DNA from: Candidatus Giovannonibacteria bacterium RIFCSPHIGHO2_02_FULL_44_11
Lineage (GTDB): Bacteria; Patescibacteriota; Minisyncoccia; UBA11713; 2-01-FULL-45-33
Direction of reading: 5' to 3'
Length of the DNA stretch: 39,364 nucleotides
Assembly: GCA_001778595.1 (NCBI GenBank)
Contig: MFHL01000004.1
Location: 9,235-48,598, forward strand
In this document: one piece after another, positions 1-39,364 of the stretch
Layout of the letters: every line of letters starts with the position of its first letter
Position numbering within the stretch: position 1 is the first letter of the stretch
Program-made: the position numbers and the translations under genes
Notes under the pieces: model-generated
Databases searched by the model: none
Seen by the model: only the letters and a program-made list of their open reading frames with translations
What the model was told of the DNA's origin: nothing

Positions 1-57
1 GACCTCGGCATCATGCTCAAAACCGCGAGTATTATGATAAGAAGAGGCGGGAGATAA
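1..57 (+). CDS. 3' end (last 18 codons + TAA) of a polyprenyl-phosphate sugar-phosphate transferase (bacterial sugar transferase family); 5' part is outside the window
   Basis: Frame +1 reads DLGIMLKTASIMIRRGGR*. The longer duplicate at 820-915 reads NDLYYVKNRSLLMDLGIMLKTASIMIRRGGR*. Together they resemble the conserved C-terminal tail (D..YY..N.S...D..I...T) of WbaP/PglC-type initiating transferases. Only the tail is visible. Confidence 0.55.
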   Translation, partial: DLGIMLKTASIMIRRGGR

Positions 58-62
58 GCTCC

Positions 63-85
63 ACTTGGAAACCGGGTTTCCAAGT
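63..85. repeat. Perfect 23-nt palindrome acttggaaacc-g-ggtttccaagt (REP-like hairpin), immediately 3' of the transposase stop codon
   Basis: Read directly: an 11-bp stem with a 1-nt centre. The same core recurs at 748-772. Confidence 0.9.
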
Positions 86-88
86 TGA

Positions 89-733
89 TTATTCCAACAA
101 CAAGCGTTCTAATTCTTTAGATTCTTCTTTTCGCTTAAGAATATCTTTGAGCGACCCTTCAGCAAAATTTTTATATTCACCTTTATTCCTGAATTGATCT
201 AAAATTATATCGGGCTTGCATAATCGGATAGATGATTTATTAAAATACTCGTCCAAACTCGAACGGAACACTTTGCCCCTATGTCTGTGAATGAGATTAT
301 TTAAATTAACATATGCGCTTAAGTGCATTAGATACTCGTTCGAATCTATATGGATCGCCTTAAATTGCCCTTGAAAAAGAACTCCGATTCTTTTGTGTTG
401 AGTATTAAAATATTTAGTATATCCCCCGCCCAAGCTCTTCATATAATTGCTAATGCCGTTATCGGCCAATTGTTCAAGAATTAGATGAAAATGATTTAAA
501 TTCAGACAATAGCAAATTATATTTACTAATTTAGATTTTTTAAGTTTTAGTTTTATATCGGAATCGAGAAAAGAATTCTCATAAATGCTGCCGATTGGCT
601 CAACAACATTAAATTCATCCATGCTTAGCAGAAAGCGATCAAAATCTTGCGATTTAGTAAAGATTGACCTTTTATCCGTCCCACGATTATATATGTGATA
701 AAATTCCCCATTCGCAAATTTTATTTTTCTCAT
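89..733 (-). CDS. REP-associated tyrosine transposase (RAYT) / IS200-like HUH-Y1 transposase family protein
   Basis: From the ATG at 731-733 the product starts MRKIKFANGEFYHIYNRGTDKRSIF. HUH motif: NHFHLIL. Downstream: GVLFQGQFKAIHIDSNEYLMHLSAYVNLN, carrying the catalytic Tyr-type 'Y..H.S.Y...N' region typical of COG1943-like proteins. The ORF-track start at 820 is a TTG that reads through the flanking hairpin, so 733 is preferred. Confidence 0.85.
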   Translation of the reverse strand: MRKIKFANGEFYHIYNRGTDKRSIFTKSQDFDRFLLSMDEFNVVEPIGSIYENSFLDSDIKLKLKKSKLVNIICYCLNLNHFHLILEQLADNGISNYMKSLGGGYTKYFNTQHKRIGVLFQGQFKAIHIDSNEYLMHLSAYVNLNNLIHRHRGKVFRSSLDEYFNKSSIRLCKPDIILDQFRNKGEYKNFAEGSLKDILKRKEESKELERLLLE

Positions 734-747
734 AGCACCTACCATAG

Positions 748-772
748 CACTTGGAAACCGGGTTTCCAAGTG
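748..772. repeat. Perfect 25-nt palindrome cacttggaaacc-g-ggtttccaagtg, second copy of the REP-like hairpin, just upstream of the transposase start
   Basis: Read directly. The core is identical to 63-85. Confidence 0.9.
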
Positions 773-819
773 GATAAGATGAACACGTAAATATATCGAA
801 AAACTCAAAAACAAGGCCA

Positions 820-915
820 AACGACCTCTACTACGTCAAAAACCGCTCGCTCCTGATGGACCTCGGCATCATGCTCAAAACCGCGAGTATTATGATAAGA
901 AGAGGCGGGAGATAA
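820..915 (+). pseudogene. Orphan duplicate of the sugar transferase 3' end (31 codons + TAA)
   Basis: Reads NDLYYVKNRSLLMDLGIMLKTASIMIRRGGR*. An in-frame TAA at 775-777 lies upstream, and there is no transferase-like sequence before about 820. The last 57 nt are identical to 1-57. Confidence 0.55.
859..915 (+). repeat. 57-bp direct repeat, 100% identical to 1-57
   Basis: gacctcggcatcatgctcaaaaccgcgagtattatgataagaagaggcgggagataa occurs at both positions. The repeat may extend further left, but the window edge hides this. Confidence 0.95.
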
Positions 916-2004
916 TTAACTCAAACGAGCCACGATGCGTCCAGCGGATTTTCCGTCTCCGAAAGGATTTTTTTTCCATTGATGTTTTTTGGCAAGCATT
1001 GTTTTGACGGCAGCTAAAATATCGTCAGGCCGCACTCCCGGGACCAAAACATTGAATCCCCCATCCACTGTTTCCGGGCGTTCGGTATTATCACGCAAAG
1101 TAACCAGCGGAACTCGCAAGGTAGCGGCTTCCTCCTGCACGCCTCCTGAATCCGTAATGATAAGTTTCGCGTTTTTTTGAAGCTGAAGCATTTCAAAATA
1201 TCCCACAGGCTCTATTATGTTTATTCCGGAGGGCATCTTAAAGCCGAGTGACGCAATTCTTTTCTTTGTTCTGGGATGCAGAGGATACAAAATTTCAACT
1301 CCTTTAAAATGTTTTTTCACCAAATCCAGTCCTTTTAATATATTCTCCAGGCGCTCCGGGTTATCCACGTTCTCCGCCCTGTGGGCGGTCACTAAAAAAT
1401 ATTTATCTTTCTTGAGCCCGATTTTTTTTAAAATTTGGTTTTTTTGGTAACTTGCCGCGTATCTTTTTACCGCGTCAACCACGGTGTTTCCTGTAAGATG
1501 GATTTTTTTCTTATCTATCCCCTCTTTCAGAAGATTATTAACGGAAGTTTTAGTGGGGGCAAAAAGAACGTCCGACAAATTATCCGTCAAAATACGGTTA
1601 ACCTCTTCAAGCATGGCCGTATCATAAGACCGAAGCCCGGCTTCGTGATGCGCAACTTTGATGCCGAGCTTGTTTGCCGCCAAAGCTCCGGCAAGAACCG
1701 TGGTAGTGTCCCCCTGCACCAAAACCCAATTGGGCTTTTCTTTTTTTAAAATTTCAGATATCCCCCTTGTGAATTTCCCGACCTGCTCATTGTAGTTTAA
1801 ATTTCCTAATCCAAGATTATATTTAGGCTTGGGAAGCCCGAGATCCTTAAAAAAAACAGAGTCCATATTTGGAGAATAATGCTGTCCCGTATGCAAAATA
1901 AAAAACGGCACGTTTTTCTTTATGCATTCATGGATTACCGGGGACATCTTTATTATTTCCGGGCGCGTACCCAATATTATCGCGATTTTAGATTTTTTCT
2001 TCAT
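916..2004 (-). CDS. wecB: UDP-N-acetylglucosamine 2-epimerase (non-hydrolysing)
   Basis: 362 aa. N-terminus KIAIILGTRPEIIKMSPVIHE...ILHTGQHYSPNMD, then VQGDTTTVLAGALAA, HHEAGLRS and ITDSGGVQEEA are hallmark WecB/MnaA motifs. ATG start. Confidence 0.9.
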   Translation of the reverse strand: MKKKSKIAIILGTRPEIIKMSPVIHECIKKNVPFFILHTGQHYSPNMDSVFFKDLGLPKPKYNLGLGNLNYNEQVGKFTRGISEILKKEKPNWVLVQGDTTTVLAGALAANKLGIKVAHHEAGLRSYDTAMLEEVNRILTDNLSDVLFAPTKTSVNNLLKEGIDKKKIHLTGNTVVDAVKRYAASYQKNQILKKIGLKKDKYFLVTAHRAENVDNPERLENILKGLDLVKKHFKGVEILYPLHPRTKKRIASLGFKMPSGINIIEPVGYFEMLQLQKNAKLIITDSGGVQEEAATLRVPLVTLRDNTERPETVDGGFNVLVPGVRPDDILAAVKTMLAKKHQWKKNPFGDGKSAGRIVARLS

Positions 2005-3208
2005 TGACTATTTCATTAAATTTTCTTAGCAATTTTGCGGTTGTAGATTTTACTTCATAAAACTCCACAACGTCTTTTTTTACATTAGGCGTTATTCCGC
2101 TGACAAGAATTTTTTCAATAAACTCCCGCATCTTGTCCGCTTCCTGATAATTAAACGGCTGATATCCGAGTCTTTCCAAAAACAAACTTGTCGGGCTGCC
2201 CGCCGGAGTAATTCCTATTATCGGCGTACCGCTTCCCGCGTAATCCACCGCTTTAGAAGGAAAAAACGGGCTGTTTTTAAAATCGGCGTCTATTACAAGC
2301 AAACAGTCCGACTCAGTCATATATTTAAGGCTCTCTTTATATCCCACCGCAGGCACAATATCAGCAATTTTATCCAAGCCGTAATCCGCCAGCATTTGCT
2401 TCACATTCTCAATATTATACCCGGTATAATCGCTTTCAATGCCTACCAGTTTCAGCGCGGTTTTTTGTTTCAATTCAGGATGTTTTTTGAAAACCACGTC
2501 TAAAGCCCCGAAAAATAATTCCGGATTTCTTTGTTTATAAAAAGCGCCGATATAGCTAAAAGTAAATTTGCCGTTCTCTTTTTTCGCGCCTTTCGCGGGG
2601 TAATCCGACGCGTCAAAACAATGCGGCACAACAGCCGTCCTTCCTTTTAAAGCCGCGGGATATTTTTTCATCACAAGTTCCAGCGCCGGCCGGTTGGTAA
2701 ACACAATTCCGCTGCTGTTTTCAATAATAAATTTTTCCTGCAGCCTTGCTTTTATTCCGCCAAATCCGGAAAAATGTTTATAAGAATTGTCCGTCCACGG
2801 ATCGCTGAAATGCGAAACGAACGGGATTCCCAGTTTCTTTTTCAGCATCGCCCCCAAAATATTGCTTTCCTGCGGATTGGAAAAAGAGAAAATCAAATTG
2901 ATATCGTATTTTTTTATTATTTCTTCGGCAATGCCGGAAAGTTTTTTGAAATATTTATATTCGTTCCGTAAACGCGCGAGCTTATTTAAAATGGGGACTT
3001 TCAAAAACGCGCCGGATTCCTTAAATACCGGTATTTTATAAACCGGCACGCCAATATTCCAATCGCCGCATATATCATAGGTTACAACGACCGGCCGGAT
3101 TCCCTGCTTTGTCCACTCCGGTATCATTTTGCCGATCAAAATAGACTGTGGCCGCACAATCGGCGGCGTCCAGAAACTAAGACATAATACTTTTAATTTT
3201 GAGGTCAT
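1988..3208 (-). CDS. Glycosyltransferase, GT-B fold (GT4-like)
   Basis: Preferred ATG at 3206-3208 gives MTSKLKVLCLSFWTPP...; the track start at 3244 is a TTG. C-terminal half: FSYIGAFYKQRNPE...LKLVGIE...FFPSKAVDYAGSGTPIIG, which resembles the donor-binding half of GT4 enzymes. Confidence 0.65.
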   Translation of the reverse strand: MTSKLKVLCLSFWTPPIVRPQSILIGKMIPEWTKQGIRPVVVTYDICGDWNIGVPVYKIPVFKESGAFLKVPILNKLARLRNEYKYFKKLSGIAEEIIKKYDINLIFSFSNPQESNILGAMLKKKLGIPFVSHFSDPWTDNSYKHFSGFGGIKARLQEKFIIENSSGIVFTNRPALELVMKKYPAALKGRTAVVPHCFDASDYPAKGAKKENGKFTFSYIGAFYKQRNPELFFGALDVVFKKHPELKQKTALKLVGIESDYTGYNIENVKQMLADYGLDKIADIVPAVGYKESLKYMTESDCLLVIDADFKNSPFFPSKAVDYAGSGTPIIGITPAGSPTSLFLERLGYQPFNYQEADKMREFIEKILVSGITPNVKKDVVEFYEVKSTTAKLLRKFNEIVNEEKI

Positions 3209-3758
3209 TTTTTGAAATAACTCTTTTATAAGGCAGGAATACAACGCCGTGCAATTCCAAAATATTCACTCCTTCCAGATAAGCCTTTTTTCTGGCGTTC
3301 GCGACCAATTTTTCAAAAGCTTTTGAATTACGATTTACGTCGATATAAAGATCTTCTTTGTCCAGCATCACATATTTTGTCCTAAGTTTTCTGATAATGG
3401 TCTGCATATTTTTAACGCCAAGTCTTGTTTCGATCTTTGGCACAACCTCAATATGCGCCGGTAGTTTTGATTTTATGGCAAAAATCGCCTTCGGATCTTC
3501 AACATTGGAAACGGCAAAATATTTTATATGTGGAAATTGATGCGCAACCGCAATCGTCTCCCCAAGTGTCATTTTGGGCTTGGGAGGCTTTGATCTGCCT
3601 TGTGGATAATCAAGATATACGTCGTGTTTTATTTTACCCAAAAGCGCCAAAAGCTCCTTTTTGTCTTTTATCCACGCAACATTGATCCGCAAAACAACAC
3701 TTTCCTTAGGAAAATCGATGGGCGTCGCCGACAATAAATAATGCGATACTAATAACAT
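3177..3758 (-). CDS. Small pyruvate-kinase-barrel / HpcH-like (PEP/pyruvate-binding TIM barrel superfamily) protein, function unknown
   Basis: 193 aa. YFAVSNVEDPKAIFAIKSKLPAHIEVVPKIETRLGVKNMQTIIRKLRTKYVMLDKEDLYIDV resembles the pyruvate kinase segment '..SFV....D......L......I..KIE...GV.N...I....DG.M.ARGDL..E'. The protein is too short for a full barrel. Assignment is by eye only. Confidence 0.4.
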   Translation of the reverse strand: MLLVSHYLLSATPIDFPKESVVLRINVAWIKDKKELLALLGKIKHDVYLDYPQGRSKPPKPKMTLGETIAVAHQFPHIKYFAVSNVEDPKAIFAIKSKLPAHIEVVPKIETRLGVKNMQTIIRKLRTKYVMLDKEDLYIDVNRNSKAFEKLVANARKKAYLEGVNILELHGVVFLPYKRVISKNDLKIKSIMS

Positions 3759-3759
3759 T

Positions 3760-4191
3760 TTAATTTTCTTTTATGCGCTTAATAATATCGCTGGTTGAAA
3801 TGCCGTCGTGATACGGCAACATTAAAACTTTCCCGCCAATCTTTTTCATTATTTTCTCTCCTGGCGCTTCCTTACCTTCCTCCCAGCCGGCCCCCGGCCC
3901 TTTTGCCAAAATATGCGGTTTTATTTTTTCCAAAACATTATCTGGGGCCAAATCATTCTGCACCAGAACCTCGTCCACAAACGAACAGTGCTCAACCATA
4001 TGGATTCTATCCGCCAAAGAAATTATCGACTCTCTCTTAAAAGATTTGGCTACTTCATCGCTAAAAACTCCCACCACCAATTTATCTCCCAAAGCCTTCG
4101 CTTCTTTTAAAAGCTCAACATGCCCCCTATGGAAAAGGTCAAAAACGCCGTAAGTGTAAACTATGATTTTTTCCTTATTATTTTGCCTCAT
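3760..4191 (-). CDS. tagD: Glycerol-3-phosphate cytidylyltransferase-like (TagD family) nucleotidyltransferase
   Basis: 143 aa. IIVYTYGVFDLFHRGHVELLKEAKALGDKLVVGVFSDE carries the (H/T)xGH cytidylyltransferase signature and is close to the TagD N-terminus. Confidence 0.75.
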   Translation of the reverse strand: MRQNNKEKIIVYTYGVFDLFHRGHVELLKEAKALGDKLVVGVFSDEVAKSFKRESIISLADRIHMVEHCSFVDEVLVQNDLAPDNVLEKIKPHILAKGPGAGWEEGKEAPGEKIMKKIGGKVLMLPYHDGISTSDIIKRIKEN

Positions 4192-5365
4192 ATAACTCTT
4201 TTAACTTATCAACCGTCGCTTTGGTTGCGCCACCTGCATTGTAAGAAATCAGCTTTTCCAAAGCTTGGTCCGTTTTAACCGGTAAATTACCTGAAAAAAT
4301 ATCGTCCAACACTTTGTCCAACGCACCAATATCGCTAACCATATAACCGCATCTCTCCCTGAAATCGCCCAGAGAACTTAACCCGTGATTTTTAAAAAAT
4401 TCCTCCATATGTATGAAAACCATATGCTTGTGCAGAATGAAAAATTCTGTCCAAATAGTGCTCATATCGGTAATGCCGATGTCGCTTGCCATTACGTAAT
4501 CAACGGAATCTTCGTTGTAAACATTAATTATTCCCTTCTTCATTAAACGCTCTTGGGCAAAAAAGGTTTTCCAGTCCACCCCGCCACTTGATTTTTTGTT
4601 TTTTGGGTTTATATACATGCCGGGATGTATTTTAACAATAAGATTTACGTTGTGTTTTTCCGGTATTTCTAAAATGTGCTCTATCCAACTCATTAAACTG
4701 GCATCCTGATTCCACGTTGGTGCATACATAACAGTGCGTTTATTTGGATCCAACCCAACGCCGGATAAAAACCGTTCCCGGTCAATTGTATGATCAAATA
4801 ATGCGTCTGTTCTTGGCACGCCAACGGCATGCATGCGCGGAATTTGTTTGATATTATTCTCCTTACAGTAATTCAGCAGATCGGTTTCGTAAGCCGGGCC
4901 GGAATTAAACGAATCGGATATTTTTCCGATTGCCGGAGAAAAAATGTCTTTATTTTTTGCCGTAGTAGTATGGGGGAAATTTATTTTATATTTTGCCCGG
5001 GCGGGAACCACAATATCGTATGAAAGGGTGGCGTTCAAATAAAAATCAACTTCAGGAAATTTCCGTATCCAGGAAATATCCAATATAAACGGGGGGGTTG
5101 AAACAAAAAAACTGTCGCGAAGCTCGGACAATGCGCCCCTTAGGCCCGCGCGGCAGAAAAAAATTATCGCAGCGTTGTCTTCGCACAGCTTTTTTAAAAC
5201 AGGAAGCAGATAAAAAAATTCATTGGTGGTAGCAATTTCCGCCAATACACTCATATTGTTCTTATGGCGTGCGTTTCTGATTAACAACAAAGCCCTGATA
5301 TACAGAGGTACATCAAATAAAAAACGTAAAAAAACCTTATATAAATATATTAACTTACGCGGCAT
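4178..5365 (-). CDS. CDP-glycerol (or CDP-alditol) glycerophosphotransferase, TagB/TagF family
   Basis: Contains VMYAPTWNQD (the YAPT[WF] motif), KIHPGMY and ITDMSTIWTEF. The ATG at 5363-5365 overlaps the upstream TAA by 1 nt (TAATG). The track start at 5470 is a TTG inside the upstream gene. Confidence 0.75.
   Translation of the reverse strand: MPRKLIYLYKVFLRFLFDVPLYIRALLLIRNARHKNNMSVLAEIATTNEFFYLLPVLKKLCEDNAAIIFFCRAGLRGALSELRDSFFVSTPPFILDISWIRKFPEVDFYLNATLSYDIVVPARAKYKINFPHTTTAKNKDIFSPAIGKISDSFNSGPAYETDLLNYCKENNIKQIPRMHAVGVPRTDALFDHTIDRERFLSGVGLDPNKRTVMYAPTWNQDASLMSWIEHILEIPEKHNVNLIVKIHPGMYINPKNKKSSGGVDWKTFFAQERLMKKGIINVYNEDSVDYVMASDIGITDMSTIWTEFFILHKHMVFIHMEEFFKNHGLSSLGDFRERCGYMVSDIGALDKVLDDIFSGNLPVKTDQALEKLISYNAGGATKATVDKLKELYEAK
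5091..5097. repeat. G7 homopolymer (C7 on the coding strand) inside the TagF-like gene
   Basis: Read directly; encodes T-P-P. Confidence 0.9.
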
Positions 5366-7479
5366 TAATTTAATTCGTGTAAATCCATTAACAAGTCGGC
5401 GAAATATTTTACCGGCCAATTGAGCGCCTGATACGGCTCGTACCCGCCGGATATCGGCCAACTCCCCCAAATCGCGCCCAAACCGCCGAATTCCGGGTCC
5501 AGATTATTTTGGCATACTTTTAAATATTCTTTGGCCCGTTCCGCACATTCCAGATATTTTTTATCTCCATATTTTTTATACGCTTTAATGGCAGTTACAC
5601 CAATTTGTGCAATACCGGTAAGACAAGCCCATTCTACAGTTCCTTTCCATTCTTTATCCAGTCTGCCGGGAACAAAACCTCTTTCGTCCATCACGGACAA
5701 AACTCCGTCCAATGCTTTTTTAGCACTGTTCATAAATTCTTGTTTGCACAAGACTTCTCCCAAATCCCACATACCATCGATCGTGTAAGCTATAGTATGC
5801 AAAAGCGAACCTTCGAACTGTTTAAAATCGGCACCTTCATACCAGCCTTTCTGATTTTGCTTTTTAATAACTGAATTTCCGATTTTAATTCCGAATTGCT
5901 TATATTCATCTTTTCCAAATTTCACCCCGAGTTCCGCCAAAGGAGCTGCAGCATAAGCATAGTAAGAAAGCGGCTGAAAATTATTGCCCACCATCCAATT
6001 GCCGGCCCGCAATGCCGCGTCTTTGTATTTTGCTTCTTCAAACGCACCGTACGCAGCCAGCAGACCTCTTATCACCTGGCCCGTATCAAAAACTTCAGGC
6101 TTGGGATTTTTTGCAATATTTCCGGCCTGTATCCAGCCGTCTTTATTCATCAAAGCAAGCTCCCAATCAGCCATCAGCTTAGCACGTCTCAGCAGATCTT
6201 TGTCGTTTAAAATTTTAGCCGCAAAAATAACAGTAGGAATTATATATCCCGTGGTTTCGGGGTAAGAAGGCTGCCAACCGGATTTCCTGAATTTTCTGTC
6301 CCAAAACAGGCTGAATCCGCGGCTTACTCCTCCGTCAGACGTTGCGTCTTGCGCCGCTTTAAGCCAATTTAATGTTCGTTCCAAATGCTGCCGGTCATTG
6401 CCTGCCAGAGCATAATTCCTGTTTTCCAGAATATTTTTGAAATTCTCGGCTCTTTTCAGACTTATTTTAGCTCTAAATTTATTTTGAATTTTATCCGAAA
6501 AAGAAACTTCTTCCGCGCCTCTCTGTACGCTGCCGATGTAAACAATTTTTTCCATTGTTTTGGAAAAGAAAGGCCATGCTCCGACCAAATCATCGAAAAA
6601 ATACGAAATATTGAAAACGGTTTTCTGAACTGCGTCCGGCGCGAAGCGCCTGAATTTTATAATGTCAAAAAGATAAAAATGGAATCCCCACCCCGCACCG
6701 GCGTAACCTTGCGTCCTTATAAAATTTTTCCGCGACAACTTTTCAAATTCGCGGTACGAATTATACCTGTCGTAAGCAAGGCCCCATGGATTCCATTTTT
6801 GCATCCGGGGAAGCATCCTGAAACGCTTGTACAATTCTTTTAAATTTAATTTATTATACGCCTCAACAACAACATGGCCCGACGGCCTTGTTACCCGCAC
6901 CATCTCCGCAAATGTCTGTTCTTGCGCGCGAAGATGCTGAAATACCCGTATACTCACCGTAAAATCAGAAATTGCGTCTTTGAACGGCAAATCTTCCACC
7001 TGCCCGCACACCAGCCAATAACCGGGTTCTCTCGCTTTTGTGGCCTGCAAAAGATAAAGAGAAGCGTCTAACCCGATCTTCTGGCCCCCTTCAGGATAAT
7101 CCGACAAAAGACGTCCATTACCACACCCCAAATCAAGTATTATTTTTTTAGACAAATCAATTCCCAGCTTTACCTTAAGCTTTTTTATAACATTCAGTTC
7201 TGAAATATGCGTATATTGTCCCCAAGGATTTCCTTGTTTCTTTAAATAAGTATCATATTTTTTTGCGTAGCTCTGGGCATTGTCTTTCAAATCCCAGTGC
7301 CTTTGGTGGATATCTGGAGACTGCGCGGAATTTGGAAACAGAATAGGTATCCCGTCTTTAACCGGATATTCGTCATCGCATATTTTACATTTTAATAAAT
7401 CGCCTGATTCCGCCAAATCACCGCGGCAAGCGCGTTTTGGACAGCGCAAAATATCAATAAATTCTTTTTGCAAACTCAT
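5365..7479 (-). CDS. Three-part fusion: Trm112-like zinc ribbon, class I SAM methyltransferase and a C-terminal alpha/alpha-toroid-like domain
   Basis: 704 aa. N-terminus: DILRCPKRACRGDL...LKCKICDDEYPVKDGIPILF (Trm112/zinc-ribbon pattern). Methyltransferase motif I: ILDLGCGNGRL, with DLPF...FDFTVSIRVFQHL. The C-terminal ~350 aa (SYPETTGYIIPT..., GQVIRGLL, repeated W/G/A-rich helices, ...GSWPISGGY...NWPVKYFADLL) looks like a prenyltransferase/terpene-cyclase-type (alpha/alpha)6 toroid. The toroid call is inference. Confidence 0.6.
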   Translation of the reverse strand: MSLQKEFIDILRCPKRACRGDLAESGDLLKCKICDDEYPVKDGIPILFPNSAQSPDIHQRHWDLKDNAQSYAKKYDTYLKKQGNPWGQYTHISELNVIKKLKVKLGIDLSKKIILDLGCGNGRLLSDYPEGGQKIGLDASLYLLQATKAREPGYWLVCGQVEDLPFKDAISDFTVSIRVFQHLRAQEQTFAEMVRVTRPSGHVVVEAYNKLNLKELYKRFRMLPRMQKWNPWGLAYDRYNSYREFEKLSRKNFIRTQGYAGAGWGFHFYLFDIIKFRRFAPDAVQKTVFNISYFFDDLVGAWPFFSKTMEKIVYIGSVQRGAEEVSFSDKIQNKFRAKISLKRAENFKNILENRNYALAGNDRQHLERTLNWLKAAQDATSDGGVSRGFSLFWDRKFRKSGWQPSYPETTGYIIPTVIFAAKILNDKDLLRRAKLMADWELALMNKDGWIQAGNIAKNPKPEVFDTGQVIRGLLAAYGAFEEAKYKDAALRAGNWMVGNNFQPLSYYAYAAAPLAELGVKFGKDEYKQFGIKIGNSVIKKQNQKGWYEGADFKQFEGSLLHTIAYTIDGMWDLGEVLCKQEFMNSAKKALDGVLSVMDERGFVPGRLDKEWKGTVEWACLTGIAQIGVTAIKAYKKYGDKKYLECAERAKEYLKVCQNNLDPEFGGLGAIWGSWPISGGYEPYQALNWPVKYFADLLMDLHELN

Positions 7480-8981
7480 GAAAATATTCTATCCAGTTCT
7501 CTTTTATAAATCCTCCATAACTCCTCTTTGTCCCCAGCTCCCTTGCTCCATATGTCCCCATAATTAAAGCTGGAACCCGCGTCAAAAATCGCGGCGACAT
7601 AATTTTCCAATTTCCCTTCGTAATCTTCCGTTCTCAAATTTATGCTTAACACTTCCTTAATTTTTCGGGGCAGAGCGGTAAAATCAGTGTGCTTGAAGAC
7701 ATTGGGGAGCTTCATGGTGGTACCCAAATTTCCCAATTGGATCACGGGCTTACAAAAAAAGGCCGCTTCGCCGATGGTCGTACCGTTGGGGCTTACTATC
7801 AAATCGGCCTTTTTGAATATTTGAACAGTAGGTGTCCGATAATCAATGAATTTCACGTTAGGTGTGCGGGCAACTTTTTCCCAATAGGACATCGGACGCA
7901 ATCCAACCATTTCAGGATGTTCTTTTACAACCAGCGTATAATCGCCCGGAAGAGACATCGCCACCTGTCTGGCCGTTTCGATTTGGTTGCTGAAATTAGG
8001 AGCTATCACATCAATATTAGCTTCCGGCTGGAATTGCAGCGGAAAATAAACGCATTTCCCGACTTTCTCCAAAGGATAGAACTGAAACCGTGAAGCCGCC
8101 CATTTTTGGTATTTGTTCATGTAATGGTCACGAAGCAAAATTTTCGGGGGGCGGTAATCAACGGTTATTCCCGTGGCTTTAACGTAATCAACCGGACGCT
8201 TCCCCATCCACCACTTAAAACACTGATAATAAGGAGATAGTTCTTTTTTTAAGAAATGCCTGAAACCTAATTTCTTCGGCGTTTCGGCAGATACCTTTCC
8301 GTATTCCGCTCTGAATGTTTCAATAAATGAACGGGCTTTGTTTTGATTTGAGCTTTTCTCTTTTTGATTATTTAAATCGTCCAGTCTTTTAAAAAACGGC
8401 CCTTCGCTGTCCTGATAATTATAAGTAAACTGCCAAAATCCTTTTACCGCCCAGGAAGTTATCGCGAACATCGGAATTTTGTTTTTTTTTGCATATAAAT
8501 TGAATATGATGTGCGGCAAAGCGACAAAGTTGGGCGCAATGATAACATCGGGCTTAAACTCGCTGAAAAATACTTTCATGTATTTATAAACGGCTTTTAT
8601 GAAAAGTTCTATTCCTTCATCTGAAACGTTCTGGCGGAAAGAATAGTAATATTTTTCCCTGTACGATTTAACATGATTTCGGAGCGTGTAAGCTAAATGC
8701 CAGATGGAATCGATGCCCAGTTCTCCGCAAATCTCTTCAAAAGAAAAAACATCTCCCGCCAAATACGCCGCCGGGTCGGACATAATCGCATCATTTTCGA
8801 TTATCAGCTCATATTTTACTCCCGGCTGATTCCTTATCAATTCGTCGGTACTTTTTTTAAATGTCAGAGCGGCTAAAACGGCTTCTTCTTCCGATAATTT
8901 TTTCGCCAAAAAACGGCCTATGGTTTTTCCCCATCCGCGCTGTTGAAAAATCAAAACCCGTTTTCCTTTTAGATTATCCAT
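7476..8981 (-). CDS. Capsule-polysaccharide-biosynthesis family protein (KpsS/KpsC-like GT-B), putative glycosyl or ulosonic-acid transferase
   Basis: 501 aa. LVVKEHPEMVGLRP...PNVKFID...ADLIVSPNGTTIGEAAFFCKPVIQLG resembles the '..KxHP...(N)V.....li..a..V.t.nsT.G.EAl..gKPv...G' pattern of KpsS/KpsC-type proteins. A paralog-like protein lies at 28835-30271. Confidence 0.45.
   Translation of the reverse strand: MDNLKGKRVLIFQQRGWGKTIGRFLAKKLSEEEAVLAALTFKKSTDELIRNQPGVKYELIIENDAIMSDPAAYLAGDVFSFEEICGELGIDSIWHLAYTLRNHVKSYREKYYYSFRQNVSDEGIELFIKAVYKYMKVFFSEFKPDVIIAPNFVALPHIIFNLYAKKNKIPMFAITSWAVKGFWQFTYNYQDSEGPFFKRLDDLNNQKEKSSNQNKARSFIETFRAEYGKVSAETPKKLGFRHFLKKELSPYYQCFKWWMGKRPVDYVKATGITVDYRPPKILLRDHYMNKYQKWAASRFQFYPLEKVGKCVYFPLQFQPEANIDVIAPNFSNQIETARQVAMSLPGDYTLVVKEHPEMVGLRPMSYWEKVARTPNVKFIDYRTPTVQIFKKADLIVSPNGTTIGEAAFFCKPVIQLGNLGTTMKLPNVFKHTDFTALPRKIKEVLSINLRTEDYEGKLENYVAAIFDAGSSFNYGDIWSKGAGDKEELWRIYKRELDRIFS
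8146..8151. repeat. G6 homopolymer (C6 on the coding strand) in the KpsS-like gene
   Basis: Read directly. Confidence 0.9.
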
Positions 8982-9042
8982 TTTTTAACGCTTAGTATAA
9001 CTTAGTATTAAAACCTTAGCACGGACGCCGTTGTTTCTCAAC

Positions 9043-9069
9043 AAAAAACCTGCCTTGCCGGCAGGCAGG
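9043..9069 (-). terminator. Rho-independent terminator formed by a CCTGCC..GGCAGG palindrome plus a U6 tail
   Basis: The minus strand reads cctgcctgccggcaaggcagg followed by tttttt. It sits 13 nt after the TAG stop (9082-9084) of the GNAT gene, in the only 100-nt gap of this operon run. Confidence 0.75.
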
Positions 9070-9081
9070 CCGCCCAAATTG

Positions 9082-9531
9082 CTATTGTGGACGGTTTAGT
9101 ATCATCTCCAGACAATCATGCCCTTCATAGTTTACCCGCACGGGCGGCGAATAACCCGCTTTAGCGAAGATCTTTAGCGAAGCAATATTATCGTGCTTGA
9201 TATGGGCAAAAATTGTTTGCACTCGGGGATAGTTTTGAAAAAATAGTATTGCTGTCTCTTGAAGTCCGCGGGTGGCATAACCATTACCACTATTGCGGCT
9301 GGAAACCGAAATACCCACTTCAGCGGATTTACACGACACATCATAGCGTACCTGACCAACCGGACACCCTTCATCAGAACGCAGAATAAAAAAAGAACAA
9401 TTAACATTAACTAAAGATGCCCTCAACCATTTAACGTGGTCTTCCCATTTCACGGGTTTCGCGTTCCATGAAGCGGATCGTACATCCGGCTCATTACGTA
9501 ACTCAAAAAGAAATAATTCATCAGAAAACAT
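9082..9531 (-). CDS. pseH: GNAT N-acetyltransferase, PseH-like
   Basis: The ATG at 9529-9531 gives MFSDELFLFELRNEPDVRSASWNAKPVKWEDHVKWL...; the track start at 9549 is a GTG. GNAT core: GISVSSRNSGNGYATRGL. It overlaps the pseI stop and lies next to the Pse synthase. Confidence 0.6.
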   Translation of the reverse strand: MFSDELFLFELRNEPDVRSASWNAKPVKWEDHVKWLRASLVNVNCSFFILRSDEGCPVGQVRYDVSCKSAEVGISVSSRNSGNGYATRGLQETAILFFQNYPRVQTIFAHIKHDNIASLKIFAKAGYSPPVRVNYEGHDCLEMILNRPQ

Positions 9532-10684
9532 TACTTTGTCTATCCTCACCTGATACCTCCATTTCTGAAGAAATCATGCCATAGATATGCTCTTTTTTCA
9601 ATGGCGTGCAGAATTCAATGTCTTGGGCCGCTGTCTTGTTCATCACTTGATCAAAATATTTGGTATGCAAGCCAAAACCCGGGCGTACGGAGCGGATATT
9701 TTCCGCGGTAAATTTCTCGCCTTTTTTGATGTCTTTGGCCGCAAAAAGTGAGCGCCTCCAGCGGAGATTATATTTTTCCAAGTCGTTGCGGGGACCGTAG
9801 TGCGGTTCGCCCAGTACTTTTTTGTAGCGCTCTTCGTCAAAAACGTATTGTTTTTTCCCATGGAGTATTAGAACGAGTTCTTTCAATTCATCGGGCTCAA
9901 GCGAAAAATCGGCATCCGGACCGCCCAGTTTTCTGTCCAAAATAATATGCTTTTCCACTATCGCCGCGCCGGCGCGCATGGCCATGGCAGGCACATCGAT
10001 TCCTCCGGAGTTGTCGGAAAACCCCGCAACCACTCCCCATTTCTGCGCGATGTCTTGAATAGTCGCCAGATTTGCGTGGTCCTCGTCCGCTTCGCTTTTG
10101 TAATCTGTAATACACTGCAAAATCGCGATATCTTTGGCACCGTTCTCACGGAGAGTTTTCAACGCAAGCTCAACGTCTTCAACACTCGCGTATCCTATGG
10201 ACATAATGACCGGTTTTCCGGTTTGCGCCACGCGCTTAAGCAAAATACAATCGTTAACTTCATAAGAAGCTATCTTATAAAATTGCACATTCATTTTTTC
10301 AAGGAAACCAACGGCAGTTGTGTCAAAAGGAGAAGAAAACAGCAAAATCCCAAGCTCGTCCGCCAATTTTTTCAGCTTCGGCTGCCAATCCCACGGAGTG
10401 AAAGCAGTCTGATAAAGCTGATAAAGCGTCTTGCCTTTCCATAACTCCGGATTGTCCGCTTCTACACCTACCCTAAACCACTCTTTATCGGAATTGAGCG
10501 TTATGGTATCCGCCGTGTAAGTCTGCAATTTTACCGCGTCCGCGCCGGCTTCTTTGGCAGCTCTTACCAAGGCTTCCGCCTCCTTATATTTTTGGTGATG
10601 GTTGCCTGAAATTTCTGCAACAACAAAAACAGGGTTTTCTCCGCCGATTTTGTGTCCATTGATGCTGAATTCCGGCAATATCAT
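9521..10684 (-). CDS. pseI: Pseudaminic acid synthase-type NeuB family enzyme (TIM barrel + SAF domain)
   Basis: 387 aa. FVVAEISGNHHQKYKEAEALVRAAKEAGADAVKLQTYTADTITL, YKIASYEVND, GKPVIMSIG, FSDNSGG and IVEKHI are present. C-terminal SAF-like FTAENIRSVRPGFGL. It carries a ~25-aa C-terminal tail beyond the usual end. Confidence 0.75.
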   Translation of the reverse strand: MILPEFSINGHKIGGENPVFVVAEISGNHHQKYKEAEALVRAAKEAGADAVKLQTYTADTITLNSDKEWFRVGVEADNPELWKGKTLYQLYQTAFTPWDWQPKLKKLADELGILLFSSPFDTTAVGFLEKMNVQFYKIASYEVNDCILLKRVAQTGKPVIMSIGYASVEDVELALKTLRENGAKDIAILQCITDYKSEADEDHANLATIQDIAQKWGVVAGFSDNSGGIDVPAMAMRAGAAIVEKHIILDRKLGGPDADFSLEPDELKELVLILHGKKQYVFDEERYKKVLGEPHYGPRNDLEKYNLRWRRSLFAAKDIKKGEKFTAENIRSVRPGFGLHTKYFDQVMNKTAAQDIEFCTPLKKEHIYGMISSEMEVSGEDRQSNVF

Positions 10685-10729
10685 GCTTAATATATAACTA
10701 AAAAAAACTTATAGAGTTTCTATCAATTT

Positions 10730-11344
10730 TCAAGAAAACTTATATTTTCCTTCGCGGACCTGTAAAGCCCCTGCATCTTCTTTTTTTATTAATTCTTTCA
10801 TTTCAGCACTTTCATACGCTTTTTCTACAATTGCTTTCCACTCCTCCGGTTTCTTTTCAATCAATATTTCTTCAGCAGAAGCAAAATTTATCTTTCCGGC
10901 GGCATCTTTCACTAGAGGCGCGTATTCCACCATCGCCCGAATTCTCGGCAAATGATAACGGTTGGAGATAATAGTTATCTCACTAGCAGAAACTTCTTTC
11001 GCAATTTTCATCAATTCCTGCAACTGTTGGTAAGTGGTACCTGAATTTTTCTCTTCAATAATTTTTTCATCCGGAACGCCAAGTTCCGTCAGTTCTTTTT
11101 TTAAAATTTCCGCCAATGTTGGCGCATCGGGAATATCCTTCATCTGTCCCTTGCCGCCAAGAGCTAAAATTAGCGAATCAAAATTTTCCTTGTATAGAAA
11201 ACATGCGGCCAGAACACGCAAAACACTGCCCGGGGCGCCGTAGATCTCGTCGTCAAAACCAACAGATCGCCAAACACAGTCAGTGCCTTTGTTTACTCCT
11301 CCTCCTAATATCGCGATTATTGTTTTCAATTTTTGGTTCTCCAT
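10730..11344 (-). CDS. DUF218 (YdcF/SanA/ElyC-like) domain protein
   Basis: 204 aa. IAILGGGVNK...LILALGGKGQ...IISNRYHLPR fits the DUF218 Rossmann-like pattern. Confidence 0.55.
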   Translation of the reverse strand: MENQKLKTIIAILGGGVNKGTDCVWRSVGFDDEIYGAPGSVLRVLAACFLYKENFDSLILALGGKGQMKDIPDAPTLAEILKKELTELGVPDEKIIEEKNSGTTYQQLQELMKIAKEVSASEITIISNRYHLPRIRAMVEYAPLVKDAAGKINFASAEEILIEKKPEEWKAIVEKAYESAEMKELIKKEDAGALQVREGKYKFS

Positions 11345-11403
11345 CTAAATATAAGTAAACATAAAATAGAAAAATCGTCAAGCGAAGATAAAAACCTTTA
11401 TAA

Positions 11404-12306
11404 CTAAATTTTTTCTTTTTTAGCCAAAACCAAAAACTCTCTGCCGATATTGTTTTTGGCCAAAAATTTATAAAAATCCTCCAATATTGCTTTTCCGTAT
11501 TTGAGCATATTAATCTCGAACTCCATTCTTTTGGCATGGCATTTCTTACCGATATCATCATGGCCGACATAATTTGCTCCGGCCAGCAAAAAAAACTCCA
11601 TCGGAAAGGTTCCGAGATTTTCCAAAACCATAAACCCGTTATTTTTCAAAAGACCTCTAATTGAATGGAAGTCGAAATAATTTATATGTTGCGGAGGCGC
11701 AACCCACCAAGCCGGGTATCCTAGCCTTTCCTTCAGTATTATTTGTAGCGGGTTATATTCGTTGGGTGAGACAACACATATAATCCCGCTGGGTTTTAAA
11801 ACCTTATTCGCGTTTTCAATTAACGCGCGCGGATCTAACACGTGTTCAAGCACGGTATTCATATAAACCACGTCAAATTGACCGATTTGACCCGCAATAT
11901 CAGCTGAAAAAAAAGAGTTTATAGCTTTTACTCCCAGCTTGCCGGAATACTCATACGCTTGCGGAGAAGGCTCAATGCCCAGCGTATCCCATCCGGATTC
12001 CTGTCCGCATTTCAAAAAGTAACCCGGTCCTGACCCAATCTCTAACAACTTTCTGCCTTTTGTAAATTTTTCGAACAAATGATAATAACTGCGATAAGTT
12101 TCCATCCACCATTCCCGATCCGCTTCAACCGATGCGAAATATTTCGGCTTCGCAGTCGAATAAAATTCTTCTTTATATAAAACGTCTAATTCTTCCAGAG
12201 TAGGAAAAGGGACGACGTGTTTAAATTTGCACGCATTACATTCGATAACGTTAAAATGACCTGCAGAATCGATGACTGGCCCTTCGTGTTTGATAGACTT
12301 TTTCAT
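11404..12306 (-). CDS. Class I SAM-dependent methyltransferase
   Basis: 300 aa. N-terminal Cys pair (ECNACKF), motif I LLEIGSGPGYFL, then DVVYMNTVLEHV. Confidence 0.8.
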   Translation of the reverse strand: MKKSIKHEGPVIDSAGHFNVIECNACKFKHVVPFPTLEELDVLYKEEFYSTAKPKYFASVEADREWWMETYRSYYHLFEKFTKGRKLLEIGSGPGYFLKCGQESGWDTLGIEPSPQAYEYSGKLGVKAINSFFSADIAGQIGQFDVVYMNTVLEHVLDPRALIENANKVLKPSGIICVVSPNEYNPLQIILKERLGYPAWWVAPPQHINYFDFHSIRGLLKNNGFMVLENLGTFPMEFFLLAGANYVGHDDIGKKCHAKRMEFEINMLKYGKAILEDFYKFLAKNNIGREFLVLAKKEKI

Positions 12307-12308
12307 AA

Positions 12309-14339
12309 TTATAGATATGCCTTATTATTATCGTCAGTTATTTTTTTTGCGGAAATAGTCATAGAAAAGTGCGCTTTATATATTTCTTTGCCGGTGACTT
12401 GCGCAAATGTAGTATCATCAATCTCGCCTAACGAATAAAAAGACCGCAGAAAAAATGTCCCCGGCAACCGCCGAAAATGAATCATGGGCAAGGAAGCGCA
12501 TTGGCTCATATCCGTCTCTATAAGAATTTTCTTTTTCGCATCTCCCAACTCCAAAAGCCCTGCCGTATTTCCGAGCGCACTTGGAGCACTTACCATAAGA
12601 GAAACCGGGTCTTTATCGATAGAATTTACATTTCGCAAGGAAAACCTTTCAATATTTTTCCCTCCGTTGTGACAGGCAAAATACAAGCTATCGCCGTCAA
12701 AAGCTTCCGGTTTAAGCGTTATAAAGCCGGTACGCCAAGAAACTGGGTCAGGAATCATTAAATGAAAAAGATAATCTAGCTCCACTTCGTTTTTATGCGA
12801 AAAAATAGTTATCGTTTTTTCAATAAAACCGCGGCTGACCTGATGACGCGCCGAAACCAAAAACGGCATCTTACAGGAAATAACAAGATTATTTTGCTTA
12901 TAAAAAATTTTGGGACGCACATCAATAAGATCCGTCATTTGAGATTTTCCCGGAATTCCGATGACGGTGTGACAGCTGAAAAAATCAGCACCCAACCGTA
13001 TGTCGTCGAAATAACCATGCGGAAGCTCGCCCAAAAGCGGTTCGACCGAAACCTTCTTAAAAACCATAGAATCAATAACAAGTCCCTTTGATAGATTAAA
13101 AACAATTTTTATCCCTGAAGATTCGACGCTCAAGCGGCCTCCCGACCGCTTAAAAATGAATTTTTCTTTTTTTACGGGTTTTAAAAGAGGCAGAGCGGGA
13201 GAATTTTCAGTTTTCTTCAGCATTCTAGATAATCTGCTACGGAACTCTTCAAGGCGTTTTTTTTCAATATGGGTACGAAAATCGCTTGCCCACAAAAAAC
13301 ATAATTCTTTCCACAAAGGATCCGTCTCATTTTTTAAACGGTTTTTAGCAAGTTCTCTCAAATTATTATAGACCTGATAACATTTTGTATTTATGTCAAT
13401 ACTGTTACCGGAAAGACCCCAGCGGGTAATATTGTATTTTTCCTGTTTCTTTACCGGAATTGGGTCTTCAGGAGACTCCAGCCTGATTTCCTTAAAACTA
13501 TGTTTCCTGTCTTTCTCTAAATCCAAAACCTCCGAAGGAAGAATTATCCTGATATTTTCTTCCCGGGAAAGCGCTTCGAAAAGCTTGCTGATTTTACCCC
13601 ATTCGCCTTTAACCGCCCTGCCCTCGATCTTTGATGCGTAACGCCTCGTTCGAAAATCAAAAATTTCGGTATCGCTACCGTAAAGCATATAAAAACGCTC
13701 GCCTTTCTGCGGTTTTTGCGAGCGTATATAAGCAAGATACTCGTCCAATTCGAGCACGCCGTTGACGTACCTCTGAAATTTCTGAAATGCGATGCAGTTG
13801 CTCCAAATCACCGGAATTTTTTTTGCCGTATTTCCCAAGGCGATTTGCGGATGATATCTCCATTCCTTTTTCCATTCAGGATGGAACTGCGCAGGATTGT
13901 TCCAATCCATTATTATAGCCTTATATCCGCTCTCAATAAAATATTCTATTAATCCGGAAGAATAAGCATTCTCGGTCACCGCCGCAATCCTGGGCCTTTC
14001 GCGCAGAACATCTTTGTAAGTTTGCAGCCCGAGGATATGGTTATATTTATTAACCTCTGCGGGAACCAAAGGACCAATAATATGAGAATAACCGTCGCCT
14101 ATCAATTCACATTTTCTTTCTTTCAAAAGTTCCTTAAATTTTTCAATCCATGCAGAGTCCAGATCTTTAATAATCTCGAGCGTGGTCCCGGAAGGTTGAA
14201 CCCCGATTCGAAATCCTTTTTCTATAAGACCTAATAACGGCCAATAACATTTTTTGATTACTGTTATTCTGTCTTCGACACCAATCGAAGAAAACATTAA
14301 ATTTAGATAGAAAATGCCGTATAAATTCAAATTATCCAT
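12309..14339 (-). CDS. GH57-like (glycoside hydrolase 57 / GH38 / CE4-type barrel) protein with a large C-terminal extension
   Basis: 676 aa. ELIGDGYSHIIGPLVP matches the GH57 'E....YYH.I.PL' region. AVTENAYS is a candidate nucleophile Glu and YGSDTEIFDF a candidate acid/base Asp. The N-terminal 'HQHQP' region is not conserved (FYLNLMFSS). Assignment is by eye. Confidence 0.5.
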   Translation of the reverse strand: MDNLNLYGIFYLNLMFSSIGVEDRITVIKKCYWPLLGLIEKGFRIGVQPSGTTLEIIKDLDSAWIEKFKELLKERKCELIGDGYSHIIGPLVPAEVNKYNHILGLQTYKDVLRERPRIAAVTENAYSSGLIEYFIESGYKAIIMDWNNPAQFHPEWKKEWRYHPQIALGNTAKKIPVIWSNCIAFQKFQRYVNGVLELDEYLAYIRSQKPQKGERFYMLYGSDTEIFDFRTRRYASKIEGRAVKGEWGKISKLFEALSREENIRIILPSEVLDLEKDRKHSFKEIRLESPEDPIPVKKQEKYNITRWGLSGNSIDINTKCYQVYNNLRELAKNRLKNETDPLWKELCFLWASDFRTHIEKKRLEEFRSRLSRMLKKTENSPALPLLKPVKKEKFIFKRSGGRLSVESSGIKIVFNLSKGLVIDSMVFKKVSVEPLLGELPHGYFDDIRLGADFFSCHTVIGIPGKSQMTDLIDVRPKIFYKQNNLVISCKMPFLVSARHQVSRGFIEKTITIFSHKNEVELDYLFHLMIPDPVSWRTGFITLKPEAFDGDSLYFACHNGGKNIERFSLRNVNSIDKDPVSLMVSAPSALGNTAGLLELGDAKKKILIETDMSQCASLPMIHFRRLPGTFFLRSFYSLGEIDDTTFAQVTGKEIYKAHFSMTISAKKITDDNNKAYL

Positions 14340-14343
14340 TTTT

Positions 14344-15558
14344 TTATTTGTTTATGTGCTCAACTTCTATATGTACTGTTTTTAGAGCATTTTCTGCAAG
14401 TTTGATGGCGGTTTCACGGTCATTAGCAATTGCCGCCAAATAAAGCGGTCTATTAATATAACTGGAAGGGGCCAAGATATCTCCGAGATTTACGTTCCTT
14501 AAAAAAATAACCAATTTTACCCCGGGCTGGTCTTTAAGACTTTTCAGTCCGGTTAATTTGGATACTTTTCCCGGCTTATGAAAATAATAGCGATGGGCCA
14601 TGGCCTTAGTGAATTTAGGTTCGAGTAGCGACCGCGGGACTTCCATGCCCACGGCCCAGCGTACAAGGGTTTCCATGGGATCAACACCTGTTAAAAAGGG
14701 CAGTATCATAGGAAAAAGAGGACTAAAACGAGAAGTAACTTCAAGGACTTTTACGCCTTCAACAGTTACAATCAGGTCGCCCTTAGTAGGTCCCGCTTTG
14801 ATACCCAACGCCATAACGGCTTGCGAATAAACTTTATGGGCTTCTTTTACAATCTTCGGCGGTAAACGTGTAGGAAATGTACATCCGTCTTCCATGAAAT
14901 AAGGATAAAAGCCTGGTATATAATTCCTGTCAAAAAAACCATGAATCAGTACTTCTCCGTCCAAAACAAACCCTTCAATTGATATTTCGTCACCTTGAAG
15001 CAACTCTTCAACAATAACAATTCCATCGCTCGAATATGTTTTGGCTTCGTCATAAGCCAACAACCATTCTTTCTCCGAGTCAACAATACGTACGCCGCGC
15101 GACCCGGAATTATCCGATGGCTTTACAACAAATGGAAAGTTTATATTCGGCAATACTGGAGAATCAATTATTTCAAATCTCGGAATCGGAATACCTGCGT
15201 CCTGCAAAAGAGTTGAACGAGCACATTTATTTGTTGTATTAAAAGCGGTTTCTTCTGAAGACCATATCAAGTTAAATTCTTTTGCTATTGCGCTTGCCAA
15301 TGGAGAAACCTCGATGCCTGAAGCTATAACACCGGAATACTTGAGCCCGGCATCTTTAAGCTTGGTCAAGCATTCTTTTATATTATTGTTGTTCACACTA
15401 ACTAAAATATATTTATCCGCGATCTTAATAGCGTCCGCTTTAGGATTATAGTCTAATGCTACGGTTTTTAAACCTAATTTTGCAGCCTTTTCATAGACCG
15501 CAACTTGCTGTGGCCCAGCACCTAATATAATCAAGTATGAATTTTTATCTAGCACCAT
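14344..15558 (-). CDS. ATP-grasp ligase
   Basis: 404 aa. LIILGAGPQQV pre-ATP-grasp Rossmann N-terminus, then PFVVKPSDNSGSRGVRIV, IVIVEELLQGDEISIEG and LEVTSRFS. Confidence 0.8.
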   Translation of the reverse strand: MVLDKNSYLIILGAGPQQVAVYEKAAKLGLKTVALDYNPKADAIKIADKYILVSVNNNNIKECLTKLKDAGLKYSGVIASGIEVSPLASAIAKEFNLIWSSEETAFNTTNKCARSTLLQDAGIPIPRFEIIDSPVLPNINFPFVVKPSDNSGSRGVRIVDSEKEWLLAYDEAKTYSSDGIVIVEELLQGDEISIEGFVLDGEVLIHGFFDRNYIPGFYPYFMEDGCTFPTRLPPKIVKEAHKVYSQAVMALGIKAGPTKGDLIVTVEGVKVLEVTSRFSPLFPMILPFLTGVDPMETLVRWAVGMEVPRSLLEPKFTKAMAHRYYFHKPGKVSKLTGLKSLKDQPGVKLVIFLRNVNLGDILAPSSYINRPLYLAAIANDRETAIKLAENALKTVHIEVEHINK

Positions 15559-15559
15559 A

Positions 15560-16789
15560 TTACGGAAGTGTTATTTTTATTATTGATGAATCTTTCCGGA
15601 GACTTTTGTCCGCAGCTTCAAGAATTGCAGTAACCTTCAATGACTCTGCAATCGTAGGGAATTTATTCTCAAAGTTTTCCGGAGCTATTCCAGCTTCTAC
15701 CTTAAGTGCAGATTTTATAAATGTCTTAAAGCTTTTGTAACCATACTGGCTATCCAAATCTAATTCGCCATTAATTCCTTTATGAAAGTTAAAGAAATAA
15801 GGATTTATGATTTTCTGACCTTCATTGGCAGCAACAATTTCAAGCCCCCTATATCGTTGTTCTGAATCCACGATGGCTTTCGTTCCGAGAAAATGGATGT
15901 CTTGGTATGTCATCGCCGATGTTTCGGAAGGATCTGACCATCCGGCAACATGGTAAGATGAAAATCGAGTGCGGTTCTTTGCACGCCAAACTATGTGTGT
16001 CTCAATAAGGTCAGGCGTATCAATTCCGTACTTTGATTTGGCTACACCAAATTGACATGTGGCTCGGACGGTCTCCGGAGTAGCTCCTGTTATAAAACCG
16101 ACGAGATGAATATAATGGGAACCAAGAAAATGATTTACATTTGTTCCGCTGTTTTTTAATCTATTTCTAAAAATCTTCAACAAGTCCCTGCGGTCAGTCT
16201 GGCGCGAATAAACATGCTGTAAATCGCCGTAATCGCCCCTCTCATACGACTGTTTTATTATCAGATTTGCGTCATCATACACCTTGTGATAATCAACCAT
16301 TCCGAGAACACCGGACTTATTTTGAATAGAAACTACTTCTTTCCAATCTTTAAGATTTATAACTGCAGGTTTCACAACTAGAAAATGAACACAATTATTG
16401 ATAGCATCCAACATTATCGATTTATGTAAATCGTCAGGAGTTGCAATTATTACAGCTGCTGGTTTAGGTAGTTCGCGCAACGCATCTTTATATGCATTAC
16501 CGTTCGTTTCAAATTCTTTAGGAAAAAGTGTAACTTGCCCCTCCCATCCAAACAACTTAGACATGCGCTCAATTTTTTTTCGCAGAGCAGGAAATTGATT
16601 GCCTTTTCTGTCTGCTAAAAATAGCTTATCTACTAAACCTTCTTTCCTTAATTCAAAAAGTGCGGGTAATACAACACCCCAGTCTTCCTCGACTTGCTTT
16701 CCGGACAAACCGGTGTTACCAGTTGCATACACACCGTTGCCAACGACTAACACATTCATCCTTTGTTTTTTTTGTTTGAGACCTAGCAT
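15560..16789 (-). CDS. Gfo/Idh/MocA-like NAD(P)-dependent oxidoreductase
   Basis: 409 aa. MNVLVVGNGVYATG Rossmann start; an alternative ATG lies at 16757-16759. AVIIATPDDLH and FLVVKPAV are present. Confidence 0.6.
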   Translation of the reverse strand: MLGLKQKKQRMNVLVVGNGVYATGNTGLSGKQVEEDWGVVLPALFELRKEGLVDKLFLADRKGNQFPALRKKIERMSKLFGWEGQVTLFPKEFETNGNAYKDALRELPKPAAVIIATPDDLHKSIMLDAINNCVHFLVVKPAVINLKDWKEVVSIQNKSGVLGMVDYHKVYDDANLIIKQSYERGDYGDLQHVYSRQTDRRDLLKIFRNRLKNSGTNVNHFLGSHYIHLVGFITGATPETVRATCQFGVAKSKYGIDTPDLIETHIVWRAKNRTRFSSYHVAGWSDPSETSAMTYQDIHFLGTKAIVDSEQRYRGLEIVAANEGQKIINPYFFNFHKGINGELDLDSQYGYKSFKTFIKSALKVEAGIAPENFENKFPTIAESLKVTAILEAADKSLRKDSSIIKITLP

Positions 16790-16831
16790 TTGTTAATTAT
16801 ACAACAATTTAATTATGTTTAATCCATTTTG

Positions 16832-18034
16832 TTAATCAAAAAGCGCGCCCCATTCAAGCATATGAGCAAACTGCGTGTCCTCTACCTTCGTATAGCATAT
16901 AGAAATATCCGAACGACGAAATTGAAAAATTTTTTCCTTATTCAACTTCAATGGTTGTCTTGCTTTCAAATCTTCCCCGGCGCGTTTTCCGATAACACTT
17001 TCATATTCTATTGCCGAAATCCCGACATCCGGCCTCAGCAAAATAATCTCGCTTTTTTTTATCTTTTCACCTTTTTTAATCCATTTATTCAGATAAACTC
17101 CTCTTCGCGCCCATCTCCGCTCATCAGATTCTTTTTGAATATATTTTCCTACAATACCGGACTGGGTTTTTTTAGTGCCATGAAGCGCCGGACGCTTTAT
17201 GCCGTCACCATACGCTTTTTCAAAATCACCGGAAAATTCTTCTTTCAGCTCCTTCAAAATATTTTCATGCTCAGCCGGCAGGCGCTTTTCAATACTTCTA
17301 ATGCGTTTGACCATTTCCGCAAATTCTTTTACGTCAAGCGAAAAAACATCATCTATGCTGCCACGCTCTTTTTTGGATGTTACATGTTTCTCTATAATGG
17401 AAGCTCCCAGCGCTACTGCGAGAAGTGGCACGAGAAATCCTTTCGAGCCGTTATCAGAATATCCCACAGAAACATTGAACTCTTTTTTAAGAGCGAGCAT
17501 TGCTGAGACATTGGCATCCTCAAAACTGGTCGGATAAACGGACACGCACTGAAGAAGTGTAATTTCCTTAGCGTTATTAGCGCGGAGAATTTTCATGGCC
17601 AGCCGCACTTCTTCCATTGTAGCCATTCCTGTTGAAACTATGAGCGGTTTTCCGAAAACAGCCACGTGTTCCAATAATTGATAATTTGTGATTTCACCCG
17701 AAGCAATTTTTATCGCGGGGATGCCTACGTTATTAAGAAAACTCGCTCCGTCATTATCGAATGGCGTGCATAAAAGGTCTATTCCCCGCTCATCGCAGAG
17801 CGCCTTTAATTTCGGAAACCATTCTCGCGGAGTCTCAGACTTTTTAAAATATTTATAAGTTTCCTCAAAAGCTTTCGTCAAAGGCGCAAGCAGCTTGTCG
17901 GCCGTAAAAAGCTGAAACTTAATAGCGTCGGCGCCGGCTTCCGCTGCCTGTTCAACATATTTTTTGGCAATTTCCCAATCATTCTCATGGGTGCTGGCCA
18001 CTTCAAAAATGATGTATGTGTGTGTTTTTTTCAT
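16832..18034 (-). CDS. Second NeuB-family nonulosonic acid synthase, with an internal insertion and a C-terminal extension
   Basis: 400 aa. IIFEVASTHENDWEIAKKYVEQAAEAGADAIKFQLFTADKL, IKIASGEITN, GKPLIVSTGMAT, YSDNG and IIEKHVT are present. An insertion of ~60 aa (RLPAEHENILKEL...ERRWARRG) precedes the SAF-like segment ILLRPDVGISA...GKRAGEDLKARQPL. Confidence 0.75.
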   Translation of the reverse strand: MKKTHTYIIFEVASTHENDWEIAKKYVEQAAEAGADAIKFQLFTADKLLAPLTKAFEETYKYFKKSETPREWFPKLKALCDERGIDLLCTPFDNDGASFLNNVGIPAIKIASGEITNYQLLEHVAVFGKPLIVSTGMATMEEVRLAMKILRANNAKEITLLQCVSVYPTSFEDANVSAMLALKKEFNVSVGYSDNGSKGFLVPLLAVALGASIIEKHVTSKKERGSIDDVFSLDVKEFAEMVKRIRSIEKRLPAEHENILKELKEEFSGDFEKAYGDGIKRPALHGTKKTQSGIVGKYIQKESDERRWARRGVYLNKWIKKGEKIKKSEIILLRPDVGISAIEYESVIGKRAGEDLKARQPLKLNKEKIFQFRRSDISICYTKVEDTQFAHMLEWGALFD

Positions 18035-18801
18035 TCTGTTATACGGTCTTCTTTAAGAGATTTTTGGTAGCCTTCGTAACCGGTAAATCCTTTGTTAATT
18101 TCAAGCAATTCCGGCTTCTGATGTATCAAATCTAGAACGTCGTTCATTAAAAACAGTTTCTTGTGCGAATATAGTTCCGTATAAATCTCGCTTACAAGCT
18201 TAAAATCAACTTCTTCATCTACAGACCAGTGATAATTAGAAATATCGGTTTTGCCTTTATAAAGACTGCCTTCTCCCGGATTTTTTATCTTAAAAATTTC
18301 CGGGTGGTTGATTATGTACGGCGTAACATGCTCGCGCTCGGACGGCTTTTTGGCTTCTTTACATGCGCGTTCCAAAGCATTAAAAGAAAAAACTTCCGTA
18401 TCCAGACCTTCAGGATAATTATGAGGCTTGCCGGAATAATCAGCTTTATTTTTTAAAAAATAATCCACAACCTCATCAATCACTTGCGGGTCGCTCAACG
18501 GGCAATCGCCGGTAAGCCGTACAACGGTATCTGCGCCTGCTTCTTTGGCGGCCATGTAAAATCTGTCCAAAACGTCTTTTTCGTCTCCCCTGAAAAAGGC
18601 GACTCCGCTTTTCCGCGCAATATCAATAATAGGCTCATCTTCATTTTTGTTTGTCGTTGCGATCACTATTTTATCTACTAGTTTAGCATGCCGAACCCGC
18701 TCAATTTGATGAGCCAGCATCGGCTTACCCAAAATTAATTTCGCAACCTTCCCCGGAAGGCGCGTTGAACCCATTCTGGCCTGTATGATTGCCGTTGTCA
18801 T
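18031..18801 (-). CDS. Cytidylyltransferase, SpsF/FlmC type (CMP-ulosonic acid synthetase-like)
   Basis: 256 aa. AIIQARMGSTRLPGKV...IVIATT...VVRLTGDCPL is characteristic of the COG1861-type acylneuraminate cytidylyltransferase family. Confidence 0.75.
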   Translation of the reverse strand: MTTAIIQARMGSTRLPGKVAKLILGKPMLAHQIERVRHAKLVDKIVIATTNKNEDEPIIDIARKSGVAFFRGDEKDVLDRFYMAAKEAGADTVVRLTGDCPLSDPQVIDEVVDYFLKNKADYSGKPHNYPEGLDTEVFSFNALERACKEAKKPSEREHVTPYIINHPEIFKIKNPGEGSLYKGKTDISNYHWSVDEEVDFKLVSEIYTELYSHKKLFLMNDVLDLIHQKPELLEINKGFTGYEGYQKSLKEDRITE

Positions 18802-18859
18802 AACACATATTATAACGCACTAAGCTATAATAAAGTTATTCGGCGCTTAACAGCCGCTT

Positions 18860-19129
18860 TTATTTATAAGCACCGCCTCGCCAATCAACAACATCAACAA
18901 AGACAGAAAATTTATCAAAATCAAATGATACGATTATGCGCATATCGCCTTTTCTGATTCTAAAAAAGCCGGCCCATTTACCTTTAAGCTTTTTTAAATC
19001 AATATTAATATCCTCGCCGTTAAATTTTAAAATTGCGTTTTTAACCAAAACAAATACTTTTTCGCGGGGCAAGTGATTTTTTATTAAAAATTTCTCCGTC
19101 CGAAAAGAAAAACCAACTTGCCAATTCAT
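18860..19129 (-). CDS. Type II toxin, RelE/ParE superfamily
   Basis: 89 aa. LKGKWAGFFRIRKGDMRIIVSFD...VFVDVVDWRGGAYK matches the 'L.g...g..R.R.GdyRii......... V..v..R..aY' toxin pattern. It overlaps the upstream small gene by 4 nt. Confidence 0.7.
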   Translation of the reverse strand: MNWQVGFSFRTEKFLIKNHLPREKVFVLVKNAILKFNGEDINIDLKKLKGKWAGFFRIRKGDMRIIVSFDFDKFSVFVDVVDWRGGAYK

Positions 19130-19320
19130 ACCGCAAGCTTGAAGCTTCTTGTTGCTTTCTTTGACGGACGCCTATAAAGCCGTTCGATTTCTTTTTGTTC
19201 TTCTATTGAAATGTTTAAAGTTAGCAAAGCGCGCATTTTGGGAAACTGCGCTTTTAACGCGTCTTCAACGCCTTTTTTCACTATGAATTCAAGTTTTTTT
19301 TCTATAAGCTGCGTAGCCAT
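19126..19320 (-). CDS. Putative antitoxin partner
   Basis: 64 aa, helical and charged. It lies immediately upstream with an ATGA overlap onto the toxin. No specific family recognised. Confidence 0.5.
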   Translation of the reverse strand: MATQLIEKKLEFIVKKGVEDALKAQFPKMRALLTLNISIEEQKEIERLYRRPSKKATRSFKLAV

Positions 19321-19357
19321 GTGTTTAGTATATTATTTTTCTATAAATACGCAACAC

Positions 19358-19385
19358 TTGACAATATTCATATGCCTGCTATAGT
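19358..19385 (+). promoter_or_regulatory. Sigma70-like promoter TTGACA-16 nt-TATAGT
   Basis: TTGACA at 19358-19363 and TATAGT at 19380-19385. An AAAGGA Shine-Dalgarno sequence at 19407-19412 precedes the ATG at 19424. Confidence 0.5.
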
Positions 19386-19423
19386 ACAGCTCGGAATTTG
19401 AAAACGAAAGGATGGGCTGAAAA

Positions 19424-20479
19424 ATGGGGAAAAAGGCTTTTCTGGTCGCCAATGACTTTGGCGAGTCGGCGTGTATAGAAAAAATCGACGCAGAGCTGAA
19501 GAATCAGGGATATGAAACAGTTAAAGTTTTAGGAAAAGGCAAAAATCTCACGCTAACGTATGAGATGGTAAAGCAAGCATCGGAAGCAGGCATATTGATT
19601 ACTGCAATTTCTGAATTCCACGAAACAGAAGTAAAGCTCGCGGTTGCTGTACGAAAGGCAAGACCAGATATGCCGATTGTTGTCTATGCGCCGGGGTGGT
19701 ACGCCTTCCGTATTAAAGGCGCGATTGCGCTTCGCGGTATCGCCGACCTGCTTTTGGTCAGTAATCAAAGAGAAGTCTCGGAAGCCGAGACGCTATACCC
19801 AAGAGCCAAAAAAGTTGCTGCGGTAGGAAATCTTTTGCATGAAGAGTTTTACCCTTCGTGTTCAGTAGCAGAAGCTCGGCAAAAAGCGGTGGTGGAAAAT
19901 GATCGGGCGCTGATCTTCATACCGGGCGATAAAGGCCCGCGGATCAATCTGCCGCTATTTGAATCCGTAGTTGCAGCTGCTCATCGTGAAAGAATCCAAA
20001 AACATAAACCTGTTGTTGCGATAGGCATCCATCCGGGAGATAATACTTACCTTCCCGACATGTATCAGAATCTTTCCGATAAAGACGTTCCCGTAAAGAT
20101 TTTCACCCGCGATATTTTACCGTCGGCAACACTAGTATTAGCCTGCGACCTGCTGGTCACAGCCCTGTCAACGCTTGCAGTAGCCGCGGCTTTCCAAAGA
20201 AAACCGGTAATTGGTTTTTACTGCGAAAATTTGCTGGCCGATACAGAAGCTGTGCAAGGAAGCAGGGTAATTAATTGGGAGCTGGAAAACAACGGAGCAG
20301 CCTTGGTGGTGCACAAAGAATCGGTTGATCTTTTAGAGAAAACTATGGCTGTGCTTTTGCAAACGGATAGTTTGCCCGCAAAACAAATGAAAATAAACCA
20401 AATGCAAAATTATCCGGAACCTCCCGTTCCTGGCTCAACGGCAAAAAAAGCGGTTGAACTTATCAAATTACTCGGCTAA
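19424..20479 (+). CDS. Hypothetical protein, possibly GT-B/Rossmann-like; visibly GC-richer than its neighbours
   Basis: 351 aa with its own promoter and terminator. No diagnostic motif recognised. The C-terminal half (LACDLLVTALSTLAVAAAFQRKPVIGF) vaguely resembles the donor-binding half of GT-B enzymes. Confidence 0.6.
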   Translation: MGKKAFLVANDFGESACIEKIDAELKNQGYETVKVLGKGKNLTLTYEMVKQASEAGILITAISEFHETEVKLAVAVRKARPDMPIVVYAPGWYAFRIKGAIALRGIADLLLVSNQREVSEAETLYPRAKKVAAVGNLLHEEFYPSCSVAEARQKAVVENDRALIFIPGDKGPRINLPLFESVVAAAHRERIQKHKPVVAIGIHPGDNTYLPDMYQNLSDKDVPVKIFTRDILPSATLVLACDLLVTALSTLAVAAAFQRKPVIGFYCENLLADTEAVQGSRVINWELENNGAALVVHKESVDLLEKTMAVLLQTDSLPAKQMKINQMQNYPEPPVPGSTAKKAVELIKLLG

Positions 20480-20503
20480 CCGCAACAGGTTAGCCGTTTT
20501 TTT
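20473..20503 (+). terminator. Rho-independent terminator
   Basis: cggctaacc-gcaaca-ggttagccg forms a 9-bp stem containing the TAA stop, followed by T7 at 20497-20503. Confidence 0.8.
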
Positions 20504-20513
20504 ATTGTTTAAA

Positions 20514-21842
20514 TTAAGTAAGCCTTTTAAAATCGGAGTGGGCTACGGGCCCGCGGAGAAATTTCTTAGGATTGCCGGAGTCTAATGCGTGCTTTATATT
20601 TCCAAAAGCAATATCAACCGCCTTTGCATATAACCTGAAATGGCGGGATTTGTGTGCATATGAAGAAAATAACAGAGTGGAAGCAAGAAATCCCCTGTCA
20701 AGCATCTCCTGCACGAATAATGTCTTTAAAATCTGGCTTTTGCCCTCATAATCAAATACGAAACTGCTCAAAGGAAGCGAACCTGCAAGAGCAATTTTAA
20801 GGCCGTGTTTTTTTGCCGAATTCTGCCATATATCCCTGACTGTTCGCCCGGCCCAAGCCAAATGCTTAACAACATTGAGTTTCTTCATTTTTTTAATGGT
20901 AGCAAGCGCAGCAACCGGCCCGATACGCTCAGTCCAATAAGTACTGGAAATAAATGTATCCTGTGCAGACTGCATCACATCTTTTTTGCCGATAACCGCG
21001 GCCATTGGATATCCGTTGCTCATTGCCTTGGCAAAGATCGCAACATCCGGATTTACACCGTATTTCAGATGAGCTCCGCCAAAAACAAGCTTCCATCCGA
21101 TCGTTATTTCATCAAAAATCAATACGGCATCAATTTCATTTGCTATTTTCCGCACGCTCTCAAGAAACCCTTTTTGAGGCTCCTGTCCTTTCATAGGCTC
21201 CATAATTATAACTCCTATATCCTTATGAGAAGCGATAATTTTTTTTAATTCATCAATCTTGTTGTAATGAAACGGGAACATCAAACCCTGCAAGCCTCTC
21301 GGTACGCCTTTTGGCTCCAATCCGGGAAGCAAATGTCCGTCCAAATTCTTTTTCTTTGCCAAATTCGCAGACAAATACCAATCGTGCCACCCATGATAGC
21401 CGCAAAACGCGACCTTATCTCTTCCGGTATACGCGCGTGCGATGCGGACGGCAATTGATGCCGCCTCGCCTCCGCTCCTGGCATAGCGAACCATTCCGGC
21501 CCACGGATGGATACGTAAAAGCAATTCAGCTAATTCAACTTCTTCCGGCGAGTTAAGAGTACTCATTGATCCTTCTTTGATAGCCCGTGAGACCGCCTTA
21601 TTTACATCCGGGTCCGCGTAACCGAGCACACAGCTTCCAATCCCCATTATCGACATATCAATAAATCTATTTCCGTCCAAATCACAAATCTCCGCTCCTC
21701 TGGCTTTACGGTAATACGAAGGCCATCCGTCGGGTAAAAACATTTCGGAACGCTTGGAAAGAAGCTGATTTCCTCCGGGAATTATTTTTTTTGCTTTATT
21801 CCACAATGCTACCCCTTTTTTTGTGCTGATCTTTTTTTTCAT
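20514..21842 (-). CDS. Class III PLP-dependent aminotransferase (glutamate-1-semialdehyde aminomutase-like)
   Basis: 442 aa. ARSGGEAASIAVRIARAYTGRDKVAFCGYHGWHDWY, IFDEITIGW and FAKAMSNGYPMAAVIG (PLP lysine context). Confidence 0.8.
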   Translation of the reverse strand: MKKKISTKKGVALWNKAKKIIPGGNQLLSKRSEMFLPDGWPSYYRKARGAEICDLDGNRFIDMSIMGIGSCVLGYADPDVNKAVSRAIKEGSMSTLNSPEEVELAELLLRIHPWAGMVRYARSGGEAASIAVRIARAYTGRDKVAFCGYHGWHDWYLSANLAKKKNLDGHLLPGLEPKGVPRGLQGLMFPFHYNKIDELKKIIASHKDIGVIIMEPMKGQEPQKGFLESVRKIANEIDAVLIFDEITIGWKLVFGGAHLKYGVNPDVAIFAKAMSNGYPMAAVIGKKDVMQSAQDTFISSTYWTERIGPVAALATIKKMKKLNVVKHLAWAGRTVRDIWQNSAKKHGLKIALAGSLPLSSFVFDYEGKSQILKTLFVQEMLDRGFLASTLLFSSYAHKSRHFRLYAKAVDIAFGNIKHALDSGNPKKFLRGPVAHSDFKRLT

Positions 21843-22816
21843 ACTTGTTTTGGTTTATAATAATAAGCAGCTAATAAAACTTTTAAAACGTGTTTCGCCG
21901 CAGACAAATCCTGAGCCGGCTTCGAGCGATTTTTGGCACATCCCAGGAAATGTCTGATTTCTTCTACAAACATATGATTTAATTCTTGAACACCGCGGAA
22001 TAATAATACATTTTTTTTCTCGTCTTCAAAATATAAAGTATTATTCGCCACATCAAGTGCCAAAATTCCTTTTTCAGTTATCACTTCTATCCGGCTATTT
22101 GATTTCCGGCTGACATAATCAGTCACTATGGCGCTTATTACTCCGTTTTCATGCTCAAGCCCTATAATAGCCGCCTCTTCGCTTTTGATGTCCAGCACAT
22201 GCGCGGTCCGCTTGAGCGCCGTCACATACTTTGTTTTTCCAAAAAAATTCTCTAAATAGTCTACTCCATGCGCACCGGAATCAATAATTACCCCTCCTCC
22301 CTTTGTGCCCGCGGCGTATATTTTTTTGTAATTGACGTTTTTTCGAGCCGTAGGCAAATAATACCCACCGAACACACGAGACAAAATCGGCTTTCCGTAT
22401 TCATTACCGTCCAAAACTTCTTTTAGCTTTTTAAATCCTTCATGAAACCGCCAATTGCACGCAACCATTACTGTCCTTTTTTTCTTTTTAGCTTTTTTCA
22501 GCAAAGCATCTACACCGGCTAAATTGTGTGAAAGCGGTTTTTCTATGAAAACATGCGCACCATAGTCCAGCGCAAGGCTTGCCGTCGGGACATGAAGATG
22601 TGTGGGATTACAAACAAAAACCACATCCGGCGTCTCTGCTTTTAAGGCTATTTTAACATTTTTATACAAAGCAAAATTACCAAGCTCGGCAACGGTTTTT
22701 AGCTTTTTTTCATTAGGCTCACAAACAGCCAAATTTTTATAACCCAGCTTAAGCAGATTTTTTAGGTGCCTCGTCCCGATAGACCCCGCCCCGATAATTA
22801 AGATTTTATAACTCAT
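21839..22816 (-). CDS. Gfo/Idh/MocA family oxidoreductase
   Basis: 325 aa. KILIIGAGSIGTRHL, VFVCNPTHLH and VFIEKPL. Confidence 0.8.
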   Translation of the reverse strand: MSYKILIIGAGSIGTRHLKNLLKLGYKNLAVCEPNEKKLKTVAELGNFALYKNVKIALKAETPDVVFVCNPTHLHVPTASLALDYGAHVFIEKPLSHNLAGVDALLKKAKKKKRTVMVACNWRFHEGFKKLKEVLDGNEYGKPILSRVFGGYYLPTARKNVNYKKIYAAGTKGGGVIIDSGAHGVDYLENFFGKTKYVTALKRTAHVLDIKSEEAAIIGLEHENGVISAIVTDYVSRKSNSRIEVITEKGILALDVANNTLYFEDEKKNVLLFRGVQELNHMFVEEIRHFLGCAKNRSKPAQDLSAAKHVLKVLLAAYYYKPKQV

Positions 22817-22881
22817 TATACGTATAACTCTATCACAAAAAAAATTGTTGCGCTTATTTGTTGAGTTCGCATTGCAAAACC

Positions 22882-22910
22882 TTGACGAAATAGGGGTATT
22901 GTGCTAACAT
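22882..22910 (+). promoter_or_regulatory. Sigma70-like promoter TTGACG-17 nt-TAACAT with an extended -10 TG
   Basis: TTGACG at 22882-22887, TG at 22902-22903 and TAACAT at 22905-22910. AAAGGA at 22939-22944 precedes the ATG at 22954. Confidence 0.5.
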
Positions 22911-22953
22911 CAGCTTAGAAAATTCGGGTTGAAAACAGAAAGGAATAAAAAAT

Positions 22954-24078
22954 ATGCTGGACGAAATTGCCCAAATTTGGTGGGTGCCAATTTTACTCTA
23001 CGCACTACTGGTATACGGGCCCATGCGGGCTTACCAAAAGCACGTATCCGGGCTACAACGCACAAAGCGAAGCTATCTGATATTTCTCTGCTGTTTTAGC
23101 ATCGCAGCCATTTACGGCGTATTTGTGAATCAAGGCGCACTGCCGACTTTTGTCTGGCCGATGGTCCTCGTCGGCATAGCCAACGGCGTGGCAAGTTACT
23201 ATCATTGGAAATCCATGGATATTTCTCTCGTGAAAAATTCTATGCTTACCTTCGGTGACGATATTATACCGATGGCGCTGTCTTATTTTATCCTCAACGA
23301 AGCAAAGTATTTATTAGGAAATTCCTGGATGATTAGCGGCATAAGTTTTTCTGTCATCGCCCTCATGCTCTTCGCTTGGCACGAATATCAACGCGGAGAA
23401 AAGATGAGTTTCTATATCTATCTCGGCATATATAGCGTGCTCTGGGGCGGAGTTGCATTCGCTGAACACTACTATTCGTTTAAAGGATTGCCTCTGGACC
23501 AATTTTTGTTTTCTTGGTACGGCAGTTCGTTTGTCACGGCCACGCTACTGCTACTTTTTGTAAAAGAGCGGGACAAAAAACAAAAATACGAACACAGAAA
23601 AGACGTCTGTTGGGCAACGGTCTACATCGCCGGAAGCGTGCTGGGGCTAGTTCTAGGCATGGCGATAGGATTTCATCTTTATGGCCAAATCGTGGATATT
23701 TCTCAAAATATGTTTGTTTTATGTTTTGGTGCCGGCGGACTTTATCTCGGTTCTTTGTTTATTCGCACGGCGTATGCATGTTTTGGAAATTCGTATCTCA
23801 ACGAGCTTGGCAAACAAGGCCAGTTAGCCAAGAAAGATATTGTTCATATGGCAATCTTTGCGCTTGGGATTCTGCTCTCACTTAGAATTGCTTATTGGGC
23901 GCTTTCTTTCCCGCAAGTGGTCGCTCAGCCATATTTCATGGCGGGCGAAGCAATTATCCCCGCGCTTATGGGGATTTACTACTGGAAGGAGCTCGAAGCA
24001 AAACCGTTTGATAAAGATGAGTGGGCATATGTGGCACTGGCCCTGCTCGGACTTGCGTGCATTTTTATCGGATACTAA
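22954..24078 (+). CDS. Polytopic integral membrane protein (roughly 10-12 hydrophobic helices), function unknown
   Basis: 374 aa, with hydrophobic stretches throughout (IWWVPILLYALLVYG, YLIFLCCFSIAAIYGVFV, VWPMVLVGIANGVASYY, ...). Transporter or flippase-like at best. Confidence 0.7.
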   Translation: MLDEIAQIWWVPILLYALLVYGPMRAYQKHVSGLQRTKRSYLIFLCCFSIAAIYGVFVNQGALPTFVWPMVLVGIANGVASYYHWKSMDISLVKNSMLTFGDDIIPMALSYFILNEAKYLLGNSWMISGISFSVIALMLFAWHEYQRGEKMSFYIYLGIYSVLWGGVAFAEHYYSFKGLPLDQFLFSWYGSSFVTATLLLLFVKERDKKQKYEHRKDVCWATVYIAGSVLGLVLGMAIGFHLYGQIVDISQNMFVLCFGAGGLYLGSLFIRTAYACFGNSYLNELGKQGQLAKKDIVHMAIFALGILLSLRIAYWALSFPQVVAQPYFMAGEAIIPALMGIYYWKELEAKPFDKDEWAYVALALLGLACIFIGY

Positions 24079-24106
24079 CTTACATGCCAAAAAGGAGGCA
24101 AAAACT

Positions 24107-24535
24107 ATGAGACCAAGCGACACGCTGACAGAAACACAGCGCAAAACGGCGATAGATAGAGCGGCATTCACCCTTAAGCAACTATCGGAAATTCCGAGTT
24201 TGAAAGAGTTAAGAGCAGACCAAGTACTCGCGAGCAAGAAAGATAACTGGCGGGATACTTTGAAAATTTTGGGAGCGTTTGGGTTTGGAGGAAAATCCTT
24301 TGATACAAAAACGCTTCTCCTAACTCAAAACGGGATTGTTGAACACCATGAACACACCGATGGATATAAAACCGGAGGGCATCCAATGGCCCCTATAGGC
24401 GCAAGCTACGGAATAACAAGATTGATCCGCCATAAAATCGTAGTCGAAGAAAAATTTAAAGAAATCGTTGAAACATACAATCTTGATGACTCAACTCTTG
24501 AAAATCTGCTAAGACGCTTTGAAAAGTTAACATAA
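24107..24535 (+). CDS. Hypothetical soluble protein (142 aa)
   Basis: The ATG at 24107 is preceded by AAGGAGG at 24092-24098. The longer track ORF (from 23840) overlaps the membrane protein gene. No family recognised. Confidence 0.65.
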   Translation: MRPSDTLTETQRKTAIDRAAFTLKQLSEIPSLKELRADQVLASKKDNWRDTLKILGAFGFGGKSFDTKTLLLTQNGIVEHHEHTDGYKTGGHPMAPIGASYGITRLIRHKIVVEEKFKEIVETYNLDDSTLENLLRRFEKLT

Positions 24536-24544
24536 CAACAGCAC

Positions 24545-24574
24545 AAAACAAGGCCCGCGCGCCTTGTTTTTTTT
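24545..24574. terminator. Bidirectional rho-independent terminator between convergent genes
   Basis: aaaacaaggc-ccgcgc-gccttgtttt, with the T-run extending to 8 T and an A-run on the other side. It sits between the stop at 24535 (+) and the stop at 24590 (-). Confidence 0.8.
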
Positions 24575-24589
24575 ATTTCGTAAATTCGT

Positions 24590-25579
24590 TTATACTTTTC
24601 TGGTTACAATCCATAAATGCGAAGAAAGATTGTTTTCCGCCAGAAAGCATTGAAATATTTCGCCTTTGGTTTCCCATTGGTCAATTAAAGTATTCCTCAA
24701 AAATGGACTTTTTGAAATATCCAATTTGCCTGCTAAAATTTTTTCCCTCACAATTTCGGCATCGAGTTTTCCCGGCGTTAAAACTTCAACAACCTCAAAA
24801 CCGCAAACTTCCAACAAACGGCTTAGAGAATCCGGATGAAAATAATTAAGATGATTGGGCCCCTCAATATTATCCGATAGCTCCCCTAAAGTCAGCAGGT
24901 CAAAACCTTTAATATTTGGGGTTGTAAGAATAAAAACACCGCCCTTGGAAAGTATCTTGCTACACGCAAATAAAAAATCTTTTGGCCAAAAAAGATGTTC
25001 AATTAATTCGAAGTTTGTAATAACGTTTGCACCGCTTAACTTTGCGTCTTCTATCGTGCTCTCAATAACTTCAAGGCCCTTTCTACGGCAAGTTTCCGCT
25101 AAATCCGGCGAAGGCTCAATAACAACAGCTCTTTTGAATACATTCAATTTGTTGATTTCTTCCATAAAAGTCCCGAAACCGGCCCCGATGTCTACAATAG
25201 TATCCGTAGTAACTCCGAATTTCTTGCACAATTCAATAACTTTTTTTGCCCGAGGAACGAATATTTGCTCGCGGCGTGTGTTTTCAGAAGCCGGGAAAAT
25301 ATTATCATTCCAATATTTAATGCTCTTCGATGCCGTATAATATTCCGACAGCATATCCCTAGTCGGCCGCGGGTTAATGAATAAAGTTGAGCATTTAGCG
25401 CATTCGTTAAAATTAAAACCTTCTTTCGAAAATTTAAACCGATTTTCATCTGACTCACACGCCGGACATGGTATTTTTACAAATTCATTCTTTCGTTCCA
25501 TTAAATGTTTAATATCCTCGGCGCGCAGTCTTTTTTCTTCAAGCATATTTTTTTTTGGGCGTATATCTTCTTCTTTCAT
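24590..25579 (-). CDS. Class I SAM-dependent methyltransferase with an N-terminal Cys4 zinc-ribbon
   Basis: 329 aa. CPACES...CAKCSTLFINPRP, motif I IVDIGAGFGTF and ITNFELIEHL. Confidence 0.8.
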   Translation of the reverse strand: MKEEDIRPKKNMLEEKRLRAEDIKHLMERKNEFVKIPCPACESDENRFKFSKEGFNFNECAKCSTLFINPRPTRDMLSEYYTASKSIKYWNDNIFPASENTRREQIFVPRAKKVIELCKKFGVTTDTIVDIGAGFGTFMEEINKLNVFKRAVVIEPSPDLAETCRRKGLEVIESTIEDAKLSGANVITNFELIEHLFWPKDFLFACSKILSKGGVFILTTPNIKGFDLLTLGELSDNIEGPNHLNYFHPDSLSRLLEVCGFEVVEVLTPGKLDAEIVREKILAGKLDISKSPFLRNTLIDQWETKGEIFQCFLAENNLSSHLWIVTRKV

Positions 25580-26712
25580 GTCAATTCGTTTACTTTTTGG
25601 ATTACAAAATCCTGATCTTTTTCAGTTAAGTCCGGGAAAATCGGTATGGAAATTTCAGATTCGTAGAACACTTCGGCTTTCGGACAAAGCCCCGCTTTGT
25701 AGCCAAGTTTTTGATAATAAGGGTGCAAATATACGGGAATGTAATGGACCTGAACTCCGATGCCCGCGTCGCGCAGTTTTTTAAAAATTTCCGCGCGCTT
25801 GCCCGCGTCCTTGAGGCGCAGAGGATACAAGTGCCAACTCGAAGATGCGCCTTCATATTCTTTCGGCAAAATTAAATTTTTATTTCCGGCGAACGCTTCG
25901 CCGTACCGCACAGCTATTTTTTTCCGCGCTTCAATGAATTTATCCAGTTTTTTTAACTGCGACACCCCTAAAGCGGCCTGAATATCCGTCATACGGTAAT
26001 TGTGGGCCAGCGCCTGCATCTCATAATACCAATCGCCTTCCGGTTTTTTTGTTAAATTATCTTTTGTGATGCCATGGCCGCGGTAAAGCAGTAGTTTTTC
26101 GTAAAAATCTTTCCGGCCGGTTAAAATTGCGCCTCCCTCGCCCGTCGCAATAGATTTTACGGGGTGAAAACTCAACATCGTCATATCGGCAATACTTCCC
26201 ACTTTTTTTACTTGCCTTGAGCCCGTCGAAAGGTATTCTGCCCCCAAAGCGTGTGCGGCGTCCTCTATTAATAACAATTTATGTTTTTCAGCCAAAGCTT
26301 TAAGTTCGTCCAGCCGCACGGGAAGACCAGAATAGTCAACCGGAACAATTGCTTTGGTTTTAGGCGTAATTTTTTTCTCAACTTCATTGGGATCAATATT
26401 CCCTGAATCCGCCTCAATGTCCGCGAAAACAACTTTTGCGCCCTGCCACAAAGCCGCGTTCGCTGTCGCCGCGAAAGTTAAAGAAGTTGTTATGACTTCA
26501 TCGTCCTTTTTTAAATCCGCGGCAAAATAAGCCGCCTCCAGAGCAGCCGTTCCGTTTGAGAAAACAACCGCATATTCCGCGCCTGTATATTTAGCCAGAG
26601 CCTCTTCAAATTCGCGTACTTCCGGACCCTGCGTCAGCCAGTCGGATTTAAAAACACCAAAAACAGCTTCTACATCATCATCACCAATTGATTGGTGGCT
26701 ATAAGGTATCAT
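25576..26712 (-). CDS. pseC: DegT/DnrJ/EryC1-type sugar aminotransferase, PseC-like
   Basis: 378 aa. IPYSHQSIGDDDV...SDWLTQGPEVREFEEALA...YAVVFSNGTAALE and SFHPVKSIATGEGG (PLP lysine). Confidence 0.75.
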   Translation of the reverse strand: MIPYSHQSIGDDDVEAVFGVFKSDWLTQGPEVREFEEALAKYTGAEYAVVFSNGTAALEAAYFAADLKKDDEVITTSLTFAATANAALWQGAKVVFADIEADSGNIDPNEVEKKITPKTKAIVPVDYSGLPVRLDELKALAEKHKLLLIEDAAHALGAEYLSTGSRQVKKVGSIADMTMLSFHPVKSIATGEGGAILTGRKDFYEKLLLYRGHGITKDNLTKKPEGDWYYEMQALAHNYRMTDIQAALGVSQLKKLDKFIEARKKIAVRYGEAFAGNKNLILPKEYEGASSSWHLYPLRLKDAGKRAEIFKKLRDAGIGVQVHYIPVYLHPYYQKLGYKAGLCPKAEVFYESEISIPIFPDLTEKDQDFVIQKVNELT

Positions 26713-27716
26713 TATGACTCAAGAACTTCTTTTGCTTTTTCTATAGGCAAAAGAAAGTCTCCGTGATTGCTCATGTAAATAGAATTGGCATTGAATAACG
26801 GTCTTGTATTGTATGAAGGAAGAACACGGGAAGTTTCTTTATTCGTGATTTCCGGCACAATAGCATAAAAGTTTCCCACATCTCTTGTTCTTTTAGCCTC
26901 GTTCTCGGTAATTAAAATTTCGTGCAGCTTCTCTCCGGGCCTAATACCAATAACATTTATGGCGCATTCTGACGCTAAAGTTTTCACTACATCTATAACC
27001 TTCAAACTTTTCATCTTGGGCACAAATATTTCTCCGCCCTCCATGCGCTCCAAAGTTTCAAAGATTACATTCATCACCTTTGAAACTTTTATCCAAAATC
27101 TTGTCATGCGGTCATCTGTAAGAGTAATCGCTCCGGTGGGACGCTGTTTTTCTATAAGCTCAACTATGCTTCCTCTACTCCCGATTACGTTCCCATATCT
27201 GACAACGCTGAACTTGGTTCCTGCTTTATTTGAATCGCTGTACGCATTTGCCGCCACCACAAGCTTTTCCGCACAAAGCTTAGTGGCTCCGTAAAGATTT
27301 ATGGGATACACCGCTTTGTCTGAAGACACAAACAGTACTTTTTCCACATTGTTGTTTAAAGCCGCGTCAACAACATTTTGAGTTCCTAAAACATTGGTTT
27401 TGATTGCCTCCAAAGGATTATATTCTATCGCAGGAACTTGCTTTAAAGCGGCCGCATGGACAACAATATCTACTCCGTTAAACGCACGGTCAAGCCTGGC
27501 GGCGTCGCGCACATCCCCTAAAAAATAGCGCATTTTATCCTCCGAATCTTTGATTTCGTTCTGCATTATGCTTTGTTTAAATTCGTCCCGGCTGAATACG
27601 ATAATCTTTTTTATTCCCGGAATAGCCAAAAGCCTTGGTATAAAAGCGTGCCCGAAAGTACCGGTCCCTCCGGTTACCAAAATCGTCTTTCCGCTTAAAA
27701 ATGATTGGTCAGACAT
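26712..27716 (-). CDS. pseB: UDP-GlcNAc 4,6-dehydratase (inverting), PseB/FlaA1-like
   Basis: 334 aa. ILVTGGTGTFGHAF, VVHAAALKQVP and YGATKLCAEKL. The stop overlaps the pseC ATG by 1 nt (TAATG). Confidence 0.8.
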   Translation of the reverse strand: MSDQSFLSGKTILVTGGTGTFGHAFIPRLLAIPGIKKIIVFSRDEFKQSIMQNEIKDSEDKMRYFLGDVRDAARLDRAFNGVDIVVHAAALKQVPAIEYNPLEAIKTNVLGTQNVVDAALNNNVEKVLFVSSDKAVYPINLYGATKLCAEKLVVAANAYSDSNKAGTKFSVVRYGNVIGSRGSIVELIEKQRPTGAITLTDDRMTRFWIKVSKVMNVIFETLERMEGGEIFVPKMKSLKVIDVVKTLASECAINVIGIRPGEKLHEILITENEAKRTRDVGNFYAIVPEITNKETSRVLPSYNTRPLFNANSIYMSNHGDFLLPIEKAKEVLES

Positions 27717-27770
27717 AATTATCGGTTAGTTTATAACAATTTAACTCATTTGGCAAGCAAAAGGTTTTGC

Positions 27771-28838
27771 TTACATAAATTCCGCATATCGTCTGATCCG
27801 CTCACCGTACGTTTTTAGAAAAAAATCTTTGTCGTAATATTTTTCTCCCCAAAAAAGCGGAACAGTAAACCCCCCAAAACTCCTTTTAAATGTGCTGATA
27901 CCCAGCTCTTTTTTGTCAGGGAAATTAAATAATGTATTGCCGTATCTCTGCCCGCCAATTTCATAAAATAAATATCCGTGGTTTTTTAACCATTGGATAA
28001 TGTGCCACTGTAATAAGTGGCCCGAAGGAACGATTTCATTGTGCTTCGCCTTACAACTCGATCCATAATAAGCGCTTTTTTTATAAATATATATATAGGC
28101 AAAACTTGTTGAGACTCCGTCTTTCTCCGCTTCGGCAAGAACAGCATAACCTTTCTTAATAAAATCCAGCATCAGATCAAAGGTCTTCTGCTGCCTTGTT
28201 ACTCTTCCTGCGTCAATTTTATGAAGTTCCTGATATTCTCTGAATTTTGTTTCTGTGATATTGTTATTATCAAATATATTTATTTTATAACATTGCATGC
28301 CTTTGTTGATCGTTTCTCTTAAACCATGGGTGAAATCTCCCCATAATTCACTTTCGATTTTTCTTAAATCAATAATTTGTGCGGCAATTGAGCTATCCAA
28401 AAAATTAAACTTGGTTAAATAATTAAAATTGTTTTTCTTATCCTCCAAAAACGCTTTATCCAAGGACGGAAACCGCATACTTAGCCTTATAACGTTTTCC
28501 GCCTTAGACAGCTCATCCAAATGATTAAAGACCAGCTTCATAATTTTAGTGTTTTCTCTGGATGAAAGCTCATTCAAAAAAGCTGGTACTTGACCATAAT
28601 CAGCGCCGTAATAAAATTCACTATTCCCATCCATTGACTGCAGAATCAATGGGCAAATGGCGACTATTTTTTGGCCGTCAGTAACAAAAAAAGACATATT
28701 CTTCGGTCCCAAGTCTGGTTTATAATTTAAAACATACTCAATCCACTCCGAGGTATGCCAAAACCAAGCTTCGTCGCTTTTTCGGCAAAACTCGTCCCAC
28801 TCCTGATATTTTTCTCTTGTTAGAGGCAGAATTTTCAT
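27771..28838 (-). CDS. FemAB-family (aminoacyl-tRNA-dependent peptidyl/aminoacyl transferase-like, GNAT-fold) protein
   Basis: 355 aa. AVLAEAEKDGVSTSFAYIYIYKKSAYYGSSCKAK...GHLLQWHIIQWLKNHGYLFYEIGG resembles the FemX/FemA C-terminal pattern (..Y.yG.S......a...LqW..I.wa...G...yd.GG). Confidence 0.55.
   Translation of the reverse strand: MKILPLTREKYQEWDEFCRKSDEAWFWHTSEWIEYVLNYKPDLGPKNMSFFVTDGQKIVAICPLILQSMDGNSEFYYGADYGQVPAFLNELSSRENTKIMKLVFNHLDELSKAENVIRLSMRFPSLDKAFLEDKKNNFNYLTKFNFLDSSIAAQIIDLRKIESELWGDFTHGLRETINKGMQCYKINIFDNNNITETKFREYQELHKIDAGRVTRQQKTFDLMLDFIKKGYAVLAEAEKDGVSTSFAYIYIYKKSAYYGSSCKAKHNEIVPSGHLLQWHIIQWLKNHGYLFYEIGGQRYGNTLFNFPDKKELGISTFKRSFGGFTVPLFWGEKYYDKDFFLKTYGERIRRYAEFM
27870..27875. 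repeat. C6 homopolymer (G6 on the coding strand) in the FemAB-like gene
   Basis: Read directly; encodes G-G. Confidence 0.9.
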
Positions 28839-30271
28839 TTTTTATTTTCCAACCAAAAAAGCATTAAAGACGCCACCTTGAGCGCACTCTCTTCTCTGGT
28901 CAGTTTAGAAATCTTGTCAATAAAACCTTCGATATATGCCACATCCGTCGCTTCATCAAAACTTTTAAGAAAATTTACGAGGTTTTGCTGGCTTACCTTA
29001 TATCCTCCGACAATTTTATTTAATGCCGCATTGCACGTTTTTGTATCGTTTATACGAAATACTTCAGGGCAATCCCGATACCATGGATAACCGAATATTA
29101 ATGTTGGTTTTGAACGAAGCACCGCCTCCCAGCCGGCAGTCCCTGTAACTACCGCGACCGCCTGAGATTTGCCGATAAGTTCATAAGAATTATCATTAAC
29201 GGGAACCAATTTCACATTCGGTATACTTGCGAGCCTGTTATAATAACCTTTATAACGCGCACTTGAGTAGTTTATACCCATTCTCAGCCACCATTGCGCC
29301 GGATGCTCTTTAACATAGATCAGCCAATCTTTCGGAAGAGAGAAAGATAATATTTTCACAGTTAAGATCTGATCAACAAACATGTCTCCTTGTGGACTCG
29401 TGGTGCGCTCGGGCTGGAAGCCCAAAGGAACGTAAACGAATTTTTTTGAAAGATCGGGGTTTGACTGTAAAGCTTCATATTCTTTTTTCAGATTAATCTG
29501 GAACTGCTTCACAATAAACTGGGGAACTTTCCGATAAATTGTGCCGTCTAATAGGCTCTCTTTGGTAAGTTTCAATCTGGCAAAAAACTTATTCAGCAGA
29601 GAGTATTTATTTTTCCAATAATCCATGTAAACCGGGGTTGAATCAACTTGTGGATTGGTCTGTTTAAAGTAGTATTCCTTTAGATCGTTGCTGAGGTCAG
29701 ACGGTGAAAAATTTTTTCCAGTATTTTTTGCCATAGCTTCATGCAATTTTTTGCTTCCTTCCATCCAATCTTCATAAGCCAACAACCGATCAATTACCCA
29801 TGTATCCTCGAACATAATGGTCCTTATTCCGGCCAGTTTTGCAAGTTCGTAAAGAATAAAATTATAAACGGTATGCGGAACAACAGGTATAATTATCGCA
29901 TCTGGCTTATATTTATCCAAAATTCCTTTCCAATACTGAAGCATCCCATAATATACATGCCTTCGATCATCCACGCAACGAGTATCGAATTTTTTATTCA
30001 TCATAGTCAGCACTAAAGATTCGACTTTATACATCTTTTCTATCAGGTCTTTGCCGGGAGGCGCGAATTCATTAATGTCCACTCCTTCGGCTGGATTTCC
30101 GGCCCATGCGGCATAGTGGTTATGACAAATTGTTCCTTTCATTTCCTCACGCGCATTGCCGTCCATATCTGTATAGACCCAGTACAAAATCTCATGGCCA
30201 TTTTTTTTAAACACGGATAACATTTCACGTGATTCTGAATATTTTGACGCAAAAATTAAAAAAAGTTTCAT
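28835..30271 (-). CDS. Capsule-polysaccharide-biosynthesis family protein (KpsS/KpsC-like GT-B), second copy
   Basis: 478 aa. IYVKEHPAQWW...IPNVKLVPVN...AVAVVTGTAGWEAVLRSKPTLIFG shows the same pattern as 7476-8981. Confidence 0.45.
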   Translation of the reverse strand: MKLFLIFASKYSESREMLSVFKKNGHEILYWVYTDMDGNAREEMKGTICHNHYAAWAGNPAEGVDINEFAPPGKDLIEKMYKVESLVLTMMNKKFDTRCVDDRRHVYYGMLQYWKGILDKYKPDAIIIPVVPHTVYNFILYELAKLAGIRTIMFEDTWVIDRLLAYEDWMEGSKKLHEAMAKNTGKNFSPSDLSNDLKEYYFKQTNPQVDSTPVYMDYWKNKYSLLNKFFARLKLTKESLLDGTIYRKVPQFIVKQFQINLKKEYEALQSNPDLSKKFVYVPLGFQPERTTSPQGDMFVDQILTVKILSFSLPKDWLIYVKEHPAQWWLRMGINYSSARYKGYYNRLASIPNVKLVPVNDNSYELIGKSQAVAVVTGTAGWEAVLRSKPTLIFGYPWYRDCPEVFRINDTKTCNAALNKIVGGYKVSQQNLVNFLKSFDEATDVAYIEGFIDKISKLTREESALKVASLMLFWLENKK

Positions 30272-30275
30272 AAAT

Positions 30276-32057
30276 TTATTCCCTTATATTATAAACCTTG
30301 AAAAAGTAAGATTCTTTATTTTTAAGAAGTTCTTTTGGTGAACCTGATTCGGCTATTTTGCCGTCTTTTAATGATAATATTTTATCCGAATTCATGAGCG
30401 TGGAAAGACGGTGTGCAATAACTATAACAGTTATTTTACCCTTAAGGTTTTCTATCACTTTCTGTATTTTTATTTCCGATTCATTATCCAAAGCGCTTGT
30501 AGCCTCGTCCAAAATAAGGAGCTGGGGTTTACGTGCCAAAACCCGCGCGATAATAAGCCGCTGGCGCTGCCCGCCGGAAAGCAAAACCCCTCTCTCTCCT
30601 ACAACTGTATCAAATTTTTCCGGAAGTTCCATTATAAAATCATAAATATTTGCCATTTTAACTGCCTCCGCAATTTTTTCATCCGTTATTGAGCTGTCGA
30701 AAAATCTGATGTTATTTGAAATAGTATCGTTCATCAAAAAAATATCCTGCGAAACATAGCCGATATTACGCCGCCATTCTTTCATGCTTATAGTTGAGAT
30801 ATCTTTTCCATCCAACAAAATACACCCACCCGAGGGATTCAAAAGACGCAGGATTAGATCCACGATAGTTGTTTTGCCGGCACCCGAGGGACCGATTATG
30901 CCTACAAATTCGCCTTTCCGAACCGCAAAATCCGCTCCTTTAAGGACTGACGCCCCCCCCTCATAAGCAAAATCTACGCCAGTAAACATAAGTTCATTAA
31001 TAAATATAAATAACGCAAAACCGGCATCTTCTTCTTTTTCTTTAATGGCATCTTCCTCGTGCTTCAGTAAAATTTCCACATATGGCGCCTTGGCGGTAAA
31101 ACCCAAAACATGTGTGTACACCTGCTCAATGTATGAAAAGATCTGCCTGATAAGATAAATGACGGTTGCTAAAGCCGCAATGTTGAAATCCGCAGACGTA
31201 TAATAAGAATAAGCGAACACTCCGCTAATAAATATGATGCCTAAAGGTTCAATAAGCATGCCAGTAAAAATGTTCAAAATATTCGAGCGAACATTGAGAG
31301 AGCGCAGGCCGCCGAAATAATTTGCCGCACCTTTGGCCACCTCTTCTCCCGCGCCGGAAGCCTGGATAGACTTAAGCCCGAGCATGCTTTGGTTTATCGA
31401 ATGAGCAACCTGCCTGTTTATAAGCTCTGCCTCGGATGAAAATGCACGTACGCGAGAAGTCAAAGGCCGCATTAACCCAAAAAAGACCAAAACACCGAAA
31501 ACAAAAGTCATAGCGGTTATGGGCAAAGAAATATTTACAGCCACTGCCGTATACACCAACAAATTAGAAAAAGACATTATAGCGTAGCCAATTTGTGCCA
31601 GCAGAGAGGTGGACTGGTCAACATTTACCATAAGAATTCTCTCCAGATGCCCCAGCTTTTGCTTCATAAGAAAGGGCCAGCGTGCGCGAAGAAAATTATA
31701 AAGAACCCTATTCCTGGTTTTTTCGCTATAGCGCGAGGTAATAGATGTATTAATGTATGAAAACAGGATAGAAACGGCTGCTTTTAAAATAAAAAGTAAA
31801 ATTATAAAAAGAAGCACAGACGCAATCGTAAGCTCAATTCCGGCAGCCGCGAACAATTTTTCGATATTTCTTGAAACAAAATCATCTCCCGCGTTCCCCG
31901 CTCCTATTGCCAAAGAGAATGCGGGGATTAGCGCATTCACGCCTATGCCGCCGAAAATGCCGCTCAAAACACCCAAAGCGGTCAAAACCACCATATGAAA
32001 TTTATATTCCCAAAAGCTTCTTTTAAATAAATTTAAAAAATAACTGATTTTGTTCAT
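30276..32057 (-). CDS. ABC exporter, fused TMD-NBD half transporter (MsbA/PglK-like)
   Basis: 593 aa. Six N-terminal hydrophobic helices, Walker A GPSGAGKTT, signature LSGGQRQR and Walker B LLILDEATSALD. Confidence 0.9.
   Translation of the reverse strand: MNKISYFLNLFKRSFWEYKFHMVVLTALGVLSGIFGGIGVNALIPAFSLAIGAGNAGDDFVSRNIEKLFAAAGIELTIASVLLFIILLFILKAAVSILFSYINTSITSRYSEKTRNRVLYNFLRARWPFLMKQKLGHLERILMVNVDQSTSLLAQIGYAIMSFSNLLVYTAVAVNISLPITAMTFVFGVLVFFGLMRPLTSRVRAFSSEAELINRQVAHSINQSMLGLKSIQASGAGEEVAKGAANYFGGLRSLNVRSNILNIFTGMLIEPLGIIFISGVFAYSYYTSADFNIAALATVIYLIRQIFSYIEQVYTHVLGFTAKAPYVEILLKHEEDAIKEKEEDAGFALFIFINELMFTGVDFAYEGGASVLKGADFAVRKGEFVGIIGPSGAGKTTIVDLILRLLNPSGGCILLDGKDISTISMKEWRRNIGYVSQDIFLMNDTISNNIRFFDSSITDEKIAEAVKMANIYDFIMELPEKFDTVVGERGVLLSGGQRQRLIIARVLARKPQLLILDEATSALDNESEIKIQKVIENLKGKITVIVIAHRLSTLMNSDKILSLKDGKIAESGSPKELLKNKESYFFKVYNIRE
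30953..30960. repeat. C8 homopolymer (G8 on the coding strand) inside the ABC exporter gene
   Basis: Read directly: cgcccccccc-t. It encodes E-G-G-A at the TMD/NBD junction (FAYEGGASVLKG). Confidence 0.95.
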
Positions 32058-33145
32058 AAAAATTTTAAAATATTTTCGGTTCTTTTATCCCAGGTGTATT
32101 TTTTTGAATCTTCATGTGCTTGTGCGGATATTTTTTGGGCCAAAGCGGGGTCGTCCAGAACTTTTTTGATACCCTCGGCAAGAGCTTTGGGGTTTCCGGC
32201 TTCCACAAGTACGGAATTGCCTTCGTTCAGGACTTCCCTTGTACTTGGGAGATCGGAAGAGATAATTGGCCGTTTTGAGGCCATATACTCAAACATTTTC
32301 ATCGGAGACATATAGTAGGAGTAATGGGTGGTTTTGGGGAAAGGCATAAGAAGGACGTCAAAGGCTTTTTGGTAGAGGGCTACAATATCCTGCGTCTGGT
32401 GGTCCCTGAAAAAAGCCCTTCCGCTAAGCCCCATATCATCGGCGACCTTTTGATATTCCACAACATGTCTTGGCTTGCCTCCCATAGCAACAAATATCAC
32501 ATTTTGCGGTAAAAACTTCAGCGCCTCCAAAATATCAAAAAAACCTTTATCCTCCCCCATAGTCTTATAACGCCCGCAGTAGCCTATTATTTTCATGTTT
32601 TGAGGCAGACCAAGCTTTGCGCGCGCTTCCTCTTTAGAGGCGCTTATATCAAAAATTTTGAGGTCCACTCCGTCCGGAGCAACAAACATCTGCTTTTTAT
32701 CAAGTCCGTATTTTTCCAGATACATATCGGTGAGATGCTTTGTTACGCAAATATAATAATCCGCAAAAAAAGAAATTATTCTTTCGGCCAAACCGTTCAA
32801 AAAATCGTTTTCTATTATTCTGTGCACTTCGTAGGCGAATTTGGCTTTATTACCTGAAATTTTTCCGAAAATCCCCAAAAACAAAAGCAGTTTCGGTTCA
32901 CGGCAATAAATAATATCTACATTGTTTTTTTTTGCGAATTTCAAATATTTCGGCGCGAGCAGATAGCTTTTTTCTGTTTTGAAATTTAAAATTTGGAAAT
33001 TCACGCCGTCCGATTTTATATTTTCTCCTCCAAGCCAAAAATTATTTCCCATTTTTACGCCAAAAGCTTTGGACATGGCCAAAATCTGCATGCGGTTGGC
33101 AAGTCCGGACGGATAAGATATTGAAGTGGCGTAAAGCAATCTCAT
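32054..33145 (-). CDS. GT4 glycosyltransferase
   Basis: 363 aa. IIGYCGRYKTMGEDKG, VAMGG, DVLLMPFP...SPMKMFEYMASKRPIISSD (EX7E-type region). Confidence 0.85.
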   Translation of the reverse strand: MRLLYATSISYPSGLANRMQILAMSKAFGVKMGNNFWLGGENIKSDGVNFQILNFKTEKSYLLAPKYLKFAKKNNVDIIYCREPKLLLFLGIFGKISGNKAKFAYEVHRIIENDFLNGLAERIISFFADYYICVTKHLTDMYLEKYGLDKKQMFVAPDGVDLKIFDISASKEEARAKLGLPQNMKIIGYCGRYKTMGEDKGFFDILEALKFLPQNVIFVAMGGKPRHVVEYQKVADDMGLSGRAFFRDHQTQDIVALYQKAFDVLLMPFPKTTHYSYYMSPMKMFEYMASKRPIISSDLPSTREVLNEGNSVLVEAGNPKALAEGIKKVLDDPALAQKISAQAHEDSKKYTWDKRTENILKFL

Positions 33146-33149
33146 AAGA

Positions 33150-34331
33150 TTAAAAAATGAATCCTATAATTTTTGTTGCTCTCTTCTCCCAAGTATAACT
33201 CTGAACATCCTCATATGCTCTCGCCGCCAATTGTCGGCCTAAAGCAGAGTCATTCAATATTTTTTCAATTCCGGCCGCCAAAGCCTTGGGGTTCCCTGCT
33301 TCAACCAAAATGGCATTATTTTCGTTTAAAACTTCTCTGACACTGGGAAGATTTGACGCGACAATGGGGCGCTTGGAGGCCATATACTCAAACATTTTCA
33401 TCGGAGACATATAGTAGGAATAATGAGTGGTTTTGGGGAAAGGCATAAGCAGGACGTCAAAGGCTTTTTGGTAGAGGGCGAGCTTTGCGCGCGGAACTCT
33501 TTCTATAAATAGATTATTCCCTTCCGTGTAAGTTTTATTTCCTCCGACTGAAACCAAAAAAACATTCTGCCTGCTTTTCAAAATCTCTGCAACAGCCTCT
33601 GTCATATCTTCCAGTCCCTTTCCCATGCCCATAGTGTGCGTGGCGCCCGTATAACCGAGCAAAACCGCATTTTGCGGCAGACCAAGCTTTGCGCGCGCAT
33701 CTTCTTTTGAAATATTGATATCAAATATTTTCAAATCTACCCCGTCGCGAGCAACTAAGATATCAGATTCTTTAAAGCCCTGCCTGCCGGCAGGCAGGCG
33801 GCACTTTTTATAAAGCTCCGCCAAAGTGTTCGTCACGGCAATAACTTTTACGGCTTTTTTTATGAAATATTTATGCAGCCAAATTTTGCTCTGTGGCCAG
33901 CGGTGCGATTCAAAGACCGTTTTGTAGCCGCGGCGCGAAAAAAGAAATACAATTTCCGGATTACGAGAATAAATAACGGAGTCCGCGGAGGATTTTACGG
34001 TTAAAAGCTTTATAAGAAAAAAAATACTCTGAAGAATAAAACCTATTTTTCTTAAAAACAGCGGCGTCATGGCAATAAAATCAGGAGTTAAAATTTGCAT
34101 AACCTTAAAATTTCTTTCAATCCCGTAATATTCAAACAAATCTGCTTTTATTTCATTGCGTCTGGTAGGAATTATCAACTCTATTTCAATTTTATCAGCG
34201 TTATTTCCGCGTTCGTAATCAGCGTATGATCTGTGGCTTTGCGTAGCAAAGCTCTCACACATTTTGGCAACCTGATATCCGTGAGCTTTTTCCGTAGGCA
34301 TGCGGAAGTTGGCGATATAAATCAATTTCAT
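33150..34331 (-). CDS. GT4 glycosyltransferase, tandem paralog of 32054-33145
   Basis: 393 aa. It shares ARAKLGLPQN and ALYQKAFDVLLMPFPKTTHYSYYMSPMKMFEYMASKRPI with its neighbour. It carries the palindrome-encoded insert RLPAGRQG. Confidence 0.85.
   Translation of the reverse strand: MKLIYIANFRMPTEKAHGYQVAKMCESFATQSHRSYADYERGNNADKIEIELIIPTRRNEIKADLFEYYGIERNFKVMQILTPDFIAMTPLFLRKIGFILQSIFFLIKLLTVKSSADSVIYSRNPEIVFLFSRRGYKTVFESHRWPQSKIWLHKYFIKKAVKVIAVTNTLAELYKKCRLPAGRQGFKESDILVARDGVDLKIFDINISKEDARAKLGLPQNAVLLGYTGATHTMGMGKGLEDMTEAVAEILKSRQNVFLVSVGGNKTYTEGNNLFIERVPRAKLALYQKAFDVLLMPFPKTTHYSYYMSPMKMFEYMASKRPIVASNLPSVREVLNENNAILVEAGNPKALAAGIEKILNDSALGRQLAARAYEDVQSYTWEKRATKIIGFIF
33779..33798. repeat. 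Perfect 20-nt palindrome cctgcctgccggcaggcagg inside the GT4 CDS
   Basis: Read directly. It is translated as L-P-A-G-R-Q, and the paralog lacks these residues at the aligned position. Confidence 0.95.
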
Positions 34332-34332
34332 A

Positions 34333-34983
34333 TTATTTTTCCAAAATAAACACGTATCCGAGAGGATATTTTTCCTTAAGCTTCGGTCTCAGTTTAATCA
34401 GCGCAAGGTCAAAATAATAATAAAACGGCAGCGCGATTAATTTTATGAAGCGCGGAAAAGGAAAAGAAGCGTAAATATTATAACTTACAGCGCACGGACC
34501 CAGACCGACCTCTATGATTTGTATGTTTTTAAAACCAGTTTCGCCAAATATATTGCGGAGCGCTTCTTTTGTATATCTGAAATAATCCCGCGGATCCGGA
34601 TGGTAACTCATCATAAAAGGCACAAAACCCAAAACTTGCCGGCCGGGCTTCAGAACCCTTTTTATCTCGCCCGCCAAAAACCTATAGTTATAAATATGTT
34701 CAAAAAGATTAAAAACCAAAACATGGTCAATGGACCCGTCGGAATAAGGCAGCGGATCTTTCTCAAGGTCTATAGTTTTACCGATTTCATGCAGACTTTT
34801 AAAGTCAATATTGATGATTTCAGCACCTTCTTCTTTTTTTAAAAACTCAAAATAACTGGGATTCACTCCCCCGCCGATATCCAAAACTTTTCCGCGGACG
34901 GAATAGTTGGCGAGCTCCAGATTCATTAAGGTTCGCAGGAGACTTTTTTTGCGCCAAATACCTTTTGCTATTTTTAAAATCAT
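34333..34983 (-). CDS. Class I SAM-dependent methyltransferase (type 11-like)
   Basis: 216 aa. VLDIGGGVNP, DHVLVFNLFEHI and LKPGR. Confidence 0.75.
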   Translation of the reverse strand: MILKIAKGIWRKKSLLRTLMNLELANYSVRGKVLDIGGGVNPSYFEFLKKEEGAEIINIDFKSLHEIGKTIDLEKDPLPYSDGSIDHVLVFNLFEHIYNYRFLAGEIKRVLKPGRQVLGFVPFMMSYHPDPRDYFRYTKEALRNIFGETGFKNIQIIEVGLGPCAVSYNIYASFPFPRFIKLIALPFYYYFDLALIKLRPKLKEKYPLGYVFILEK

Positions 34984-37271
34984 GTTTTTTTGAATAAATC
35001 TATAAATTCTTTAACGCCCTTTGCAACATCAAAGTTTTGGGCGTAATCAACGCAATCTCTCTCCGCTTTCTCATATAACGCTTTATCGGACAAAAGTATA
35101 TTTATTTTATCCCGGAAGCATTTAACATCTTCCGGTTTGCATAAAAATTGAACAAGGCTTTCGGGAATCAATTCCCTGATGCCGCCGATGTCGGAAGCGA
35201 CAAACGGCGTCCCCGAAGCCATTGCTTCCAATATAACACGCGGAGAGCCCTCTTCGCGCGAAGGCATGAAAAATATATCCGCGGCATGAAAAAATTTAGG
35301 GATTTCGCTATTCGACACTTTGCCAAGAACTTTAATATTAGGAACTCCGCATTTTTCCAGATTTTCTTTTTCAGGTCCGTCGCCCACAACCAAAAACAAA
35401 ACGTCATCACCGAATCCTTTCGCGATTTCAGGAATTAAATCCGCGCCTTTGCGTTTGGAAAGATGATGGACGAAAAGCGCAATGTGTTTGCCTGAATTTG
35501 GCGAAGGAGGAAGTTTTGCAAGACCTTGCGCAGCACGACGGTGCGAGCAGAGCAATTCGCCAACAGGCGAATATGCGTGTCCTTGCAAAACTTCGCTCCG
35601 AGACAAATTCGCTACTGGCGCGAATCTTTTCACATCCACCCAATTTGATACAACGCGGTATTCTTTTACGCCGTAACGCTCCGTATATTCTTTCGCCAAA
35701 GACTCCGGCCCCGTTACTAAAATAGTGTGCCGTAATACAAACCTAAGCAGTTTCTCTTCAAACCAACTCCTTTTGAACAGCCACGGCATTCCGCGGTTCC
35801 AATAAAAAACTTTTCCTCCCTGCCTCGCCGGCAGGCAGGCCACAAGCCAAGCGGAGAGCGCTCCATAATAAGAATAATGCACGTAGAAATTTTTATAGCC
35901 TGAAAGGCGGAGCCTTAAACAGATAAACAGCATTTCCAAAAATCTTAACGGCGGAAATTTAAATTTTTGGACATAAGCTGATGCCCCCAAATGTCGAACA
36001 TTCGATGTTCGACATTTCTCGACTATAACAAACAAATCCAACTCATTCCCTGCCGCCAATCTTTTAATCATCAGATAATTATAAAAAAAGTGGGTATCCG
36101 TACCCTCTTCATAAAGAGGCAAAACATAGCAAACTTTTGATTTGGTGAGATTTTTTAGAAGCCCGGCATAAAGTTCCAAATATTTTTCTTTTGACATGGG
36201 GCTTGGAAAAGAATTTTCCGCGCTTTTTTTAAATTTTGCCAATTGTTCCGGATTTGCAATAAATTGCGATATCCGCAGTGCCAAAGCGCGGCTATCCCCG
36301 ACAGGTACAATTGCCGCGTTAACGCCGTCTTTTATGATTTCGTGCCCGCGCACAACATCAGTCACAATAACCGGAAGACCGGACGCAAGAGCTTCAATGG
36401 GTGCGAGTGGCCAACCTTCATAAAACGAGGTCAAAAGAAACAGGTCGGCAGTTTTATAATACGAAATCAGAGTTTCAAAATCTACCGCAGACTCAAAAAT
36501 AACTGATTCTTTCAATCCAAGGCTGTCCGCCAAAATCCGCAAGCGCTCTTTTTCCGGCCCGTCACCGACGATTAAAAGCATTGGTCTCGCTGTACCGTCA
36601 AATTTTTCAAGGACACGCATATCCCGCTGCTGCGGGATTGCTCTGCTCGCGCCGTCGCGCTGCGCAAGGTCTTGAAAAACTTGAGCTACAGCTCCGACCG
36701 CCATATCAATATTTTTTTCTTTCGTAATACGCGAGGCCATTAAAATAATAAATTTACCGGGATATTTTTTGTGTAAATCAATTTTTACGGCGGTTTTTCT
36801 GATCTTTTCAATATCAACAAATACCGGAAGAACCGCAACGCGGCCGGCGAGCGATTTATCATAATCCGCTATGGATTCTTTGATTTTCTCCGAAACCACG
36901 CGGATGCCATCCGCGCGCGGAAGCAAAAACTTAATCAGAAAAACGCGAATCTTGTTCAACACCGAGTGTTTGATAAAATGCGGGCTGAAAATATCGGTAT
37001 GAATCTGCATTTGCCACGGGACGCCGTATATTTTAGAAAATACCCATGCGAGCGCGGCGTGCTCCGGGCTTTGGGCCGTAATTACATCGGGTTTTTTCCG
37101 CCGCATGATTTTCAGCCCGCGGAAAAATCCGTAAATATAATTAAAAATATTTCCCCGGCAAATCAAAATATCCAGCCCGCCGAAAGCCCGGCGGTACTCT
37201 TCCATTCTTTTAGCAACCGCGGACTCCGGGTCCAAAACTCCCGGATCCCCGCTTATCATCAGAACCATCAT
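34980..37271 (-). CDS. Fused double GT4 glycosyltransferase (two complete GT4 modules)
   Basis: 763 aa. Module 1: LLIVGDGPEKERL...LLTSFYEGWPLAPIEALASGLPVIVTD. Module 2: LFLVVGDGPEKENL...FFMPSREEGSPRVILEAMASGTPFVASD. It contains three repeat insertions (35513-35591, 35819-35839, 36602-36680). Confidence 0.85.
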   Translation of the reverse strand: MMVLMISGDPGVLDPESAVAKRMEEYRRAFGGLDILICRGNIFNYIYGFFRGLKIMRRKKPDVITAQSPEHAALAWVFSKIYGVPWQMQIHTDIFSPHFIKHSVLNKIRVFLIKFLLPRADGIRVVSEKIKESIADYDKSLAGRVAVLPVFVDIEKIRKTAVKIDLHKKYPGKFIILMASRITKEKNIDMAVGAVAQVFQDLAQRDGASRAIPQQRDMRVLEKFDGTARPMLLIVGDGPEKERLRILADSLGLKESVIFESAVDFETLISYYKTADLFLLTSFYEGWPLAPIEALASGLPVIVTDVVRGHEIIKDGVNAAIVPVGDSRALALRISQFIANPEQLAKFKKSAENSFPSPMSKEKYLELYAGLLKNLTKSKVCYVLPLYEEGTDTHFFYNYLMIKRLAAGNELDLFVIVEKCRTSNVRHLGASAYVQKFKFPPLRFLEMLFICLRLRLSGYKNFYVHYSYYGALSAWLVACLPARQGGKVFYWNRGMPWLFKRSWFEEKLLRFVLRHTILVTGPESLAKEYTERYGVKEYRVVSNWVDVKRFAPVANLSRSEVLQGHAYSPVGELLCSHRRAAQGLAKLPPSPNSGKHIALFVHHLSKRKGADLIPEIAKGFGDDVLFLVVGDGPEKENLEKCGVPNIKVLGKVSNSEIPKFFHAADIFFMPSREEGSPRVILEAMASGTPFVASDIGGIRELIPESLVQFLCKPEDVKCFRDKINILLSDKALYEKAERDCVDYAQNFDVAKGVKEFIDLFKKT
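35513..35591 (+). repeat. ~79-bp multi-hairpin palindromic element, copy A (forward), in frame within the CDS
   Basis: gttttgcaag...cttgcaaaac terminal 10-bp inverted repeat, plus internal hairpins gcac-gacg-gtgc and attcgcc-aaca-ggcgaat. 67/79 identical to the reverse complement of 36602-36680. Confidence 0.9.
35819..35839. repeat. Imperfect palindrome cctgcctcgccggcaggcagg inside the CDS
   Basis: Read directly; translated as C-L-P-A-R-Q. Confidence 0.9.
36602..36680 (-). repeat. ~79-bp multi-hairpin palindromic element, copy B (inverted), in frame within the same CDS
   Basis: The reverse complement reads gtttttcaagaccttgcgcagcgcgacggcgcgagcagagcaatcccgcagcagcgggatatgcgtgtccttgaaaaat. It has the same architecture as copy A, with compensatory changes. 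Confidence 0.9.
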
Positions 37272-38419
37272 TGTTTTAAAATTTTTATAGTCTCATTTAT
37301 CATTCTCTCTTTTGAAAATTCTTCCGCTTTTTTCTTGGCATTTTCGGACATTGCAGTGGCAAAACTTTTATCCGACAAAATCTTGTCTATTTTTTCCGCA
37401 AAAGCAAACTTATCGTTAAACTCAACTAAAAATCCTGTTATTCCGTCTATTACAAGCTCCGGGTTCCCTCCCACATCTGTCGTGACGACCGGTACGCCCA
37501 AAGCCATTGCTTCCAATATCTGATGCGACAAACCCTCGTATGACGTATTAAGTGCGAATACATCAGCCGCCCTTAAGTAGTCCAGCACCGCATCGCGCGA
37601 AAGCGCTCCCGTAAATATAACTTTTTCAACAAGCCATGCCCTGTTCCGTACTGATTCCAGGCGGTTTCTTTCCGGTCCTTCGCCGATAATAATAAGTTTT
37701 AAACCCGCACGCTCGTCCAGCGCGTCGCCGAATTTTTTTGAAAGCTCCGGCATTATTTCAATAAGCGCGTCAAATCCTTTCCACGGCACCAACCGCCCGG
37801 CCGATACAATTATTTTTCCTTCCAACCCAATCTGTTTCTTTGCGTCTTCTTTGGAAATTGAGGCTGATGTTCCCTGCGGTGCGTCGAATGCGTTGTAAAT
37901 AACAATGATTTTTTGAGGGTCCACTCCCCATTTTAAAACAACCTTCTTCAGATAATTGCTCGGCACTATGACTTTTTCGGCATTGTTCGCGACCCGGCGC
38001 TCCAATTTTCTGAAAAGCTCAACTTTAAAACCGTATTTTCCTGCCTGCGCAGGCAGGTTTTCTAAAAAATCATCCAAAATTTCTTTGACCCCGAAGCGCC
38101 CGACTCCCTGTTCCCACGCGTAATCCCCGACAATCTTCAGCAAAAACTTTTTTTTCCACAATTTCCCCGCAATCAATGCCGAAATGCCGGAATTTAAAAC
38201 ATCCTGCGCATATATAATATCCGCATTCCGCGCCGCCAAAAGAACTTTAATAAAATAAACCGGCTGGCGCAGAACCCAGGGGTATTTTTTTAATTTTCCG
38301 AACGTAACAACCGTAACCTCTATCCCCTGCCCGGGCAGTTCTTCTTTGAGTAATTTGCTGTATGTCGCGGGCCCGCCGATATCGGGCGGGTAAATGCCCG
38401 TGGCTATTAATATTTTCAT
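37268..38419 (-). CDS. GT4 glycosyltransferase
   Basis: 383 aa. MKILIATGIYPPDIGGPATY, LIIIGEGPERNRL and ALNTSYEGLSHQILEAMALGVPVVTTD. Confidence 0.85.
   Translation of the reverse strand: MKILIATGIYPPDIGGPATYSKLLKEELPGQGIEVTVVTFGKLKKYPWVLRQPVYFIKVLLAARNADIIYAQDVLNSGISALIAGKLWKKKFLLKIVGDYAWEQGVGRFGVKEILDDFLENLPAQAGKYGFKVELFRKLERRVANNAEKVIVPSNYLKKVVLKWGVDPQKIIVIYNAFDAPQGTSASISKEDAKKQIGLEGKIIVSAGRLVPWKGFDALIEIMPELSKKFGDALDERAGLKLIIIGEGPERNRLESVRNRAWLVEKVIFTGALSRDAVLDYLRAADVFALNTSYEGLSHQILEAMALGVPVVTTDVGGNPELVIDGITGFLVEFNDKFAFAEKIDKILSDKSFATAMSENAKKKAEEFSKERMINETIKILKQ
38040..38057. repeat. Perfect 18-nt palindrome cctgcctgcgcaggcagg inside the GT4 CDS
   Basis: Read directly; translated as L-P-A-Q-A-G. 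It is followed by TTTT on the plus (antisense) strand. Confidence 0.95.
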
Positions 38420-39364
38420 AAAAGTTTAATAAAAACGTTTTTTGTCTTTGACGCTACATCGCTCCATAAATATTTTGTGCGGATGAGCGCGCGGGCATTG
38501 CCTATTATCTGCGCTTTTCTTGAGGGAGCCAGAACAAGCGCGGTTCTTATCGCCTCAACAAGGCTGTCAACATTGTCGGGTATGGCCAAAAAACCCGTTC
38601 TACCTTCCCATAAATAATCCGTTATCCCGCCGACCGGCGTGCCGATAGTAATAAGCCCCGCCGCCATTGCTTCCAGAAACGCGCTTCCCAAGCCTTCAGA
38701 ACGCGAGGGACGCACAAAAATATCCGCGCCTGAATAAAGTTTTATCAGATTTTCGTAAGGCACATGGCCCAAAAATTCCACCCTGTCTTTAAGGCCCAGC
38801 GCTTCGCTGAATTCCGCCAAGCTTTTCTTTTCCGGCCCGTCTCCGGCAATAATAACTTTCCAGCCCGAGGCTGGTCCGCCTTGGGCGGAAAAATCACTCT
38901 TCAACCGTGCCGCCGCTTTTAAGAGCACTTCCAGCGCGTTCTTTTTGACGAGCCTTGAAGAAGAAAAAATCACTTTTTCTCCCGGAAATTCCGGACGCGG
39001 AATCAAAAGAAGCCTTTCATCTACTCCGTTGGGTATTATCTCAACTGTTCCGCGGTAACCTTTTTCTTTTACGATTTGCTCGAGATAATTGCTTATCGCA
39101 GTCACATGATTTGCTTTTTTAAGCAGCAGTTTCCACCACAAGGCCGAGAGGCCGAAATTTTTTGCTTTTACATTCCATTCCCCGTCGCCCTCCTGAATAG
39201 TTAGCAGAAATGGAATATTTTTTTTGAATATTTTAACAAAAAACGCGCCCACCGATGCGTACGAAACCATCACACCCCATAAAAGTTTTTTTCTGTCCTT
39301 AAATTCTTTTGTCAGAGCAAAGCCTTTCCGCGCCGCCAAAAAAGGGAACAAAAACATCCGGTCA
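38416..39364 (-). CDS. GT4 glycosyltransferase, probably 5'-truncated by the window edge
   Basis: VIIAGDGPEKKSL...VRPSRSEGLGSAFLEAMAAGLITIGTP. The frame stays open from the ATG at 39355-39357 to the window end, and the usual GT4 N-terminal ~60-80 aa are missing. Confidence 0.8.
   Translation of the reverse strand, partial: DRMFLFPFLAARKGFALTKEFKDRKKLLWGVMVSYASVGAFFVKIFKKNIPFLLTIQEGDGEWNVKAKNFGLSALWWKLLLKKANHVTAISNYLEQIVKEKGYRGTVEIIPNGVDERLLLIPRPEFPGEKVIFSSSRLVKKNALEVLLKAAARLKSDFSAQGGPASGWKVIIAGDGPEKKSLAEFSEALGLKDRVEFLGHVPYENLIKLYSGADIFVRPSRSEGLGSAFLEAMAAGLITIGTPVGGITDYLWEGRTGFLAIPDNVDSLVEAIRTALVLAPSRKAQIIGNARALIRTKYLWSDVASKTKNVFIKLL
38860..38889. repeat. Two abutting 15-nt mini-hairpins (ccagcc-cga-ggctgg and tccgcc-ttg-ggcgga) inside the GT4 CDS
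   Basis: Read directly. This is a GC-rich island in AT-rich coding sequence and encodes SAQGGPASGW. Confidence 0.85.

Follow-up and report, generated by a model that had tools for sequence, protein, structure and literature searches.

Background

How does a small transposase unit come to stand between two identical copies of the end of a neighbouring gene that is itself unbroken? At the locus described here, a RAYT-like gene flanked by REP-like palindromes is enclosed by two such copies of the 3' end of Bac_transf, an initiating sugar transferase gene. RAYTs are seen as domesticated and unable to move themselves, and we know of no description of long flanking duplications for them. Long target duplications, in turn, have to our knowledge been documented almost exclusively for restriction-modification genes, with a mechanism that is unexplained. 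The two meet here in ultrasmall CPR genomes, where about a fifth of the RAYT units that we surveyed have a duplicated gene start or stop on either side.

Insertion with long target duplication is the subject of Nobusato et al. 2000 (Gene 259:99) and of Furuta, Abe and Kobayashi 2010 (PMC2853133). The latter criteria comprise repeats >30 bp, an insert <20 kb, a single-copy empty site and the lack of any other mobility gene; in many cases the repeats extend over a start or stop codon without disrupting the gene (Furuta 2010, PMC2853133).

The window referred to below is the whole stretch of DNA that was analysed (39,364 nucleotides). Its host is an ultrasmall groundwater CPR bacterium.

Results

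Layout of the locus

The features are listed below in window coordinates.

Outside the window, to its left, hidden by a 10-N scaffold gap: the other 36 nt of the left repeat copy
1-57, plus strand: left repeat copy, visible 57 nt; functional 3' end of Bac_transf (final 18 codons and TAA)
58-61: junction gctc, 4 nt, from the gene stop to the REP
62-85: REP-like perfect palindrome, (c)ACTTGGAAACC-G-GGTTTCCAAGT, 4 nt past the RAYT stop
89-733, minus strand: RAYT-like Y1 HUH transposase gene, 214 aa
748-772: REP-like palindrome, second copy, 15 nt upstream of the RAYT ATG
773-822: spacer, 50 nt, AT-rich (32% GC), with the putative non-homologous joint at its right end
775-777: in-frame TAA upstream of the orphan copy
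823-915, plus strand: second, orphan copy of the Bac_transf 3' end, 93 nt (DLYYVKNRSLLMDLGIMLKTASIMIRRGGR*), detached from any gene body
916-2004, minus strand: wecB-like UDP-GlcNAc 2-epimerase gene, 362 aa, Epimerase_2; its stop (916-918) abuts the orphan TAA (913-915)

The original prediction had placed perfect palindromes at 63-85 and 748-772 and 57 nt repeated without mismatch at 1-57 and 859-915, and had called the right-hand copy an orphan, with an in-frame stop upstream and a TAA abutting the wecB stop; all of these were confirmed, the left palindrome at 62/63-85. Bac_transf encodes 450 aa and is intact as called in other assemblies. The place of the gctc junction is taken in the relative L186 by a different short junction (TAG + a). 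The wecB-like gene is the first of a lineage-specific glycan cluster. The RAYT gene has a GC content of 32% vs 44% for the genome, and that of the spacer is as low as the RAYT unit's. The spacer has no second copy in the genome, is absent from orthologous RAYT units and has no homology to Bac_transf. An Rfam scan of 1-1200 returned sub-threshold chance matches only, and a promoter and terminator scan gave no signal over shuffles except at the left REP, which scores as terminator-like.

Extent and authenticity of the repeat

The window starts directly after the scaffold gap. Eight other assemblies read across this gap, which conceals 45 nt, namely cttcaatat followed by the 36 nt of the repeat. 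The full direct repeat is 93 nt long (30 codons plus stop), its copies are 100% identical, and its left copy runs from -35 to 57 and so begins 36 nt before the window does. The insert between the copies measures 765 nt. The original prediction had traced the right copy at the protein level to about 820 and had raised the question of whether 820-858 is duplicated as well; the extension proved real, its exact left edge is 823, and reading leftwards of the window showed that all of 823-915 is duplicated. The boundary at 823 is sharp, with unrelated sequence outside; a degenerate continuation left of this position, sought by comparing the spacer with the native sequence, did not exceed shuffles (p about 0.11).

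In this MAG the left copy begins exactly at the 10-N gap, and the L021, L022, L023 and L024 assemblies break in or beside the repeat, as would be expected if a repeat mis-joined during scaffolding had produced the duplicate; such an artefact is hardly credible, given that eight contigs, assembled independently with different programs from different samples, cross the gap with identical order in all, that the MEGAHIT word size (k=141) exceeds the 93-nt repeat, and that one SNP is confined to a single copy in one assembly. The MEGAHIT k=141 contigs come from several samples and cross both copies, each with its distinct flanks, and the SNP, a T>C change at 869, is found in the right copy only of assembly L016. 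Because of these two observations, we conclude that the arrangement is genuine, with no collapse or chimera. The same arrangement was found in every public assembly spanning the locus. The change at 869 is a population SNP that is non-synonymous in the orphan (I>T); position 77, inside the left palindrome, also carries a SNP in one assembly.

The enclosed gene and its palindromes

The ORF at 89-733 matches Pfam Y1_Tnp (28.2 bits vs a cutoff of 23), and H81-x-H83, Y141 and N145 are invariant in an alignment of 49 family members. An AF2 model of the protein (pLDDT 85.8) retrieved 4ER8, E. coli TnpA-REP, as the top PDB match in a fold search (E 7.5e-7, target TM 0.67), followed by TnpA of IS608, ISDra2 and IS200. 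A sequence search of the PDB gave no match with either the single sequence or a 49-sequence profile. RAYT paralogues within G000 are 39-64% identical to each other. A near-identical copy of the window RAYT was found neither in the genome nor among public proteins, which include >2,500 homologues, the nearest of them being 85% identical (aa).

On either strand, both palindromes are predicted to fold into stable hairpins (z -4 to -6). A genome-wide search for the 23-nt palindrome, as the original prediction had proposed, recovered a dispersed REP-like family: copies of the same type are also present on C10, C26, C28 and C23, and at least 24 palindromes of the family occur in the genome. Each of the 49 surveyed RAYT units has its own co-varying palindrome type. 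The relative orientation of the paired REPs, judged by eye from the central base, is mixed rather than consistent. The product of 89-733 is thus a RAYT-like Y1 HUH enzyme, and the gene and its palindromes are a bona fide REP/RAYT-type system. The RAYT/REP arrangement that had been proposed from the palindromes is borne out by the HUH and Tyr motifs, the 4ER8-like fold, and cognate palindromes that lie on both sides and are dispersed.

REP/RAYT systems were reportedly described by Nunvar in 2010 and by Bertels and Rainey in 2011. With TnpA-REP (4ER8) and the Pseudomonas REPIN-RAYT system, the present one shares a Y1 HUH enzyme with HxH and Tyr, cognate palindromes that are both flanking and dispersed, a palindrome type that co-varies with each paralogue, and the lack of identical multi-copy transposase genes. 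It differs in that the protein lies far below the cutoff of the NCBIfam RAYT equivalog model NF047646 (20 bits vs 80), its palindromes, perfect and only 21-25 nt long, lack GTAG or CGTC tags, as many as 9 different paralogues are found in a genome of about 0.8 Mb, and the cognate palindrome is often in frame inside the RAYT ORF. IS200/IS605 elements (IS608, ISDra2) have in common with this unit the catalytic fold, hairpins at both ends and a length of about 0.7 kb, but they integrate 3' of a short target motif, duplicate no target sequence and occur as near-identical copies. The unit here does not fit an insertion sequence of this kind, since near-identical copies are lacking and the 93-nt repeat lies outside the hairpins.

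The locus in relatives

In L186 (84% nt identity, junction in the same place), and in G001 and L144 (about 73%), a RAYT with the same REP adjoins Bac_transf or lies close to it. The RAYT unit thus recurs beside Bac_transf in lineages that are 16-28% diverged, and the RAYT divergences match those of Bac_transf itself. Because this neighbourhood spans 16-28% divergence while the repeat copies are identical, the association of RAYT and Bac_transf is probably older than the duplication, which would be much younger than the arrival of the RAYT.

All assemblies that reach past wecB are occupied, so none provides an empty site for the window locus, and exact empty-site and spacer patterns had 0 matches in JGI metagenome contigs, a set that may leave out records of the window's own genome. 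A parent carrying the spacer in another context was likewise found neither in the genome nor in relatives or JGI contigs. Every lineage has a different set of genes following Bac_transf, and for this reason an orthologous empty site in a sister species is impossible to find. Relatives of wecB did not exceed 51% identity.

Bracketing of RAYT units and other cassettes

The survey covered about 49 RAYT paralogue units. Bracketing repeats were found just outside the REPs in 10 of the 49; they are 18-93 nt long and consist of the start or stop of the neighbouring gene. Tight brackets, defined as both repeat copies lying <=150 nt from the gene, surround 8 of these 10, and so 8 of the 49 units, vs none of 600 control segments, which were drawn at random and are not matched accessory genes. 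Apart from 4-100 nt of extra sequence, the insert nearly always consists of REP-RAYT-REP alone. Repeat lengths and distances to the REP vary across the bracketed units, among which no common motif was seen.

Where copies of a pair have diverged, 25 of the differing codons are synonymous vs 11 non-synonymous, and every 3'-end orphan keeps its frame and has its stop at the homologous position. Because the differences are mostly synonymous and the orphans keep frame and stop, the duplicated copies look, at the level of sequence, like alleles from different lineages. The window copies, being identical, carry no such signal themselves. At the G004 locus, the gene-fused copy has a foreign end type, and the orphan keeps the native end together with the native downstream flank. 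In L143, the closest relative, the orphan is 89% identical to G000 vs about 67% for the current gene end, so that the orphan is the more native-like of the two. In the corresponding test of polarity at L116, the flanking gene was without a DNA-level orthologue in the family. Empty sites are present at two sibling loci, the G004 gene end and G015 dnaG, the latter with empty dnaG sites in G007, G017 and G019.

Bracketing is not restricted to RAYT cargo, since cassettes without a RAYT and a solo palindrome are bracketed likewise: in G017 a RAYT-free cassette of about 1 kb is bracketed at the same gene end, and in L143 a palindrome stands alone with a gene end of 12 codons that has been replaced. 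Elsewhere in the genome of the window, 19 repeat pairs were found at about 14 loci.

Discussion

Probable insertion with long target duplication

The arrangement fits a known, unexplained mode of adding DNA at gene ends that leaves the gene unbroken. Like the described cases, it is a short block between direct repeats >30 bp over a stop or start, with an intact target, variable repeat length, no integrase, an unexplained mechanism, and sibling loci with single-copy empty sites. The size limits of Furuta hold for 93-nt repeats around a 765-nt insert, and the repeat covers the final 30 codons and stop of a Bac_transf that is intact. In departure from these criteria, the sole gene of the insert is a homologue of Y1 transposases, and an empty site was found at sibling loci but not at the window locus itself. 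The described cases are restriction-modification genes of cultivated bacteria, with other mobility genes excluded by definition; here, by contrast, the cargo is RAYT-like, the genomes are CPR, the copies show allele-like synonymous divergence, and the replacement end is foreign.

We consider it probable that the locus is the product of a recent recombination of this class in which the RAYT unit was carried along. Most likely, the unit is cargo or a bystander and not the maker of the duplication. Two versions of the locus would have been joined, one with REP-RAYT-REP and about 50 nt directly downstream of Bac_transf, and the other with wecB abutting the Bac_transf stop. At 822|823, a single non-homologous joint, the spacer would end and Bac_transf sequence begin, 93 nt ahead of the stop of that gene, and homology would resolve the remainder, either by homology-facilitated illegitimate recombination or by Campbell-type integration of a gene-end piece. 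The gene-fused copy would thereby keep the sugar transferase intact, and the second copy would be a non-functional orphan still tied to its original downstream neighbour, wecB. We infer both this mechanism and which parent gave which side; the polarity of insertion at the window locus is argued by analogy with the sibling loci, at one of which native and foreign ends are directly distinguishable.

Homology-facilitated illegitimate recombination, reportedly described by de Vries and Wackernagel in 2002, likewise combines a homologous exchange with a non-homologous joint and adds foreign DNA beside the anchor. In Campbell-type insertion-duplication, one crossover with a circular piece leaves the cargo flanked on each side by a copy of the homologous segment. 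Both are known from laboratory transformation, whereas competence and circular intermediates are only hypothetical for this organism. Integrative islands at tRNA/tmRNA att sites also bring a replacement end, leave the gene functional and strand an orphan at the far border, but a tyrosine or serine recombinase and a conserved att core are lacking here, and repeat length and position depend on the locus. A recombinase-driven island at the gene 3' end does not fit the locus: no integrase or other recombinase of these types was found, and the 214-aa Y1 HUH gene is the only one between the repeats.

The view that the repeat is unlike a target duplication made by a transposase was upheld. The suggestion of an insertion carrying a replacement end holds at the sibling loci, with the foreign fused end of G004 and the native-like orphan of L143; at the window locus itself there is neither an integrase nor an empty site. 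For the further suggestion of an event mediated by the element, nothing was found to show it.

Other origins of the duplication

The RAYT or its hairpins may nevertheless have driven the event, the long duplication being a by-product of RAYT/REP activity. Three routes are conceivable: an excised circle with adjacent sequence, staggered two-strand integration, or replication stalling followed by template switching. Y1 HUH transposases of IS200/IS605 make single-stranded circles, and the predicted fold of the RAYT-like protein matches TnpA-REP. The strong excess of tight brackets over random segments and the low GC shared by spacer and RAYT unit point the same way. Random recombination would not be an obvious source of inserts that almost always hold just a RAYT unit and short flanking sequence, and this regularity is a hint that the element plays a part. 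We nonetheless regard an element-driven origin as unlikely. The variable repeats without a common motif speak against it, as do the bracketed cassettes without a RAYT and the lack of a second near-identical copy of the window RAYT. In addition, synonymous divergence and foreign end types require DNA from another lineage and not local enzymology alone.

It is also conceivable, if quite unlikely, that CPR REP-RAYT units are mobile by a route other than transposition, as recombinase-free homing cassettes of which the long repeat is a functional part. Recombination between the repeats, or the making of a circle by the RAYT, would release such a unit from the chromosome along with a copy of the neighbouring gene end, and host homologous recombination would insert it at the same gene boundary in other lineages. 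The carried gene end would serve as both attachment site and replacement end.

An origin on one chromosome, by tandem duplication, replication slippage or double-strand-break repair, perhaps with later deletion, would involve neither a second lineage nor a mobile cassette. REPs serve as join points of duplications in enterobacteria, the copies here are identical, and the sole orphan polymorphism is non-synonymous, as expected of a young dead copy. We hold this origin to be distinctly improbable: a simple tandem duplication cannot put the RAYT unit and spacer between copies while the orphan abuts wecB, and the foreign end types and synonymous divergence of the sibling loci are not produced in situ.

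Should the favoured recombination of two locus versions be correct, these loci would be a tractable set of cases from nature, in which native and foreign ends can be told apart, of recombinase-free addition of DNA at gene boundaries. They would also bear on the spread of accessory genes and of REP/RAYT systems among CPR bacteria. For annotation, orphan gene ends of this kind and scaffold gaps at REPs are to be read as real features and not as errors.

Layout of the locus and length of the repeat

The window occupies G000:C4:9235-48598, where G000 is its own genome, a MAG of 853 kb in 46 scaffolds (C numbers denote contigs, G001-G019 related genomes and L numbers individual loci). At its start, a RAYT unit separates two copies of the 3' end of Bac_transf, the 450-aa initiating sugar transferase gene. 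All coordinates of the original prediction for this locus were correct, and the features are as follows.

36 nt before the window to 57: fused (left) repeat copy, full length
1-57 and 859-915: direct repeat, the exact 57 nt visible within the window
62/63-85 and 748-772: perfect palindrome, ACTTGGAAACC-G-GGTTTCCAAGT
89-733, minus strand: Y1 transposase ORF, 214 aa, Pfam Y1_Tnp match
775-777: in-frame TAA upstream of the orphan copy
50 nt left of 823: spacer
823-915: orphan (right) repeat copy, full length
916-2004: Epimerase_2 (wecB-like) gene, 362 aa, its stop at 916-918 abutting the TAA of the orphan

The duplication had been put at 57 bp or more, and a 10-N scaffold gap lies directly left of position 1. 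N-runs of many sizes occur across the assembly, which identifies them as scaffolding gaps. Eleven loci were compared, ten retrieved via the exact wecB protein (22 contigs on record) and the eleventh via the RAYT, from two NCBI MAGs, MEGAHIT k=141 assemblies of several ENA samples, two scaffolded ENA assemblies, a JGI contig and a Logan contig. Eight of the 11 cross the gap region with identical sequence, and the 45 nt under the gap comprise cttcaatat and 36 nt that lengthen the repeat. In these read-through assemblies the full repeat measures 93 nt, or 30 codons plus stop (DLYYVKNRSLLMDLGIMLKTASIMIRRGGR and stop). The stretch 820-858, which had been singled out for checking, is likewise duplicated from 823 on. 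Left of 823, similarity of the spacer to the native Bac_transf was no better than that of shuffled sequence (p ~0.11), so the repeat boundary is sharp. GC content of the spacer is 32%, like that of the RAYT unit, in a genome of 44%.

Misassembly is excluded for practical purposes on two grounds: with words of 141 nt, longer than the repeat, the MEGAHIT contigs link each copy to the sequence beside it, and in one sample only the right copy carries T>C at 869 (Ile>Thr in the orphan frame). A different sample carries a change at 77, within the left palindrome. Scaffold gaps in G000 often adjoin REP-like palindromes or repeats (C38:2095-2115 beside N-run 2116-2131; C10:11045-11050 near palindrome 11104-11126; the window start), and what they conceal tends to be copies of repeats rather than unknown sequence.

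The transposase and its palindromes

The Y1 protein matches Pfam Y1_Tnp at 28.2 bits (cutoff 23) and scores 20 bits against the NCBIfam RAYT equivalog, far below the cutoff of 80. A PDB sequence search with this protein, as a single sequence and as a profile, returned no match. H81-x-H83, Y141 and N145 are invariant in an alignment of 49 family members. An AlphaFold model was confident (pLDDT 85.8), and its best fold match was 4ER8, the E. coli REP-associated tyrosine transposase with REP hairpin bound (E 7.5e-7), followed by IS608, ISDra2 and IS200 TnpA. More than 2,500 relatives are on record in public protein collections. The taxonomic family carries ~90 Y1 copies, spread over 19 of 20 genomes and with few exceptions open in frame, and the six paralogues in G000 are all distinct.

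The 49 surveyed units share a stereotyped layout, in which a cognate palindrome precedes the ATG, usually by 11-19 nt and in divergent paralogues by as much as ~40 nt, and another lies no more than 9 nt from the stop; every paralogue has its own, co-varying palindrome. A genome-wide search for the 23-nt palindrome of the window, proposed with the possibility of a REP family in mind, placed it as one type within a CTTGG-N5-N-N5-CCAAG family of at least 24 copies, whose stems vary with compensation. Type-specific REP association and the absence of identical copies are published hallmarks of RAYTs (PMC3337134), and the units of the window's family display both. Given this layout and the agreement with the hallmarks, the window gene and its palindromes were treated as a divergent RAYT-type system. 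The REP/RAYT arrangement recognized in the original prediction is thus upheld by the motifs, the 4ER8 fold match, the cognate palindromes and the genome-wide family.

Bracketing repeats recur at RAYT units

Direct repeats of 18-93 nt lie just outside the REPs in 10 of the 49 RAYT units, so the window is not a one-off. As a control, flanking repeats were sought within 1.2 kb of 600 random 650-nt segments of G000. Any such repeat was found for 23 segments; both copies lay no more than 150 nt from the ends of the segment in 0/600, compared with eight RAYT units.

Direct repeats bracketing RAYT units (locus; genome and contig; repeat length)
window; G000:C4; 93 nt
L132; G019:C7; 56 nt
L142; G004:C45; 38 nt
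L137; G015:C12; 34 nt
L161; G011:C29; 32 nt
L011; G000:C33; 31 nt
L116; G017:C17; 29 nt core, ~89 nt diverged
L163; G002:C63; 29 nt
L160; G015:C4; 20 nt
L157; G015:C4; 18 nt

The repeats are starts or ends of neighbouring genes in all five cases looked at closely. L142 and L011 have the geometry of the window (orphan 3' end, spacer, REP, RAYT, REP, convergent intact gene). In L116 the last ~30 codons of a co-directional gene are duplicated, and in L137 the first 11 codons of a dnaG-like gene, together with its promoter in diverged form. The 63 nt between the L137 RAYT unit and the intact dnaG-like gene (L137:2166-2229, G015:C12) contain a near-consensus promoter (TTGCCT, 17 nt, TATAAT), and this stretch has weak homology to the original promoter kept beside the orphan 5' end.

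Allele-like copies at sibling loci

Codons that differ between copies are synonymous in 25 cases and non-synonymous in 11, the latter mostly conservative. All 3'-end orphans have an open frame with a stop at the homologous position, and two pairs differ in using TAA or TGA. Judged by sequence, the copies behave like alleles, a pattern unlike that of a decaying duplicate. The L142 orphan ends in cag-gag-gtg-a followed by tttttgttaaa, which is the native end and downstream flank of the G015 and G017 orthologues and nearly the native type in G007 too; the copy joined to the gene body has the ending cag-acg-cta-a, a type native in G011. These end types indicate that the RAYT unit arrived at L142 with a foreign replacement end, the original end being the orphan. 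An insertion carrying a replacement end, as had been proposed for the window, is thereby borne out at a sibling locus.

Empty sites for L137 are found in G007 and G017, where the up-copy and upstream sequence continue straight into dnaG, and the dnaG site of G019 is likewise without a RAYT. The L137 arrangement is common to G004. In G011, a RAYT of 80% identity lies ~1 kb from a dnaG of only 70% identity.

Bracketing without a RAYT

Bracketing by duplications is not specific to RAYT cargo. At L181:2200-3420 (G017:C23), a ~1-kb cassette lacking a RAYT occupies a gene end that carries a RAYT in G004. It consists of a 150-aa zinc-ribbon-like ORF and a structured-looking GC-rich stretch, bracketed by duplicated segments of 24 nt and 42 nt (gene-end and downstream sequence). 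This gene boundary in G004 and G017 appears to be a recurrent insertion hotspot. L143 (GCA_030650355.1) holds the closest relative of the window's Bac_transf (85% nt, 91% aa). At L143:2046-2145 this gene ends in a 12-codon replacement end, followed by 30 nt with a small perfect palindrome, gcctgccggcaggc, and then an orphan of the last 12 codons that is 89% identical to the G000 allele, versus ~67% for the current end. The structure is a miniature of the window's without any transposase.

In a self-comparison of G000, ~14 loci showed a total of 19 direct-repeat pairs, with lengths of 32-293 nt, identities of 88-100% and spacings of 0.2-6 kb. These loci include C34:7188-9392, C18:164-2167, C46:3011-4286, C19, C40, C41, C24 and C5; C34 has three serial repeats of 150-290 nt, and two pairs (C15, C37) resemble tRNA gene segments.

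History of the window locus

Genes downstream of Bac_transf differ in each lineage examined: a Glyphos_transf gene and then a RAYT in G001, an unknown gene in G003, an MBOAT gene in L143, and a 359-aa gene and then a RAYT in L144. A comparison with 185,579 species representatives gave the wecB-like gene no relative of more than 51% identity and best matches in phyla outside the CPR. Because of these distant, non-CPR relatives, the glycan cluster starting at the orphan copy looks horizontally acquired. With lineage-specific downstream content and a wecB without close relatives, an orthologous empty site is not to be expected, and none was found by an exact-pattern search of JGI contigs, nor in the assemblies of the same population.

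G001 and L144 also have a RAYT downstream of Bac_transf, at a distance of 1.3-1.7 kb and with the same AAACC-type REP; at the nucleotide level it is ~73% identical to the window's, and Bac_transf itself is 70-71% identical. In the closest RAYT relative, in L186 (84% nt), a convergent Bac_transf 3' end comes right after the downstream REP, reproducing the junction of the window, and no orphan copy lies within 160 nt upstream. Read most simply, these comparisons make the RAYT a long-standing neighbour of Bac_transf and the identical 93-nt copies the record of a much younger event. Two versions of the locus, Bac_transf-R-REP-RAYT-REP-spacer and Bac_transf-R-wecB (R, repeat), would have been united at 822|823 by one non-homologous joint, a scheme that leaves the recipient unchosen. 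That the spacer belonged to the RAYT side is consistent with its low GC. Alternatively, a cassette carrying a gene end may home repeatedly to Bac_transf, which would likewise explain the junction common to the window and L186.

Comparison with known systems

Furuta et al. (2010, PMC2853133), building on Nobusato et al. (2000), defined insertions with long target duplication by repeats of >30 bp that match a single copy at the empty site. These duplications often span a start or stop and leave the target gene intact; they came to light with restriction-modification genes, chiefly of naturally competent species, and their mechanism is unknown (PMC2853133). The window fits their definition in structure; its cargo is itself a transposase homologue, and its locus has yielded no empty site. 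The publications and literature searches covered describe no such flanking repeats for RAYTs or for IS200/IS605 elements.

The duplication and RAYT layout first noticed are real, with the repeat extended to 93 nt, and the repeat belongs with the insertions that keep a gene whole through duplication or replacement of its end. The part of the earlier reading that found no support is the transposase as cause: on balance, a causal role for it in the window event is unlikely. The interest of the locus derives mainly from the recurrence of such repeats and from the allele-like replacement ends at sibling loci.

Palindromes within and beside other Y1 genes

About 28 of the 49 RAYT genes hold their own cognate palindrome in frame within the ORF (G000:C16:22391-22418, C33:7426-7446 and C35:4583-4603; also, among others, L121, L133, L138, L142 and L159), and the window's RAYT has none. 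Two fixed positions carry the palindrome (~aa 57-60 and/or aa 147-150), with no increase in protein length. Self-targeting or autoregulation could lie behind it; no mention of it was found in the RAYT publications consulted. Two Y1 paralogues of G000 have GC-rich CTTGGCGG...CCGCCAAG palindromes immediately next to them (C33:7214-7234 and 7912-7932; C35:4373-4393), and thus a candidate cognate enzyme exists for such palindromes.

Follow-up and report, generated by a model that had tools for sequence, protein, structure and literature searches.

Can a short palindrome that three glycosyltransferase genes read through in frame be a mobile element, and if so, of what kind? The question is raised by a 39,364-nt stretch of contig MFHL01000004.1 from Candidatus Giovannonibacteria bacterium RIFCSPHIGHO2_02_FULL_44_11 (Patescibacteriota), which we call the window. 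Its GC content is 37 to 48% throughout, and it contains nine perfect GC-rich hairpins, compared with 0.8 in shuffles, and no Rfam families.

PAL copies in the window

A pattern search of the window for CCTGCC-N(0-12)-GGCAGG gave five matches at four sites, which are the four copies named in the original prediction (Table 1). The palindrome, designated here PAL, has the form CCTGCCT(N)GCCGGCAGGCAGG and reads as an 18- to 21-bp, GC-rich, perfectly dyad-symmetric unit, for which dinucleotide-preserving shuffles give an expectation of 0.01 copies instead of the four found. It lacks stop codons in all three frames, and its hairpins are predicted to fold at −12 to −21 kcal/mol. Outside the palindrome, the window copies share no sequence. 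We did not find the sequence, its halves, or the peptide LPAGRQ in the relevant papers of the literature searched, and keywords led to nothing closer than the elements compared with PAL below.

TABLE 1 Palindromes and associated genes in the window (positions are those of the window)
Feature	Position	Strand	Description
PAL-B copy	60–88		Core at 63–85, ACTTGGAAACC-G-GGTTTCCAAGT; directly 3' of transposase gene
RAYT-like Y1 (HUH) IS200-type transposase gene	89–733	−	Putative, 214 aa; PF01797, 28.2 bits (gathering score, 23)
PAL-B copy	748–772		Perfect 25-mer, CACTTGGAAACC-N-GGTTTCCAAGTG; 15 nt upstream of transposase start codon
PAL copy, intergenic	9049–9069		21-mer with extra T; between ORFs 7476–8981 and 9082–9549
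Possible decayed PAL remnant	17270–17290		GCGCCTGCCGGCTGAGC; peptide RLPAEH; inside NeuB/PseI-like gene 16832–18034 (−)
GT1, GT4 glycosyltransferase	33150–34331	−	Pfam Glycos_transf_1/Glyco_trans_1_4; hosts the 33779 copy
PAL copy in GT1	33779–33798		Perfect 20-mer, CCTGCCTGCCGGCAGGCAGG; peptide (R)LPAGRQ(G), aa 178–184
GT2, two-domain GT4 glycosyltransferase	34980–37271	−	Pfam; hosts the 35819 copy
PAL copy in GT2	35819–35839		21-mer with extra C, CCTGCCT-C-GCCGGCAGGCAGG; peptide (A)CLPARQ(G), aa 479–485
GT3, GT4 glycosyltransferase	37268–38419	−	Pfam; hosts the 38040 copy
PAL copy in GT3	38040–38057		18-mer, the 20-mer without central CG; peptide NLPAQA(G), aa 121–127

Insertion into glycosyltransferase genes

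As first reported, three of the copies lie in frame inside glycosyltransferase genes, all of them of the GT4 type. The homologs of GT1 are patescibacterial, and the PAL peptide adds seven residues relative to 16 of the 17 aligned homologs, the residues being absent from the tandem paralog and 15 others. In an AlphaFold model of GT1 (mean pLDDT, 89.5), the insert falls in a loop between the helix at 168 to 176 and the strand at 191 to 193. The target had already contained GCCGG, with the insertion at the C^CGG position, and a near-identical strain locus from an independent assembly (L160) shares this copy. In GT2, short-form homologs read AWLV-GGK where the window reads AWLV-ACLPARQ-GGK, a gain of 21 nt and seven residues that corresponds exactly to the 21-mer. 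GT3 offers the cleanest comparison, an exact 18-nt insertion relative to a 94%-identical ortholog at locus L158 (GATAA^AAAATAC) with no target duplication. The insert is missing from that ortholog and four others, and the empty site (AAAAAAA) bears no likeness to the inserted 18 nt. The same 18-mer form recurs in an unrelated locus (L241).

PAL turns over between related genomes, which carry it elsewhere in the same glycosyltransferase genes; L158 has two copies, both at other points of this gene cluster, and L156 has no copy in 21 kb. Judged by these alignments, all three intragenic copies are insertions and not ancestral coding sequence, so that a claim originally made for the 33779 copy, by comparison with its tandem paralog, now extends to the three genes. 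LPAGRQ-type peptides are missing from homologs, and the objection raised with the original prediction, that such residues might be conserved in distant homologs, therefore does not hold. Three different length fixes keep the genes in frame: an 18-mer, a 21-mer, and a 20-mer plus one flanking base. Polysaccharide glycosyltransferase genes of this patescibacterial lineage have been repeatedly invaded by palindromes.

Distribution and boundaries of PAL

A scan of one genome collection found PAL in at least 120 genome stretches of several phyla; copy numbers and taxonomic range are lower bounds, and most of the records are metagenome assemblies. Among the matches listed, records with the identical 20-mer come from Patescibacteria, Bacteroidota, Planctomycetota, Omnitrophota, Thermodesulfovibrio, Chloroflexi, and proteobacterial and high-GC lineages; isolate genomes with PAL include those of Winogradskyella echinorum KCTC 22026, Flagellimonas yonaguniensis, and Longitalea luteola. 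It is also present in 35 viral stretches, where three composition-matched and equally GC-rich control palindromes gave 0, 0, and 0. A further 97 diverged copies lie inside PAL loci, compared with none in shuffles, and they decay through one-sided substitutions.

The same 20-mer sits between unrelated flanks in more than 150 loci. Its ends are sharp, no flanking sequence is conserved around the copies, and the flank positions are nearly flat except for a T bias at +1. PAL is mostly intergenic: open frames of 150 aa or longer enclose 33% of its copies, versus 84% of positions drawn at random from those loci. Most copies are singlets, although a composite of two copies separated by 81 nt appears three times (twice in L242 and once in L254) and other pairs occur in L037 and L127. 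A candidate case of copies at homologous positions in two loci (L052 and L056) was rejected, as the proteins are unrelated. PAL is a dispersed, non-random repeat family, as had been proposed from the window copies.

Insertion sites in tRNA genes and nested copies

PAL also enters tRNA genes. One copy is inserted exactly in the variable loop of a tRNA-Met (AGG|TC), which is still recognized as a full tRNA, and others lie exactly in tRNA D-loops at L018, L046, L104, and L152, at two insertion points 2 nt apart. The loops are restored exactly once the 20-mer is removed. The tRNA-Lys at L152 contains a group I intron, only partial 5' copies are present at L046 and L018, and ARAGORN detected no tRNA at L018, L046, or L104. 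The reading that all tRNA-adjacent copies lie in working tRNAs was accordingly rejected; only L145 (a full tRNA according to Rfam) and L152 stand.

PAL can insert into itself as well. At L023, L051, and L026, the nested copy sits at position 9|10, in the CCGG loop of the hairpin and again at C^CGG; in L023 and L051, the CG is retained as a single copy. A restriction-site reading of these features (GCCGGC or C^CGG at the center, ACCTGC at the ends) was set aside as a set of suggestive coincidences at most.

No target-site duplication of the kind left by MITEs is present in the empty/filled comparisons of GT3 and the tRNA genes, and the sequences before the insertion points have no consistent target in common. 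Flanking direct repeats that share 6 nt or more in a row are in modest excess (37 of 137, compared with 13 of 136), and repeats of 7 to 14 bp abut the palindrome at a few intergenic sites in tandem-repeat contexts. We rejected target-site duplication as their cause, since such contexts can account for the excess and the empty sites, which are clean, contradict it.

Of 14 small GIY-YIG nuclease ORFs, 6 have a PAL-like copy no more than 100 nt away, where we estimate that less than one would be expected. In four cassettes (L152, L046, L093, and L189), the 5' half of the tRNA is duplicated immediately before the GIY-YIG ORF and has a palindrome in its D-loop, and the intact tRNA copy has no palindrome. 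The palindrome is PAL in two of them, PAL-like in one, and of a different family in the other. No GIY-YIG gene was found in the window or its relatives.

PAL-B and the Y1 transposase

The original prediction suggested testing for an association with RAYT genes, and the window does contain a RAYT-like gene at one end. Its HUH motif (NHFHLIL) and tyrosine motif (SAYVNLN) were read by eye, and it reaches 20 bits with the REP_Tyr_transpos model NF047646, under the cutoff of 80; by these scores, it is a putative distant relative of RAYT and not an equivalog. It has more than 3,000 relatives, mostly in Patescibacteria and named "transposase." The gene is flanked not by PAL but by two copies of a separate palindrome family, PAL-B (CACTTGG-N11-CCAAGTG), placed about 688 nt apart. 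The same arrangement is seen at L198, L210, and other contigs. PAL-B occurs in 103 metagenome stretches, 13 of which contain the transposase, mostly directly flanked, and divergent transposases are paired with different cognate palindromes. The flanks are unrelated among 97 PAL-B sites, and the gene shows the arrangement of a RAYT flanked on both sides by a repeat that is dispersed elsewhere. PAL-B is the cognate repeat of the RAYT-like Y1 transposase of the window. It has no GTAG tag and is often intragenic, with 60% of its copies inside open frames of 150 aa or longer.

The two families meet in GT2, where eight orthologs carry PAL-B at the same loop that holds PAL in the window. The arms of this PAL-B covary among the eight orthologs (0 of 500 shuffles reach the score) and the outer arms are invariant, synonymous positions included, so that something must maintain the dyad symmetry. 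PAL-B with its own transposase is a positive control within the same window, sharing with PAL the protein loop and showing a compensated, center-to-edge symmetry. PAL co-occurs with PAL-B and its transposase and is overrepresented in contigs that carry PAL-B, with 33 copies in 671 kb.

For PAL itself, the suggested link did not extend to adjacency. None of about 155 loci has PAL flanking a Y1 transposase in the 8 to 15 kb viewed per locus, which would allow for a more distant gene. A tblastn search of the PAL loci with the transposase of the window found homologs only at L099 and L007, more than 1.8 kb from PAL and flanked by other hairpins. A Pfam census of 150 ORFs within 2 kb of PAL revealed no recurrent transposase family, and the genes bracketed by PAL pairs are ordinary, with no transposase among them. 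GTAG lies within 6 nt of PAL in 6 of 150 cases and CGTC also in 6 of 150, where we estimate chance at about 2 to 5%.

Comparison with known palindromic elements

Rickettsia palindromic elements (RPEs) are about 100 to 150 bp long and confined to Rickettsia. PAL behaves like them in adding in-frame palindromic inserts to the coding genes of a small AT-rich genome, with peptide segments added at tolerated positions, and we know of no dedicated transposase for RPEs, as for PAL. The likeness is one of behavior only, since PAL is 18 to 21 bp long, has a patescibacterial host, is found in many phyla, and has no conservation outside the palindrome.

Elements of the IS200/IS605 type have two different subterminal hairpins and insert beside a fixed 4- to 5-nt target. 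These elements and their miniature derivatives (PATEs) move as single-stranded hairpins, by a Y1 HUH transposase and without target duplication, a mode that would suit PAL. PAL differs in having just one hairpin, which is symmetric, and in lacking a consistent target.

REP sequences normally coevolve with the RAYT of their lineage. PAL resembles the REP/REPIN-RAYT system (PMC3733652, PMC3116915) in being short, GC-rich, hairpin-forming, multicopy, and mostly extragenic; in occurring mostly as singlets, with some pairs and clusters that may correspond to REPIN-type doublets; in being sometimes read through within genes; and in lacking a target duplication, none being expected there. Intragenic REPs are documented (PMC3733652), and the RAYT-like gene of the window, flanked by its cognate PAL-B, adds to the likeness. 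The differences are that PAL has neither a GTAG/CGTC tag nor a flanking RAYT, is a perfect palindrome with a center of 0 to 1 nt, and is identical across phyla and viral contigs instead of lineage specific; PAL-B, for its part, is intragenic about as often as not.

The GC clusters of yeast mitochondria (PMC4478555) and the related "byp" elements are also small, GC-rich, palindromic mobile DNAs of AT-rich genomes that occupy intergenic spacers and occasionally genes, with merging, nesting, and possible horizontal transfer. The mechanism of the GC clusters is debated, with intron-encoded endonucleases proposed as helpers (PMC4478555). They differ from PAL in being organellar, 30 to 50 bp long, and flanked by AG or ACT direct repeats, whereas PAL has no target duplication. 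Last, the mitochondrial genes of Nematomorpha contain perfect inverted repeats that are embedded and translated, which are reported to be up to 284 bp long (PMC6649704) and do not seem to form a dispersed family of identical units, in contrast to the constant 20-mer of PAL.

Possible origin of PAL

We consider PAL to be, with a probability of roughly 0.55, a REP-like selfish hairpin element that is tolerated in protein loops and that a trans-acting transposase probably mobilizes by way of single-stranded DNA. Copies would land at many kinds of sites without target duplication and would survive where the harm is small, which is to say in intergenic DNA (the majority), in the loops of tRNA genes, and in protein surface loops; within genes, only those with a net length that is a multiple of three would persist. 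Most likely, the folded hairpin would be cut from single-stranded DNA and reinserted by an HUH tyrosine transposase, in the fashion of REPs and IS200/IS605. PAL-B and its Y1 transposase in the same genome provide a working precedent, and for PAL we infer both the single-stranded route and the enzyme behind it. We read the intragenic copies as probable passengers and not as functional modules.

Certain features fit a transposase-moved hairpin poorly. PAL has no adjacent Y1 transposase in about 155 loci, where PAL-B has one in 13 of 103 stretches, and there is neither a GTAG/CGTC tag nor a consistent target before the insertion points. Its symmetry runs right through the center, which hairpin recognition alone does not need. 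The identity of the 20-mer across phyla is also at odds with REPs, which normally track the RAYT of their lineage; as REP-RAYT coevolution does not predict the same 20-mer across phyla and viral contigs, either a mobilizing activity with a broad host range or an enzyme-independent route is needed.

One such route, which we regard as unlikely, is suggested by the proximity of PAL to GIY-YIG ORFs. PAL and similar palindromes (such as TCCGCCAGCTGGCGGA) would enter where site-specific nucleases (homing GIY-YIG or restriction enzymes) had nicked the DNA or cut both strands. Either a self-complementary 20-bp duplex would be ligated in or a repair step would copy the palindrome from a template, with no dedicated transposase. 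The exact 18- and 20-nt insertions without target duplication in GT3 and the tRNA genes are consistent with this, as are the four D-loop cassettes, the D-loop insertion points 2 nt apart, the nested copies and the GT1 site at C^CGG, and the absence of a transposase adjacent to PAL; identity across phyla is easier to explain without a coevolving enzyme. Against it, the CCGG sites have no junction microdeletions or fill-in duplications, the window and its relatives have no GIY-YIG gene, and nuclease genes are missing from the surroundings of most PAL sites. We know of no source of a constant 20-mer duplex and, for many Patescibacteria, of no end-joining repair.

A broader version, which we likewise hold to be improbable, makes PAL a pan-bacterial, phage-carried microelement that is linked to no enzyme, enters nicks, breaks, or single-stranded loops, and is kept symmetric by a restoring process. 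Such a process would hold palindromes perfect even as their cores change, the pattern observed for PAL-B at the GT2 loop. If this were true, insertion should be frequent where mobile GIY-YIG endonucleases cut tRNA genes, among other sites, and PAL would be mobile DNA outside the REP/RAYT, MITE, and IS categories.

It is quite doubtful that the copies are hairpins selected for a function, whether transcription termination in sense or antisense, stability of mRNA 3' ends, ribosome pausing between glycosyltransferase subdomains, or binding of a dimeric protein. The 9049 copy lies 13 nt 3' of the stop codon of a GNAT acetyltransferase gene (9082–9549, minus strand) and is followed on that strand by TTTTTT, so that it happens to form a predicted terminator-like hairpin. 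The 33779 and 38040 copies look terminator-like on the plus (antisense) strand, also at the pattern level, which agrees with the antisense termination originally suggested for them. The suggestion does not generalize, as T-runs adjoin 8 of 51 intergenic PAL copies, compared with 23% of control positions, and PAL is not depleted from divergent intergenic regions; terminator function was rejected as a trait of the family. The stability of the predicted hairpins and the covarying GT2-loop arms of PAL-B with their invariant outer parts would suit a function, but orthologs and paralogs manage without the inserts, the positions differ among close relatives, the copies decay by one-sided substitutions, no Rfam family matches, and a symmetry that reaches to 0 to 1 nt of the center is unusable by a folded hairpin.

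Very unlikely is an origin in place, with palindromes arising by replication template switching (quasi-palindrome correction) and the 20-mer by convergence. Symmetry to the center and the compensated arm changes in the GT2 loop are what arm-to-arm copying should produce, the GT1 target already held GCCGG, and the window is rich in perfect GC-rich hairpins. A local origin is nevertheless largely refuted for PAL by the empty GT3 site together with the scans for control palindromes, since the inserted 18 nt do not resemble the A-run that they entered and a sharply bounded 20-mer recurs with unrelated flanks in loci where the three control palindromes are not found. Arm-to-arm copying may still act as a force that keeps the arms symmetric after insertion. 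Finally, it is hardly credible that PAL is unremarkable, whether as ancestral coding sequence, a product of chance, or an artifact of assembly or adapters, for although GC-rich palindromes can recur by chance among many terminator hairpins and the records are mostly metagenome assemblies, the shuffles, control palindromes, insertions relative to orthologs, isolate genomes, independent assembly of L160, frame-preserving lengths, diverged variants, and non-random genomic context all speak against it, and we rejected an artifact on these grounds.

Palindromic repeats read through in genes are already known from REPs and the Rickettsia elements. What is distinct here is the minimal unit of 18 to 21 bp, an insertion visible at single-base resolution, the three in-frame length fixes, the recurrence of one 20-mer across phyla and viral contigs, and the PAL-B control in the same window. 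Such elements also appear to collect preferentially in surface-polysaccharide genes of Patescibacteria, and this may contribute to the many unexplained protein insertions of these small-genome bacteria. For annotation, LPAGRQ-type peptides and similar segments in these proteins should be taken as repeat derived and not as functional motifs.

A possible half-site in a NeuB homolog

A possible decayed half-site had also been pointed out at 17270, at an extra stretch of the second NeuB homolog. The match to the PAL core covers only the 10-mer GCCTGCCGGC, which by our estimate should turn up about 0.08 times by chance over the length of the window, and its membership in PAL was not confirmed. The position was borne out, as the half-site sits at the start of a stretch of about 40 aa that is extra with respect to solved PseI/NeuB structures.

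Palindromes inserted in glycosyltransferase genes

The window contains four sites that match CCTGCC-N(0-12)-GGCAGG, against 0.01 in dinucleotide-preserving shuffles, and three copies of this GC-rich palindrome family of 18 to 21 bp (PAL) lie in frame within the minus-strand GT4 glycosyltransferase genes GT1, GT2 and GT3, as the original prediction described. The four copies have no common sequence beyond the palindrome itself, and the GC content of the window is 37 to 48%.

Positions of palindromes and palindrome-bearing cassettes (window coordinates unless a compared DNA stretch, L-number, is named)
Feature	Position	Sequence	Location
PAL copy	9049-9069	21-mer, extra T	intergenic
PAL copy	33779-33798	perfect 20-mer CCTGCCTGCCGGCAGGCAGG	inside GT1 (33150-34331, -), read RLPAGRQ
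PAL copy	35819-35839	21-mer, extra C	inside GT2 (34980-37271, -), read CLPARQG
PAL copy	38040-38057	18-mer, the 20-mer minus central CG	inside GT3 (37268-38419, -), read NLPAQAG
PAL-B	60-88 and 748-772	perfect 25-nt palindrome CACTTGG-AAACC-N-GGTTT-CCAAGTG	both sides of the Y1 transposase gene
tRNA/GIY-YIG cassette	L152 478-560 and 820-860	PAL	
tRNA/GIY-YIG cassette	L046 2107-2480	PAL	
tRNA/GIY-YIG cassette	L093 ~2750-3050	PAL-like	
tRNA/GIY-YIG cassette	L189 ~400-800	TCCGCCAGCTGGCGGA	

Homologues of the PAL-hosting genes came from Patescibacteria, near Giovannonibacteria. At the GT1 site, the tandem paralogue is one of 16 homologues, out of 17 aligned, that have ...K-x-x-GF..., while the window has seven additional residues that are common only to one 93%-identical strain variant; the net gain of 21 nt corresponds to the 20-mer plus one adjoining base. 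Many GT2 homologues read AWLV-GGK-VFYWNRG where the window reads AWLV-ACLPARQ-GGK, a difference of exactly the 21-mer. The GT3 orthologue of L158 (94% identical) has GATAA^AAAATAC against GAAAA-[18-mer]-AAAATAC in the window, which is an exact 18-nt insertion within an A-run without target duplication, and the 18-mer is also missing from four more orthologues. By these alignments, all three intragenic copies are insertions, in support of the predicted mobile palindromes. Their lengths differ among the three genes, and each keeps the reading frame. In the AlphaFold model of GT1 (mean pLDDT of 89.5), the inserted residues fall where helix 168-176 is joined to strand 191-193.

The copies also turn over among related genomes: L158 has two PAL copies elsewhere in the same gene cluster, one of which gives ACLPVGR within the GT1 orthologue, no PAL copy is present across 21 kb of L156, and the GT3 orthologue of L164 reads ITLPAGSQA at yet another position.

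Distribution of the PAL family

The PAL family is real and widespread, with copies in at least 120 genome stretches when each species was represented by a single genome. Complete or near-complete genomes rich in PAL include the 594-kb contig FLOH01000029.1 and GCA_030688645.1, and ERZ4903125 and ERZ27254845 are among the groundwater samples in which the population of the window is present. Among the matches listed, the taxa named in the records were Patescibacteria, Bacteroidota (including the isolates Winogradskyella echinorum, Flagellimonas yonaguniensis, and Longitalea luteola), Omnitrophota, Planctomycetota, Thermodesulfovibrio, Chloroflexi, and proteobacteria, and the GC content of the loci ranged from 31 to 72%. 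The 20-mer was present in 35 stretches of a viral collection, where three control palindromes of the same composition were found in 0, and loci detected by one copy contained 97 additional diverged copies against 0 in shuffles. Common variants are one-sided substitutions and one extra base between T7 and G8. The ends are sharp, and a search of the flanks for a conserved motif found none beyond a T bias at +1. No paper in the searched library contained the PAL sequence, and no Rfam family matched it.

PAL is mostly intergenic: open frames of 150 amino acids or more contain 33% of copies versus 84% of random positions. RfbB has two nested copies totaling 42 nt, other host genes are FtsK, ScpB, and that of ribosomal protein S6, and the LPAGRQ frame is used in 7 of 11 unambiguous host genes from low-GC loci.

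Unrelated genomes share two other perfect palindromes in their PAL loci, TCCGCCAGCTGGCGGA in five (L012, L018, L020, L040, and L049) and CCCGATAGCTATCGGG in three (L062, L073, and L083). Both are often tens of bases from PAL, forming intergenic mosaics of different palindromes. The viral contig L154 has 16 PAL-like copies in 4 kb (3911-4142 and 1568-3800), several inside ORFs, and ends in a perfect tandem array of 11 21-nt units read as MACLPVG repeats, which could be genuine or could stem from assembly at the contig end.

Insertion points

Several tRNA genes exactly regain their canonical sequence once the 20-mer is removed. In a viral tRNA-Met (L145, 2239-2330), it lies precisely at the AGG|TC junction of the variable loop; the tRNA gains a long extra arm, yet Rfam still recognizes a full tRNA, at 50 bits. 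A truncated version is found in L122. Four further tRNA genes or fragments of such genes have exact 20-mer insertions in the D-loop. PAL was found within PAL in three cases, always between positions 9 and 10 (11|12 on the other strand, the first step of the central CCGG), and the GT1 target site also contained GCCGG. A composite repeat of ~200 nt with two PAL copies separated by 81 nt occurs three times (L242 4731-4850 and 8476-8595; L254 11614-11733). This REPIN-like arrangement lies inside a larger imperfect inverted repeat.

A Y1 transposase bracketed by PAL-B

The suggestion in the original prediction to seek RAYT genes led to ORF 89-733 (-), which matches the IS200-like Y1 transposase family above the Pfam threshold and has the HUH and Tyr motifs, with a score below the curated RAYT equivalog cutoff. 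It has >3,000 relatives, mostly in Patescibacteria. The predicted RAYT link holds for the neighboring family that flanks this gene, PAL-B (CACTTGG-N11-CCAAGTG), and not demonstrably for PAL, which has no transposase adjacent. The exact PAL-B 23-mer was found in 103 metagenome stretches, 13 of them with the transposase, mostly directly bracketed by PAL-B copies ~688 nt apart, while more distant transposases accompany other cognate palindromes. PAL-B too lacks a GTAG tag, and long open frames contain 60% of the copies. These results make PAL-B a functioning REP-RAYT-like system of this lineage, and one that invades genes freely. PAL-B contigs also contain PAL, with 33 PAL-like copies in 671 kb; the reverse is not seen, as 1.2 Mb of PAL loci in other phyla contain no PAL-B.

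The PAL-B/transposase/PAL-B cassette is flanked by two direct 93-nt copies, 92/93 identical (window 1-57 and 823-915), seen complete in L270 (2900-2992 and 3758-3850). As the repeat is the 3' end of the neighboring Bac_transf sugar-transferase gene, that gene remains intact. The same arrangement was found in 10 of the 10 contexts listed for the identical transposase. RAYTs are usually described as single-copy; Giovannonibacteria contigs of 86,393, 149,223, and 38,592 bp each code for two or three different Y1 transposase paralogues.

Symmetric covariation in the GT2 loop

Eight GT2 orthologues have PAL-B variants, read TW-xxxx-QV, in the loop where the window has PAL, and long insertions of unrelated sequence occupy that position in other homologues. 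The loop is a hot spot for insertions. Six of the variants are perfect palindromes with arms of 11 to 12 bp and a single central base, and their 5-nt cores differ (CGTCC, CGGCT, TTGTC, AAACC, CGGTG, and CGACC). No variation is seen in the outer arms, synonymous positions included, and changes occur on both sides in 5/5 inner pairs. None of 500 shuffles reaches the observed covariation, and pairing falls to about 30 to 38% in slid registers. Some process holds these palindromes symmetric to the center, and a folded hairpin is unable to use central symmetry. Arm-to-arm copying or repeated replacement would explain this better than selection on an RNA hairpin. This center-to-edge covariation and the constancy of the 20-bp PAL unit across phyla are the two notable features of these palindromes.

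Mobility of PAL

The best-supported reading of PAL is a REP-like selfish hairpin element, which would persist inside genes only if the reading frame is kept. In this lineage, it would most likely be moved via single-stranded DNA, with an HUH transposase supplied in trans, a route favored by the exact insertion without duplication, by insertion at or within loops of DNA able to fold (tRNA genes and PAL itself), and by the precedent of PAL-B in the same genomes. Counting against this route are the lack of a transposase adjacent to PAL, the lack of a fixed target sequence, and the identity across phyla.

The main rival has PAL entering at breaks made by nucleases. Of 14 small GIY-YIG ORFs, 6 have a PAL-like copy no more than 100 nt away, and four cassettes have a palindrome of one or another family in the D-loop of a duplicated tRNA 5' half, just upstream of a GIY-YIG gene. 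Their order is a partial 5' tRNA copy with the GC-rich perfect palindrome, the small GIY-YIG ORF, and an intact tRNA without palindrome; the tRNA-Lys of L152 also has a group I intron. As a separate observation, L071 (3861-4150) has a GIY-YIG domain inserted in frame into an apparent type I restriction specificity-subunit gene, with PAL, read PACRQAG, ~40 nt before it.

A role as general terminator was rejected, as T-runs adjoin 8 of 51 intergenic copies versus 23% of control positions; divergent intergenic regions are not avoided either. The 9049 copy is terminator-like, 13 nt past the stop of a GNAT gene, and the 33779 and 38040 copies are terminator-like on the antisense strand, as predicted, although this does not extend to the family. 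Termination is at most a side effect of single copies. PAL as a classic REP was ruled out, with GTAG and CGTC tags only at chance level; the 150 ORFs within 2 kb of PAL include no recurring transposase, and genes bracketed by PAL pairs are ordinary, with no transposase among them.

Other insertions and hairpins

An additional segment, QSHRSYADYERGNNADK, is present at amino acids 31 to 47 of GT1 (window 34191-34241) and in a few close homologues but missing from most, and the GT1 homologues P0002 and P0003 have more long common insertions (...SERVRASEPPxRGLSASETESAS...) at a different alignment site. In L160 (1269-2447), from a 93 to 100%-identical strain (window 32054-34331), GT1 is chimeric, its 3' part matching the tandem paralogue, which is no longer there as a separate gene, so one of the two tandem GT genes has been lost through recombination between them. 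A larger intragenic repeat, QV(F/L)QDLAQxDGASRAI...NMRVLAKF, is found in GT2 (window 36582-36683, amino acids 197 to 230), in both domains of the L158 GT2, and in L165 (693-2000). It is located after the GDGPE motif in differing paralogues and orthologues, is missing from others, and includes the hairpin ATCCCGC-TGCT-GCGGGAT (window 36621-36638). This repeat appears to represent a second, RPE-like class of in-frame insertion. Additional perfect GC-rich hairpins, their stems 7 to 8 bp long, lie in coding regions at 1631-1645, 19775-19791, 25887-25903, and 36899-36915, and the window total for this class is 9 versus 0.8 in shuffles.

Follow-up and report, generated by a model that had tools for sequence, protein, structure and literature searches.

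A hairpin-shaped repeat family of Patescibacteria, in frame within unrelated genes and between genes, that resembles the Rickettsia palindromic elements

Two copies of a structured repeat in one glycosyltransferase gene were found to belong to a family of 123 copies (96 unique) in Patescibacteria genomes and in groundwater or sediment metagenomes. The family is best read as a non-autonomous hairpin-shaped repeat with a conserved core and a freely re-pairing stem, resident in and between genes, which would spread by copying of the unit and whose core would be read by machinery acting on the folded single strand; we give this reading a probability of about 0.6. Whole hairpin units would be copied to new sites, with occasional flipping or partial deletion of copies in place, and conservation of the core in its sequence, but of the stem only in its pairing, would follow if the machinery reads the core of a folded single strand. 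The likeness to Rickettsia palindromic elements (RPEs) proposed in a sequence-only reading of this DNA is supported by the family as a whole, its covariation, its in-frame and intergenic copies, orthologues without the inserts and a structure model; copies keep the reading frame of the unrelated genes that they occupy, use five or more frames in either orientation, and show gain, loss and flipping among close orthologues. Two features go further than the likeness: the freedom from stop codons of all six frames in the coding-resident subfamily, and a core that stays 86–100% identical at orthologous sites. The same reading had asked whether the repeat is RPE-like selfish DNA. The RPE-like part of that label stands, but selfishness is unproven, as the in-place conservation of the core far exceeds what neutrality predicts.

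The window (the whole stretch of 39 364 nucleotides that was analysed) contains the following features.

34980..37271, minus strand: host gene, a 763-residue fusion of two GT4 glycosyltransferase modules (open reading frame, Pfam, orthologue alignment, structure model)
35494..35610, plus strand: copy A, whole hairpin unit of outer arms plus core (inverted arms 35494-35522 and 35582-35610, fold, residue mapping, covariance-model match 35493-35611 at 111.7 bits)
35524..35579, plus strand: copy A, conserved core, in the order CCTTGCGCAGC, hairpin 1 (35533-35544), GAGCAGAGCAAT, hairpin 2 (35552-35576), ATATGCGTG
35819..35839, no strand assigned: separate short GC palindrome CCTGCCTCGCCGGCAGGCAGG within the same gene, translated as LPARQGG
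36582..36700, minus strand: copy B, whole hairpin unit (fold with extended arms, residue mapping, covariance-model match 36582-36700 at 104.6 bits)
36614..36669, minus strand: copy B, conserved core (alignment with copy A and with the family)

The two copies had been described as 79-mers in opposite orientation within one glycosyltransferase gene. Their sequences and coordinates were correct on re-examination, as were the identity of 67/79 positions and the nature of the 12 differences (one pair in the closing stem, one pair in hairpin 1, three pairs in hairpin 2, one loop change and one terminal G–T). The structured repeat was thus upheld, but not its size, since further self-complementary arms extend the unit from ~79 bp to ~115–119 nt (~39 codons). 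The A/B pair is the longest inverted repeat of the window (35511–35593 and 36600–36682; 83 nt, 86% complementary) and both copies, whether folded as RNA or as DNA, take up a common three-way shape (z-scores of −3 to −5.5). The core structure of copy A is backed by the family alignment and by pair counts, and an identical structure was given by RNAalifold. No third copy was detected in the window by nhmmer or by the covariance model with filters off, for which the next match after A and B scored 13 bits. The open reading frame 34980–37271 on the minus strand runs without interruption through both copies and yields the peptides that had been stated: by residue mapping, copy A runs antisense to the host gene and corresponds to residues ~556–594 (NLSRSEVLQGHAYSPVGELLCSHRRAAQGLAKLPPSPNSG), and copy B is sense and corresponds to residues ~191–230 (AVGAVAQVFQDLAQRDGASRAIPQQRDMRVLEKFDGTARP).

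Across the family, the unit measures ~110–120 nt and consists of an asymmetric three-way-junction core of ~56 nt (built from a short junction helix and two small hairpins) at the tip of an outer stem of 25–45 bp. Every copy folds as one long hairpin with a long stem of its own. Between pairs of copies the core is on average 86% identical, the arms 36%; an arm folds with its own partner at −31.8 kcal/mol versus −12.6 kcal/mol with the arm of another copy, and the own pairing was better than all 20 cross partners in 75/88 copies. To judge from these comparisons, the sequence of the stem is free to change while its pairing persists. The covariation claimed from copies A and B held when more copies were aligned: over 88 unique copies, 98.2% of the cells in both small hairpins were paired, compared with 87.4% in shuffles (0/500) and 20–58% with a slid partner, and nine base pairs carried changes on both sides. 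The same structure was predicted by RNAalifold from the family alignment. In one copy (L081) hairpin 1 is replaced by a 46-nt AT-rich stretch, and a truncated remnant of the element is present at L001/L053. An autonomous version in the form of a core split by a large insert was rejected because only these two cases were found, and no larger element carrying the core was detected in 0.86 Mb of flanking DNA.

Beyond the window, further copies were found at 22 loci in the genomes of ~11 Patescibacteria species and in 92 metagenome stretches, ~4 of which are expected to be chance matches. The hosts are mainly Paceibacteria/Parcubacteria, for example Giovannonibacteria, and copies per genome appear to be few (at most seven exact-pattern matches in one MAG). 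The element had no match in the collections of viral contigs, plasmids and phages, and a phage or plasmid origin was rejected on this ground. A known RNA family or self-cleaving ribozyme was likewise rejected from Rfam 15, which gave no match at the gathering threshold in the window and, with permissive filters, only chance-level matches on the element (E of 0.25 or more). When host proteins were sought through the encoded peptide, a 72-residue concatenated query returned no word-sharing candidates, and a 31-residue query against 1.8 billion representatives returned two matches, a search of too low statistical power.

Coding copies, defined as those inside long open reading frames, make up 42–49 of the 95 unique copies, and the remainder are intergenic. 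Hosts from nine families were confirmed with Pfam (RecR, HrcA, MiaA, MurB, class-V aminotransferase, MPG glycosylase, Dus, ComF-like and YmdB); the class-V aminotransferase gene carries two inserts, and IscS and LeuRS are further housekeeping hosts. One subfamily with identical arms is present in many unrelated genes. The element uses at least five host frames and occurs in both orientations. For the coding-resident subfamily, all six frames of the consensus are free of stop codons, a property found in 0/20 000 shuffles and in 0.08% of palindrome-preserving shuffles, and five or more frames are open in 28/42 coding copies compared with 8/53 non-coding copies. As deduced from the preservation of the frame and the lack of stop codons, the units in genes would be read through as 35–40 extra residues at tolerant loops. 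Two readings at the protein level, as ordinary coding sequence and as a conserved module, were rejected on account of the five or more frames, the compensation at the nucleotide level and the absence from distant orthologues. An intein or self-splicing intron was rejected as well: 35–40 residues are too short for an intein, several frames are used and no group I/II model matched.

The host protein in the window contains two Glycos_transf_1 domains and one Glyco_transf_4 domain according to Pfam, and is 100% identical to the 762-residue protein A2930_01895 of Candidatus Giovannonibacteria RIFCSPLOWO2_01_FULL. Its AlphaFold model has a mean pLDDT of 85, and the only segments below 50 (residues 208–225 and 566–592) are the two inserts. 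In the alignment of double-GT4 orthologues, both inserts are absent from distant members, which have short loops at these positions; whether the insert position is compatible with the fold was examined for this protein only. Close orthologues differ in presence, absence or orientation: in P0002 insert 2 is gone, with one arm left as a scar, and a third insert is present, and in P0003 insert 2 is reversed relative to the window gene. Both orientations at one orthologous site were encountered in three genes (glycosyltransferase site 2, miaA and comF). The empty orthologous sites L115 and L116 are too diverged to fix the ends of the element or a target-site duplication. The short GC palindrome at 35819–35839 belongs to a different repeat family, which in other genomes is also nested inside the large element; it is missing from distant glycosyltransferase orthologues.

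The core is maintained in place to a degree that has to be weighed against mobility. At orthologous sites it is 86–100% identical, compared with 41–63% at flanking third codon positions, which are saturated, and 21–24 nt of the core were fixed by the search patterns, so that part of this contrast is ascertainment. The core of copy A is identical to that of its orthologue L031 at 55/55 positions, with arms that are just 64–79% identical. Homogenization by gene conversion is unlikely, because paralogous copies in one genome retain their own compensatory variants, and the core apparently has a maintained function, since a decaying selfish insert would lack such conservation in place. These observations speak for the strongest alternative, which we consider possible though rather unlikely: a cis-acting RNA or single-stranded DNA module, a hairpin for protein binding, processing or regulation, modestly duplicated and under purifying selection at each site, of which the coding copies would be functional sites and not passengers. 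It would also accommodate a tandem G·A motif ~18 nt from the core, carried by the two arms on one and the same strand in about half of the copies, and the better folding of the strand with this motif than of its complement in 74/96 copies, a difference that comes mainly from purine–purine internal loops. Against it, the copies show no fixed orientation to transcription (33 copies in the same and 16 in the opposite orientation in genes; eight and 11 between co-directional genes), the core is reversed at the same orthologous site in the three genes named above, and the loci are unrelated housekeeping genes in which presence varies among close relatives. RNA-specific selection seen through wobble pairs was also rejected, because G·U-type mismatches are about as frequent as A·C-type mismatches in both outer stems and core hairpins, and the empty Rfam search speaks against such a module as well. 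In a further reading, which we likewise consider possible though rather unlikely, the ~56-nt core may be a functional nucleic-acid module of an undescribed kind (catalytic, guide-like or protein-recognizing as a folded single strand), which purifying selection would keep at all loci, those in essential genes among them; the lineage resident in coding sequence would then have evolved its six-frame translatability, living in and perhaps recoding host proteins.

The family yielded no transposition event, target-site duplication or conserved terminal repeat, and no autonomous partner; nor was a direct repeat visible by eye where subfamily-A copies in different genes end, at positions that are not defined to the exact base. 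A REPIN/PATE-type element, mobilized by the IS200-like Y1 (HUH) transposase family that would cut the folded single strand at motifs on both arms, would fit part of this picture, and single-strand chemistry of the IS200/IS605 HUH type is compatible with the lack of a target-site duplication or conserved terminal repeat and with a same-strand motif on both arms. The open reading frame at 89–733 of the window has a Y1_Tnp domain (28 bits, cut-off 23), homologues lie 0.5–0.8 kb from the element at L020 and L028/L055 and 6 kb away at L026, and in 42/89 copies the two arms share a CGAG-like motif on one strand. This alternative is nevertheless unlikely. The sequence-only reading had suggested a link to the gene at 89–733 as a RAYT-type gene and had remarked that its own flanking hairpin differs from the 79-mer; the remark is confirmed and the link is unsupported, as the hairpins around the gene (62–89 and 748–775; CACTTGGAAACCGGGTTTCCAAGT) are unrelated to the element and homologues lie near it at few loci only. 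The element closest to the gene lies at a distance of 35 kb, the four to five Y1 genes in the 0.86 Mb of fetched DNA are about the number expected by chance, and the CGAG motif is missing from half of the copies, with perfect pairing there instead in L031 and L051. REPs are extragenic hairpins of 20–40 nt with a 5' GTAG or CGTC tag, and RAYT genes have their own REPs on either side (PMC3733652); the element lacks these hallmarks.

An intragenic invertible switch, with the core inverting by means of its long inverted arms and the host protein thereby showing one or the other of two loop sequences, is very improbable: both orientations do occur at three orthologous sites and either stays translatable because all six frames are open, but all 23 copy pairs with at least 95% identical flanks had the same orientation (as majority orientations, which are what assemblies report), flips were confined to diverged orthologues, about half of the copies are intergenic and no linked invertase was found.

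Palindromic repeats within protein-coding sequence have so far been regarded as peculiar to Rickettsia, and literature searches returned no account of such repeats from the candidate phyla radiation (CPR). The hairpin-shaped repeat family would make Patescibacteria a second small-genome lineage with in-frame palindromic repeats, affecting core genes such as those for RecR, LeuRS, MurB and IscS. Its clean architecture (conserved core, covarying stem, six open frames) makes the mobilizing or recognizing factor approachable by experiment, and the family is a natural test case for the entry of new surface loops into proteins. In practice the family also gives rise to annotation and alignment artefacts in CPR proteins, because in unrelated proteins low-confidence loops of 35–40 residues can have sequence in common.

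Among known systems, the double-hairpin elements and mobile GC clusters of fungal mitochondria resemble the present family in being small multi-hairpin elements with compensatory changes that lie in coding or rRNA genes and are tolerated in frame, but they are organellar, much shorter and without a long outer stem. The conserved terminal inverted repeats that classical MITEs, as derivatives of DDE transposons, share with an autonomous IS are absent, the arms being on average 36% identical and the centre alone conserved. REPs and REPINs are likewise hairpin repeats without target-site duplications, thought to act as folded single strands, long-lived and vertically inherited (PMC3733652); the unit described here differs in its ~115 nt, its half intragenic copies and its lack of a GTAG/CGTC tag. 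ERIC, RU-1 and other enterobacterial small mobile repeats are sometimes found inside genes (Delihas, 2007; PMC2759123). ERIC and RU-1 share with the present family a length of ~100–170 bp, an imperfect palindrome with a conserved central inverted repeat and some intragenic copies with open reading frames, but they are mostly intergenic, with intragenic copies as the exception, whereas about half are intragenic here, and ERIC is conserved over its full length whereas the arms here are not (PMC2759123).

The closest counterpart is formed by the RPEs (Ogata et al., 2000, 2002, summarized in PMC10969869), palindromes of 100–150 bp that occur between genes and in frame in housekeeping genes. Both families are palindromic repeats of about this length (~110–120 nt here, with one long hairpin in every copy), lie unusually often in frame in unrelated housekeeping genes as well as between genes, add their peptide at fold-compatible positions (examined here for the window glycosyltransferase) and have no known mobilizing enzyme. 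RPEs belong to Rickettsiales and the present element to Patescibacteria; here only the ~56-nt apical core is conserved, with a stem that is ~36% identical and compensated, and the element is read in five or more frames and in either orientation, with a core conserved in place well above the neutral level. Because all matches lie in Patescibacteria, the element is regarded as an analogue of the RPEs and not as a member of that family.

The two 79-nt copies (A and B) described in the sequence-only reading were recovered with identical sequences, and their 12 differences resolve, as it had claimed, into five pairs of compensatory changes, a single change in a loop and a terminal G-T. Both lie inside a single open reading frame, read-through of which gives the peptides previously listed. 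The finding is real. The two copies make up the longest inverted repeat of the window (35511–35593 and 36600–36682), which spans 83 nt at 86% complementarity. They adopt one common fold, a closing stem that bears two small hairpins, whichever strand is taken and whether RNA or DNA parameters are used; fold z-scores were −3 to −5.5. A self-complementary stem extends each copy outwards; with it included the unit is ~115–119 nt, larger than the 79 bp first given. No third copy was found in the window by nhmmer or by a covariance model run without filters; with the model the two copies scored 111.7 and 104.6 bits, and the match after them scored 13 bits.

34980–37271, minus strand: host ORF, a 763-amino-acid fusion of two GT4 modules
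35494–35610: copy A, whole unit, protein residues ~556–594 (insert 2)
36582–36700: copy B, whole unit, protein residues ~191–230 (insert 1)

A degenerate pattern search gave 22 loci in ~11 species genomes, all of them Patescibacteria MAGs (Giovannonibacteria, Paceibacterota, Taylorbacteria and some bearing a Saccharibacteria label), with a maximum of seven matches per MAG. A second pattern gave 92 stretches from metagenomes of groundwater, aquifers and sediment, ~4 of which match by chance, and no match in viral contigs; BLAST with the element gave no match in plasmids and phages. Copies exist outside the window too; nhmmer across all fetched DNA collected 123, of which 96 were unique.

The architecture of the element is distinctive: the stem varies, whereas the core at its apex is conserved. 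This core is asymmetric, ~56 nt long and composed, in order, of CCTTGCGCAGC, hairpin 1 (4 bp), GAGCAGAGCAAT, hairpin 2 (7–10 bp) and ATATGCGTG. It is borne by an outer stem of 25–45 bp that varies in sequence among subfamilies and always keeps its pairing; on average, two copies are 86% identical in the core and 36% identical in the arms. Folding a copy's arms with each other gave −31.8 kcal/mol, versus −12.6 when the 3′ arm came from a different copy, and for 75 of the 88 copies none of the 20 cross partners tried did as well as its own arm. One copy (locus L081, 5590–5700) has a 46-nt AT-rich stretch in place of hairpin 1, and truncated remnants comprising the 3′ half only were seen in L001 (~1895–1935) and L053.

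The element is a multi-copy, structure-constrained unit. Covariation was tested with 88 unique copies against a structure derived from single-sequence folds, and it persisted on this larger set: standard pairs filled 98.2% of cells versus 87.4% in column shuffles, with the observed level reached by none of 500 shuffles, and sliding the partner by 1–3 columns left pairing at only 20–58%. Changes on both sides were found at nine pairs (at column pair 71–81, GC occurs 42 times, UA 35 times and CG 10 times). The 4 bp junction helix UUGC/GCAG is invariant and is therefore neutral as covariation evidence. RNAalifold independently returned the same core structure.

One strand folded better than its complement in 74 of 96 copies, mainly owing to purine–purine internal loops. 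CGA(N)G in the 5′ arm and YGAG in the 3′ arm, each ~18 nt off the core, occur together in 42 of 89 copies; some subfamilies are without the motif or have perfect pairing instead. G.U-type and A.C-type mismatches are equally frequent, and an RNA-specific wobble signature is therefore absent by this comparison. The element would spread as a whole hairpin, with recognition of the folded single strand via the core, and copies within genes would be translated. Ongoing inversion found no support in a test of low power. The suggested link to the Y1 transposase was not borne out, as the hairpins flanking its ORF (Y1_Tnp match at 28 bits, cut-off 23) are unrelated to the element, which had already been noted, and homologues near elements are too few for an association. 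These flanking hairpins (62–89 and 748–775) are near-identical, and a perfect 57-bp direct repeat (1–57, 859–915) brackets the whole unit; the repeat resembles the 3′ end of the adjoining gene in duplicate.

1–915: IS200-like unit with the Y1_Tnp ORF at 89–733, minus strand

Copies reside in frame in many unrelated genes. Crude gene calls placed 49 inside genes and the remainder in short intergenic spacers (e.g. L087); at least 40 codons were open on both sides of 42 of 95 unique copies in an open-frame analysis. Hosts confirmed with Pfam are RecR, HrcA, MiaA, MurB, methylpurine-DNA glycosylase, Dus, a ComF-like protein, YmdB and a class-V aminotransferase whose gene holds two inserts; others, identified by eye, we take to be LeuRS, CysRS, UvrC, GatB, LigA, ComEC and HolA. 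Coding copies are read in phase 0 on the gene's strand (n = 24; VLQDLAQRDGASRAI.QQ..MRVLAK) or the opposite strand (n = 10; LQGHAYSPAGELLCSRRRAAQGLAK), or over three additional frames (n = 8). Orientation follows no rule with respect to transcription (33 same and 16 opposite in genes; 8 same and 11 opposite between co-directional genes). All six frames of the 109-nt consensus of the gene-dwelling subfamily are free of stop codons, an openness reached by 0 of 20 000 composition-preserving and 0.08% of palindrome-preserving shuffles. At least five frames are open over the hairpin in 28 of 42 coding copies versus 8 of 53 non-coding copies.

Presence of the element differs between orthologous sites. 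Both window segments are absent from double-GT4 orthologues at 35–40% identity and vary among close relatives. The related protein P0002 (72% identical) has insert 1, retains a single arm as a deletion scar at site 2 and shares with P0004 a third insert; this one belongs to a variant subfamily, and the window has no insert at its site. Insert 2 is reversed in P0003 and in yet another frame in P0005; in miaA and comF opposite orientations occur at a single orthologous site. When the window protein was modelled with AlphaFold (mean pLDDT 85.2), values below 50 were confined to residues 208–225 and 566–592, the two inserts.

In the P0002 gene (L115 ~3600–3700, aligned with window 36600–36680) an extra 30-nt hairpin, translated as PASPELQRGE, is nested in the hairpin 2 loop of insert 1; the loops of the element thus seem to be places where more hairpins can insert or expand. 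A diverged sister subfamily (L010 5687–5807, also L115 and L116 after GDGPEK of GT module 2; translated as VFQDFSQRDG..LSNSPAGEYAGLEK) takes the third site in GT orthologues, the window equivalent being at ~35370; changes at otherwise invariant core positions break its predicted junction helix. A shorter palindrome is present four times in the window versus none expected by chance, with at least three copies in frame in GT genes (LPAGRQG, LPARQGG, LPAQAG); in L082, L090 and L116 it lies within the large element, and nine other loci have it too.

9049–9069, 33779–33798, 35819–35839, 38040–38057: GC palindrome CCTGCC..GGCAGG, ~20 nt

The neighbouring single-module GT4 genes (37268–38419 and 38416–39357) carry extra residues, GDALDERAGLK and SDFSAQGGPASGWK, at the same loop immediately before the IIxGxGPE strand; these residues may stem from palindromic inserts that are short or have decayed. 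Two adjoining glycosyltransferase genes sharing a 300-nt direct repeat (32061–32360 and 33160–33459, 73% identity) are probably tandem paralogues.

At orthologous sites the core is 86–100% identical versus 41–63% at third codon positions of the flanking gene; between copy A and L031 it is identical at 55/55 positions, with arms at 64–79% and flanks at 66–70%. Homogenisation by gene conversion is unlikely, because the two window copies differ by compensatory changes. Core conservation is partly ascertainment (the search patterns themselves dictated 21–24 nt), and core positions outside the patterns are equally unchanged. Given such in-place conservation, the element may be more than selfish DNA.

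The element matches no Rfam family, which rejects membership of one, and full-text searches turned up no account of elements of this kind from the candidate phyla radiation. A classical MITE was rejected, the ends being unconserved; inspection by eye of copies of one subfamily in different genes showed no target-site duplication. REP/REPIN-RAYT systems were likewise rejected, since the element departs from their definition (PMC3733652) in size, sequence tag, extragenic location and flanked RAYT gene. The Rickettsia palindromic elements (RPE), the established example of palindromic repeats that often lie in frame (PMC10969869), are the closest functional match, followed by the intragenic ERIC/RU repeats (PMC2759123). 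The RPE-like reading is supported by in-frame copies, unrelated host genes and presence or absence at orthologous sites, and the Patescibacteria family is an analogue of RPE and ERIC/RU rather than a member of either.
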